A stretch of 64,000 nt of DNA from Macrostomum lignano (lineage: Eukaryota). Below the pieces are notes generated by a model that was not told the origin of the DNA, did not search any database, and worked only from the letters and a program-made list of their open reading frames with translations. Each line of letters begins with the position of its first letter. Positions within the stretch are counted from its first letter, which is position 1. This document shows, one piece after another, positions 1 through 64,000 of the stretch. Both the position numbers and the translations under genes were made by a program. Where the stretch lies: the NCBI GenBank assembly GCA_002269645.1, contig NIVC01002079.1, positions 124,001-188,000 of the forward strand. The letters are read 5' to 3'.

Positions 1-712
1 AGGCTATTGTGAGTTTTTTTTCGCATTTTGCTTTGTCCGCCTGCCCGTGAGCTGTGGAATCGCTAATCCCAGCTCATCAGGCGGAGATTATGCCGTAGCT
101 TTATCCCGTCAGTCTTTGTTGAGCTTTGTAGAAGCAGTTTAGTTACTCGCACCGCAGCAGCACCTCCTCCTTTTGGAGTCTCATTTTCAGCGTGCTTTTT
201 TCTGTCACATTCTGTACTGAGTCTGCAGCACAGACTCCGCCGCTCTCCATCTGAGCTCTGCGCTTCTCCAGCATGCCGGCCGGCGCTCCCTGATGAAGTG
301 TCCCGGCCATGCATGCTGCTCCGCCTTTCCCCGGTTGATTTTTGCACAATGTTCTTCCTGTCTACTTTTTGTCAGTAGTTTATCCCGCTCGTGCAGCAGA
401 CTCAAGCGCTAAACTAAGATTTGCATTGCGGTTCCACAGTTTCCAGCTTGACAGCAGCAGCTCCGGTCTCTTCCGCATGAATTTGTTGTCACCTGTGCGA
501 GCTGCCGTCTCCCTACCTGCACCGGTGCCCCTCATCAGTACTTCTCTAAGCCAGACCGTATCGCTACTTTCTGTCTCTCCCCCCCCCACACTCCTTCCAA
601 ACAGTCTGAAATACATCGAATATGCAGACTTGCAGTTGGCCGAAATTCTGCCTGTTCCTTTTCAACCGCACTTTGCTGTCCGCGTTCGATGTGCTCTCGT
701 TTTGCTTTTCAG
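1..712 (+). repeat. Inverted near-identical copy of 12235-12946 (non-coding, probably the 3' UTR region of a 4E-T paralog lying upstream of the window)
   Basis: Base 1 pairs with 12946 as reverse complement and homology runs to about 712 with only a handful of substitutions. The six-frame ORFs at 63-797 and 12177-12884 are mirror images. Confidence 0.9.
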
Positions 713-1161
713 AATCCTGATGAGGATCTGCTTTCCAATTGGCTGCAGACTGTTGACGCACCGTCCTGGCTGGGATGTGGCATTTTGCTCCAAGTGACTG
801 CAGTTTTCGAGCTTTCTGTCGTCACGCCGATAATTCTTAGTATGATTGTCCTCTTTCAAAATCCTGAGGAGTTTCCCTCGCAGCAGTGCATGCTGTATTG
901 CTATTTATCGATATATTAGTAGCCGCGCCTTCCAAGTTCAACGAGACCGAAGCACCGAAGAGCCTCTGAGACTACTCGTATTCGTAAAGCACAAAGCAAA
1001 TTATTGGTTTTTAATCAAAGAGGAACAGCCTGTTTTGACATGGGGGACGGTAAAATAGACCGCTTAAGTAGTAAAAGGCAAATCAAGGTCAGAGCCAACA
1101 TTTGTAGAGAGCCGATGCATTTAGACCAAAGCGGTCATCGTCAGGACAATGTATTTTTTTA

Positions 1162-1988
1162 CACCATTTTACCCTCGATTTTGAACAAGGAGAACTTCGA
1201 AACTGACAAACTCCTCTTCAATATTGACACTCTATGGTCGGGCACTCAAAATCTACAATCAATATTGACAGATCAAGCTTCATTTTTGACAAACTCTGGT
1301 TCAATTTTGACAATGCACGTTTAGTCAACTTCTCCTGGGAGAATTCGGTAACAAAGTAATCCAATGAAAGCCTGAACGGGGCTGAAGTGAGCTGTGCAAA
1401 ATCAGCTTATTCTGACTTTGCTTTTTGGATCTACAAGTATTGATAAAATTTATTTTTCTCTATCCTTTACACACAGACTAAAATAGCCTGACTGGTTGGG
1501 CTGCAAAGTCTGATTCTATTTTGACAGAGTTGCTTTAAAACTGACACTATGGTTTGTGTACCCAAAAAGTCCGCTTCATTTTTGACAACTCCGAATCAAT
1601 ATTGAACAGTTAACAATCGATTTTGACCAAGACATTTTTTGAAATAGATTTTGACAATTTTTACTAAGATTTCTCTCTTGAGGGGGGGTACTTGCTATTT
1701 GGGAGAGGGGGTACTGGCTGCATGTATCTACGAGTCAGAATAAGCTGATTTTGCACAGCTCACTTCAGCCCCGTTCAGGCTTTCATTGGATTACTTTGTT
1801 ACCGAATTCTCCCAGGAGAAGTTGACTAAACGTGCATTGTCAAAATTGAACCAGAGTTTGTCAAAAATGAAGCTTGATCTGTCAATATTGATTGTAGATT
1901 TTGAGTGCCCGACCATAGAGTGTCAATATTGAAGAGGAGTTTGTCAGTTTCGAAGTTCTCCTTGTTCAAAATCGAGGGTAAAATGGTG
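1162..1988. mobile_element. Non-autonomous Tc1/mariner-type foldback element (MITE) with about 256-bp TIRs
   Basis: TA|CACCATTTTACCCTCG...CGAGGGTAAAATGGTG|TA. Arms 1162-1417 and 1733-1988 appear to be perfect reverse complements, with recurring TTTTGAC/ATTGAC motifs. Flanking TA matches the Tc1/mariner target duplication. Confidence 0.75.
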
Positions 1989-2037
1989 TATTAACTAGCG
2001 AAGTTTTTTATTTCAACAATCAATACTCGTAGAAGTA

Positions 2038-2758
2038 TTGGTTTTGACAATCAATATGAGAAAATGGACAATCAAAATGAAAACAGCCGTAGATCTGCAT
2101 GCAGCAGCTCAGCTCAGCTTCGCAGCAGCTGCGGCTTAGGCCATAGACTTTTGACGATCGAAATGAGAATTGGACAATCAAAATGGCAACGGGAGCAGTG
2201 TGCGCGTTTATTTGAATGAAATTTTAACAATAGAAACGAGAAATTGACAACAGAAATGGCAACACAGTCAGAAAAATGATGGAAACACAGCAGTCCAGCA
2301 GCATAGGGTCAGAACTCCTGCCCAGCAGGCAATGACTCACGCGCCACTCTCTCCAGCAGCATGTAACGCCACTCTTCCTGGTTCACGCCTTCTGGGGCAA
2401 CTGCCTCTTCCCCAACGATGTCAGGCTGCGCCCGTCTGCTTTTGATCTTGGCCTTGAGGCAACTGTTGGCGAATTCCGAAGGTTTTAGAAAAGGTGAATA
2501 TCCTGGAAGAATGCGGATGGACACAGCGTGCTGCAAACTGGAGAGATGGCTGAGAAAGATGGCTGGCTAATGCTTAAATGTGCTGCCCCGCTAAACTAAC
2601 CGCGCGTTGCCATTTTGATTGTCCAATTCTCATTTCGATCGTCAAAAGTCTATGGCCTAAGCCGCAGCTGCTGCGAAGCTGAGCTGAGCTGCTGCATGCA
2701 GATCTACGGCTGTTTTCATTTTGATTGTCCATTTTCTCATATTGATTGTCAAAACCAA
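2038..2758 (-). mobile_element. Internally deleted Tc1/IS630-like element: about 154-bp TIRs around a transposase C-terminal fragment
   Basis: Arms 2038-2191 and 2605-2758 are inverted and flanked by TA. The spacer ORF 2309-2536(-) reads ILPGYSPFLKPSEFANSCLKAKIK, resembling the LPPYSPxLNPIE motif with the third catalytic acidic residue of DDE_3 transposases. Confidence 0.7.
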
Positions 2759-2761
2759 TAC

Positions 2762-3330
2762 GTTCTTCTTGAAACTTGGCAATATTCAGTTGCAACTCTA
2801 TTGTTTGTCCACATGTACATCTGAAGCAGCAACTCATCGGGTAGAAACTGCTCGAAACTAATTACAGTCCAGCCGTCGTCAACATCTGCAGACACAGAGA
2901 ACCCCTGATTGACTCCGTTTGCTCCGAGGAACTCCGGAAGAGAAATTAGCTCGAGCATCGGTCTCTGGAGTTACTGATCTCCAATCAGCGTGCATCATTC
3001 TCTGATCGTCTTCCTCCGGTCCATCATTGCCTGCTCGATTTTCGGCACCGTCCTTTCTTTCCCTCGCTCTCAGCAGTGACCAATGATTCATCACTCGACC
3101 AGTCGCTGGATTCGCTGTCGAGGCCCAAGTTTCGCAAGGCTGCTTGTCGTCGCTGTCTGACCGCTTTGCATTGTAGATTTGGTCAGCTGGGGTGGTGAGC
3201 TTAGGGAAGCACGAGTACAATTTCTTTGAGTTAACTTTCCATGCCTGCAGTATTTTCTCCCTCTTAATTTTTCTAGCTTGGCCATGGACAATTCTTCAGT
3301 CAAAGATGTCGCTTCTCCTGTTGAGAAAGT
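2762..3330 (-). mobile_element. Degenerate piggyBac-like (PGBD) transposase N-terminal fragment
   Basis: Minus-strand peptide LPEFLGANGV...FEQFLPDELLLQMYMWTNNRVA resembles the PGBD motif FELFFPDELxxxIVxxTNxYA, preceded by an acidic Ser/Asp tract. It is frameshifted and cut by the Tc1-like element at 2760. Confidence 0.5.
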
Positions 3331-3920
3331 GTTTTAATTCTTTTGTCTGTGCATAATACTCGTAATTCAACTCAACACTGTTTTTGGAGTTCAAAGTTTA
3401 CATTACAGCAGAATCAAAATTGTAGCAATGGCATGCATTGCTTGCCATCTGGTAAGATAGAGATGCGGAGAAGGAATTCTGTAGTAGGCATGTCGAGAAC
3501 AGTAAATAAAATAGGGCTCATTAGGCGGAGGCATTCACCGATAAAGCGCTAAGCGTTCTCAACACCGAAGAGGTACGAGCGTAGAATGGGCATTTTTCAC
3601 TGAGGATTTTTCCCTAGAAGGGTCATGGTTGTCTACTACGAAACATGAAGACGTAACACGTAACATGTAACATGTAACTACTACGTAACAGTAGCCTGGC
3701 GCAGTATTCGACATGTAAAAAGCAATTCTCGTTAATAAAGTTGCCTGAAATGGAGTACATGTCAGTCAGTATCAGAATAAGTATACACTGTGAAGTGGAA
3801 AACCGCACAACATTCGTACGGATGTTGCGGATGTTGGCTACCAAAACGTCCGTATTTTTTGTTATAGAAAAAGAGCAAAATCGGTTTGAAATGGTTTGGA
3901 CGTCAATACGGATGCTTTAA

Positions 3921-4396
3921 TTAAGGACTACTAGACTTGAAGGACGCAACACTCGCAAATCGTGCAAAAATAGTTGAAGGCCGATTATTAAAATGTATGT
4001 ATCTCTATCAATACCATGGGCCCCCACTTTGCAGGTAAATCAATAAAAATCGAGTTAGTTAAGGCAGTTAGGGTTATAAATAATTATAAATAAAAAAGGT
4101 ATAGGCCTATAAAGTATTTATTACATTAGCTTTAGGTTTCCAGTCGATAAACATTAGACCTATTAGTCTTTAGTTATAGGCCTAGCCCAGTCATAAGTAA
4201 TGTAAAAAACAGTAAATAACCAAAATTTCGGGAATTAATAGCCCTAGGCTTCTGCAAACAGCACATTATGTTGAAAATCATGCAATTCGTCTATCGATCA
4301 CTAATGTATACGAGAACGAAAATCGGCCTTCAACTATTTTTACACGAATCGAGAGTGTTACGTCCTATATAACGAAGTGTTCCTAGTGGTCCTTGG
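3921..4396. mobile_element. MITE with imperfect about 70-bp TIRs
   Basis: Left end ttaaggactactag...aaaaatagttgaaggccgatt and right end aatcggccttcaactatttt...ctagtggtccttgg are inverted. The interior is AT/TpA-rich. The same termini recur at 11015-11063. Confidence 0.6.
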
Positions 4397-4459
4397 TTTT
4401 AATACGGATGTTCTAGTAAAAAGGTCGTTTTAACACGCGTATATAGCCACGCTGTGGAT

Positions 4460-4494
4460 CAGGGACAACTAAAACTAGGTTTTAGTTGTCCCTG
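4460..4494. mobile_element. 35-bp minimal hAT-like element (two 16-bp TIRs plus a 3-nt loop) with 8-bp TSD
   Basis: ctgtggat|CAGGGACAACTAAAAC tag GTTTTAGTTGTCCCTG|ctgtggat. Perfect 16-bp stem, identical 8-bp flanks, and CAGGG termini typical of hAT elements. Confidence 0.75.
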
Positions 4495-4975
4495 CTGTGG
4501 ATGTTTAATACGGATGTTCGGCGGACGTTTTTTCGGATGTTTTGGCATCACAGTGACAGTCCGTACGTTCAGTTTCAAGGCCGCGACACATGTATCTAAA
4601 AATAGAAACTTGCGTACGCTGCTAGTTTGGGAAAATAGAATTGCATACCCAAGTTTAGATGATGTGTGTTGCAAATTGCAAAGGCCTGTTCACGTTTTCA
4701 TGAGCGCAGTTGCAATGCACAGTTTTACAGGGATGAATGACATTTATGTTTCTCACCCATACGACCATGCGTGTAGCAAAAGTACTTCGGTAGAGCGACA
4801 GATTGCGACAAGGGCAGGAAAATATTTGACTGTACACTCAAAGCCCACCCCAAACCTCTCACAAGCCCTGCAGGCATTATATACAGCACATTGCAACCCC
4901 CTCTCTATTCCAACCTCTCGCTCTCGCTCGTCAACAACTGTTTGCTATCAAGGCTCTTTGCCTGCAGAGCTCAAG

Positions 4976-7414
4976 ATGGACTGGCTTTGTTACGACGGCA
5001 ACGCAAGCAAATCGGCGGCCCTTAGCCTGGTCGAGTCCTCGGTGCAGGTCAGCATCATCGGTTGGAACGCTGACGTGACCTACTCGCTCCTGTACCACAA
5101 TCGAAGCTCCGATACCCTGAGCAACGTTCGGTTCAAGTTTCCTGTTGACGAGTCGGCCTCGGTGTACCGACTGGTTGCCGAGTTGAACGATCGCACCATC
5201 GAGTGCGAGTGCCGCGAGAAGACCGAGTCCAAGGCCGCCTACAGAGCGGCTGTCGATGCGGGCTACTCGGCCGCGCTCGCCTCCGAGGTGGACGGCTCGG
5301 CCGACCTCATGGAGTGCTACCTCGGCAATGTGGCTGCCAAGGCCAAGGTGAAAATCGAAATGAGCAGCGTGGTCGAGCTGGAGACGCCGAGCATAGATAA
5401 AGTGAGCCTCACAATCCCAAGGGTTCTCGTGCCGCGATACGAGCCTGAGGAGAGTCGGCTTGACAAGTTCGCGAGTTCGGGACCTTCGCAGACCGCTGCT
5501 CAACCATGGCTGTCGGGACTCAAACTTCGGGGGAAGGTGAACGGCCTTCCAAACTTGCGCAATGTCAAGTGCAACCAAGGACAGCTGAAGTGGCTGTCAG
5601 AGCGATCTGAATTCGAGGTGGAGCAGCTGGGCAGCGACTGTGATATTGAGCTCGTGGCCGAGTTTGAGCCGCCCGTCTCAGGCGCGGTGATGACAAGGGA
5701 GACTGGCTCCGCCGGGTCCGAATCCGCCTTTCTTCGGCAGGAGATCGCGCAGTTCACGGCATTCCTAGACGAGTCCCAGGCAAGGGACTCGGCGCAGAAG
5801 GAGTTCATCATCGTTGTCGACAGGAGCGGCTCGATGAGCGGCCGGAACATTCGTTCAGCACAGGAGGCGCTCCTGTTGTTCCTCAAATCACTTCCTTCCG
5901 GCTGCAAGTTCAATGTCGTCAGCTTCGGCTCAAGCTTCACCCAGCTGTTCAGCAGCAGCCAGAATTACTCTCAACAGTCCCTGGCTGAGGCTGTTCGACT
6001 GCAGGAGGCCATGCGAGCGGACATGGGTGGCACAGAGATTTTGCCTGCGCTGAGATGGTCGTTTGACAATCGGGACCCGACTTGTCAGCTGATGCTCTTC
6101 TTACTGACTGATGGTGAGGTCTCAAACACCGATCAAGTGAAGGACCTCGTTCTGAGCAAGTGCGGGGCTGTTGGCTCCGATTGCCGACTGTCGGCCATCG
6201 GGATCGGACACGGAGCTTCTACGGCGCTGGTGAAAGGCGTTGCTCGAGTCGGCGGAGGTCGCGCGGACTTTGTCCGTGACGGAGTCACCGAGCAGCTGAG
6301 GAGCGCCGTGGTCGCTCAGCTGAAAACTGCTCAGTCGGCAGCTGTAGAGAACCTGAGAGTTGACGCAACCACACTTGACGGCAAGTCAGTGCTTCTTGGC
6401 ACCGTGCCAACCGATCCGCAACTAGCTGGTGGAGCTGTTCCGATAACAGCTCGGCTGAGTCGATTTCTGCTGTTGTCTCCAGACGCGAATTCAATGACGA
6501 TTCGGGCTGTAGCGAAGTTCTCCGTTGCCGGTAGAGACTTTGAGATCGAGTGCGTCCACGATGGAGAATCTGCTAAGGAGTCGCAGCTGCTGCGCAGAGC
6601 GGCCGCTCGGCTGCAGTTAAAGGAGTGGAGCGACTCGAACAGTGGCGGAGAGCACACAAGGAGCATCATCGAACTGAGCCTGGCCACCAACTTGGCCTCC
6701 GCGTACACCGCCTTTGTTGGCATCGACAGGACGACAAAGAGGCCAGTTTCTGTGGCCAATGAAGAGCTGAAGCGGGAGGAGCGAAGGCTGAAGCGGCAGG
6801 GGGAAAGGCCACTAGCCGCATCGCCGAATTGCTACGATCCGTCTATTGAAGACTGCTGGGACGATGAGGGTGCGGTTGGGTCCATGATGCCCGACCAGGA
6901 CCACCAGTTCTACTCGCATGCGCGGAGTAAGCCGAAAAAGAAGGGCATGTCGTTCGGACTTCCATCGCTTTCCTCTCTGTTTAGTAGAAGTGCAGGTAGC
7001 AAGAAGGAAAAGGCAGGTGCTGGTAAGAAAAAGGAAGCTTCGACGTTCTCTAGACGACTTCGATGCGAGGAAGAGCAGCCCAGGCTTGCACTGAGTTCTT
7101 GCAGGATGGATATGGCAGCTGTGGATGGCTATTACGCAACCGCTATAAATGAATCGGATGAAAATTGTTACGATTTGGAAACGGAATATCTTGCATTTTC
7201 ATCACTGCCGGATGACAGCCGCGCTGCCAAGAATAAGCGTGAACTGAAAGCGATTTTTTCTTGCGCTTCAACAGCTCGCGATGTCAGCAGCGATCCAGTC
7301 ATGCTGATCGCAGGAACCCAGCAATTCGATGGTCGCTGGGACGCGAGCGACAGCATTGCCGACCTTCTGGGCATCAGCCTGGTTGAGATCGCAAAGTCCG
7401 CACCGAAGGGAGTT
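4976..7414 (+). CDS. VWA5A: VWA5A-like protein (VIT + VWA domains), exon 1
   Basis: VIT-like N-terminus (FKFPVDESASVYRLVAEL), MIDAS motif VVDRSGSMSG, DMGGTEI and LLTDGEV. ATG 4976 follows the acceptor ctgcag; donor GTT|gtaagc at 7414. Confidence 0.85.
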
Positions 7415-7689
7415 GTAAGCAGTATCCTGATTGGCTACTCAAATGAAATTTAAAATTGTGCCATAACCGAAACTGTTATGATAAAGCCAAGTCATGTGTT
7501 GAAACCTACGAAAACTCGTACACCCAGAGTCTGGGTAATCAAGCCAATATATATTATCGAAACACCAATGTACATACCCGGTAGAGTGCCGGCAGTGTAC
7601 ACTGCATCAAGTACACGAAACTACGGAGTCGATAGAAAGCGATACTATAAGTACACACAAGCCACACACAACAGAAACTATCCCAGCGA

Positions 7690-8460
7690 GAGATCACACC
7701 ATAGAGATCACACCATAGAGATCACACCATAGAGATCACACCATAGAGATCACACCATAGAGATCACATCATAGAGATCACACCATAGAGATCACACCAT
7801 AGAGATCACACCATAGAGATCACACTGATTACACCATAGAGATCACACTGATTACACCATAGAGATCACACCATAGAGATCACACCATAGAGACCACACC
7901 ACAGAGATCACACCATTGAGATCACACCATAGAGATCGCACCATAGAGATTACACCATAGCGATCACATCATGGACATCACACCATATGGATCACACCGT
8001 AGAGATCACACTGATTACACCATATGGATCACACCGTAGAGATCACACCATATGGATCACACCGTAGAGATCACACTGATTACACCATATGGATCACACC
8101 GTAGAGATCACACTGATTACACCATAGAGATCACACCATAGAGATCACACCATAGAGATCACACTGATTACACCATAGAGATCACACCATAGAGATCACA
8201 CCATAGAGATCACACCATAGAGATCACACCATAGAGATCACACCATAGAGATCACACCACAGAGATCACACCATAGAGATCACACCATAGAGATCACACC
8301 ACAGAGATCACACCATAGAGATCACACCACAGAGATCACACCATAGAGATCACACCACAGAGATCACACCATAGAGATCACACCACAGAGATCACACCAT
8401 AGAGATCACACCACAGAGATCACACCATAGAGATCACACCACAGAGATCACACCATAGAG
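7690..8460. repeat. 14-bp minisatellite (CACACCATAGAGAT)n filling the VWA5A intron
   Basis: Directly visible tandem array with variant units. Confidence 0.95.
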
Positions 8461-8519
8461 AAAACGCCGTGAAGATTCCATCGCAGAACTCCAACCAGTA
8501 TCCCATGATCGCATTGCAG

Positions 8520-8708
8520 TCCCAGTCGGTTTGGGTCACAGCTCTGGTTTGCGCCCATCTCAGCCACAGTCTCAAAGCTCAGCAGAGTCAGTGGGAGCTG
8601 ATGGTCCAGAAGGCCATGGACTTCGTGAAGGCGGCCTGTCCAGACGCTGACGCGGTGCTGGCCGCTGCTAACTCAATGCTGCAGGCGAGGGTTGCCAGCA
8701 GCATGTAG
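8520..8708 (+). CDS. VWA5A: VWA5A-like protein, last exon
   Basis: Acceptor ttgcag|TCC in phase 0. SVWVTALVCAHL...QWELMVQKAMDFV matches the VWA5A C-terminal WATALAL...WEL..KA motif. Stop TAG at 8708. Confidence 0.8.
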   Translation, partial: SQSVWVTALVCAHLSHSLKAQQSQWELMVQKAMDFVKAACPDADAVLAAANSMLQARVASSM

Positions 8709-9448
8709 TTTGCTTTTTGGTCTGTGACTGCAGTGTGTGAACGCAGAACTGAGTGAGGCTCAACATTTTTTCTGGGAACTTTCACTATAAAATACTTCTT
8801 ATTTAGTGTACGTGCATACTCTAGAAATCCTTATATAGAAATTCTTTATAAACTTCGTTAATTATTATAATAATTGAATTTTATGCACTATAAAAGAAAA
8901 CAACTTTTATAATTTATTTGTGTATTAAACTCATAATAAAATTTTTATTATTATTCAAGTCAAATTTTGCACTGATAAACCAGCTGTTTAGATGTCGAAC
9001 AAACTTTGATTATAAATTTAAACATGTACATCTTATCGAACCATATTGACTCATGGATCCTAACAAATCATAGCAATGATGCGCGTTCACACTACTGAAA
9101 AGTTTTTTATGTCGCGGATTTTTTCACTGCTGTGTTGGACTGCATGGCTGTTTGGCCTGTTTGGCTTTGGCTTTGGCTTTGGCTTTGGCTTAGCCTGTTT
9201 GGCTTTGTTCTATATTTTTACTCAGACTCTGGTGTACGCCATAGGCACGCACATTGCCCAACCTAGGCCTAGAGCGCTTTGGACCCAAACAGTTTTTATA
9301 TCCAGGTACGCTGTAATTTTACATTATAGCTGCACCATGTTTGGCTCTCAATTTTGTGCTTGCTATTTTTTTAAACAATACATTTTATTAAATAAATTTC
9401 GCTTCCGCTAAACTTCATGAAGAATTCAGATATTGATTACGACAATAA

Positions 9449-9546
9449 GGGTTGTAGCCTAGTGGTTAGAGCCTTTGACTCACGACTGAAAGGTCGGGGG
9501 TTCGATTCGCGACCCACTCGGAACAATTTGTGTCCTTGAGCAAGAC
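9449..9546 (+). mobile_element. 3'-truncated tRNA-derived SINE (same family as 60052)
   Basis: A box TAGCCTAGTGG and B box GGTTCGATTC, then aacaatttgtgtccttgagcaagac shared with 60122-60146. Confidence 0.75.
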
Positions 9547-10125
9547 TTTTTTCTTTTCTTTAAATGAGTCTGTGGTTGTGACTGCGAGTTCTCTCAGCAT
9601 GGACAGCTCACACTCGTACAAGGGGTATTGTCAAAGAAATTCGATCACTTCTGGTGCATTTTGTCTGTGACCAGAGTTCGGGGTGAGTCCGAACTTCTCG
9701 TTGCCAAAGTGCCAGAAGTAGGTGGCATTTTTTCAGCTAGTCTGCAAAAGCACTATGTAGAGCTTTAAGTAGACACTTTGGCTTTTCGACACTCGCTTGC
9801 AGCTGAAAAAAGATTTACTGAACCGGAACTAAGGGCGCACATCCAAGAAAATGTTTGAGCTACTGCTCCCAGGATCCCCTGTTTGACTTTCGTTTTTAGT
9901 TTGCTTCGCTCACAGCTGCTGGTGAGGTTTTTTTCATTCGTGACTCTGATGCAAAGCGAACAGAAGTCCTCCGCTAATCCCTACGCAAACGCTGATCAAT
10001 TTTCTGAATCTCAAAGTAGTCAGGTCCCAATCAGTCTCTCGATTCGCCATAGTAATGCTTGTTTTGTTTAATTGCATAAATAGAAGCTCAGGCACGGAGG
10101 ATGAAAGCAGATGGGGGACCTACAG

Positions 10126-10913
10126 ATGAACTCCACAGCTCAGACCGTGTTGCTGCTTCTGCTTCTAACCTCAGCCCAGGCCAAGCCGCTGTGCCCGAGT
10201 CCGTTCTCCGACTCGTGCCTGCTCAGGAACGCCAACCAAAGCTTCTCTTGGTGCGAGGCCAACCTGCAGTGCGCAGCGCTCGGAGGCGAGCTGGCGAACA
10301 GCCTCAGATCCATCAAGAGGCTGGCCTCGGGTGCGGACCTGTGGATCGGCGTGTCCGACCTGGCCGATGAGCGACACCGCAGCAGGTCGGGCTGGCAGCG
10401 AGTCAACGACAACGGCGACCTGCCAGAGGACGACTCGCTCTGGCTTGTGGGCCAGTCGAGCACAGAAGTGCAAGACTGCTTGAGAATGTTGAGCAGAGCT
10501 GATCCTGACAGCCTCGCCAATTCGCTGTGCAAGAGGCCTCGCGGCTACCTGTGCGAGTTCCGGCCCGCGACTCGACCTGCCGCAAAGCTGCAGCCGGCCG
10601 CCTGGAGGCGAGTGGAGTTCAAGCGGACCAGCTACAAGCCGAGCACCGAGTACTGCTACAAAGACCTGACCGGGATGCCGAGCTCTGTGAGCTGCGGACC
10701 AGCTACAAGCCGAGCACCGAGTACTGCTACAAAGACCTGACCGGGATGCCGAGCTCTGTGAGCTGCGTAGCGGCGGCTGGCCGAGACAAAAAATGCAGAC
10801 GCGCGCTGTACAACAGGACGTCGAAGCTGTGCCGCCTGCTGCTGTTCACCGACGCTCAGGTCGAGTCGGAGATCGAGAACGGCGAGGATTGGGCGAAGTT
10901 CAGCGTGACGTGA
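10126..10913 (+). pseudogene. Secreted C-type lectin-domain protein with a Cys-containing (PAN/apple-like) C-terminal module, frameshifted by a 71-bp tandem duplication
   Basis: Signal peptide MNSTAQTVLLLLLLTSAQA; CTL features (SWCEANLQCAALGGELA, LWIGVSD, DC, LC...YLCE). 10624-10694 is repeated at 10695-10765, shifting the frame; the 3' part continues in ORF 10527-10913. Could be an assembly artefact. Confidence 0.6.
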
Positions 10914-11014
10914 GCGAGGACTGGGCGAAGTTCAAGCGGGATTTAAGTCTGAATACGATAATTTTAAGTGATCATTTAGGCATGATATTAGCGGTGTTTG
11001 GCGTCGTTTTTATA

Positions 11015-11063
11015 CCAAGGACCACAAGGAACACTTTGATATATCTAGTCTAGCAGTCCTTGG
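11015..11063. mobile_element. 49-bp terminus-only remnant of the MITE family at 3921-4396
   Basis: CCAAGGACCACAAGGAACACTTT matches the reverse complement of the MITE right end, and CTAGTCTAGCAGTCCTTGG matches the other end. Confidence 0.55.
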
Positions 11064-11355
11064 TTTTTACTTCTGCACTGATTATTTTCTCATGATGGCT
11101 GTGCAGCCGTTCCGCCTTGTATCCTTCTTGGCTCAATGCTTATGACTTGAGTCACTTGACTGCTATCTTCTGCAAAATCATTTTCAAGTTTTAGCTATAG
11201 CCTCTGCCAAAGCTCCTTCTTCTTATTAAGAGGTAGGTGTCAATAGTGACGCTGAAGTTTTTAACAAACCACAAATTCGATCCAGGGTTATTGGCCTCTG
11301 AACTTCTGAACGAAAAGCTTTATGAAAATCAATAGAGCTATAAGAAAGGCACAAC

Positions 11356-11496
11356 CAGTAGCGTAGCTAGGGGGGGGATTCGGGGATATATCCCCCATTT
11401 GGATGATTTATAGGAAACGAAAATGAGGTTTTTTAAAAAAGCAAAACAAAGCGGCTTAAGACCTAGCGAAATTGCCGAAAATTTCACTCGTAAATT
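11356..11496 (+). mobile_element. Possible hAT-type MITE end truncating the mariner element
   Basis: Begins CAGTAGCGTAGCTAGGGGGG, resembling common CAGTGGCGTAGC MITE termini; no partner TIR seen. Confidence 0.3.
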
Positions 11497-12073
11497 TCGA
11501 GGACGAGGACGACGCCAGGAGTGGAAGACCTTCAACGAGCAGGACGGAAGAAAATGTGGAGCAAGTGGCGATGTTGCTTCGTAGCGACCATCGGCTGACT
11601 GTTCGCTTGATTGCAGACAAGTTGAGCTTGAATCGTGACAGCGTTCATAAGATTCTGACTGAGAATCTGGTGATGCGCAAGATTTGTGCCAAGATGGTTC
11701 CGAAGTTGCTGAGCGAGGACCAGAAGGAACGACGACTGCAGGTGTGCCAGGACATCCTTGAACGCATTGAAGCTGATCCAAGCTTATTGCACAGAGTGAT
11801 TACCGGTGATGAGTCGTGGATTTTTGAGTACGACCGGGAGACCAAGCGGCAGAGTGGTGAATGGCGGCGACCAGGATCACCAAGACCAGTGAAGGCGCGA
11901 CAATCGAGGTCGAAGGTCAAGCTCATGCTCATCGCATTCTTTGATGTCAGAGGCATTGTGCACATGGCGTCTCAGGGGGGATTACTTTGAAGGGGCCAGC
12001 TTCGGTTCTGAGTGATTTTTATTAATAAATTTTTTATAAGCACAGTCCCGGAACTTTTCTGACACACGATGTA
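11497..12073 (+). mobile_element. Mariner (irritans-like) relic, 5'-truncated and internally deleted
   Basis: DDARSGRP HTH region, KMVPKLL, VITGDESWIFEYD (first catalytic D) and KLMLIAFFDVRGIVH, then a jump to the C-terminal GDYFEG. Ends in TIR-like cagtcccggaacttttctgacacacgatg followed by TA. Confidence 0.9.
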
Positions 12074-12234
12074 ATTGTAGCACTGAGAACTTTCTGATGG
12101 GCTCTGCCGCTTGTTCCGCAGCAACGCTTCTTCTAATGCTTATTTTTTTAAATAGCCTTATAACCCGCATTGCGCTCTAGCTTCTGTGGTGTCTCAGGAG
12201 GCTGCTCAAAACAGCTAGATAAACAACAGATAAA

Positions 12235-12946
12235 TCTGAAAGCAAAACGAGAGCACACCGAACGCGGACAGCAAAGTGCGGTTGAAAAGGAACAGGCAGA
12301 ATTTCGGCCAACTGCAAGTCTGCATATTCGATGTATTTCAGACTGTTTGGAAGGAGTGTGGGGGGGGGAGAGACAGAAATTAGCGATACGGTCTGGCTTA
12401 GAGAAGTACTGATGAGGGGCGCCGGTGCAGGTAGGGAGACGGCAGCTCGCACAGGTGACAACAAATTCATGCGGAACAGACCGGAGCTGCTGCTGTCAAG
12501 CTGGAAACTGTGGAACCGCAATGCAAATCTTAGTTTAGCGCTTGAGTCTGCTGCACGAGCGGGATAAACTACTGACAAAAAGTAGACAGGAAGAACATTG
12601 TGCAAAAATCAACCGGGGAAAGGAGGAGCAGCATGCATGGCCGGGACACTTCATCAGGGAGCGCCGGCCGGCATGCTGGAGAAGCGCAGAGCTCAGATGG
12701 AGAGCGGCGGAGTCTGTGCTGCAGACTCAGTACAGAAAGTGACAGAAAAAAGCACGCTGAAAATGAGACTCCAAAAGGAGGAGGTGCTGCTGCGGTGCGA
12801 GTAACTAAACTGCTTCTACAAAGCTCAACAAAGACTGACGGGATAAAGCTACGGCATAATCTCCGCCTGATGAGCTGGGATTAGCGATTCCACAGCTCAC
12901 GGGCAGGCGGACAAAGCAAAATGCGAAAAAAAACTCACAATAGCCT
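12235..12946 (-). repeat. Second copy of the inverted duplication; lies 3' of the 4E-T stop codon
   Basis: Reverse complement of 1-712. Confidence 0.9.
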
Positions 12947-13459
12947 TAGCGAGAAAGCCTAGCAAAAATAGAGTTGGAACCAAAGCTACTCACAATGCAA
13001 AGTCGCAAGCAAAGCCAGTCGAACAGGCAAAGAAAATCGCTGCGCTAAACGGGCGGAGTCGCCGGCGCGGGCGGAGGGCCAAAATTTACAGGAAAATCAA
13101 ATAGAAAATTAATGATCGAAGCGAAATGAAATTCCAGCGACATCATCGAGTTGCTGGGATAATCTGTCACCAGGAGTGCATTGTAAAACAGGAGAGAACT
13201 AAAATATTGCTCAATGACGAAGAAAATTAAACGCGAGTTCGAATTCCAAAAGCCAATTGGCGCGGACTGCAACTGCAAAAACACCGCAGACAAGAGGGAG
13301 ACAGCAAGACGGCAGCAGGCGAGAAGGCGGGGACAATTCAAGGTCAGTCGGAGAGGAAACTCGGGGTGCTGAAGAGTCGCTAGCAACAATTGTTGGGGCA
13401 TTAACGAGTTCGGCAGTGTCTGTGGGCCGAGTGAGCTCAGCTGAGCAGTGCTCAAGCGG

Positions 13460-13936
13460 TCAAGCGGACGGCATCTCGTCCACCGGCTGCTTGGTCGGAG
13501 GCCGGTGCGGCTGCCCGACCCCGGAGTCAACGGGCGGACTGCGGTGCAGAGACGACCAGCCAGTCGAGGTGTTGGCCGACTTGACGCTGGCGGCGAGCCT
13601 GGTGGCGTTCCACAGCATGGCGCTGAGCTGCGAGTTGTGGGCGCCGCCCCAGCCCTGGAGACCCGCAGCGGCCGCGGAGGTCGAGGTCGCCGCCGACGAA
13701 GTCTTTGGCGGCAGCAGCATCGGCGGCACGATGGGCATCGCGGGCTGGGCGATTGTCTGCTGGCTGGCGGAGCCCGTCGACAAGTTCGCCGAGGCGGCGG
13801 CGGTGGCCGCAGAGGTGGCCGGGCGGCGGAAGGCGGCGTCGGCACCGGCAGCAGTCTCGAGTCCGGCAAAGTCGGCAGCAGCTCCGGCCTGGTTGAAGTG
13901 CTGGTTGAGCAGCCGGGTGCCTTGCAGGGCGTTGTT
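13460..13936 (-). CDS. EIF4ENIF1: 4E-T-like gene, probable last coding exon (low complexity)
   Basis: Acceptor tcgcag|AAC is in phase 0, compatible with the end of exon 2; Ala/Ser/Pro-rich with stop at 13460. Small candidate exons at 15286-15382 and near 15120 may intervene. No conserved motif recognised. Confidence 0.5.
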   Translation of the reverse strand, partial: NNALQGTRLLNQHFNQAGAAADFAGLETAAGADAAFRRPATSAATAAASANLSTGSASQQTIAQPAMPIVPPMLLPPKTSSAATSTSAAAAGLQGWGGAHNSQLSAMLWNATRLAASVKSANTSTGWSSLHRSPPVDSGVGQPHRPPTKQPVDEMPSA

Positions 13937-13974
13937 CTGCGAGATGCGGCAGGGAGGCTGGGTTTCAGTACAGT

Positions 13975-14835
13975 GGCTGTGGGTTTTAATACAGGGGCAG
14001 TGGGTTTGAGTACAGGGGCTGTGGGTTTGAGTACAGGGGCTGTGGGTTTGAGTACAGGGACTGGGGTTTTGAGTACAGGGACTGTGGGTTAGAGTACAGG
14101 GGCTGTGAGTTTGAGTACAGGGGCTGTGGGTTTGAGTACAGGGGCTGTGGGTTTGAGTACAGTGGCTGTGGGTTTGAGTACAGTGGCTGTGGGTTTGAGT
14201 ACAGTGGCTGTGGGTTTGAGTACAGTGGCTGTGGGTTAAAGTACAGGGACTGGAAGTTTGAGTACAGGGACTGGGGTTTTGAGTACAGGAACTGTGGGTT
14301 TGAGTACAGTGGCTGTGGGTTTGAGTACAGGGACTGTGGGTTTGAGTACAGGGACTGTGGGTTTGAGTACAGTGGCTGTGGGTTTGAGTACAGGGACTGT
14401 GGGTTTGAGTACAGGGGCTGTGAGTTTGAGTACAGGGGCTGTGGGTTTGAGTACAGGGACTGTGGGTTTGAGTACAGGGGCTGTGAGTTTGAGTACAGGG
14501 GCTGTGAGTTTGAGTACAAGGACTGTGGGTTTGAGTACAGGGGCTGTGGGTTTGAGTACAGGAACTGTGGGTTTGAGTACAGGGACTGTGGGTTTGAGTA
14601 CAGGGGATGTGGGTTTGAGTACAGGGACTGTGGGTTTGAGTACAGGGGCTGTCGGTTTGAGTACAGGGGCTGTGGGTTTGAGTACAGGGGATGTGGGTTT
14701 GAGTACAGGGGCTGTGGGTTTGAGTACAGGGGCTGTGGGTTTGAGTACAGGGGCTGTGGGTTTGAGTACAGGGGCTGTGGGTTTGAGTACAGGGGCTGTG
14801 AGTTTGAGTACAGTAAAGTAACTGTGGGTTTGAGT
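13975..14835. repeat. 21-bp minisatellite (GGGTTTGAGTACAGGGGCTGT)n, intronic
   Basis: Visible tandem array; it generates the spurious CTQTHSP/GLSTGAV ORFs. Confidence 0.95.
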
Positions 14836-15444
14836 ACACTAACTCTGGGTTTTGGTACAGATACAATGCTAAAGTCGAGACGTGTAATGCAGGCAAGTCA
14901 ACCAGGTGCACAGGAAAGTTCTGTGGTTGGTGCAGCATAAAAAATGATGAAAAAACACAAATTAAAACTACAACCAACGACTTGAATTCTTCTGAATTTA
15001 CTGCATCTCAAGCTTTTTTGTACCCAATTAACAGAAACAGAAAGTTAATGCGAACTCAATTCGAAGGCGGCCAGAAAAAACTGCTGGCTGACATACCATG
15101 GCTCTGTACCAGCGAAATGTCTGCAATGGGTTTAAGAGGAGTGGAAAAAACATTACAGAAGCTGGACAACACGCATCTTTTCCAGATGGTACAGCAGGAG
15201 GCCCAAAATCATTTCCCGCCAGGATTAAAATGGCTGAATTAAAATCCATCGGCAAGCTGCAGCTCTGGTTGCTTGCCGGACTTACTCTGAGCAGGTACGG
15301 ATATGGCGGTCTGTGAAACAGCTGCTGAAATTGCCGAGTGGGGAGCTGATGAAGTGCTGGGTCTCTGATGCAGTGAGGGATTCTGAACTGCGATTTGGGA
15401 TTTCAACAATGGGTGCAAATGGTAGCTAATAAGCTAATGTTAAG

Positions 15445-17165
15445 AACACTGCAAGGCATGGTGCAGACACACTGCAAGGCATGGTGCAGACACTGCAAGG
15501 CATGGTGCAGACACTGCAAGGCATGGTGCAGACACTGCAAGGCATGGTGCAGACACTGCAAGGCATGGTGCAGACACTGCAAGGCATGGTGCAGACACTG
15601 CAAAGCATGGTGCAGACACTGCAAGGCATGGTGCAGACACTGCAAGGCATGGTGCAGACACTGCAAGGCATGGTGCAGACACTGCAAGGCATGGTGCAGA
15701 CACTGCAAGGCATGGTGCAGACACTGCAAGGCATGGTGCAGACACTGCAAGGCATGGTGCAGACACACTCATGCCACAGCAGACACATACGTCACAGCAG
15801 ACACACTCATGTCACAGCGGACACACTTATGTCACAGCAGACACATTTATGTCACAGCAGACACACTCATGTCTCTGCAGACACACTCATGCCACAGTAG
15901 ACATACTCATGTCTCTGCAGACACACTCATGCCACAGCAGACACACTCATGCCACAGCAGACACACTCATGTCACAGTAGACATACTCATGTCACAGCAG
16001 ACACATATGTCACAGCAGACACACTCATGTCTCAGCAGACACACTCATGTCACAGCAGACACATATGTCACAGCAGACACACTCATGTCACAGCAGACAC
16101 ATTTATGTCACAGCAGACACACTCATGTCTCTGCAGACACACTCATGCCACAGCAGACACACTCATGCCACAGCAGACACATATGTCACAGCAGACACAC
16201 TCATGTCACAGCAGACACATTTATGTCACAGCAGACACACTCATGTCACAGCAGACACACTCATGCCACAGCAGACACACTCATGTCACAGCAGACACAC
16301 TCATGTCACAGCAGACACATATGTCACAGCAGACACACTCATGTCTCAGCAGACACACTCATGTCACAGCAGACACATATGTCACAGCAGACACACTCAT
16401 GTCACAGCAGACACATTTATGTCACAGCAGACACACTCATGTCACAGTAGACATACTCATGTCACAGCAGACACACTCATGTAACAGCAGACACATTTAT
16501 GTCACAGCAGACACACTCATGTCACAGCAGACACATTTATGTCACAGCAGACACACTCATGTCACAGCAGACACACTCATGTCACAGCAGACACACTCAT
16601 GTCTCAGCAGACACACTCATGTCACAGCAGACACATATGTCACAGCAGACACACTCATGTCACAGCAGACACATTTATGTCACAGCAGACACACTCATGT
16701 CTCTGCAGACACACTCATGCCACAGCAGACACACTCATGCCACAGCAGACACATATGTCACAGCAGACACACTCATGTCACAGCAGACACATTTATGTCA
16801 CAGCAGACACACTCATGTCACAGCAGACACACTCATGTCACAGCAGACACACTCATGTCACAGCAGACACATTTATGTCACAGCAGACACACTCATGTCA
16901 CAGCAGACACACTCATGTCACAGCAGACACACTCATGCCACAGCAGACACACTCATGTCACAGCAGACACATATGTCACAGCAGACACACTCATGTCTCA
17001 GCAGACACACTCATGTCACAGCAGACACATATGTCACAGCAGACACACTCATGTCACAGCAGACACACTCATGTCACAGCAGACACACTCATGTCACAGC
17101 AGACACACTCATGTCACAGCAGACACACTCATGTCACAGCAGACACACTCATGTCACAGCAAACA
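15445..17165. repeat. Compound minisatellite: 21-bp (GCAGACACTGCAAGGCATGGT)n to about 15765, then 18/20-bp (CACAGCAGACACACTCATGT)n, intronic
   Basis: Visible arrays sharing the GCAGACAC core. Confidence 0.95.
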
Positions 17166-17242
17166 CTAAGAAATGGTGCAAAACACTGAAGTGACAACAA
17201 AAATGACAACATCAGAGAACCAAAATGCAAGAGTGCTCAAAC

Positions 17243-18813
17243 CTGAGGCAGAAGCTTGTTGAGCGTGTGAGCCTTGTTTCCTGGCCCTCCAGAAATCTGG
17301 CTGCTGTGCATCATCTGAGCCTGCATCTGCAGATTGGACAGCAGCATGGCCTGCAGTTGCTGCAGCTGCTGAGCCTGCATGGGCATCGGCAGACGGCGCT
17401 GGGCGGCTGCAGCGGCGGCGGCGGCGGCGGCTGCCTGCGATGAAGCTCCAGAGGAGAACATGGGCTGAGCCGTCGGCGGCTGCTGCTTTTGCGGCTGTGG
17501 TGGGGGCTGCGAACGAGGCGGAAGCGGATGCTGAGCGATGAAGGGGGCAGCTGTGGGCTGAAGTGGCTTTGACTGCGGTGGCTGCTGCGGCGGCTGCGGC
17601 GGCTGCTGCTGTTGTGGCGGCTGCTGATGTTGCGGCGGGGCCTGGCGGCCGCCCGGAAGCAGAGGCGGCACAGAGGCCTGGCGACCTCCGGCAGAACTGG
17701 CAGAAGCAGCGTCATGCATTTGCACCTGCAGGTCGCCAATCAGCTTGTAGATAGCACGGCTGTCCTTGCTGCCTCGGGAGCTGCGGTCCGAGCCGCTGGA
17801 AGCTGCGCCCAGGCTGCTCTCGATTTCTTCGAGCGTCCGCGCCTGCCCGTTCGGCGGCAGAACCGGCATGGCGGAGCCTTCAGAAGATGCAGCGGCGACT
17901 GCGGCGGGCGGCGGTGGTGGCGGAGCGGCCGCCTCAGATCCGAACAGCATCGACTTGAGGTTCGCCTCGACCTCCTGAGCGTGCAGCGGCCTTTGTGGTG
18001 GTGGAGGCGGCGGCGGCTGCGGCGGGCGGAGCAGGTGCATCAGCGACGGTCCAACGTTCGGTGCAGTCTGCGGCTGCTGATTGGTCTCATGTCCGTGCCT
18101 GCCGCGCATGTCCTGGAAGATTCGCTCAAGCTGCTGCTGAGCGCCATCTCGCTGCCCAGCCTCTGCTGCAGGTGGCTGCGGCTGCGGCTGCGACGGCTCG
18201 TCCACTGCCAGCCACTTGGCGAAGCGCGACGAGGAACTGCCGCCGCTCTCGAAGCTGCTGCTGCCTAGACCGAGTCCGTCGAGAGGCTGCTGCTTCTGCT
18301 GCTGCTGCTGCTGGGTGGCCTCCGTCTTCTTGGAGCCGCCGTCGCCCTCGGCCGCCTCCATGTCTTCGGGGAGGCCCGTCAACTCCAGCTTCTCCATCTT
18401 GTCCAGCGGTCCCTCATCGAACCAGGCGGGCAGCTCCTCCTCCTCGGCGGGCCGATGTCGCGGAGGCTGGAAGCCGCCGCGGAGGCCTTGAGGATCGCGT
18501 AGGCCTTGGCTTCGCTCCCACCGGCCGGAGACACCCGGACCTCCTCGGCCGCTGCCAAAGCCGCCTCCGCCGACGCCCCCAGCGGTCGCTGGCCGGTCCG
18601 ACCGGCGAACGAAGCCTCCGGCGGAGCCTCCGCCGCCAAGCCGAGACGGTCCGAAGCCCCTGGCGACGTCGTCCCGCGGCTCCTTCCTGCCGTCCGCCGC
18701 CGGCTCTGCAGACTTGGCCGCCTGCTGGGTCTCCGCTGCGTTGCCAGGCGGCCACCCGCGCTGCCTTTGCGTTGAAGACGCCGCGGGAGACGCCGCCTCC
18801 TCTTTGGTGCGTT
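17243..18813 (-). CDS. EIF4ENIF1: eIF4E transporter (4E-T) exon 2
   Basis: Acceptor ctcgtag| at 18813 is in phase with exon 1. EEEELPAWFDEGPLDKMEKLELTGLPED matches the 4E-T Cup-homology/DDX6-binding motif (EEEPEWFSAGPTSQSETIELTGFDD); also SRFAKWL. Donor CAG|gtttga at 17243. Confidence 0.85.
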
Positions 18814-20045
18814 CTACGAGTTAGACAGGTGGTATTTGAGATTGTTTGAAATTTTATCAAACTTTTTACGACTCGTGGTGCTGTTTTGGCCTCGGGAGAC
18901 ACTATCCCACTAATACTCGTAGGATGCCATAATATTTAACTTCTTATAATACACTTGCTCAACACGCATCCGATTACTTTCGCGTGCACTGCATCATTAG
19001 GAAGCTAAACCATGCATAACCAAGTAAATTATATCATTTTTTGGATCTACATGTACATGTGGGCTCGTGAAAAATAGAAAACGAAGGCTGTCGTGCATGG
19101 TCAGGGTAACACAAAGTGTATATGGCCATAAACAAAGCTTTGAAAGCTTTGGCTGCTGAGCGATAAAACTGTCTATGGCATGTAGTTCTGCCTTCGACTT
19201 TGGCTTCCCGTCATCAGTCATCTAAAAACACTTCCGGGCCATAGACAGTTTTAATCACGGGCCTCATTTGCTATTCAGTCTCTTCAAGTTGGTCTAAACA
19301 CGAAGTCCAGTTATTTCGTTTGCACTCCATATGTATTGTTTGCATTTTTGCGTGTTAAAAACCACCCGCAGTTTTTCTTTCTTAATTTTTGTGATTTGTA
19401 CTTTGCTCAATTTATCTATTAGTAGTCATCAGCTGACCTAAACCCTAGCCTAGCTATCGCACTATCTATAAGCAACAGCATTACCCTTTTGTACCCTCCA
19501 AGTCGCATGGTGGTATGAGTCAGCATGTCACATGACTGGTGCCAAAGGGCAGTCTGATTGGCCCAGCCAACATAATAAATTAGCGATGGAAAAATCAATA
19601 TCGGACTCACCCTCTGCCAACTATTATTAACCAAACGGGGTGTACACTAAGTCCAAAAAAATGTCAGAACGGCCGCCGACCACCCCACTTCTCGATTTGC
19701 AATTAACTAGTTGAATTAATTTCACAACGCCTAGTAGCTTATAATTTATATGTCTTAAATCGTTGTCACACAAACAACACTGCACGTAATAATGCATGAA
19801 TGTGGAGTGCAAGCATTAGAATGGTCACTTCAACCAAGAAAAACAAAATAACTCACTTCTTCGTCTCGATGACCTTCCAAACGACTGGCTGTCTTCGGCG
19901 CTGGGCCCGCTGCTGTAAGATGGCTGCACCATGGCGGCACCACGAACTGAAATTTCAGTTTGGTGCGATGATGATCAGCGAGTTGCAGCATCAACATAGT
20001 ATTAATTATCAGGCAAGATGGAAGGAAAATGGCACAAAGTCTCAC

Positions 20046-20430
20046 CGTTCCTGACTCGCTCAATCTTCGTCTTGCCATCGAAGGCGCTCTTCCGCTCTCC
20101 TTCGAAGAGTTTCACCGGGTCCCACAGACCTCCGTCGCCCACGTACGCTCTGTTCAGAGCCCTGGGCCAGGCTGATGACAGGCGGGAGTCGCGCATCTGC
20201 AGGAGCGTGTCCCGGTTGTAGCGGATCAGCTGTCGCTGCTGCTGTCTCTGACCAGCTTCGTGCTGGTGACGCTTGCTCCCAGCACGGGGACCGCGAGGCT
20301 TCTTGCCTTGGCTTGTCTTGTCCTCCGTCTTGGCGCAGTTGTTGCTACCCGAGGCTGCGCTGGACAGCGAGGGCTGCGTGCTGTTGCTGCTGCTTGCATC
20401 CTTCTGCTGCTGATTGTTAGTGCTGCTCAT
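20046..20430 (-). CDS. EIF4ENIF1: eIF4E transporter (4E-T) exon 1
   Basis: RYNRDTLLQMRDSRLSSAWPRALNRAYVGDGGLWDPVKL contains the canonical YxxxxL-hydrophobic eIF4E-binding motif and the downstream GxWDP motif of 4E-T. Donor G|gtgag. Confidence 0.85.
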
Positions 20431-21880
20431 TCTGAACGGTTATATGATGGTTTAGATGTTGGACGGACAGAGAATATGTTTACAAAAATGAAAATACTAG
20501 TTAAGTTAATTGCTCTCGCGCGTTTGTCTAGAAATAGGATTGAACTTAAATATTTTAAGAGTTTCTATGAGATTCTGAGTATCGAAGAGTTCTCCATATA
20601 CTTAGCCAGTAAACGCTACAGCGCAATGTCTCCAAGATTCTTCAGAGGTGTTGAAGGTATGGATGAAGTGCTAAATTATCAAGAGATTAAATTAGAAACA
20701 ATAAGATGCATTTTGAAAACCCATGTCGAACATTTTAAATGGAGAATACTTCCAGCACCCGAATATCGTCATCGGTAGTCCATCAGTAGTGTGGACTATA
20801 CTAATAAGCAGTCGAAACATGGTTTTGTTTAATTCTATTGATTACAAAAAGAAACTGTTCCCGTGCTATGAACTAGTAAAAATTGAATGAGTAGACAAAT
20901 GCAACACAAAAATCAATTACCTTGATGGCTTTAAGACTTGAACTCCCTGGAAGAAATAAAAGGCCCATAAGTTCTAACTGATGCACGAAGCTAAGAATTA
21001 ATTTTAAAAGGATATTTTATATGTACAGTGAAAATTAAGTGCAAAGAAAATTTTTCTGCTTTATTATAAAGTAGTTCTGATCATAAAACACTAGTTTTTT
21101 TACTAATAATTGGGAATAAAAATAGTTTTAACAGAAAGCTGTGTTTCACTTGTTAAACACCGTAAAATAATAGACTAAAGAATCCCAGAAGCAGTTTATG
21201 CTGTTTAAATGTGATTAAATTTGTAAAAACGAATGCTGCATGCAAACTCTGCTAAAGTACTTTTTAGTTGTTTTATTTGTTGTTATGTCTCTAGAGTTAC
21301 CTAAATGATGGAAAAAGCTTATAAGCGCGAAGTCTATTTCTGTTTTTTATTATCAACGTTTTTTATATATTTGTTTCGAAAATTGTAATTCGTAGAAATA
21401 GGCGGAATTCAATGAAGAAAAGCGCAATGTTAGCATAGCTTGATAGCTTGCCTTGCCCCTGAGTCAATTTAATATTATTTTATTTATTTACATTTGCAGG
21501 CTACTATTTAATTATTTGTAGGTCTTATTTTATGCATAAATTAACGTAAATCATAAGCCTGGTAGTCTATTAGTTTAATATGCATCGTGATCGTGTATGA
21601 CAATAATATTAGGCTACTTCTGTCACATGTGATGATCATGTGTAGATGTGCTAATTCAATGCATTTATTTCTTTCTTATTAGGCCTAACAATAACATTGA
21701 CAAAGCAAAATATGATATATATATATAAAACTTAAAAGTTGAAACATCTAGGCCTAAGGCTGAGTCTTTAGGCTAATCCTTTTTATTTTATCAATTAAGA
21801 CCTATGGGCTATGACATTAACTGTCATTCAAAATTACAAAACTGAATTCATAATATTGTTATGTATATAAGTAGAAAGTG

Positions 21881-22535
21881 CTTATCCCCATAGTCCCTTG
21901 CCAATAATTCCAATTTTATCCACACAGATCCATGCCAATAATTTCCAGCTTATCCCCACAATAGCTTATTGAAATATAGCTGCTACCATTCAAGTCTATA
22001 TAGGCCATGTCAATAATTCCAAGTTTATCCACACAGATCCATGTCAATAATTTTTAGCTTATCCCCATGGCTAAGATTGTGCAGTTGTTTGTGTTTAGTT
22101 TTGTGTACTGATTTTAAAGTAATATTGTCATTATTATTAATATTATCATTACTATTAGTATTATATTTTGAATTTTAAATTTTGCAAGTCTTGTTTGCCT
22201 CAATCTTTGGGTCGTTTGATCGTTCTAAGCAAAGCTGGCAGCTAAGCAAATATTTTAAATTAACCCTTTTAATGATGAAAAAGTTTTAACAAAGTAGTCA
22301 ATATTATTTAGAATTAATTACATGTAGTTTGTAGTTTATTTTAAAGTTTTGTAAAACAGTGAAAACAAAAAGATGGTTTTTGAACAGATTCATTTTAAGG
22401 TTCTTTATTCTAATAAGCAGCTCTACTATGGGGATAAGCTAGAAATTATCGATATGGATCTGTATGGATAAAATTGGAATTATTGACATGGCCTATAGAC
22501 TTGAATAGTGGCAGTTATTTCAATAAGCTGCCATG
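21881..22535. repeat. Decayed inverted-repeat element (arms about 21963-22068 and 22426-22530, extra partial copy at 21881-21960)
   Basis: Arms align as reverse complements over about 100 nt with 9 substitutions and two 2-bp indels. Confidence 0.75.
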
Positions 22536-24401
22536 GAGATTAGCTGGCAATTTAAATTAACTTTTAATAATAAAAAAAGCAATAGTTAGTATACCATGCT
22601 ATGCTATAATCATTGTACAATGATTCTCTAGGGACACTAAAACTAGATAGCTAGAAACAATGATAAAGGAGGTCCCTATCTTGTTTCTAACATTCTAGGG
22701 TCTCTGTATTGATACTAATAGAAAAGTATTAGATTAGACTATTGACTGACAATTTGTCTTTGACTTTGGGTCATATTAGTATATCTAAGTCTTTTTGCCT
22801 CCAACAATGTCAACTAGTTTCCTTGATGTTTTCTTTACAATTTTTTAGCATTTTTTTATACTAGTCTATCTTAACCAATCTTTGCTCATGTGATCGCAAA
22901 TATAGTACTTATTGAGTATATAGATTCCAAAGACTTAGATAGGCCCTATTGCAATCTACAACCCCAAAGATTCTAGGTCCCAGGCAGTCTAGTACTACAT
23001 GCATAGCATGCATCAAGGAGTTAGAAAAGTTTTTTGGCAATCTTTGCACAGCAATAATATGGCATATAAAAAGTAAAAAAATGCATAGCACCATAGTTAA
23101 AGCTATATAATAGCTGAACCACAGAAATTTTTAGTCCTTTTATAAAAATATATATGATACTTGTCACTTTTGAAGTGAGTATTATATATTATGGTAAGAA
23201 AAATATAGAAAAAGAAAAAAAGCAAAAAAATATATTTAGGTTGCAACAAAAGAAGCATTTCTAAAAGCATTGTATATTTGCAGTCTCAAAAAATAAAAAA
23301 ATTGTTACAATGCAAAAAGGTCCTTTATTGTTGCAACACAAAAAAGTCCTTTATTCCTTTGTTGTCACAATGCCCCAACTTGCAACCCTCATTTTAGTCC
23401 ATCAATACACTTAGTGGATTTGATCCCACCCTCCCATATACAATGTGCAAAGCAAAAAGTTATTGTATGCACAGTGCATAGGGTTACAATTGTTATACAT
23501 AGTTAATTAAGATAGAAACTCATTGGGAAAGGGTGTTGCAAGCTGAGAAAAAATTTTGCTAGTTTTAGGTTGCACTTGAAATCAGGTAGTGAATAATTAT
23601 AAGAAAATTGCAATTTTTAAGCCTCATGACTTTTAGCATAGGGTTTGTGCTAATTAGACTCTAAATTAGAGTTGGCTAAGTAGATAGCAACAAGACTTAA
23701 CATGTATTTCTGATAATAATTTAGTTTATAGGTTAAAGTTGATAAACAAAAAGTTTTATTTAGATTTCTTTTCTATTCTTAAGACTTTTATGGCATTTAT
23801 AAGTCGTATGCTTTGTTACCCTTTTATATTTTGATAAATTTAGTAAATTTCATTAGACTAATCTAAATATTTGCTAGGCATATAGATATTTATAATATAG
23901 TTAGCATTTAATATGCATATAATATACTATGCATATAAGACTTTTGGTTTATGTATTGCATAGGGATAGTTAGATTATATTTGCAATATATGAATCAATA
24001 GACCAAATTGATAGGCAGGTCTAGTGGATAAAATTGGAAAGAATCATATAATTTCAATATTAGTTTTTTATTATATATTTGCAATTGATAGATCATATTA
24101 TTATCATTGTCATCAAAACTTACTGAACTAAGCAAGTTTTAAAAATTCCTATATAGTACTATGGCATTAGTAGTAATATATGAGTATATAGTTACATGCC
24201 AAAAAATCTAGGTCTGATCTTTAAATCTTCCTAGATAAAATTAAACAAGTCTAATTATAATTATATACAAATTCAATCAAAGCTATATTGATTAGCTATA
24301 TTGCTTATTTAAATATATATAACAATTTTTCTTAAATTTCAAGTCAACATATATATCTTATAATGTAATATATTTTTTCTTTTGTATAGAGTCTATATTT
24401 T

Positions 24402-24595
24402 TAACAATTTATGTCTTTGAGCAAGACATTTAATTATACATTGCTTTAGTTTATTTAGCTATAAAATAGATATTAATATTAGCTAGGATAATTGAAGATA
24501 CATGTGGTAACCCCCTAGTCCTTGGACTAAATAGCCATATATAGGTTTTAGATACACTATAATAATTGCAGCAATGCTATCAGTTGCATATCTAG
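24402..24595 (+). mobile_element. Hypermutated copy of the SINE body found intact at 60121-60310
   Basis: Colinear alignment, e.g. cagttcacccagctgtaaaatgggtgccagcattagctggggcaattgaggg versus tagtttatttagctataaaatagatattaatattagctaggataattgaaga; shared anchors tgagcaagaca and agtccttggact. Confidence 0.85.
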
Positions 24596-25177
24596 TCATT
24601 AGGATAGTTATAATCAATTAATTTTTCCATTCTTTGTTTTTTCTTCTTTTATTCATTTTTATATTTCTGTCCTCTGCAACCACTTAATTTTTTATGCTCT
24701 TCTAAGTTAATTGCAAACAATAAAAATAGATTGTTTGTCTATAATGACTTTTCTCTCATGACAATCTAATATTGAGTATAAAAGTTCAAGGATTAGAATC
24801 CTAAATGAATAGTAGCAATTAAAATTAATGCATTTAAAAAGATTGTACATTGCAACTTTTGAGTATTCAAAGTCTATTAGATAAAAGTAGACTATAGGCA
24901 CACAATGGACACATTGATTTTAACCTTTTTTCATTAGGGTTAATCCCTACTTATAGCAATAATTTACATTGCTATAAGCAATAACTTTGCAAATGGGAAA
25001 ATTTCTGCTTAGTTGCAAGGATGTTGATCAAATGATATGCTTTAATATATAACTATAATCTTGACCTTTTTAATAAAAAATGTAATGTTTAATAAATTTT
25101 GAAAAATCAGAACTACTACTAGTATAGGAAAATGAAACATTGTGAATCAAGTGAGAGCATGTAGTGTTAGCATACAT

Positions 25178-25333
25178 GCGCAACCTTGGGAATCACTCAG
25201 TCATTTCTATTGGCAACACACACATGTAAGTTGCTATTGGCTGAGAGCAGTCACGTGACTACTATTCCATCCAATAGCAACTTACATGTGTGTGTTGCCA
25301 ATAGAAATGGCCAGGTGAATCCCTAGGTTGCGC
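25178..25333. repeat. Small foldback element: perfect 39-bp inner arms, 30-nt loop, imperfect outer arms
   Basis: 25202-25240 is the exact reverse complement of 25271-25309; outer arms gcgcaaccttggga / tccctaggttgcgc; the loop holds the palindrome AGTCACGTGACT. Confidence 0.8.
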
Positions 25334-25900
25334 CCAAGCATGAGTGTTAGAGTTTAAGCATTTGATAATTTAAAATTTATACAAAAAAGACAATCATTAC
25401 ATTTATGAATAATATAAGCAAAACAAATCTGAATTGAGTGTGGCACCATTATAGTTAAAATTAAATATTGCCCTAATTTGAGTTTCTTTTAAGCCCACCT
25501 TTAGCCATTAATAATACTATAGTTAAAGTATGGAATTCTACAGTTTTAAATCTAATTTCTAACCTATATATAAAAGGTAGGTTTCATATAAAGATTCTCT
25601 TTTATCTATGCTATGCCAAGCTTGGCAGTGGATAAAAACTATCAGAGCTAGTTGAATAAATAAATGTTGCTTTTTACGCTCATACTACTGAACAGAGAGT
25701 AGTTTTGTTATAAATATAGTTAAGTGAACCATTCAGCGTACTTTGTATCTGTGCCAGTAACCAGTGGCTTGATGAAATTGCCCCCGCTCCCAGTTGGTAC
25801 TTGCTAGCTAATTGTTTCGTCTATGGGCAGAAGTGCAAGTTATCTCTAAAGCCAACTATGCAATGCTTATTTATCTATCTGAGCCCGTGTCAATCTTCAG

Positions 25901-26195
25901 TCTGATGCTATCTCCGTTCAGCGGCGTCAGTCCGCACTTGTGGAAGACGATAACCGGACAGAAGCCGATTCCGGGTGTCCGAAAGCGGACGACCCAGTGT
26001 CCGAGACTGTCCGAGCTGACTCGGAGGAGTCGTGTTTAGTTGAAGGCGAAGAACTATCTAGCGAGTCGAGACAGCAGCAGTTTGCTAATCCACTGTTCGA
26101 TTCGGATAGCGAGGGCGAAGATTCCGGCGGATTGGACGAGTTCGACGAGGAGATTCGAGCTGCTGTTGCTGCCGCCGCTGATCAGCCTGCTGAAG
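25901..26195 (+). CDS. Probable acidic 5' exon of the PTP gene
   Basis: Open acidic frame between acceptor tcttcag and donor GAAG|gtgag (phase 1), in frame with acceptor cacgcag| at 27694. No in-frame ATG found. Confidence 0.45.
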
Positions 26196-26204
26196 GTGAG
26201 CTGT

Positions 26205-27415
26205 CCTAATCCCATGGGGTGGGGGCTGAAAGTGATCTGTCTTTTTTAATCCCATGGGGTGGCTGTCCTAATCCCATGAGTGGCTGTCCTAATCCCATGG
26301 GGTGGCTGTCCTAATCCCATGGGGTGGGGGCTGAAAGTGATCTGTCTTTTTTAATCCCATGGGGTGGCTGTCCTAATCCCATGAGTGGCTGTCCTAATCC
26401 CATGGGGTGGCTGTCCTAATCCCATGGGGTGGGGGCTGAAAGTGATCTGTCTTTTTTAATCCCATGGGGTGGCTGTCCTAATCCCATGGGGTAGGGGCTG
26501 AAAGTGATCTGTCTTTTTTAATCCCATGGGGTGGCTGTCCTAATCCAATCGGATGGCTGCCTTAATCCAATCGGATGGCTGTCTTAATCCCATAGGGTGG
26601 CTGTCTTAATCCAATCGGATGGCTGTCTTAATCCCATAGGGTGGCTGTCTTAATCCCATAGGGTGGCTGTCTTAATCCCATAGGGTGGCTGTCTTAATCC
26701 CATCGGGTGGCTGTCTTAATCCCATGGGGTGGCTGTCTTAATCCCATGGGGTGGCTGTCTTAATCCCATGGGGGTGGCTGTCTTAATCCCATAGGGTGGC
26801 TGTCTTAATCCCATGGGGGTGGCTGTCTTAATCCCATCGGGTGGCTGTCTTAATCCCATGGGGTGGCTGTCTTAATCCCATGGGGTGGCTGTCTTAATCC
26901 CATGGGGGTGGCTGTCTTAATCCCATAGGGTGGCTGTCTTAATCCCATAGGGTGGCTGTCTTAATCCCATAGGGTGGCTGTCTTAATCCCATAGGGTGGC
27001 TGTCTTAATCCCATCGGGTGGCTGTCTTAATCCCATGGGGTGGCTTTCTTAATCCCATGGGGTGGCTGTCTTAATCCCATGGGGGTGGCTGTCTTAATCC
27101 CATGGGGGTGGCTGTCTTAATCCCATAGGGTGGCTGTCTTAATCCCATGGGGGTGGCTGTCTTAATCCCATCGGGTGGCTGTCTTAATCCCATGGGGTGG
27201 CTGTCTTAATCCCATGGGGTGGCTGTCTTAATCCCATGGGGGTGGCTGTCTTAATCCCATAGGGTGGCTGTCTTAATCCCATAGGGTGGCTGTCTTAATC
27301 CCATCGGGTGGCTGTCTTAATCCCATGAGGGTGGCTGTCTTAATCCCACGGGGGTGGCTGTTTTGATCCCATAGGATGGCTGTCTTAATCCCACGGGGTG
27401 GCTGTTTTGATCCCA
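26205..27415. repeat. About 22-bp minisatellite (GGGTGGCTGTCTTAATCCCAT(G/A))n with a higher-order block at the 5' end, intronic
   Basis: Visible tandem array starting right after the donor site. Confidence 0.95.
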
Positions 27416-27693
27416 TGGAGAGCAGCTTGTGTGTGCTCAGCAGTCAGCGGAATGGGCAGAATCGCTTCAGCGCTGGTCGTGAGGAATGTCGCCAAAGGCG
27501 TTGCGCCAGGGTGCGCGCAGCCTTCCCCCGAATATTTAATATTTGACTCCCACAATTCCAAGTGTCGCAAGTTCAAATCCCTGTATTACCTGAACTCGTA
27601 CTGTCTATAATTTAGATTGCAATCCACCATCAAGTCTGCCCGGAGAATCGGACCCAGCTTTCGATAGCAAAGTTGTTAGTACCAAGCACGCAG

Positions 27694-28004
27694 ACGCTCC
27701 AGCGGCCTCCGTTGCCTGCACTCAATACAGAGTGGATTCGGGAGCAGTGGACCAGGCGGCGGTGGATCGCAGCGGTTCGCCGCTGTACCGCCACCCGAAT
27801 CACCGGGAGATGCTGTCGGCCATAGAGCTTGAGCTGGCTAACAATGACGAGCGAAACCTATGGCAGGACGCTTATAGACGATTGAGCCTGGCCTCGGGTT
27901 CGGACGGAGCTTCGTCTGCTCCGCTGAGCACGGCGGCTGCCAGGCATCCGGATAATCGGCTGCTCAACCGGTACCGCGACGTGCTGCCCTACGACCATAG
28001 CCGG
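27694..28004 (+). CDS. PTPN1: PTP1B/TC-PTP-like tyrosine phosphatase, exon
   Basis: MLSAIELELANNDERNLWQDAYRRL resembles the PTP1B N-terminal helices; NRYRDVLPYDHSR; donor CGG|gtaaaa. PTPN1 versus PTPN2 cannot be resolved. Confidence 0.8.
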
Positions 28005-28099
28005 GTAAAACTGGCTTCAATATATTCTTGAATGCTGGCAATGATCTTGAATCCCCAGAATTGACTGCTTATGAATTAGATAATTTGATCAATCCTGAC

Positions 28100-28670
28100 T
28101 GATCCCCGACTTCCATAAGTCCCCAAATTATTTCCAAATCCCATAATTCCCCAACAAGAACAGAACAACATAAATCCCCAAATTAATCCCAAATCCCATA
28201 AATCCCCGACAACAACAGAACAACATAAATCCCCAAATTATTCCCAAATCCCATAAATCCCCAAATGATCCCTAAATCCCATTAATCCCCGAATGACCCC
28301 CAAATCCCATTAATCCCCAAATCCCCCAAATCCTCAAATGACCCCCAAATTTCATAAATCCCCAAATGATCCTCGGATCCCATCTACCAAAAGAGCTTCA
28401 CATTCATAATCCCTAAATAATACCCACATCATCTAATCTCCCAAATGATTCCAATTCCAGAATCCCCCAAATTATCCCAATTTCATAATCCCCCAAATTA
28501 TCTCAAATACCATAGTCTCCCAAATTTTCTAAATTATCCACAAATCCGATAATCCCCAAATGATCCCCACATCCGATTATCCCCGCATCCCATGATTTCC
28601 TAAATGATCCCTAAATCCCATAATCTCACAAATTATCCAAAAATCCCATCATTTCCCTAATGATCTCCAA
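28100..28670. repeat. Degenerate AATCCCCAAAT-rich tandem repeat filling the PTP intron
   Basis: Recurrent AATCCCC/CCCAAAT motifs without a single clean period. Confidence 0.7.
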
Positions 28671-28705
28671 AATCTATAATGTCCTAAATGATATTTACTC
28701 TGTAG

Positions 28706-29887
28706 GTGCGGCTCTCCCCGATCAGCCGGTCGCACGCCAGCAGCCTGGGCCTGAGCGGGGATTACATCAATGCCAGCATAGTTCGAGCCGAGCACGCCGG
28801 CCGGGTGTTCGCCATGGCCCAGGGCCCTCTGCCGGCCACGGTCGGCCACTTCTGGCTGATGGTGTGGCAGCTGCGCAGTCGCGGAGTCGTCATGCTCAAT
28901 CGAGTATTTGAAAAAGGCGCCCTCAAATGTCATCCGTATTTTCCGGACGAGCGAACGAAACGAGTCGATTGTCCGGACGTTGGCCTGCGAGTCGAGCTGG
29001 TCTCTTCCGAATCATTAGGCTATTACATTGTTCGCGGCTTCCGGTTGTCGTTGCTAAGCAATAAAACCAGCGATCCGGAGCCGGCGTCCGCAGTTCGAGA
29101 CCTGCTGCACTATCAGTACTTGACTTGGCCGGATTTCGGGGTGCCGCAGACTCCGGGCGCTTTCCTGAACTTCCTGATGGCTGTCCGCCGTTCGGGCCTC
29201 CTGTCTGACCCGGACAGGCCGCCGGTTGTCCACTGCTCGGCCGGGATTGGCCGGACAGGCAGCCTGGCCGTCATAGACGTCTGCCTGGCTTTGATCGCCC
29301 GTCGTGGCAGCCTCTACGGAGTTGACCTGCCCGGCGAGATCCGGCGCCTCCGCCGCGACCGCATGGGCCTGGTGCAGACGCCGGACCAGCTGCGGTTCTG
29401 CTACCAGGCCGTTGTCATGGGCGGCCGGGCGATACTGGCTAACGGAGTCGATCGGGCCGACAGTTTGTCGTTTAGCATCGACGAGGCCGACAGGCGACAA
29501 TTCGGCATGGCTAATAACAGCTTCGCCGAGGCCGGCGACTCTGATGACGAATCTTCTTCTAGTAGCAGCGGCGGCAGCAATCATTCTTCAGCAATAAACG
29601 ATAACGCTTATAGTCTGTTGCGGGGTAACCTGGACAGGCAGAGGACCACCTGGCTGAGCTGCCAGCACAGGCTTAGCGGCGGTGGCGGCGGCGGCGTTCC
29701 ATTTCCGCTGTACAATGAGGAAGACGAAGCTGCCGACGACAAGAGGGCAGCAGCTGCGGGCGTCGATGCTGCTGAAGCCGCCTTCAAGCCGATTCCAACG
29801 CCTGTCGTTCGTCTGCGCGACCTGGCCTGGATCTCGCTGCTGACTGCCCTGGGCGCCTACCTGGTTTATCAGATGGGAGCAGCTTGA
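28706..29887 (+). CDS. PTPN1: PTP1B/TC-PTP-like tyrosine phosphatase, last exon
   Basis: DYINAS, QGPL, HFWLMVW, WPDFGVP, VHCSAGIGRTG and QTPDQLRF are all intact. The C-terminal hydrophobic anchor LAWISLLTALGAYLVY matches ER-anchored PTP1B/TC48. Confidence 0.9.
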   Translation: MRLSPISRSHASSLGLSGDYINASIVRAEHAGRVFAMAQGPLPATVGHFWLMVWQLRSRGVVMLNRVFEKGALKCHPYFPDERTKRVDCPDVGLRVELVSSESLGYYIVRGFRLSLLSNKTSDPEPASAVRDLLHYQYLTWPDFGVPQTPGAFLNFLMAVRRSGLLSDPDRPPVVHCSAGIGRTGSLAVIDVCLALIARRGSLYGVDLPGEIRRLRRDRMGLVQTPDQLRFCYQAVVMGGRAILANGVDRADSLSFSIDEADRRQFGMANNSFAEAGDSDDESSSSSSGGSNHSSAINDNAYSLLRGNLDRQRTTWLSCQHRLSGGGGGGVPFPLYNEEDEAADDKRAAAAGVDAAEAAFKPIPTPVVRLRDLAWISLLTALGAYLVYQMGAA

Positions 29888-30134
29888 CTCTCTGCCAGCT
29901 GGTCGCTTTCACTCATTTTGAACATGTATCATTTTTTCGTTGATTTATAATATCAACTCGAGGTGTGCGCGCGTCTGTGTATGACTTTTTCCTCGGATCA
30001 AAAGATACTTGCATGTTTTTCAATGTTCTGTATGATAAATATAAGCGAAAGTAGCCATAGAAACAACTCGATAAATTTATTGATTATTATTTCAGAATTT
30101 TAAGATGTGGGGACTTTAACCTTGCCTTGTGTGG

Positions 30135-30270
30135 TTGCTATGCGGTATTACGGTTACTATGCGGTTGCTATGCGGTTGCTATGCGGTTGCTACGCTGTTG
30201 CTATGCGGTTGCTACGCGGTTGCTACGCTGTTGCAATGCGGTTGCTATGCGGTTGCTACGCAGTTGCTAT
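30135..30270. repeat. 11-bp repeat (ATGCGGTTGCT)n
   Basis: Visible array. Confidence 0.9.
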
Positions 30271-30934
30271 GCAATTAAAATCTGTAATAAAATATTCTAT
30301 GGCTTGGATGATGAGCTGGAATTTTATTAGACGGTGTACGGCAAATCTCTGATATTAATGCCTGTCTTTTCTATGGTCTAAATACAATCTCTGCTTGGAA
30401 TAATCATATTTATTATTGCTGTAATTTTAATTTTAATTTCCTTTCTGGTCATCCGCAGTTGCCGGATCTCTCTAGCCAGGTAAATAAAAAACTCACAAAT
30501 AGTATTAATTTTGTAAATAATTATAAAATCCAGCGTCTTCTTGTGTGTCAGCCTGGAGCTTTTTCATATAGTCTTGCGACTAACGACCAATCAATCAATT
30601 TCTCTGCTTGTTGATGAATCTCTGTAATAAAAATACCAGACCACATTTTTAGTATCGCTTTTCGTAACCCTGCTTTTGTAGCCTTTTTTGTCTTGTATAC
30701 AGTTTTGTTTTAATAAGCAGGATCTTTTTTTCAACTCTAGCGAAAATTTGCGTCGTACTTTCGTTTGACTTTGTGTTTTTTAATGAAGTTTGAAATTAAT
30801 ACCGCGCTTGAGTCTTCTGCTATCGGAATTCTGTTTATTAATCTCATTTCTCGATGAGGATACAAGTCTTGGAGCTTCATTGCTTTTAACGGTTGTAATA
30901 TCCACTCTTGCTGTAAATCCTTCCTTGCATTTCC

Positions 30935-31225
30935 CCCATCTGTCTCTTGTCTTGCATCTCCCCTCCCCTCCATCTGTCTCTTATCTTGCATCTCCCCTCC
31001 CTCCATCTGTCTCTTATCTTGCATCCCCTCCCCTCCATCTGTCTCTTATCTTGCATCCCCTCCCCTCCATCTGTCTCTTATCTTGCATCCCCTCCCCTCC
31101 ATCTGTCTCTTATCTTGCATCCCCTCCCCTCCATCTGTCTCTTATCTTGCATCCCCTCCCCTCCATCTGTCTCTTATCTTGGATCTCCCTCCATCTGTCT
31201 CTTACCTTGCATCTCCCCTCCATCT
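30935..31225. repeat. About 32-bp pyrimidine-rich minisatellite (CATCTGTCTCTTATCTTGCATCCCCTCCCCTC)n
   Basis: Visible array. Confidence 0.9.
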
Positions 31226-31341
31226 CTTGTGTTGCACCTCTCAGGTCGCATATAAATTGTCTTTGATCTAGAGTATTAGTGCCTACTAATAGTAGAGTGC
31301 GCGTACATGTGTCAGTCACTCGCACACACTTCAGCAGAAGC

Positions 31342-31623
31342 ATGTCTACCCCAGAAGAGGCCTCGCCGGCAGCCTTCGAAGAAGAGTCCGCAGAGCCTGA
31401 CGCCGATCCAGCACAATGGACTCCAGCTGGCGCAGAAATCCGGCGCAGAAGCAAATCGGAGCGGTTGCGCCGAACCCAGGAACAGATCGATCGGATGCGA
31501 GCCAACATGAAGAACTGGGAGGTGAAACGGTGGCGAAAGCGGTGGTCAACTAGAATCGGTATTGCTGCGGCTATGCTGCTGTTTTCCGCTGGCTGCTACT
31601 ACTTGTACTTTTACTACAGGTAG
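31342..31623 (+). CDS. Small (93 aa) putative tail-anchored membrane protein of unknown family
   Basis: GC-rich single-exon ORF: acidic N-terminus, basic helical segment (RLRRTQEQIDRMRANMKNW), C-terminal hydrophobic segment IGIAAAMLLFSAGCYYLYFYY plus R. ATG follows ttcag. Confidence 0.65.
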   Translation: MSTPEEASPAAFEEESAEPDADPAQWTPAGAEIRRRSKSERLRRTQEQIDRMRANMKNWEVKRWRKRWSTRIGIAAAMLLFSAGCYYLYFYYR

Positions 31624-32094
31624 TTGCGCGTTCCAGTGCTGGTGCGTTGTGTCCGCCAGCTAAGTGGTAGTAGATAAAAGAGTATTCGATATTGTTGCGT
31701 ACGCGATATTAAAAAAAAAAGCGCTCCTCCGTGTTGCGCAAATACCGCTGCATTGGAAACCATCTGCTGCTGCCGATATGTATTGTAGTAATTGTTATGG
31801 CCCTGAGTTTCGACACTACTTGTTTATTGATTTTTCTCTCTCTTTCTGGAGTGGCTGCTGTCTGTATTTTCTATTAATTTTTAGTGTACTGTTCTTGAAA
31901 TATAATTGAGTGTAGGCCAATTAGAAACTGTTTGCTTTAGTTTTTCATGTATTGCTAGTGTTGATTTTCTATTTTGTTTTACTGCCAAGTTTACTGCTGA
32001 GAGTACGAGTATACTTTAGAAAAAAGTACTATAGAGTCTAGGATTAAATAGAGACTCAATGGAAATATGACTGTAGAAGATCCATTCTGTCCAT

Positions 32095-33400
32095 TCTAGA
32101 AGCCAAGGAGAATCCCAGTAGGAACTCGAGGGAATCCTAGGAAAAACCCGATGAGAATCCCAGTAGAAACTCGAGGGAATCCTAGGAAAAACCCGAGGAG
32201 AATCCCAGTAGGAACTCGAGGGAATCCTAGGAAAAACCCGAGGAGAATCCCAGTAGGAACTCGAGGGAATCCTAGGAAAAACCCGAGGAGAATCCCAGTA
32301 GGAACTCGAGGGAATCCTAGGAAAAACCCGAGGAGAATCCCAGTAGGAACTCAACGGAATCCTAGGAAAAACCCGAGGAGAATCCCAGTTGAAAACCGAG
32401 GAAAATCCCAGTGAGAACTCGAAGGAATCCTATGTGAAACCCGAGGAGAATCCCAGAGGGAATCCTAAGAGAATCCCAGAAGGAATCCTAAGAGAATCCC
32501 AGGGGCAACCCGTGGAGAATCCCAGGGGCAACCCGTGGAGAATCCCAGGGGCAACCCGTGGAGAATCCCAGGGGCAACCCGTGGAGAATCCCAGGGGCAA
32601 CCCGTGGAGAATCCCAGGGGCAACCCGTGGAGAATCCCAGGGGCAACCCGTGGAGAATCCCAGGGGCAACCCGTGGAGAATCCCAGGGGCAACCCGTGGA
32701 GAATCCCAGGGGCAACCCGTGGAGAATCCCAGGGGCAACCCGTGGAGAATCCCAGGGGCAACCCGTGGAGAATCCCAGGGGCAACCCGTGGAGAATCCCA
32801 GGGGCAACCCGTGGAGAATCCCAGGGGCAACCCGTGGAGAATCCCAGGGGCAACCCGTGGAGAATCCCAGGGGCAACCCGTGGAGAATCCCAGGGGCAAC
32901 CCGTGGAGAATCCCAGGGGCAACCCGTGGAGAATCCAGGGGCAACCCGTGGAGAATCCCAGGGGCAACCCGTGGAGAATCCCAGGGGCAACCCGTGGAGA
33001 ATCCCAGGGGCAACCCGTGGAGAATCCCAGGGGCAACCCGTGGAGAATCCCAGGGGCAACCCGTGGAGAATCCCAGGGGCAACCCGTGGAGAATCCCAGG
33101 GGCAACCCGTGGAGAATCCCAGGGGCAACCCGTGGAGAATCCCAGGGGCAACCCGTGGTGAATCCCAGGGGCAACCCGTGGAGAATCCCAGGGGCAACCC
33201 GTGGAGAATCCCAGGGGCAACCCGTGGAGAATCCCAGGGGCAACCCGTGGAGAATCCCAGGGGCAACCCGTTGAGAATCCCAGGGGCAACCCGTGGAGAA
33301 TCCCAGGGGCAACCCGTGGAGAATCCCAGGGGCAACCCGTGGAGAATCCCAGGTGGAACCCAGGAAGAAACCCAAGGCGAATCCCTGTAGAACCCAAATA
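32095..33400. repeat. Compound minisatellite: 45-bp unit (about 32100-32400) followed by 23-bp (GAGAATCCCAGGGGCAACCCGTG)n
   Basis: Visible arrays upstream of CBR copy A. Confidence 0.95.
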
Positions 33401-33677
33401 GAATCCCAGTGAGAACTCAAGGAGAATCCTAGTTGTAACTCTACGGAATACCAGGGGAAATTCGAGGAGAATCCCAAGGAAAGCCAGAGGAGATTTCATG
33501 GGAACCCGGGGAAAATCCCAGTGGAATCCAAAGTGCATTCAAAGGAAACCGGAGAAAATGCAAGGAAATCCGCCGATAGTCTTAAGCGCAATTCTAGGAA
33601 ATCCGAGAAAAATCTCAGGGGTATCCGGGGGTGACCTATAATATGATCCCTGAGTTCCTGTCCCCTATTGCTGCGCC

Positions 33678-34181
33678 ATGTCCTCAGCACTGAAGGTGGC
33701 CGTAGTGACCGGCTCCAACAAGGGCATCGGGTTCGCCATTGTGGAACACCTCTGCAAGCAGCTGGGCTCCAGCTGGGCCGTCTATGTGACCTCGCGCGAT
33801 GAAGCTCGCGGCGCCGATGCTCTGAGCCAGTTGAAGCAGCGCGGAGTCGAGCCGCGATTTCACCAGCTGGACATCGACAGTCAGGAGAGCGTGGACCGCC
33901 TCGCCGCCTACCTTAAAGGCACCTACGGAGGCCTCGACATTCTCGTTAACAATGCTGGCATTGCCTATAAGGGCGACTCGACCGCGCCGTTCGCCGAGCA
34001 AGCAGAGGTCACCATAGCAACCAACTTTTGGAGCACTCTGCGTATCTGTGATGCGCTGTTCCCTCTGCTGAGGCCGCACGCTCGGGTTGTGCACCTGTGC
34101 AGCAGCGTTAGCGATATGGCACTCAACAAGGCTTCTCCGGAGTTGCAGAAGAAGCTCACGCAGCCCATGAGTCTGGATGAG
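33678..34181 (+). CDS. CBR1: Carbonyl reductase (CBR1/3-like SDR) copy A, exon 1
   Basis: TGSNKGIG (TGxxxGxG), FHQLDIDS, LVNNAGIAYK, TNFWST; donor GAG|gtaagt. Confidence 0.9.
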
Positions 34182-34234
34182 GTAAGTGCTGTCTTTGAAG
34201 TGATGTGCAACGCTTTACTTTACCTTTGGACTTT

Positions 34235-34620
34235 AAAATAGACATAACCAATCTTATAGGCTGCAGACAGTGTTTACCCTAGACGTAACCAATCCTGTAG
34301 GCTGCGGACAGTGTTTACCATAGACATAACCAAAGCTGTAGGCTCCGGACAGTGTTTACCATAGACAACCAATCTTATAGGCTGCGGACAGTGTTTACCA
34401 TAGACATAACCAATCTTATAGGCTGCAGGCAGTGTTTACCATAGACGTAACCAATCTTATAGGCTGCAGACAGTGTTTACCCTAGACGTAACCAAAGCTG
34501 TAGGCTGCGGACAGTGTTTACCATAGACATAACCAAAGCTGTAGGCTCCGTACAGTGTTTACCATAGACATAACCAATCTTATAGGCTGCGGACAGTGTT
34601 TACCATAGACATAACCAAAT
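34235..34620. repeat. 41-bp intronic minisatellite of CBR copy A
   Basis: (CCATAGACATAACCAATCTTATAGGCTGCGGACAGTGTTTA)n with variants. Confidence 0.9.
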
Positions 34621-34646
34621 CAACCCCCTCCCCTCCTCAACCGCAG

Positions 34647-34994
34647 GTTAAGCAGCTCATGTCGGATTTCGTGGCCCGAGCCAAGGCCGGCACAGTGCAG
34701 GAGGCCGGCTGGCCGCAGACCGCCTACGGCGTCTCCAAGGTGGGCGTCCGTCTCATGACCTACGCCCAGGCTAGGGAGGTCAAGGGAGACGACATTGTGA
34801 TCAACTGCTGCTGTCCCGGCTATGTGGACACGGATATGTCCAGCCACAAAGGACCAAAGACTATCTATGAAGGTGCTGACACACCTGTGTACCTGGCGAC
34901 CCTGCCTCCCGGCATCAAGGAGCCAATAGGAGAGCACCTGTACGAGCGCAAGGTCGTGCCGTGGGCTGTGAAGCCCGACTTTAAATTTGTGTGA
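34647..34994 (+). CDS. CBR1: Carbonyl reductase copy A, exon 2
   Basis: Acceptor ccgcag|; AGWP..AYGVSK (YxxxK), CCPGYVDTDM, GADTPVYLA; total 283 aa. Confidence 0.9.
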   Translation, partial: VKQLMSDFVARAKAGTVQEAGWPQTAYGVSKVGVRLMTYAQAREVKGDDIVINCCCPGYVDTDMSSHKGPKTIYEGADTPVYLATLPPGIKEPIGEHLYERKVVPWAVKPDFKFV

Positions 34995-35449
34995 CATCTG
35001 GTAGATTTTCAATCCGAGACTTTATTAAACAGTAGTTATACATTTTATTAAATAATTAGCTTTTTGATAAATTAAGTAAGTAGGCATTAACTTTTTATAA
35101 TCTTCATTTTATCTATTTTTCTTTATTCTATTTTTCTATTTATCTACGAGCGTAGGTGCGAGGTTGCTGAACTATTCTAAATGATATCTTTTACATATTT
35201 TGTCTTCATGATTGGCAATTTTATTTCTATATCATGCTGCTTTCACATGTTCGTAGACTGTAGTGTAGTAATTGAAATTTATATATACTAACCTATTTCT
35301 GACTCTTTTATAGCAATTTTTCATAATAAAATATCCATGATCTTCTGTAGTGTTTTAACATTGATGCCAAAATATTTGTAACGTCTTTTAGTTAGTTTCA
35401 TAATAAATACTGTTTAGCTGTTAATTCAACTCTGTATATGCCCCAGATG

Positions 35450-35975
35450 GGTAAGCCTAGAGTGCCTTAAGTAGGGAATCCTAGAGTGCCTTAGGTAGGG
35501 AATCATAGAGTGCTCCAGATAGGGAATCCTAGAGTGCCTTAGGTAGGGAATCCTAGAGTGCTCCAGATAGGGAATCCTAGAGTGCTCCAGATAGGGAATC
35601 CTAGAGTACCCCAGATAGGGAATCCTAGAGTGCCCTGGATAGGGAATCCTAGAGTACCCCAGCTAGGGAATCCTAGAGTGCCTTAGGTAGGGAATCCTAG
35701 AGTGCCCCGGATAGGGAATCCTAGAGTGCCCCGGATAGGGAATCCTAGAGTACCCCAGATAGGGAATCCTAGAGTGCCCCAGACGGAATCCTAGAGTACC
35801 CCAGATAGGGAATCCTAGATTACCCCAGACAGGGAATCCTAGAGTGCCCCGGATAGGGAATCCTAGAGTACCCCAGATAGGGAATCCTAGAGTACCCCAG
35901 ATAGGGAATCCTAGATTACCCCAGACAGGGAATCCTAGAGTACCCCAGATAGGGAATCCTAGATTACCTCCGATA
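35450..35975. repeat. 24-bp minisatellite (TAGGGAATCCTAGAGTGCCCCAGA)n upstream of CBR copy B
   Basis: Visible array; shares the GGGAATCC core with the array upstream of copy A. Confidence 0.9.
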
Positions 35976-36172
35976 AGAGTTTTGGGAAATCTTAAACAAC
36001 ATTAGAGTGTTTTAGAAACAAAGGAAGAAATTCCTGGGAACCCCAAGGGGAATCTGAAGGTAATCCTTCCGAATCGCAGGGGAATTTTTGGGAAGACTTC
36101 GTGGCACTCCTTCAGAGCCAATACCCTAACCCCAAGTGAGTCCCAACAGTTCCTGTCCCCTATTGCAGCGCC

Positions 36173-36676
36173 ATGGCCTCAGCACTGAAGGTGGCCGTAG
36201 TGACCGGCTCCAACAAGGGCATCGGGTTCGCCATTGTGGAGCAGCTCTGCAAGCAGCTGGGCTCCAGCTGGGCCGTCTATGTGACCTCGCGCGACAAAGC
36301 TCGCGGCGCCGATGCTCTGCGCCAGTTGAAGGAGCGCGGAGCCGAGCCGCGATTTCACCAGCTGGACATCGACAGTCAGGAGAGCGTGGACCGCCTCGCC
36401 GCCTACCTTAAAGGCACCTACGGAGGCCTCGATATTCTCGTTAACAATGCTGCCATTGCCTACAAGGGCGACTCGACCGCGCCGTTCGCCGAGCAAGCAG
36501 AGGTCACCATAGCAACCAACTTTTGGAGCACTCTGCGTATCTGTGATGCGCTGTTCCCTCTGCTGAGGCCGCACGCTCGGGTTGTGCACCTGTGCAGCAG
36601 CGTTAGCGATATGGCACTCAACAAGGCTTCTCCGGAGTTGCAGAAGAAGCTCACGCAGCCCATGAGTCTGGATGAG
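36173..36676 (+). CDS. CBR1: Carbonyl reductase copy B, exon 1
   Basis: Near-identical to copy A; NNAA instead of NNAG. Confidence 0.9.
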
Positions 36677-36729
36677 GTAAGTGCTGTCTTTGAAGTGATG
36701 TGCAACGCTTTACTTTACCTTTGGACTTT

Positions 36730-37320
36730 AAAATAGACATAACCAATCTTATAGGCTGCAGACAGTGTTTACCCTAGACGTAACCAATCCTGTAGGCTGC
36801 AGACAGTGCTTAACATAGACATAACCAATCTTATAGGCTGCGAACAGTGTTATCATAGACAACCAATCTTATAGGCTGCGAACAGTGTTTACCATAGACA
36901 TAACCAATCTTATAGGCTGCAGGCAGTGTTTACCCTAGACGTAACCAATCCTGTAGGCTGCGGACAGTGCTTAACATAGACATAACCAATCTTATAGGCT
37001 GCGGACAGTGTTTACCATAGACATAACCAATCTTATAGGCTGCAGGCAGTGTTTACCCTAGACGTAACCAATCCTGTAGGCTGCGGACAGTGCTTAACAT
37101 AGACATAACCAATCTTATAGGCTGCGAACAGTGTTTACCATAGACATAACCAATCTTATAGGCTGCAGGCAGTGTTTACCCTAGACGTAACCAATCCTGT
37201 AGGCTGCGGACAGTGCTTAACATAGACATAACCAATCTTATAGGCTGCGGACAGTGTTTACCATAGACATAACCAAAGCTGTAGGCTCCGGACAGTGTTT
37301 ACCATAGACATAACCAAACC
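36730..37320. repeat. 41-bp intronic minisatellite of CBR copy B (longer than in copy A)
   Basis: Same unit as 34235-34620; intron is 666 bp versus 465 bp. Confidence 0.9.
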
Positions 37321-37342
37321 ACCCCCCCCTCCTCAACCGCAG

Positions 37343-37690
37343 GTTAAGCAGCTCATGTCGGATTTCGTGGCCCGAGCTAAGGCCGGCACAGTGCAGGAGG
37401 CCGGCTGGCCGCAGACCGCCTACGGCGTCTCCAAGGTGGGCGTCCGTCTCATGACCTACGCCCAGGCCAGGGATGTCAAGGGAGACGACATTGTGATCAA
37501 CTGCTGCTGTCCCGGCTATGTGGACACGGATATGACCAGCCACAAAGGACCAAAGACTATCTATGAAGGCGCTGACACACCTGTGTACCTCGCGACCCTG
37601 CCTCCCGGCGTCAAGCAGCCAATAGGAGAGCACCTGTACGAGCGCAAGGTCGTGCCGTGGGCTGTGAAGCCCGGATTCACCATCGCTTGA
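37343..37690 (+). CDS. CBR1: Carbonyl reductase copy B, exon 2
   Basis: YGVSK and CCPGYVDTDM intact; divergent C-terminus GFTIA versus DFKFV. Confidence 0.9.
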   Translation, partial: VKQLMSDFVARAKAGTVQEAGWPQTAYGVSKVGVRLMTYAQARDVKGDDIVINCCCPGYVDTDMTSHKGPKTIYEGADTPVYLATLPPGVKQPIGEHLYERKVVPWAVKPGFTIA

Positions 37691-39038
37691 AGCTCTGTTC
37701 GATCGTAGGACTTTTGGTTTCTGATTGAAATGGTTAAGCAACGTTTGTACTCGAATTTTCTTTCTAGGTAGCGGCTTCATATTAGCCATCTATCCCTGTC
37801 TGTGCGTGGCTCGATTCTTTGTTATTTAGCTTGACTGTTCTTTTCAATTTTTCACTATTGATAATGATGTAACCGCCCTTGTCGCCTGCCCGCTCCGTAG
37901 AGAGACGAACGCATGACTAGAGGGGGCAATGACCGTAGGCTGCCTATGACCGGGCAACGACCTGACGGACCTCCAGCACCAGACTGTCCCGCCCACATGA
38001 TTAGTAGCTTTTGGTAGCGCTTCGTGACCAGAGGGCCAAGGACCCACATGGACCCCACCTGTAGCCAAGGTGCAAAAACGAGAACAAAAGAAAGAGAAAA
38101 TCGGAGAAAATGTGATAATTGGTGGGGGTCGAGAGAACAAAAGAAGCAAAAACGAGAACAATAGAAGCGGAGGTGGGGTGGGTGTCACATGAGAAATTTG
38201 GGGAGGAGAACAATGGCATGAGAAAAGGTTGCGCAAGAGAGGGGGATGAGTCATCGATGAGTCATCGGGGGGAAGAAGGGGTCACACGTCTTGCGTCACC
38301 GTTTGGGAGTTTGGGAGGGAATGGGGAGACGGTGAGCACACAAAATACTGTAAGTAGACACAGAGAAGGAGGGGACAGCGCAGGAAAAGAGTGCAGAGAG
38401 AGACAAAAAAGAGAGGAGATAGAGAAAGTACAGGAAGAATAGGGCGGAAACAGAAGAGATAGGGTAGAGGGGGAGGTACAGAAAGGGGTAGGGGGCTCCG
38501 GAAAGGCAGGTGTGGCGGCAGGAGAGACGGGACCAAGGCAGCAGGAGGGGTGCAGCAGAGCGGGAGTCTCCAGGCCCGGTCGGAGACCTGGCCGAGTCTC
38601 GACAGCTCTGTGCAGAGGGTGCACGGGATAGGAGGCACTTTCGAAAAAGTTGCCATGCCCTATCCCGCGACCAGAGCGTGGTTACATCAATAATATTTAA
38701 TCAAGTTAGATTAATTCAAAATACACACCGACGACGGCTGTTTTTCTTTCTGTCCTTTTTATAATCAATGTTAGTCTTGAAGTTATTTTTATCAAATATG
38801 ATTTAGGAAGTCAGTTCCCACTAGCTAGACGTAAAATTACCCAAATTAGTCATGAACTTCGCAAATGACGACGGTTTCACCTGTAGAGTTTTTAACAATC
38901 AATTTTTAACAATTTTCCTAAGAAAACGTCTTAAAAGCTACGGAATCGGGTCAGTTTCCTTGCCTACTGTGGCTCCAGCTGTATTTGAAGGATTTTGAAA
39001 GACGCCAGCAACGTGATTTGGCAAACAGATGAAAAAAG

Positions 39039-39644
39039 TCAAGAAGACGTCTTTGAATATCCGGTCCTTTGTCGCCCAGCTGCCGAGGTTGCCGCAGTTG
39101 TGGATCTTGAAGCTGCCCGACTCTTCGCGCTTGACGCCGACAGCAGCCTTACGAAGCTCATATCCCGGTCGCTGTTCTCCTCGAAGGTCATCATCCGTCG
39201 GAAGTCGTCCCAGTTGACTACGCCGTCCCTGTCGTGATCGGCGTGCCGCAGCATCTCGTCGATGTCTTCGTCGGTTAGAGGCTCGTCTAGTAGCAGCAGC
39301 ATTGTCCGTTTGAGCTCCTCGTGCGTCACGTGACTTCCATTGGAGCCGCGGCTCAGCACGAAGAAGGCTTCGCGAATCTCCGCCTCGTCGTCCACGTCGG
39401 CGCCGCGCATTTTGAGCACCAGGATGGCGCAGAGGGAGTTAAAATCGATGCGCGGCTTCGCGTCCGGGTCGGCGCCCAGTTTGATGAGGAATTTGCGCAG
39501 ATCCGAGTCGCTCAGCTGGTGCCCGACTTTGCGCATGATTGTTGAAACCCCGGCCATGGTGACGCTGCCCTCCGAGGTGCGGTCATTCTCTTCGAATGCT
39601 TCTTTCAGGTCCTTGAGCATGGCCTCCTCCAGTATTTCTGCCAT
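39039..39644 (-). CDS. Divergent calmodulin/centrin-like EF-hand protein
   Basis: LKEAF...AEIREAF...LTDEDIDEMLRHADHDRDGVVNWDDFRRMM shows the four-EF-hand calmodulin layout; only EF4 resembles a canonical loop. Confidence 0.8.
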   Translation of the reverse strand: MAEILEEAMLKDLKEAFEENDRTSEGSVTMAGVSTIMRKVGHQLSDSDLRKFLIKLGADPDAKPRIDFNSLCAILVLKMRGADVDDEAEIREAFFVLSRGSNGSHVTHEELKRTMLLLLDEPLTDEDIDEMLRHADHDRDGVVNWDDFRRMMTFEENSDRDMSFVRLLSASSAKSRAASRSTTAATSAAGRQRTGYSKTSS

Positions 39645-40164
39645 TGCTGCTATGTAGGAGCGGTAGCTCTGGTCGGTATGCCTGGCTCTGGTACTGGCCG
39701 AGGGACAGATGGTTTGAATAGAGAAGAGCGTCTTAAAATCCGCTCCTTTGGCCTCTTGGCCGTGCCATTTTTCTCAAATTAAAGAGGGCAAGGAGTTTAA
39801 GGTTGCTACGCGTATTGTGTGCTGCGCTGCACAGCTAGAACCCTTCGCCATCTCTCTCTCTCTCTCTCTTGCTCCTCACCCTTCCACCTGTCTCTCTGCT
39901 TATAGCACATTCTACTGCAGTGCTCTTTACTCCATCGCGATTCCCCGTGGCCATGGTTTCACCCTCAATAAAGTGGCCGTTGTGCGATGCGGTCTTCCGC
40001 TCTTACCCCCCCCCTTCCAGTGCCCCTCTCTGGCACAGGCCAGTTTACTCTTAAGCTTTTTATACGTCGTATAGCTCGTACATATGGCTTAGCGCTTGAC
40101 TTTTCTTAGTTGTCATTGGCTTACACTTGACTTCCAATATCAATTGCATATATAATACAACCAG

Positions 40165-41405
40165 CTTGGACTCCCCGTGAAACCATGCTTGGATTCCCCG
40201 TGAAACCATGCTTGAATTCCTCGTGAAACCATGCTTGAATTCCCCGTGAAACCATGCTTGAATTCCCCGTAAAACCATGCTTGAATTCCCCGTGAAACCA
40301 TGCTTAAATTCCCCGTGAAACCATGCTTGAATTCCCCGTGAAACCATGCTTGAATTCCCCGTGAAACCATGCTTGAATTCCCCGTGAAACCATGCTTGAA
40401 TTCCTCGTGAAACCATGCTTGAATTCCCCGTGAAACCATGCTTGAATTCCCCGTGAAACCATGCTTAAATTCCCCGTGAAACCATGCTTGAATTCCCCGT
40501 GAAACCATGCTTAAATTCCCCGTGAAACCATGCTTGAATTCCCCGTGAAACCATGCTTAAATTCCCCGTGAAACCATGCTTGAATTCCCCGTGAAACCAT
40601 GCTTGAATTCCCCGTGAAACCATGCTTGAATTCCCCGTAAAACCATGCTTGAATTCCCCGTGAAACCATGCTTGAATTCCCCGTAAAACCATGCTTGAAT
40701 TCCCCGTGAAACCATGCTTAAATTCCCCGTGAAACCATGCTTGAATTCCCCGTGAAACCATGCTTGAATTCCCCGTGAAACCATGCTTGAATTCCCCGTG
40801 AAACCATGCTTGAATTCCCCGTAAAACCATGCTTGAATTCCCCGTGAAACCATGCTTGAATTCCCCGTAAAACCATGCTTGAATTCCCCGTGAAACCATG
40901 CTTAAATTCCCCGTGAAACCATGCTTGAATTCCCCGTGTAGCCGGCCTGAATTTCTTGTGAAATCAACTTGAATTTCCCATGAAACCATGCTTAAATTCC
41001 CCGTGAAACCATGACTGAATTCCCCATAAAACTGACTGAATTCCCCATAAAACTATAACTTAATTCCCCATAAAACCATGACTGAATTCCCCGTGAAGCC
41101 GGCTCGAATTTCTTGTGAAATCAACTTTAATTCCCCATGAAACCAGCTTGAATTCCCCATAAAACCATAACTGAATTCCCCGTGAAACGATGACTGAATT
41201 CCCCGTGAGACCATGACTGAATTCCCCGTAAAACCATGACTGAATTCCCCGTAAAACCATGACTGAATTCTCCGTGAGACCATAACTGAATTCCCCGTAA
41301 AACCATGACTGAATTCCCCGTGAGACCATGACTGAATTCCCCGTAAAACCATGACTGAATTCCCCGTGAAACCATGACTGAATTCCCCGTAAAACCATAA
41401 CTGAA
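40165..41405. repeat. 23-bp minisatellite (TTGAATTCCCCGTGAAACCATGC)n grading into an ...CATGAC variant
   Basis: Visible array between the calmodulin-like and AF10 genes. Confidence 0.95.
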
Positions 41406-41549
41406 TTCCAGTTGCAGGCTGTCGCCACGCCGCCGCAACCTGCTGCTTTGCTGAGAGCCGCCACAGCAGCCTTTCCATAGCAGCAATCAATCAATCGGCG
41501 GCAGGCGGAGCTGTCAATCAATCAAAGCCATAATATAGGGGGTTAAAAT

Positions 41550-42079
41550 ATGAAAGAGATGATCGGCGGCTGCTGCGTCTGCTCAGAGGAACGCGGCTGG
41601 TCGGACAATCCGCTGGTGTACTGCGACGGGGCTCAGTGCAGCGTGGCAGTGCACCAGGCCTGCTACGGCATCCCCATTATCCCGATGGCTCCTGGTACTG
41701 CCGCAAGTGCGAGAGCAACGAGCGAGTCGCCAGGGTCCGCTGCGAGCTCTGCCCGAGCAGGTCCGGCGCTTTGAAACGCACCGATCGAGGCACCTGGTGT
41801 CACGTGATCTGCGCCCTGTTCATCCCCGAGGTGGACTTTGGCGACAAGGCGCTGATGGAGCCGGTGCTGCTGGAACGAGTGCCAGCCGAGAAGTTCAACA
41901 GGCTGTGCTACATCTGCGAGTCCCGCGGCCAGTCTGAGAGGGCGGTGGCCGGCGCCTGCATGCAGTGCAACAAGTCCGGCTGCAGGCTATGCTTTCATGT
42001 CACCTGCGCCCAGACACTCGGCCTGCTGTGCGAAGAGAGCGAAGCCAATGGCTCTGTGCGATTCTGCGGCTACTGTCAG
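41550..42079 (+). CDS. MLLT10: AF10/AF17 homolog exon 1 (PZP: PHD-Zn knuckle-PHD), with an apparent 1-bp frameshift at about 41683
   Basis: MKEMIGGCCVCSEERGWSDNPLVYCDG...VHQACYGI continues as DGSWYCRKCES...CFHVTCAQ...CGYC in the next frame; donor CAG|gtgagc. Confidence 0.9.
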
Positions 42080-42087
42080 GTGAGCTG

Positions 42088-42380
<293 letters not shown>

Positions 42381-42558
42381 GGCCCTGACTTTCTCATTGC
42401 CAGACAGCGCACACTCTCAGCGCCTTAAAAGTTAGCCGGCACTACAACGCACGACAATCCCTACAGGCAATTTTTTCTTTTATAAATCGCAAAATCAATC
42501 AATTCAGTCAAGTGCAGACTCGAACCTGGGACGTTGTTCTTCTAAAATTTGATTGCAG

Positions 42559-43524
42559 GGCCACTTCAAGAAGCTGGACAAGCGCGGCTCGGGCATCAAG
42601 CCCATACCGGCCTACATATCGCCTGAGCCGCCAGCCGTTAAACCGGGCACTTCCGCTTCCGCCTCCGCCGTGGCAACCGGCCTTAGCAACGGCGCCGCCC
42701 GCGGCCACTCATTATCATCGTCATTAGCAACGGAGCCGGTCAGCCCGGACGCGGCGCCGCCTGCATTGAAGCAATTCGGCGCCGATGAGGACGACCTTGA
42801 TGAAGAGAATCGCAAATCCGGCTTCGCTGCACATCCGGCGGAAACGGCGCCAGGCAGAAACGGACACCGCGCCGGCGGCGGCAGCCCGCCTCCGCTGCTG
42901 CGCCTGGGAGCCCCGCTGCTGCAGCCGGCAACTCCAGCGGAACCGTCGCCTTTGTCCTTCGTCGCCGCCCCCGCTGACCCCGCCGCCGCCACCAGCGCCT
43001 CCAAGTCCAGCAGCGGAGAGACCGTGGCGGCGGCCTCCGTTTCCCCGGTGCCGCTGCCGAAGAAACGCCAGCTGGCCGTTGCCGCCGCTGCCGCAGCAGC
43101 CGCCGCATCCACCGCCGCCAGCGAAGCCGGCCGACAGCAGCGTCAGGCAAAGCCGAAGCAACTGCAGCAGCAGCCTAAGCGGGAGAAGATGGAGAAAAAG
43201 CGCCGGAAGCTGGACCTCGGAGGCGCTTCTTCCGTTGGTACCGCCGCCGCCGCTTCTTCATCATCGGCCGGACTGAGTCAGCTCAGTCTTAGCCCGCCGC
43301 TGCATCCTTCGCCACCTTTGCCTCACCGTTCCATCCAAAGTCCCCGACAGCAGCAGCAGCCGCCTCCGCCGCCTCCGCTGCCGTACGTTGGGCCGCCGCT
43401 GCCCCGCGGCCTGACCCTGGCCGAGCTGAACGATCCCGGACACGCCAGCGGCGGCACCTGCATGAGCATGGCTGACCTGCTCGAGTGGCAATGGGAACAG
43501 ACTGGGGACTTTCTAATGCAGCAG
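42559..43524 (+). CDS. MLLT10: AF10 homolog exon 2
   Basis: Acceptor ttgcag|GGC; ends SMADLLEWQWEQTGDFLMQQ, matching the AF10 octapeptide motif LLERQW. Confidence 0.85.
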
Positions 43525-43559
43525 GTTGGTTAAAGACAGGGACAATCGACTTTGTAAAA

Positions 43560-44200
43560 CAGTAGTCCACAACATCTATAGATGTCCCTGATCAGCAGTC
43601 CACAGCATCTATAGATGTCCCTGATCAGCAGTCCACAGCATCTATAGATGTCCCTGATCAGTAGTCCACAACATCTATAGATGTCCCTGATCAGCAGTCC
43701 ACAGCATCTATAGATGTCCCTGATCAGCAGTCCACAGCATCTATAGATGTCCCTGATCAGCAGTCCACAACATCTATAGATGTCCCTGATCAGCAGTCCA
43801 CAGCATCTATAGATGTCCCTGATCAGCAGTCCACAGCATCTATAGATGTCCCTGATCGGCAGTGCACGGCTTCTATAGATGTCCCTGATCGGCAGTCCAC
43901 AGCATCTATAGATGTCCCTGATCAGCAGTCCACAGCATCTATAGATGTCCCTGATCAGCAGTCCACAGCATCTATAGATGTCCCTGATCAGCAGTCCACA
44001 GCATCTATAGATGTCCCTGATCAGCAGTCCACAGCATCTATAGATGTCCCTGATCAGCAGTCCACAGCATCTATAGATGTCCCTGATCAGCAGTCCACAG
44101 CATCTATAGATGTCCCTGATCAGCAGTCCACAGCATCTATAGATGTCCCTGATCAGCAGTCCACAGCATCTATAGATGTCCCTGATCAGCAGTCCACAGC
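43560..44200. repeat. 33-bp minisatellite (CAGCAGTCCACAGCATCTATAGATGTCCCTGAT)n in AF10 intron 2
   Basis: Visible array. Confidence 0.95.
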
Positions 44201-44233
44201 TCGCTCAATCTTCATGCTTTGCTGCCCCGCCAG

Positions 44234-45304
44234 GTGGAGAGCACGGACATCGCCAGCCTGCTCACCTGCCTGCACCAGCTGCAGAAGGAGAACCGCGCCC
44301 TCGAACAGCAGATCGGCAACCTGCAGCGTCGAAAAGACCGACTGCAGTCGCTCACCAGCAAGCTGCAGCAGCCTCTGCCAGCTGTACAGCCCGCCTCAGT
44401 TGTCATTTCAGCCTCCGCTGGCGCTGCTTCTTCAGCTTCATCTGCAGCTCCGCAGCAGCAGCAGGCAAGCGTTAACCTGCTACAGACTGGCGTCAGCAGC
44501 TGCTCTGCTGCCGTCACCAACCTGCTCAACGTGTCTACCGCAGCCTCTTCGGGTACAATGAGTGCTAATTTGCCAGCAACTCCGCAGCAGCTGCATCAGA
44601 TGCAGAGTCAGACTCAGCATCAGTATCCTCAGCAGCATATGCCTACAACGCCTCAGCAGCAGCAACAGCCCCAGCAGTTGAGTCCCGCTATGCCAATGGC
44701 TCAGTTCTCGCCACTGCTCATGCAGCAGCAGCAACAACATCAGAAGCAGCAGTTTGTCAATCATCAGCTGATGAACCAGCATCACCGACAGCCTCCTCAT
44801 CCTGGCTACCACCCGGTTCAGCAGCAACAGCAGCCTCATCATCATCATCATAATCAGGCACCGGGCCCATCAGTCGCTTCCAGCATCGGCGCCTATCACC
44901 CGCAGCAGCACCAGCAGATGGCCATGGCAGCCGCCGCCGCTGCCGCAGCCGCCGCAGCCGCTCGGATGCCAGCGCAGCAGCCGCAGCAACAGCAGCCGCA
45001 GCAGCAGCAGCAGCAGCAGCAACATCACCTGGTTGGCCACCACTCTGCTCAAAGTGCCGCTGGCAACTACCTACCAATGCCGTCTGCCCACCACCTCATG
45101 CTGACTGGCAGGACCCCGCCTCAGCAGCAGCAGCAGCAGCAGCAGACTGTAGCCATTTCACCTCCGTCTGGGCCAACCGGGCTGGCTGGCGTGTCGCCAA
45201 CGGCTGGTCGTCAGCCTGCTGCTCCTGCTGCCGGCTCCAGCGGCGGCGCTAGGAAGAAAGCGGCCGGACCCAAAGCACCTGCAGCAGCAGCGACCAAATA
45301 TTGA
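44234..45304 (+). CDS. MLLT10: AF10 homolog exon 3 (leucine zipper, Q/H/A-rich tail)
   Basis: DIASLLTCLHQLQKENRALEQQIGNLQRRKDRLQ matches the DOT1L-binding OM-LZ. Confidence 0.85.
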   Translation: MESTDIASLLTCLHQLQKENRALEQQIGNLQRRKDRLQSLTSKLQQPLPAVQPASVVISASAGAASSASSAAPQQQQASVNLLQTGVSSCSAAVTNLLNVSTAASSGTMSANLPATPQQLHQMQSQTQHQYPQQHMPTTPQQQQQPQQLSPAMPMAQFSPLLMQQQQQHQKQQFVNHQLMNQHHRQPPHPGYHPVQQQQQPHHHHHNQAPGPSVASSIGAYHPQQHQQMAMAAAAAAAAAAAARMPAQQPQQQQPQQQQQQQQHHLVGHHSAQSAAGNYLPMPSAHHLMLTGRTPPQQQQQQQQTVAISPPSGPTGLAGVSPTAGRQPAAPAAGSSGGARKKAAGPKAPAAAATKY

Positions 45305-45424
45305 TTCGATGTGTTATTTGGTATGACATTACTCCTATAAATCATTAAATTGCTTTTCTGCCTTCGACTCGCGGCTTTTAGCTTCATAGAAATGGATATC
45401 TTTAAATATCCCCATTGTAATTAC

Positions 45425-45690
45425 GATTGGGATTATAAACCTAAAATACCCCATCCAGATTCTAATCCCCACTTCAATTATAATCCCAAAATATCCCATC
45501 CCTGATTCTAATCCCCACTTTAATTATAATCCCAAAATATCCCATCCAGATTCTAATCCCCACTTCAATTATAATCCCAAAATATCCCATCCAGTTTCTA
45601 ATCCCCACTTCAATTATAATCCCAAAATATCCCATCCAGATTCTAATCCCCACTTCAATTATAATCCCAAAATATCCCATCCAGATCCCA
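45425..45690. repeat. 45-bp minisatellite
   Basis: (CCCATCCAGATTCTAATCCCCACTTCAATTATAATCCCAAAATAT)n, about 5-6 units. Confidence 0.9.
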
Positions 45691-46694
45691 ATTCCCACCC
45701 ACAGCAGCAGTTGCTCAGAGCAGTAGTATGACGTGTGTTTTGTAATTGAAACTCTGTTGTGCTTATAAAATCGCTTATATTATAATTAATTAGCACAGCG
45801 CATTAATAGTTTCAAACTAATTGTGGAAATTTAAGATTTATTGATTGGGGATGGCGGTAGGCGCGTGCGCTGTAAAATATTGAACCAGCTTTTTACTTCA
45901 AATTTAATCTTTTTGTGTTCCCCGCATTGCCTGAGTGTGTCTCTGTTTTCAATGGTTTATTTAGTTAGTATCATTAGTTTGCTGTGAGTTCGTGTTACAC
46001 AGTTTTCCTTACCACGAGTGTTTAATCAGTTTATTGGTCTGTTTAATTCACACAATTTATTTAGCACTATTATCCATTTTGGTTTTGCGCTTCTATTTTG
46101 TAATTAATTTTTTATTTCTAAATGATCAACCAGCGACTCTGTGTTGCTGTATAGTAACATTACTGTGTAAATAGTAATATTAGTAACTTTTATTTAATAT
46201 AACTGCTGCCGGCTTCTCAACAATTGTTGATGAATTCATGAATGACTTTAATAAATTGTCCAGTCAAATGTGCGCGTTTATTTGTGCTTATTATGACTTT
46301 TAAGCATGCACAAGCAATACATACTACTTAGGCGAAACAGTTTGCAAGTAGTCAGATTGGCATATGTTTATTTACACAGAAATTGTTTTTAATAAACTTC
46401 AAGCCACACAGGTGATATTCATAACGCTATCAGTTACAATATGAAATATGGAATAAAATTAATGTGAAATATTAATGAAAACAATGAGAAAGAAACGCAC
46501 TGGGGATGAGATATGTAAGCGCAGCGCATTTAGAATGTGACAAAATGAGTTCGTTTTGAGATTACTAAACGCACGCCTAATATAAGCCTAATATAAGTCT
46601 TTGAATTTTGAAAGCTGCTGAAATCTTGTACTAAACATTTTAAACTGTTCGGCAACCAATGGCATAGCGAACAAATAGGTAGATATACATGTAG

Positions 46695-47130
46695 AAGCCA
46701 GCTGGCATAGCAACCAATGAGTATCATAGAAACCAGTTGGCATAGCAACCAATGAGTATCATAGAAACCTGTTGGCATAGCAACCAATGAGTATCATAGA
46801 AACCTGTTGGCATAGCAACCAATGAGTATCATAGAAACCTGTTGGCATAGCAACCAATGAGTATCATAGAAACCTGTTGGCATAGCAACCAATGAGTATC
46901 ATAGAAGCCAGTTGGCATAGCAACCAATGAGTATCATAGAAACCAGTTGGCATAGCAACCAATGAGTATCATAGAAGCCTGTTGGCATAGCAACCAATGA
47001 GTATCATAGAAGCCAGTTGGCATAGCAACCAATGAGTATCATAGACACCAGTTAGCATAGCAACCAGTGGGTATTATAGAAATCAGTTGGCAAAGCAACC
47101 AATGAGTATCATAGAAGCCAGCTGGCATAG
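46695..47130. repeat. 35-bp minisatellite (GTTGGCATAGCAACCAATGAGTATCATAGAAACCT)n
   Basis: Visible array just 3' of the ZMYND8-like exon. Confidence 0.9.
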
Positions 47131-47173
47131 CAACAAGAAACCCAGTACGCGTGAAGTGCACCGCCTCTTCATC

Positions 47174-48552
47174 TCACCTGTGCGCTACCAGTTGGGGGTG
47201 GAAATTTCCCCCAGAGGCGGCAGCGGCGGCGGCTGCGGCAGCGGCGGCAGCAGCGGCTGCTCCGCCACCCTGCGCCTGCGAGCAGGTGGCCATGTGCTGC
47301 GGCCAGTGCCTCTGCTGGCACTTGGCGTCGCAGTAGGACGTGTTCCAGCAGCAGTAAAAGAACGCCTCCTTGCTGCAGAACGCGCACCACTGTTTCCGCT
47401 TCACCTCCTCCAGCTGGCGTCTCGAGTCGGTCTCGAACGCCTGGCAGGCGGCGCTCAGCACGTTCTGTTTCTCGATGTCAAAGGCGGCCCGCAGCTCGCA
47501 CATGGCCAGGCGGTGGTTGTGCTCTAGCTCGCTGGCCTGCAGCTGGTGCAGGAACTGCAGGCGGGCCATCTCGGCCGCGTGCTGGCGCCGCTGCACAATC
47601 AGCTTCTGGCTAAGTTGGCTGGCTGACTGCCTCGCCTGCGAGTCTGCGACTGCTGCCACCTGCTGCGGCTTCCGCTCGGCCAGGTAAGACTCCACCGCGG
47701 CGGCGAATGTCTTGATGGCGTCGGCTTTCACCGCCTCCAGCCAGATGGCCGCTGTCTCCTTGCAGACTGCAGGCTGACTGGAGCTCGGCCGGCCGCCAGG
47801 AGCTCGCAGCAACTCGGCCGCCCGGTCCAGCAGGCGGCGATTCTCTTCAATGACGTCGGCTGCCTCGCCGCCCGCCCGCTGCAGCCGGTGGTGGCAGAGC
47901 AGGCGCAGGTCAGCCAGGAAGGCGGCCTCGGTGGCGAAGCCTCTGCTGGCGGCCTTCCTGCGCAGCGCCGACAGACTGGACGGACAGTCGGCGTCCTCGC
48001 CGTCCTCCAGCAGGTCCGCCCGGTTGTCGACTTCCCCGGCCAGCGAGTCCGCGACCGCCGTCAAAGTGTCGCTCAGGCGATCCAGCCTTCTCCGCGTCTC
48101 CTCCGGGCTGTCCGCCTCGCCCAGTTGAGCGGCCTCGGACTCCAGCAGAGCCTCGCACTCCGGACAGGCTGTCCGGCGGCGGTCCGGCCAGCACGGGCGA
48201 TGGTAGTGCCGGGGACAGGCCGGGCACTGGACACCGTCGGACACTGCCTGGCAGCAGCGGAAACAAAGCGGCTTCTCCGCCTCCTCGGCTGCCATTTCAC
48301 CGTTAATCATCAGCCGGGGTCGTTTGGCCGTCGGTGTCGGCGACTGAGGCGTGTTTCTCCCGTCGTCCGGGTCGTCCGCGAGCAGCAGAGCCGCCCGCCT
48401 CGGCGGCGCTTTCCTGCTGGCCCGCCGGCGGCCAATCGGCGGCTCAGCCGCGGCCTCCGCTGACTGTGCAGTCGCCTCCTCGTCTCGGTTCCCTTCGTGA
48501 TCTCCCTGATTTGAAGCTTTGGGCTCATCCTCAGTCGGATCGCGGTTAGGAT
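47174..48552 (-). CDS. ZMYND8: ZMYND8/ZMYND11-like protein (PHD-like, degenerate bromo-like, coiled coil, MYND finger), main exon
   Basis: KRKQWCAFCSKEAFFYCCWNTSYCDAKCQQRHWPQHMATC is a ZMYND8-type MYND; also LCFRC...CPACPRHYHRPC...CPEC and FATEAAFLADLRLLCHH. The frame is open upstream of ATG 48310 to an acceptor near 48552; a possible donor AG|gtgag lies near 47178. Ends uncertain. Confidence 0.75.
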
Positions 48553-48599
48553 CTGGGAGATTTTTTTAAAGAATTGGGAGCTTGCAATACGTGCCGACC

Positions 48600-49190
48600 T
48601 ATTGGGATTCCCTAAGATCGATTGGGATTCCCTCAGATCGATTGGGATTCCCTCAGATCAATTAGGATTCCCTCAGATCGATTGGGATTCCCTCAGATCG
48701 ATTGGGATTCCCTCAGATCGATTGGGATTCCCTCAGATCGATTGGGATTCCCTCAGATCGATTGGGATTCCCTCAGATCAATTAGGATTCCCTCAGATCG
48801 ATTGGGATTCCCTCAGATCAATTAGGATTCCCTCAGATCAATTAGGATTCCCTCAGATCAATTGGGATTCCCTCAGATCGATTGGGATTCCCTCAGATCG
48901 TTTGGGATTTCCTAATTTATCGGGATTCGCCAAGGTCTATTGGGGTTCCCTCAGATTGATTGGGATTCCCTCAGATCGACTGGGATTCCCTCAGATCGAT
49001 TGGGATTCCCTCAGATCGATTGGGATTCCCTCAGATCAATTGGGATTCCCTCAGATCGATTGGGATTCCCTCAGATCAATTGGGATTCCCTCACATCAAT
49101 TGGGATTCCGTCACATCAATTGGGGTTCCCTCAGATTTATTGGGATTCTCTGATCTATCGGGATTCGCCAAGGTCTATTGAGATTCTGAT
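48600..49190. repeat. 20-bp minisatellite (ATTGGGATTCCCTCAGATCG)n
   Basis: Visible array. Confidence 0.95.
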
Positions 49191-49403
49191 TCGGGTCTAT
49201 TGTGCTTCCCTTAGATCTTTAGAGATTAGCATGAAGTCTAATTCCCTCAGGTTTCTAGTTAATGAGGCTACAAGAGGACACGAAATGCTGCACATCGGCC
49301 CTGCCGGCCCACACACACTGTTGCTTACTCTCTAGTCTGAGACAACTGCCCGGTCCTCTGTCTTCTCTCCCCCTCTCCGTCCTTGCATCTCCATCCCCCT
49401 TCG

Positions 49404-49779
49404 GTTGCCATTGGCAACAGTGATACGCTGCCATCCAGCCCGGAACACAACAACTCAGCAAAGCTGGGCCGTTGCCATGGTGACTGCTTAGGCTGAGAAT
49501 TATCCCCGCAGGTAAACAGGAAGAAAAAAACTGCCGTGCGTCGGTGGGGAGCTGATCCGCAGTCGAGAGAAGCGTTGAAGAGGCACGGGTGGGAAGGGAC
49601 AGAAGGGTTGGGGATCTGGGCAATGCTCTGACTGAGAAGGGGATGCGGATTCCGCGGGCCAGCCTATAAGAGAGCCGGCCGGCTTCCTGCAGCAGGTCCT
49701 GCAGTGTTTTGCTGCTGCCTGTGCGCGCCTCCTGTTCCCAGGGGGAGGGGCGCCAATTTGAACTTGTCTCCATGGTTAC
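49404..49779. promoter_or_regulatory. Cluster of three RFX X-box-like palindromes
   Basis: GTTGCCATTGGCAAC (49404), GTTGCCATGGTGAC (49471), GTCTCCATGGTTAC (49766); upstream of the ZMYND8-like gene. Confidence 0.35.
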
Positions 49780-49974
49780 TGCCCCCACAGTCTCCACCGA
49801 ACAATGGGGCTCCCGAGAATTGAGAGAGGTGGATAGAGGGTTGGGATGTACCTGACGGAGCTTATCCACACTTAGACTGTTGAATTAGATTATTAAGCTT
49901 AGGCGCTAATTTTTTAATTAGAGACTCGTGACGCCGCGCGCAGGCACAGTGCAGTGCAGAAGTTGAACGAAAGA

Positions 49975-52505
49975 AGAGAGATGCAAGCGATAAGGGAGAG
50001 AGACAAGCGATAAGGGAGAGAGACAAGCGATAAGGAAAAGAGACAAGCGATAAGGGAGAGGGACAAGCGATAAGGGAGAGGGACAAGCGATAAGGGAGAG
50101 GGAAAAGCGATAAGGGAGAGGGACAAGCGATAAGGAAAAGAGACAAGCGATAAGGGAGAGAGACAAGCGATAAGGAAGAGGGTCAGAGGGACAAGCGATA
50201 AGGAAAAGAGACAAGCGATAAGGGAGAGGGACAAGCGATAAGGGAGAGGGAAAAGCGATAAGGGAGAGGGACAAGCGATAAGGAAAAGAGACAAGCGATA
50301 AGGGAGAGAGACAAGCGATAAGGGAGAGGGTCAGAGGGACAAGCGATAAGGAAAAGAGACAAGCGATAAGGGAGACGGACAAGCAATAAGGGAGAGAGAC
50401 AAGCGATAAGGGAGAGGGTCAGAGGGACAAGCGATAAGGAAAAGAGACAAGCGATAAGGGAGAGAGACAAGCGATAAGGGAGAGGGTCAGAGGGACAAGC
50501 GATAAGGAAAAGAGACAAGCGATAAGGAAAAGAGACAAGCGATAAGGGAGAGAGACAAGCGATAAGGGAGAGGGTCAGAGGGACAAGCGATAAAGGAGAG
50601 GGACAAGCGATAAGGAAAAGAGACAAGCGATAAGGGAGAGGGTCAGAGGGACAAGCGATAAGGAAAAGAGACAAGCGATAAGGGAGAGGGACAAGCGATA
50701 AGGAAAAGAGACAAGCGATAAGGGAGAGGGACAAGCGATAAGGAAAAGAGACAAGCGATAAGGGAGAGGGTCAGAGGGACAAGCGATAAGGAAAAGAGAC
50801 AAGCGATAAAGGAGAGGGACAAGCGATAAGGAAAAGAGACAAGCGATAAGGGAGAGGGTCAGAGGGACAAGCGATAAGGAAAAGAGACAAGCGATAAGGG
50901 AGAGGGTCAGAGGGACAAGCGATAAGGAAAAGAGACAAGCGATAAAGGAGAGGGACAAGCGATAAGGAAAAGAGACAAGCGATAAGGGAGAGGGTCAGAG
51001 GGACAAGCGATAAGGAAAAGAGACAAGCGATAAGGGAGAGGGACAAGCGATAAGGAAAAGAGACAAGCGATAAGGGAGAGGGAAAAGCGATAAGGGAGAG
51101 AGACAAGCGATAAGGGAGAGGGTCAGAGGGACAAGCGATAAGGAAAAGAGACAAGCGATAAAGGAGAGGGACAAGCGATAAGGAAAAGAGACAAGCGATA
51201 AGGGAGAGGGTCAGAGGGACAAGCGATAAGGAAAAGAGACAAGCGATAAGGGAGAGGGACAAGCGATAAGGAAAAGAGACAAGCGATAAGGGAGAGGGAA
51301 AAGCGATAAGGGAGAGAGACAAGCGATAAGGGAGAGAGACAAGCGATAAGGGAGAGGGTCAGAGGGACAAGCGATAAGGAAAAGAGACAAGCGATAAAGG
51401 AGAGGGACAAGCGATAAGGAAAAGAGACAAGCGATAAGGGAGAGGGTCAGAGGGACAAGCGATAAGGAAAATAGACAAGCGATAAGGGAGAGGGACAAGC
51501 GATAAGGAAAAGAGACAAGCGATAAGGGAGACGGACAAGCGATAAAGGAGAGGGACAAGCGATAAGGGAGAGAGACAAGCGATAAGGGAGAGGGACAAGC
51601 GATAAGGGAGAGGGACAAGCGATAAGGGAGAGGGACAAGCGATAAGGGAGAGAGACAAGCGATAAGGAAAAGAGACAAGCGATAAGGGAGACGGACAAGC
51701 GATAAAGGAGAGGGACAAGCGATAAGGGAGAGAGACAAGCGATAAGGGAGAGAGACAAGCGATAAGGGAGAGAGACAAGCGATAAGGGAGAGGGACAAGC
51801 GATAAGGGAGAGGGACAAGCGATAAGGGAGAGAGACAAGCGATAAGGAAAAGAGACAAGCGATAAGGGAGACGGACAAGCGATAAAGGAGAGGGACAAGC
51901 GATAAGGAAAAGAGACAAGCGATAAGGGAGAGAGACAAGCGATAAGGGAGACGGACAAGCGATAAAGGAGAGGGACAAGCGATAAGGAAAAGAGACAAGC
52001 GATAAGGGAGAGGGACAAGCGATAAGGGAGAGGGACAAGCGATAAGGGAGAGAGACAAGCGATAAGGAAAAGAGACAAGCGATAAGGGAGACGGACAAGC
52101 GATAAAGGAGAGGGACAAGCGATAAGGGAGAGAGACAAGCGATAAGGGAGAGAGACAAGCGATAAGGGAGAGACAAGCGATAAGGGAGAGGGACAAGCGA
52201 TAAGGGAGAGGGACAAGCGATAAGGGAGAGAGACAAGCGATAAGGAAAAGAGACAAGCGATAAGGGAGACGGACAAGCGATAAAGGAGAGGGACAAGCGA
52301 TAAGGAAGAGAGACAATCGATAAGGGAGAGAGACAAGCGATAAAGGAGAGGGACAAGCGATAAGGAAAAGAGACAAGCGATAAGGGAGAGGGTCAGAGGG
52401 ACAAGCGATAAGGGAGAGAGACAAGCGATAAGGGAGAGGGTCAGAGGGACAAGCGATAAGGAAAAGAGACAAGCGATAAGGGAGAGGGACAAGCGATAAG
52501 GGAGA
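49975..52505. repeat. 2.5-kb purine-rich 20/28-bp minisatellite (GACAAGCGATAAGGGAGAGG)n
   Basis: Visible array with several variant units. Confidence 0.95.
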
Positions 52506-52924
52506 GGGGTCAATGAGATATGCAGGGCTACAAGACAAGATATTGGTCAAGCAATAATGACAGCGATAAGCAGAAAGACAGTGCAGACTGCAGACACTCG
52601 GGTCTTTCAAGTTTGCTTCTTGAAAAAAACACGCAGCAGCTTTGCCGGGGGGGGGGGCAGCGCCGGCGGATTTTTTTCAGCTGCTCAGCGCCTGAATTTG
52701 GGATCTTGGAAGAAAAGTGGGAGATCGATATTGGAATTGAGAGGGAGAGAACGGGAGGGGGCAGTTTTGGCTACCACAGCGTTTCGCCGCCCTCAAGTAA
52801 GAGTGCGAGTATTGCAGGAATCGAACCCAGTTGGAGGATAGGTATTATGCCTCCGGCTGAGAGCTGCGAGGTCACTTCAGGTCAATAGGGATATATCTCT
52901 GCAGGATAAACGAGCACTCAGAGC

Positions 52925-53370
52925 CACGCTGAGAATCTCACCCATGAGAACCAACCTAAGAATCTCACCCATGAGAACCAACCCTGAGAATCTCACCCAT
53001 GAGAGCCAACCCTGAGAATCTCACCCATGAGAGCCAACCCTGAGAATCTCACCCATGAGAGCCAACCCTGAGAATCTCACCCATGAGAACCAACCTAAGA
53101 ATCTCACCCATGAGAGCCAACCCTGAGAAGCTCACCCATGAGAGCCAACCCTGAGAATCTCACCCATGAGAACCAACCTAAGAATCTCACCCATGAGAAC
53201 CAACCTGAGAATCTCACCCATCAGAATCAACCCTGAGAATCTCACCCATGAGAACCAACCTGAGAATCTCACCCATGAGAACCAACCTGAGAATCTCACC
53301 CATCAGAATCAACCCTGAGAATCTCACCCATGAGAACCAACCTGAGAATCTCACCCATGAGAACCAACCT
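52925..53370. repeat. 27/28-bp minisatellite (GAGAATCTCACCCATGAGAACCAACC(C)T)n
   Basis: Visible array. Confidence 0.95.
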
Positions 53371-54422
53371 GAGAATCATTTCGCAAATTTCACAAAACTT
53401 CAAAACTTCAAATTTCACTCACTATCGGAGTCCATCCTATCCAGCAGCTGGTTCTGTTGCCTGTCCTGTCTGTGATGCAGAGGCGGAGGCTGGGTGGCCA
53501 CAGCCGCCATTCGGTATTGAGTCGGGTTTAAAAGCGAGCTTTTTTAAAAAAGGCTTTCTTAAAAGCAACAATTCTCAGCGTCGTAAAACTACTGAGCAGA
53601 GAGCTCAAACAAGGCTCAAAGCCAGCCCGATTCTGTCTGTTTGCGTTGTCTCTTTGCGGGCCCGCACTCTAATGCTCTCCGAGAGTCAAATCTGCCAAGC
53701 TTGTGGCCAAGTTTAATAAACTCGTGAGGGGGGGCGCGTTTGTTGACAGGCTCGGTGTGGGGGGTGACGCGAAGGACCCGCCGGGCTCACAACACAACAA
53801 TTCAGCAATATGCGAGTCGAGAGAGAGAGAGAGAGAGAGGTTTGAGTCTTGAGCCGTCCAGGCCAGAGCAAGGCTGGGGAGCTCATGCAGGTTGGCCGGC
53901 CAGCTATAAACTGACAGTAAAGAGGGCGGAGGTTGGCGCGCAACGCCGCAGCCAACCAGCAGAGGCTGAGCTCCGCCCAGCACCCTCTTGGCGGACTATC
54001 TGGCTGCCCTGGCAACAGGTAAACACTCGGACTGGTTGCCACTGGCAACTCTGGGAGTAGGTGGGGGTTGCTGCTGTGGGCGGGGTGAGGGGCTGGCTGG
54101 GGCTTGTTCTTGCATTGCCTCTAAATAGTCTCTCTTTCTTTCTTCCCCTTCTTTTAGAAGCGTATTTCACCTGAGTAGCGCGAAGCCACGCCCGTTCATG
54201 GCCCAGTGCTGTCTGCCCCCCCCACCCTCTGCCCCCTCTGGAACGGCAGCTGCTGCGCACATCTAGCTGGTGATGGCTTTTATTTCTCTTGCTGAAGCTG
54301 CTCAACTCATGCAGAGTCGGAGAGAAGAGATGACGCAGCTAAATGGGCAGGTTTTTGTTCGTTTCTATTTTTCTCCAATGTGATGTAACTGCAGCCTAGG
54401 CAGCCGAGGGTGCGTGTGGCTT

Positions 54423-54436
54423 GTTGCTATGGAAAC
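54423..54436. promoter_or_regulatory. RFX X-box consensus match GTTGCTATGGAAAC
   Basis: Fits GTHNYYATRRNAAC; target gene unknown. Confidence 0.35.
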
Positions 54437-54593
54437 CGGATTAACACCAACCCCTCTTATAGCTACGATGGCTGCAGAGGTATTGAGGGACATGAGGGCC
54501 TCTGTTTAGCTGGGGTGACTCAGCGCGTCTTTTGCATTTGGAAGCCTTCCCGCCTTGTTGCTGAGAGACATGCAGTCAAACTGCTTTGATCAA

Positions 54594-55476
<883 letters not shown>

Positions 55477-56119
55477 TAAGATTTATAATGTGAAATCTTT
55501 AATCTCAATGCTGTGCTCCTTTATGCCAAAATTGCAATTTCACTCAATTTATTACTTTATCTGCTACCTTCAGAAATTCGGAAATAAAAGCGTGGAAACT
55601 ATTTTATTCGCTATTAACTATTCCATATACTCGTATTTTCTTATATTTCTACTGCAAGTAGACTCGTGCGAGTAAGCGCGCGCTGATGTTTTCCTACCGG
55701 AGCAGCAGTCGGGCCTGAATATCAATATCAGTTGAACCCTCTTGCCCGCCTGCAAGAGTCTAGAAGCGGACTTAACAGACCGCTTATCAATAGGGAAGGG
55801 AAAGATGCTGCCTCACTAATCCAAGAAACTGCACCCCTCCCCCCGATTAACTCACTATCCCCGGTCTGGCAGGCAGAATGCCTTCAGCAGCTTAAAACTA
55901 GTTCTGCTCGCGCATGCCTCCTGTGAAACAGATGGCGCAGATTTCATTAAACCAACTGAAACTTTATAGCGGGTATTTAGTTAGGGCCTCGAGTACTTCA
56001 GCTCAACACTTCCGACTTCGAACTACGCGTCACACAAGAGTGCGCTCTACGGATCTGAATAGAGTGGGGACTTAAGGAAAGCAAGGTTTTATTTTGTCAT
56101 GAAACCCATTTGAAAGGGG

Positions 56120-57312
56120 CGCCATGAGGAGTGTCGCAGGGGGCGCCATGAGGAGTGTCGCAGGGGGCGCATTGAGGAGTGTCGCGGGGGGCGCATTGAG
56201 GAGTGTCGCGGGGGGCGCATTGAGGAGTGTCGCGGGGGGCGCATTGAGGAGTGTCGGTGCGCATTGAGGAGTGTCGCAGGGGGCGCATTGAGGAGTGTCG
56301 GTGCGCATTGAGGAGTGTCGGTGCGCATTGAGGAGTGTCGGTGCGCATTGAGGAGTGTCGGTGCGCATTGAGGAGTGTCGGTGCGCATTGAGGAGTGTCG
56401 CAGGGGGCGCATTGAGGAGTGTCGGTGCGCATTGAGGAGTGTCGCAGGGGGCGCATTGAGGAGTGTCGGTGCGCATTGAGGAGTGTCGCAGGGGGCGCAT
56501 TGAGGAGTGTCGGTGCGCATTGAGGAGTGTCGCAGGGGGCGCATTGAGGAGTGTCGGTGCGCATTGAGGAGTGTCGCAGGGGGCGCATTGAGGAGTGTCG
56601 CAGGGTGCGCATTGAGGAGTGTCGCAGGGGGCGCATTGAGGAGTGTCGCAGGGGGCGCATTGAGGAGTGTCGGTGCGCATTGAGGAGTGTCGGTGCGCAT
56701 TGAGGAGTGTCGCAGGGGGTGCATTGAGGAGTGTCGGTGCGCATTGAGGAGTGTCGCAGGGGGCGCATTGAGGAGTGTCGGTGCGCATTGAGGAGTGTCG
56801 GTGCGCATTGAGGAGTGTCGCAGGGGGTGCATTGAGGAGTGTCGGTGCGCATTGAGGAGTGTCGCAGGGGGCGCATTGAGGAGTGTCGGTGCGCATTGAG
56901 GAGTGTCGCAGGGGGCGCATTGAGGAGTGTCGCAGGGTGCGCATTGAGGAGTGTCGCAGGGGGCGCATTGAGGAGTGTCGGTGCGCATTGAGGAGTGTCG
57001 GTGCGCATTGAGGAGTGTCGCAGGGGGGCGCATTGAGGAGTGTCGGTGCGCATTGAGGAGTGTCGGTGCGCATTGAGGAGTGTCGCAGGGGGCGCATTGA
57101 GGAGTGTCGCAGGGGGCGCATTGAGGAGTGTCGGTGCGCATTGAGGAGTGTCGGTGCGCATTGAGGAGTGTCGGTGCGCATTGAGGAGTGTCGGTGCGCA
57201 TTGAGGAGTGTCGGTGCGCATTGAGGAGTGTCGGTGCGCATTGAGGAGTGTCGGTGCGCATTGAGGAGTGTCGGTGCGCATTGAGGAGTGTCGGTGCGCA
57301 TTGAGGAGTGTC
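56120..57312. repeat. 20/24-bp minisatellite (GCGCATTGAGGAGTGTCGGT / ...TCGCAGGGG)n
   Basis: Visible array of two interleaved unit lengths. Confidence 0.95.
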
Positions 57313-58406
57313 GGGGTGCCACGAGGAGGTTGCGGTGCTTTCACCTAAGATCACCTGAGAGGACCCTAAGATCAGTAAGCGCCCCAAAGAAGGCTTTCGC
57401 GATTGAGCCGTCAGATTCAATATCAGAGGGACATTATAAGTGCTGAGCACTGAGCCAAAACTACTGCTTTCAAGCAGACTTAATAGCACACCCAGCAGAC
57501 AGGCCGAATTAATATTACAGTTTTCCTCCTCCGGGGAAGTCCAGGGGTTGGGCGAGAAAGTTGCTCCCCCATACAAATCAATATTAGAATTTGCATAATA
57601 ACGAAATTGTTCACGGGGAGGGGGTAGGCGGTTCAGACAGGACGCCTTGCCGTGGAAATGAACCGGTCTCTCTGTTCCCTCGCGTCGCTCTAGCCTCTTC
57701 TCTCCTTCTCTCGTATTAAGTTTTTCTTTTCAAGTTTGAAAGCAGATATGCAGGGGACACGCATTGCTTTCATATAGCTTAATCACTTATTTTGCCGGGG
57801 CAGAGGTAGGCGTGTGCATTGTTCTTACGTATGCTTTTGTCCGGCTGCCGGATTGGGCCTCTGGCAAAATTCCCTGCTTCTAGAAGGAGAGCGGCAAGCA
57901 GAGCAGTGACTTTTCTCCAGCTCTGCGGCGGGGGGGGGGTGCGGCACCCCTCCTGATATCTTCAGCGCGAAACCACTTCACTTCCCGTCCTTCCCCCTTA
58001 CACACCGACTCCCCCCGATCCCGCCCCCACTCCTCCCCATTCGTTGCCCTCCGCCACCCCCTCGCCGCTGCACAGGCAGAAACAACTCACGTACTGAGCA
58101 TGCGGCAGCACCGACTGGGTGCCTCTCCTCATGCCTTAGAGACAGACAGAAAAGAGCGAGTTTAGTGAGACCGACAGGCGGACAAGCAGATACAGACAGG
58201 CAGACAGGGCAGTTAGACAGACTGTAAAGACAGCCTTAACCGGAAGGTCACATCGAGAGCGTGTATCGATATAGTGTGTGTGTTGCTTTTAGTGTGTCCG
58301 CATGGATTATAGGCTCACGCTTAAGCACCTCTAGCCTAGCCTAGTAAACAAGACATAATTCTATTTGCTATTGAGATCCCATATCCCCCAAATCAGCTAC
58401 ATATGA

Positions 58407-58877
<471 letters not shown>

Positions 58878-59244
58878 TAGAAACGTTGGAGACAGCTGGT
58901 GTCTTTTGAGTATCCGTGGTGTCCGAATCTCCCGTTGCGACCCCTTGACTTGACTTAGCTGCAGGGGGCTCCGTGCGTCCGGAAACAGCGAGGAGGCGTT
59001 GCCGCCCATTTCGCTAGCCCCTGGCGACCACGGGCAGCTGGGGCTCCATAAGTCGCTGAAAGGCGAGTGGGGGCTAAAGGTGAGAAGCAGCTGGGCTGGA
59101 ACCCCAAACCCAACAGCCAGGCCAAGAGGTAGCGACCGGGGGTGGCTTAAGCCCTTACCGGCCCGACCGCTAGCAACTGAGACACTCCCCGGCTAAGAGC
59201 CCGGCTTGAAAAAACCAGAGGCCGAACCAAAGGTCCATCAGAAG

Positions 59245-59470
59245 GGGCCGTAGCCCAGCGGTCTAGCGCAGGCTCTGGTGTGCCAGCGACCCAGGCTCGA
59301 TTCCAAGTGCAGTCACATTAATTTGGGGCTGAATTGGAATCTCGGCTTGGCTCTGCTCGTGCAATTAACGGCCTTGAGAGCCACCCCCCAAGGCGCAGTG
59401 AAGTGTACATGCCTAACGATAATATAAAGTTAGGGCCGCTGTACACTCCTCCTGTGTGAGTGTGTGCCTG
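59245..59470 (+). mobile_element. Second tRNA-derived SINE-like element
   Basis: A-box-like TAGCCCAGCGG and B-box-like GGCTCGATTCC; its 3' part recurs inverted at about 60345-60430. Confidence 0.45.
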
Positions 59471-60051
59471 CGTACGTATCCGCGCGCTTGTGTGCCTGCT
59501 CAGGGGAGTCGGCGGAATGGGCACTAATGCCTCTCGCCGGTTGTGTGCCTATGTCGCTTAAAGTGCGCCAGGGTGCACACAACCCCCCTGCCTCTAATAA
59601 AAAAATAAAAGGTCCATCAGCGCGGTGCTACACTGGGCCCTTGAAGGAAGCAGGAGGACTGCCTCCGGAGCCTGCGGACTAGCCGCATACCCAAAACGGT
59701 AGAGACAGAAGCCAAGGCCACGGATGGGTTGCCGCCGCCGGAGCCCAGTCAGTCCAGCAGCCCTAGAGCTGCCTTGAGCACATGCGGGGCGTGAACCCCT
59801 GGGTCTGCTTGTGAGTCAGCTTGGAGAGAGTTCTCCTGCCATTCCTGCACCAGAATAGAGGGGGTGCAGGTGTGTAGGATCGCAGACCTTAGCTCGTACC
59901 AGTAAGCCTGGTCTGCCTCATGCTACACAGGCGTGCTGAACTCACCATTGCATGTCGATGCGGCCCCTGGTTTGATTGCGTGTGCGGCCAGGTGGGTTGC
60001 CGTGCGGGTCAGCCTCAGGGAGTGTACCTGCCTGATGATGCCTGGTTTGTA

Positions 60052-60320
60052 GGTAGCCTAGTGGTCAGAGCGTCGGCTTCACGACTCAAAGGTCGGGAGT
60101 TCGATTCTCGACCGAACTCGTAACAATTTGTGTCCTTGAGCAAGACACTTAACTCTGCGTTCAGTTCACCCAGCTGTAAAATGGGTGCCAGCATTAGCTG
60201 GGGCAATTGAGGGTGTGTGAGGACCCCCAGTCCTTGGACTGAACAGCCGTGCGCAGCCTTCAGATGCGCCGCGCAATAGCTGCGGCTGAGCTGTCGGTTG
60301 CACATCTGCCTATTAGGGCC
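60052..60320 (+). mobile_element. Intact tRNA-derived SINE with a CORE-like central domain
   Basis: A box TAGCCTAGTGG and B box AGTTCGATTC, then tgtgtccttgagcaagacacttaactct...cagctgtaaaatggg resembling the CORE-SINE domain. Copies at 9449 and 24402. Confidence 0.8.
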
Positions 60321-61164
60321 AATACTGTACACGGGCACAGCACTCGTACACACACACACACGCTCACACAGGGTGTACAGCAGCCCTGACTTTCTAATCG
60401 TCCGGCATGTACACTGTCTGTGCCTGGGGCTTTGGCATCGGTGCTTTAAAATTTTCTTTGAGTTGATTGATTTGTGCGCAAACCAAAAAATGCACTCAAC
60501 TCAGAGCCAAAAATATGTAGAGCTCTGATGAAGGCCTCACTGCTGCCCGCTACGGCTGATGAAAACCTCAGATTGCTGCTTTTTTGTCTTCAATTTCAAC
60601 TGCAGAGCCCTGCGAGCGCTAGGGATGGCCTATGGGGAGATTTATCCCTCGCTGCCCATAATGGACTGTAATGAGCATAACAGGATCTCCCTGATTGCGT
60701 GACGGCAGAAAGGAGACGACGGCGGGAGAAGGGACGGCCAGACTTCAGCAGTCGCCTAATCGAGGTTTTAGAAGAGATGGGAGATAGCCAGGCTCAGGGG
60801 GGGGGTCAATTAATTTGCTCGCCTGGGATCAGGCGGGGAAGGGAGAATAGCGGCCGGGGGTAACCGGAGGAGGGAGGCAGGGGAAGCCAGAGCAGTCCGA
60901 GAAGCTAAACTGGGAGAAAAATCCTCATTTCAAACGAACACTGGCCGTGTTTTATTTCGCCGCTTTTCTGAACGACAAAGAGAAAGGCGCGTTAAATTTT
61001 AAATCTTTGCCGCGGCACGGGAATTCCAGGGACTCGGCCGGTGCCTTGAAAAAAAGGGATCTTATTGGGATGACGAAAGCGTTATTGATTGTGAGATGGG
61101 ACGAGTCAGGTGGTCGTTGCAGTAAGAAAATTGGCTTTTATTGCATCCGAGGGTACAGATAAAA

Positions 61165-62245
61165 GCCCCAACACTGTCACCCCAACACTGTCACCCCAAC
61201 ACTGTCACCCCAACACTGTCACCCCAACACTGTCACCCCAACACTGTCACCCCAACACTGTCACCCCAACACTGTCACCCCAACACTGTCACCCCAACAC
61301 TGTCACCCCAACACTGTCACCCCAACACTGTCACCCCAACACTGTCACCCCAACACTGTCACCCCAACACTGTCACCCCAACACTGTCACCCCAACACTG
61401 TCACCCCAACACTGTCACCCCAACACTGTCACCCCAACACTGTCACCCCAACACTGTCACCCCAACACTGTCACCCCAACACTGTCACCCCAACACTGTC
61501 ACCCCAACACTGTCACCCCAACACTGTCACCCCAACACTGTCACCCCAACACTGTCACCCCAACACTGTCACCCCAACACTGTCACCCCAACACTGTCAC
61601 CCCAACACTGTCACCCCAACACTGTCACCCCAACACTGTCACCCCAACACCGTCACCCCAACACTGTCACCCCAACACTGTCACCCCAACACCGTCACCC
61701 CAACACCGTCACCCCAACACCGTCACCCCAACACTGTCACCCCAACACTGTCACCCCAACACTGTCACCCCAACACTGTCACCCCAACACTGTCACTCCA
61801 ACACTGTCACCCCAACACTGTCACCCCAACACTGTCACCCCAACACTGTCACCCCAACACTGTCACCCCAACACCGTCACCCCAACACCGTCACCCCAAC
61901 ACTGTCACCCCAACACTGTCACCCCAACACTGTCACCCCAACACTGTCACCCCAACACTGTCACCCCAACACTGTCACCCCAACACTGTCACCCCAACAC
62001 TGTCACCCCAACACTGTCACCCCAACACTGTCACCCCAACACTGTCACCCCAACACTGTCACCCCAACACCGTCACCCCAACACCGTCACCCCAACACCG
62101 TCACCCCAACACTGTCACCCCAACACTGTCACCCCAACACTGTCAACCCAACACTGTCACCCCAACACTGTCACCCCAACACTGTCACCCCAACACTGTC
62201 ACCCCAACACTGTCAACCCAACACTGTCACCCCAACACTGTCACC
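61165..62245. repeat. 14-bp minisatellite (CCCCAACACTGTCA)n in the junctophilin intron
   Basis: Visible array. Confidence 0.98.
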
Positions 62246-64000
62246 CGAGAACCCACTGCCAAGTGTGCAACCCATTGAACTCCGCTACAAGCAAGCACCG
62301 GCTATGCAGAGGCAGTTGTTGAGCTGGAGCGCTGTCAATGCAAAAAATCGATATCCAGTCCATTACGCCAGGCAAACAAAGCCTCGCAACAAAAGCTTCA
62401 TAACGCAAACTCATTGATTAACACTTGATTAACACCAGCGCACCAGCTCGCTATGAAATATTTGCCCCTCTAATTTTACAGTCCACAATGCGAGCAGATT
62501 CGATTTAAACTTAAAAAAACTGCATCGCATCGCATGCTATCGATAAGTGCGAGCTTAGTTATTCAGGTTAATGCGTGCTGCTGTTGCTATGGCAAGTGCT
62601 GCAAGCATGGGATAAAGTATGTATGCTTGGTCACTGGGGGAAGGGGGAAGGGAGAAGGAATCGAGGCGGGAGAGCAGTGCAGCTCTTCAATCCTGTTTTA
62701 TTAACCACACAGCGGAACTGAATCAGCGGGCTCGGCTATGGAAGGAGCGGCTGAAGCCGAGCTCACCGTCAATTAGCAGGCGGTCTTGAGAGCAAAGAAA
62801 GACAAGGATAGACAGAGATAGGAGAGATGCGGCAAAGGAGGCTGCAGAAGGGAGGGAAGAGATTTTGCTTCCCAATTTTATCCTGGGGGACGGACAGGCA
62901 GGCATGCTATGGAGGTGTTTGGCTGAGCACCGGGCTCTGATGCAGATGAGGGACGCATGCTGTAGTGACGCCATCACATTTGAGACGCATTAAATATTGT
63001 CGCGTTCTGAAAAGAGCGGAGAAGAGCACTGCAATTATAAGAATTGAGAAAGCCGAGAGATGCTGACAGCCCAAATTTGGCAATCAGCGATAAAATTGGG
63101 CTGAGGAAAATTGATGTGGAACAGCTGTGATTTCGGCCGCCCATGTTGCTCGACGTTTTTTTCGGCGGCCTCGGGCTGGAGCCCTGGTTATCTGAGATGT
63201 TGTTTTGAAAGGGGCGAGAGGACGGGATTGATAAAAGACGGAGAGTAGGGTGCGACACAGAGCCGCTTTCAGTTGCTTTGCATTCGGAAGAGAAGCAGAA
63301 GTGAGAGGTCGGGAATTTAGGAAATGCGAGTAGGAGAGGCAGGTCGGACGAGAGCTTGCCGGGAAAGTGTGAAGCACTGCTAAAGGAAACTTGGAGAGTT
63401 GCTAGGGGGGATATTGGAAAGCAGAGGGCAAAAGAAGGCGTGCAGATCTGTGGCACGAAATTCAAACCAAAAAGATATCCAAGGATCTTTCTGACCGACC
63501 GAGTTTTTAGCTTTCCTGGGCGGACTAAAGGTGACTGCGCCTGTCTCAGGGAATGCACTTTTGGATATTCGCCCGCAGCCCTAAGTTTTTGTGCGGCAGT
63601 TTTTGGGAAACCAACCGAATAGCGCTACCCGTTTCTAAGACTGTTCGGCAGTCTGACACTGGGGGAAAGATATGAGACAGAATCCCCTGAAGTTTCATCA
63701 ATAATTTTAGCTATATATAGTTTCTCGCAAAAATCTTGTCGAGTCGCCGTCTTGCCACCGCAGCCGACCCTGTGCGCTCTCTGGCCTGCTCTGCTATCGA
63801 CAGTCACCAAGCTGGTGGTCTAATTAAATTCCTGGACTCTGGCTACTAGACTTCCTAGTGTACTCAAAAAGGTTCCCAGGGGAGTCTGCAGTCTCCCTGT
63901 CTCGCTGAGTGACAAAGCTTCATACTTTTGCTGCTGCTGCAGCCTCCCAGAGATCATACCGTCTTGCGGTGAAATTGGAAAAATTCTCCCCCACACAGTG

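Follow-up and report, generated by a model that had tools for sequence, protein, structure and literature searches.

A GC-to-AT hypermutated SINE copy in a CpG- and CAG-depleted AT-rich island of the Macrostomum lignano genome

A copy of a tRNA-derived SINE family of about 290 nt, located at 24330..24625 on the forward strand of the window (the whole stretch of 64,000 nucleotides of Macrostomum lignano DNA that was analysed), was confirmed to be hypermutated by C>T and G>A changes. The footprint is regional, covering the non-repeat DNA of the AT-rich island in which the copy lies and not limited to repeats, and the mutation process continued after the homeologous copies of this region had diverged. 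The best explanation, which we consider moderately probable, would be germline methylation of CG and CAG restricted to the island, with subsequent deamination of 5-methylcytosine (5mC).

The SINE copy and its family

The consensus of the family was obtained from 30 genomic copies, the youngest ones. It carries TAGCCTAGTGG and GGTTCGATTC, and A- and B-box motifs are present in its GC-rich, tRNA-like head. Copies terminate in an (ATT)n-like tail, and the features of a tRNA-derived SINE, high copy number included, were found. The Rfam tRNA model remained below the gathering score for the SINE, and the Rfam scan of the window gave no matches.

The body of the window copy (24403-24618) showed 58 substitutions against the consensus over 215 aligned nt (24 C>T, 27 G>A, one T>C and six transversions), with GC>AT changes making up 51 of the 58 and about half of its cytosines lost through C-to-T changes. 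Its head (24330-24402) is degenerate and contains an internal deletion. A nearly intact SINE of the same family (60046..60320, forward strand), whose GC-rich surroundings have a normal CpG content, was used as internal control and differed from the consensus by 12 substitutions in 266 nt (four GC>AT, two AT>GC, six transversions). Transversions were equal in both copies, six in each, against 51 and four GC>AT changes, respectively. When the window copy was compared with the 60-kb copy alone, 48 GC>AT, two AT>GC and seven transversions were counted, confirming the colinear excess of C>T and G>A described in a previous sequence-only reading of this DNA and fitting its partial count. The 60-kb SINE is also found in both homeologs and is therefore older than the duplication too. 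A third copy (9449..9561, forward strand), 3'-truncated and corresponding to consensus positions 2-114 in the alignment, is not hypermutated (12 substitutions in 113 nt, four C>T and eight transversions); as had been stated, it sides with the 60-kb copy at both overlapping sites where the other two differ.

The GC>AT polarity proposed earlier also held. The consensus of the 30 copies, which would have to be AT-rich if the 60-kb copy were the derived one, came out GC-rich at its tRNA-like head, and independent hypermutated copies were struck at different sites. The opposite arrangement, in which an AT-rich subfamily is ancestral and the GC-rich copies arose through A-to-I editing or gene conversion, or in which an assembly or sequencing error simulates the pattern, is a formal possibility and an extremely improbable one. 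An AT-rich subfamily with reversed polarity was discarded on the basis of the GC-rich consensus, of the 18 independent copies, whose mutated sites differ and range in frequency, depending on context, from 0 to 100%, and of the near absence of TG/CA cross-states at CA/TG sites, contrary to a CG ancestor. Against an artefact, homeologous contigs that were assembled independently contain both the island and the mutated copy, and nine hypermutated copies have homeolog partners carrying the same changes.

The family was sampled in a transition-blind manner, through a genome search with a purine/pyrimidine pattern of 35 nt, which needs 35 nt free of transversions. This pattern gave 3,206 genome matches versus none for the reversed control, and the family thus comprises at least 3,206 copies. 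Most of the 100 35-mers listed among the 3,206 matches were at or close to the consensus, with per-site transitions of 2.9% for GC>AT and 3.9% for AT>GC. The first 60 transition-blind copies constituted the background; pooled, they were balanced (333 GC>AT : 234 AT>GC : 298 transversions), one of them having 25 GC>AT changes, one 15 and the remainder 14 or fewer. The window copy differed from these 60 copies in Fisher tests of GC>AT versus all other substitutions (p = 6e-14) and of GC>AT versus transversions (51:6 against 333:298, p = 2e-8).

Two additional features of typical SINEs were recorded. Their AT>GC transitions are per site at least as frequent as GC>AT, and the A>G variants AAGGCAC and GACGCTT recur in about 10% of copies (60 transition-blind copies and listed 35-mers). 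Either these variants are CpG-creating markers of subfamilies, or they point to GC-biased fixation in DNA beyond the islands.

A query with the hypermutated copy retrieved about 30 further GC>AT-rich copies, representing 18 independent loci, several of them as homeolog pairs. Retrieval by similarity to the window copy gives this set a selection bias, which was checked with the head region and with the sites unmutated in the window copy, and not removed. Judged by transversions, the age of the hypermutated copies is about double that of typical ones. About 300 kb of the genome was sampled for the analysis. All 18 loci are located in AT-rich stretches of about 0.6 to more than 3 kb with mostly low flanking CpG observed/expected ratio (o/e). 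The earlier proposal of a locus-dependent process that leaves other copies of the family untouched was upheld: the hypermutated copies are a small minority confined to AT-rich stretches, the family majority is intact, and more than 95% of copies are unaffected according to the 60-copy and listed 35-mer samples. Ordinary ageing was ruled out, in agreement with the previous reading, since the transversions of the window copy match those of its intact neighbour and typical old copies lack the GC>AT bias: those with 10-13 transversions carry just 7-9 GC>AT changes, and the spectrum is thus not common to all old copies.

Sequence context and strand pattern of the changes

A total of 704 events were recorded in the 18 independent hypermutated copies, 331 of them C>T and 373 G>A. 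Changes of the two types are interspersed, without strand clusters (strand runs test, mean z +0.59). Per opportunity, the mutated fraction was 0.59 for CG, 0.38 for CA, 0.16 for CC and 0.12 for CT. Considering two 3' bases, the values were 0.59 for CGN, 0.56 for CAG, 0.28 for CAH, 0.10 for CTG and 0.11 for CCG, and CY contexts ranged from 0.08 to 0.20. The effect of the 5' base was small (TC 0.37, AC 0.32, CC 0.30, GC 0.22). CAG exceeded CAH in a site-level test (p = 0.0014), CG and CAG showed no difference, and CAG and CTG were asymmetric (0.56 versus 0.10), the cytosine of the complementary strand being spared. The values for CAG and CAH bear out the genuine non-CpG component that had been claimed. 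The same hierarchy of contexts is present in the tRNA head, a part that the search query did not include, and at the sites unmutated in the window copy.

The consensus CpG sites of the hypermutated copies are now TG in 82 cases, CA in 70, TA in 44 and CG in only six (97% lost), and typical copies have kept CG at 620 of about 733 consensus CpG (85%). In the less-mutated copies the fractions were CG 0.52, CA 0.19, CC 0.08 and CT 0.045; CG leads in these copies and was therefore lost first. Typical copies show C>T at 3-6% in all contexts, with a CpG excess that is at most weak (5.6% versus 3-4%) and with CAG above CAH (6.6% versus 2.9%, p = 3e-5).

The contexts of the window copy, per opportunity, were CAG 15/16, CG 10/14, CAH 10/25 and CY 16/54, and none of the 15 CpG dinucleotides of the consensus remains. 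The counts given in the sequence-only reading (CpA 18, CpG 4) were raw and unnormalised; the per-opportunity value for CG and the loss of all 15 CpG indicate that CpG is heavily targeted and that the CpA signal is mostly CAG. The description of the process as two-strand and CpA-biased stands in its first part, with both strands affected, and fails in the second, because CpA is not its hallmark when most of the signal is CAG and CpG is equally targeted. Two further candidates were rejected. An artefact due to ancestral CpG at consensus CA/TG sites was ruled out by the cross-states (TG/CA 9 versus TA 266), and a plant-like symmetric CHG methylation was rejected on account of CTG and CCG, neither of which is elevated.

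A cytidine deaminase acting independently of methylation, AID/APOBEC-like or of another family, on DNA exposed in the islands is rather unlikely. The C>T specificity with few transversions and the regional effect are in favour of such an enzyme. The specificity is set here by the 3' bases (0.12 to 0.59), with a minor role of the 5' base (0.22 to 0.37), and known AID/APOBEC enzymes have their specificity set by the 5' base (TC, CC or WRC). Neither are there strand-coordinated runs, and the domain APOBEC_N (PF08210), the family covered by the deaminase search, gave no match in the genome. APOBEC-type editing was accordingly ruled out by context, strand pattern and absence of PF08210, and the earlier statement that the changes are not strand-coordinated editing of this type is endorsed by hits interspersed on both strands and by the weak 5' effect.

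The AT-rich island and its homeologs

The entire AT-rich zone extends, by composition, over 20500..25750. Its core (21500..25500) is CpG- and CAG-depleted, with GC 0.22-0.33 and CpG o/e 0-0.31. The left outer 1 kb of the zone (20500-21500) is equally AT-rich (GC 0.28-0.35) with normal CpG o/e (0.84-0.94), and the CpG-depleted footprint is therefore narrower and sharper-edged than the compositional island. The majority of the window has a CpG o/e near 1. After removal of the SINE and of a MITE-like element, the island DNA, which had no relatives among the sequences compared in this analysis, showed CG o/e 0.26, CAG o/e 0.85, TAG o/e 1.42 and CAG/TAG 0.24, versus CG o/e 0.78-0.83, CAG o/e 1.35-1.40 and CAG/TAG 0.62-0.87 for AT-rich DNA of comparable GC elsewhere. 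The AT-rich flanks of other hypermutated copies are similar to the island. Some young intact SINEs are placed in AT-rich flanks with normal CpG o/e, and AT-richness alone is therefore not the cause.

The MITE-like element (21876..22552, by repeat comparison), inside the island, is about 680 bp long, has long terminal inverted repeats, with both ends matching in inverted orientation, and has dozens of copies, with identities of 79-86%. Its terminal repeat was sampled in 100 transition-blind copies (35-nt matches only), in which CG survives in 11-14% at three inferred ancestral CpGs, which are CA/TG in 70-87% and TA in 2-17%. This low survival indicates that methylation-type decay of transposons is widespread in this genome. 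A genome search with a purine/pyrimidine pattern of its central part gave the self-match only.

M. lignano is a hidden polyploid, and two homeologous contigs of the window (C647 and C975) were used as internal outgroups. The AT-rich zone has the same composition in the window and in both contigs. The hypermutated SINE is common to the window and C647; C975 is without about 870 bp (window 23888-24764) spanning it, a gap that exceeds the SINE and thus looks like a deletion and not like an empty insertion site. In nine homeolog pairs of hypermutated copies, the shared changes were 312 GC>AT : 21 AT>GC : 77 transversions and the private ones 24 GC>AT : 8 AT>GC : 16 transversions; most damage is therefore older than the duplication.

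Post-duplication C>T changes were polarised by parsimony among the three homeologs. At CAG they affected 9 of 24 sites in the island core versus 3 of 343 in the flanks (p = 8e-10); the corresponding values were 2/12 versus 24/942 at CG, 21/223 versus 8/573 at CAH and 23/304 versus 28/1824 at CY. C/T differences in the AT-rich bins of eight other homeolog pairs were found at 31/68 CG, 14/147 CAG, 37/1122 CAH and 53/1871 CY, the CG value contrasting with about 3% at other C sites, and the rates around intact copies, also between homeolog pairs, were much lower. These context-resolved counts show continuing CAG and CG loss, and a single pre-duplication burst was dropped as a candidate. After the duplication all substitution classes are 2-5 times above the flanks in the window island, so that relaxed constraint or alignment noise adds to the raw divergence.

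That the data require no special process, old copies lying in AT-rich DNA that is weakly constrained or poor in recombination and accumulating ordinary AT-biased mutation, with GC-biased gene conversion elsewhere, seems unlikely. The double age of the hypermutated copies, the increase of every substitution class in the island, and the CAG and CG excess that typical copies show in a faint version would agree with it. Nevertheless, with transversions matched, the window copy has about seven times the GC>AT transitions of typical copies; typical copies with 10-13 transversions carry only 7-9 of them; AT-rich DNA of equal GC retains its CpG and CAG; young intact copies are found in AT-rich flanks; and a trinucleotide-specific footprint is not predicted by gene conversion bias.

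Other features were observed in the alignments and in the window. Identity between the window and C647 is 91-97% up to about 25,800 and then about 100% up to about 30,700, that with C975 staying at 96-99%; the abrupt switch at about 25,800 suggests a recent homeolog gene conversion, or a haplotype or assembly switch. Window positions 1-713 (about 710 bp) match, inverted, a stretch of C647 that also aligns from window position 12242 (12242-12950), and this segment of the window start is 99.3% identical to C975; from these alignments, 1-713 and 12242-12950 are read as a local inverted duplication. Minisatellite arrays with periods of 14-44 bp, 0.5-2.5 kb each, are interleaved with GC-rich exons at unusual density (7689-8461, 13959-14813, 15446-17166, 26246-27418, 32107-33361, 40159-41409, 43560-44200, 48601-49166, 49976-52506, 56125-57313 and 61166-62246), together with the simple repeats (TATC)n at 54596-55476 and (GTTA)n at 42088-42381. 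The open frames 33654-34241 and 36140-36736 are nearly identical and about 2.5 kb apart, and the same 41-bp minisatellite comes after each of them; on visual inspection they resemble short-chain dehydrogenase/reductase exons, and the pair seems to have arisen by a recent tandem duplication of a gene.

Methyltransferase genes and comparison with known systems

The C5-methyltransferase domain PF00145 is present in the genome in three gene groups, with three loci each. Methyltransferase and replication-foci (RFD) domains occur together on contigs C3325, C112 and C866 (DNMT1), and methyltransferase and ADD domains on C305, C2545 and C3236 (DNMT3). The search for DNMT-like methyltransferases recommended with the sequence-only reading was thus positive. 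The three loci of DNMT1 and of DNMT3 are apparently homeologous copies, and the third group is probably the DNMT2 reported in PMC3710501. Retention of DNMT1 and DNMT3 in M. lignano has been described, with low 5mC levels and unknown distribution (PMC11292947, PMC9246332).

The headline of the previous reading, a RIP-like hypermutation, was not sustained: the RIP indices fail, CpG is co-targeted, non-repeat DNA is affected and the family is mostly intact. With thresholds of TpA/ApT >= 0.89, (CpA+TpG)/(ApC+GpT) <= 1.03 and composite > 0, the indices were 1.00, 1.36 and -0.36 in the island and 1.06, 1.27 and -0.21 in the SINE copy; the product index alone passes, and the substrate and composite indices fail in both. 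As in fungal RIP (RID/DIM-2), C:G to T:A changes affect two strands, transposon copies are inactivated, AT-rich islands are formed, a CA component is present and a DNMT-family enzyme is suspected. Unlike fungal RIP, there is no sign here of a homology trigger, more than 95% of the sampled family being intact, and CpG is a top target. Mutation is not confined to the duplicated segment either, with post-duplication CAG>TAG in non-repeat island DNA, and is slow and ongoing, RIP proceeding in premeiotic bursts.

A true RIP analogue, that is, a homology-sensing system that converts C to T enzymatically in duplicated DNA by means of a DNMT-like protein of RID/DIM-2 type, is consequently very unlikely in our assessment. 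It could draw on the C>T changes that repeats show on both strands, with a strong contribution of CA, on the presence in the island of no fewer than two repeat families (those of the SINE and of the MITE-like element), on the presence of C5-methyltransferase genes, and on a loss of CAG as fast as that of CG, which could hint at enzyme-driven deamination. However, a family of more than 3,200 copies is almost wholly untouched, which disfavours a homology trigger; just one or two of the 60 transition-blind copies reach even a moderate level of change and the 3,206 matches are mostly intact, and this intact majority largely refutes the analogue. The length of the element, only about 290 nt, the same footprint in non-repeat island DNA, CpG among the top targets, the substrate and composite indices of the island, and the slow continuation after duplication without bursts also oppose it, as does the fact that two of the three PF00145 groups adjoin RFD or ADD, like DNMT1 and DNMT3. 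As for the locus-dependent repeat-mutating process of the previous reading, the branch of methylation plus deamination is favoured by context and regional data, and the branch of a RIP analogue loses ground on the indices and the intact majority.

Hypermutable CpG, TG/CA products, changes on both strands, confinement to a compartment with a CpG o/e near 1 in the remaining genome, and the presence of DNMT1 and DNMT3 are shared with the decay of 5mC, as known from vertebrate CpG decay and from the methylated compartments of mosaic invertebrate genomes. Differently from that decay, CAG loss matches CG loss here and other CA is raised too, so that GC collapses from 55% to 28%, beyond CpG loss alone. 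The compartment is also different from that of mosaic invertebrates, being a kilobase-scale AT-rich intergenic or repeat island and not gene bodies. Invertebrate 5mC is generally concentrated in gene bodies, and is found on transposons in some species only (PMC11292947).

Non-CG methylation dependent on DNMT3 is known in mammals, with mCAG through DNMT3B in embryonic stem cells and mCAC through DNMT3A in neurons (PMC7736785, PMC5595995). The footprint studied here resembles it in the order CG > CA > CT/CC, the CAG preference and the CAG/CTG asymmetry, and is a mutational footprint only. In mammals, methylation occupancy at non-CG sites is far below that of CG. In contrast to this low-occupancy mark, the effect in the window copy, which would have taken place in an invertebrate germline, erased 15 of 16 CAG sites. 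To our knowledge, no footprint in evolving sequences has been ascribed to mammalian DNMT3 non-CG methylation, nor has non-CG methylation been established in the invertebrate germline.

Hypermutation in basidiomycetes is reportedly CpG-centred, in TCG context, with methylation-mediated deamination as candidate cause, and is not known to include a CAG component. PMC3318451 describes it as RIP-like C-to-T hypermutation of transposons, targeted to CpG, and the present case is similar in that copies of transposable elements are C-to-T hypermutated outside classical ascomycete RIP, the lineage being fungal there and a flatworm here. Vertebrate APOBEC editing of retroelements also leaves individual copies with clusters of G>A or C>T, on one strand, with 5' context and during reverse transcription (PMC4866542); in M. 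lignano, however, both strands and the 3' context are involved, the flanks are affected too, and the changes continued after insertion.

In the mechanism that we favour, the SINE copy would act only as a tracer, having inserted into a kilobase-scale chromatin island or having given rise to it, and in this island cytosines on both strands would change to thymine far faster than elsewhere, preferentially at CG and CAG, then at other CA, with CT and CC little affected. A heritable germline cytosine-5 methylation restricted to the island may be responsible: a DNMT3-type de novo enzyme with a CAG-preferring non-CG activity would methylate CAG as well as CG, maintenance of the CG marks would fall to DNMT1, and deamination of 5-methylcytosine would be the mutagenic step leading to C>T. 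Over time, nearly all CG and CAG would be removed, TG/CA and then TA and TAG would rise, and GC would fall from about 55% to about 28%. The weak CpG hypermutability of typical copies and the CpG o/e of about 1 in most of the window fit a mostly unmethylated genome with methylated islands.

Several points run against the methylation reading, among them the selection bias of the hypermutated set and the rise of every substitution class in the window island. CAG loss equals CG loss, unlike mammalian occupancies, and an unusually heavy CAG methylation or an extra enzymatic step is therefore needed; moreover, 5mC has been reported as low in adult M. lignano. The parity of CAG and CG, above mammalian expectation, leaves room for an enzyme-assisted step. 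A more far-reaching version, to which we assign a low probability, would be an animal germline DNMT-dependent C-to-T mutagenesis targeted to CG and CAG inside kilobase islands, possibly enzyme-catalysed as proposed for RID/DIM-2 and not a passive decay, which would permanently inactivate transposons and would be a functional analogue of RIP steered by chromatin or small RNAs and not by homology. Since the defining features of RIP failed where tested, the phenomenon is grouped with methylation-driven decay, and not with RIP.

If methylation of the island is indeed the cause, M. lignano is predicted to methylate discrete intergenic or repeat islands, and not gene bodies, with a methylation that covers CAG at high occupancy and whose strength and persistence have sufficed to create AT-rich islands and to wipe out copies of transposons. 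In practice, repeat annotation and transposon dating will mis-age the copies inside such islands.
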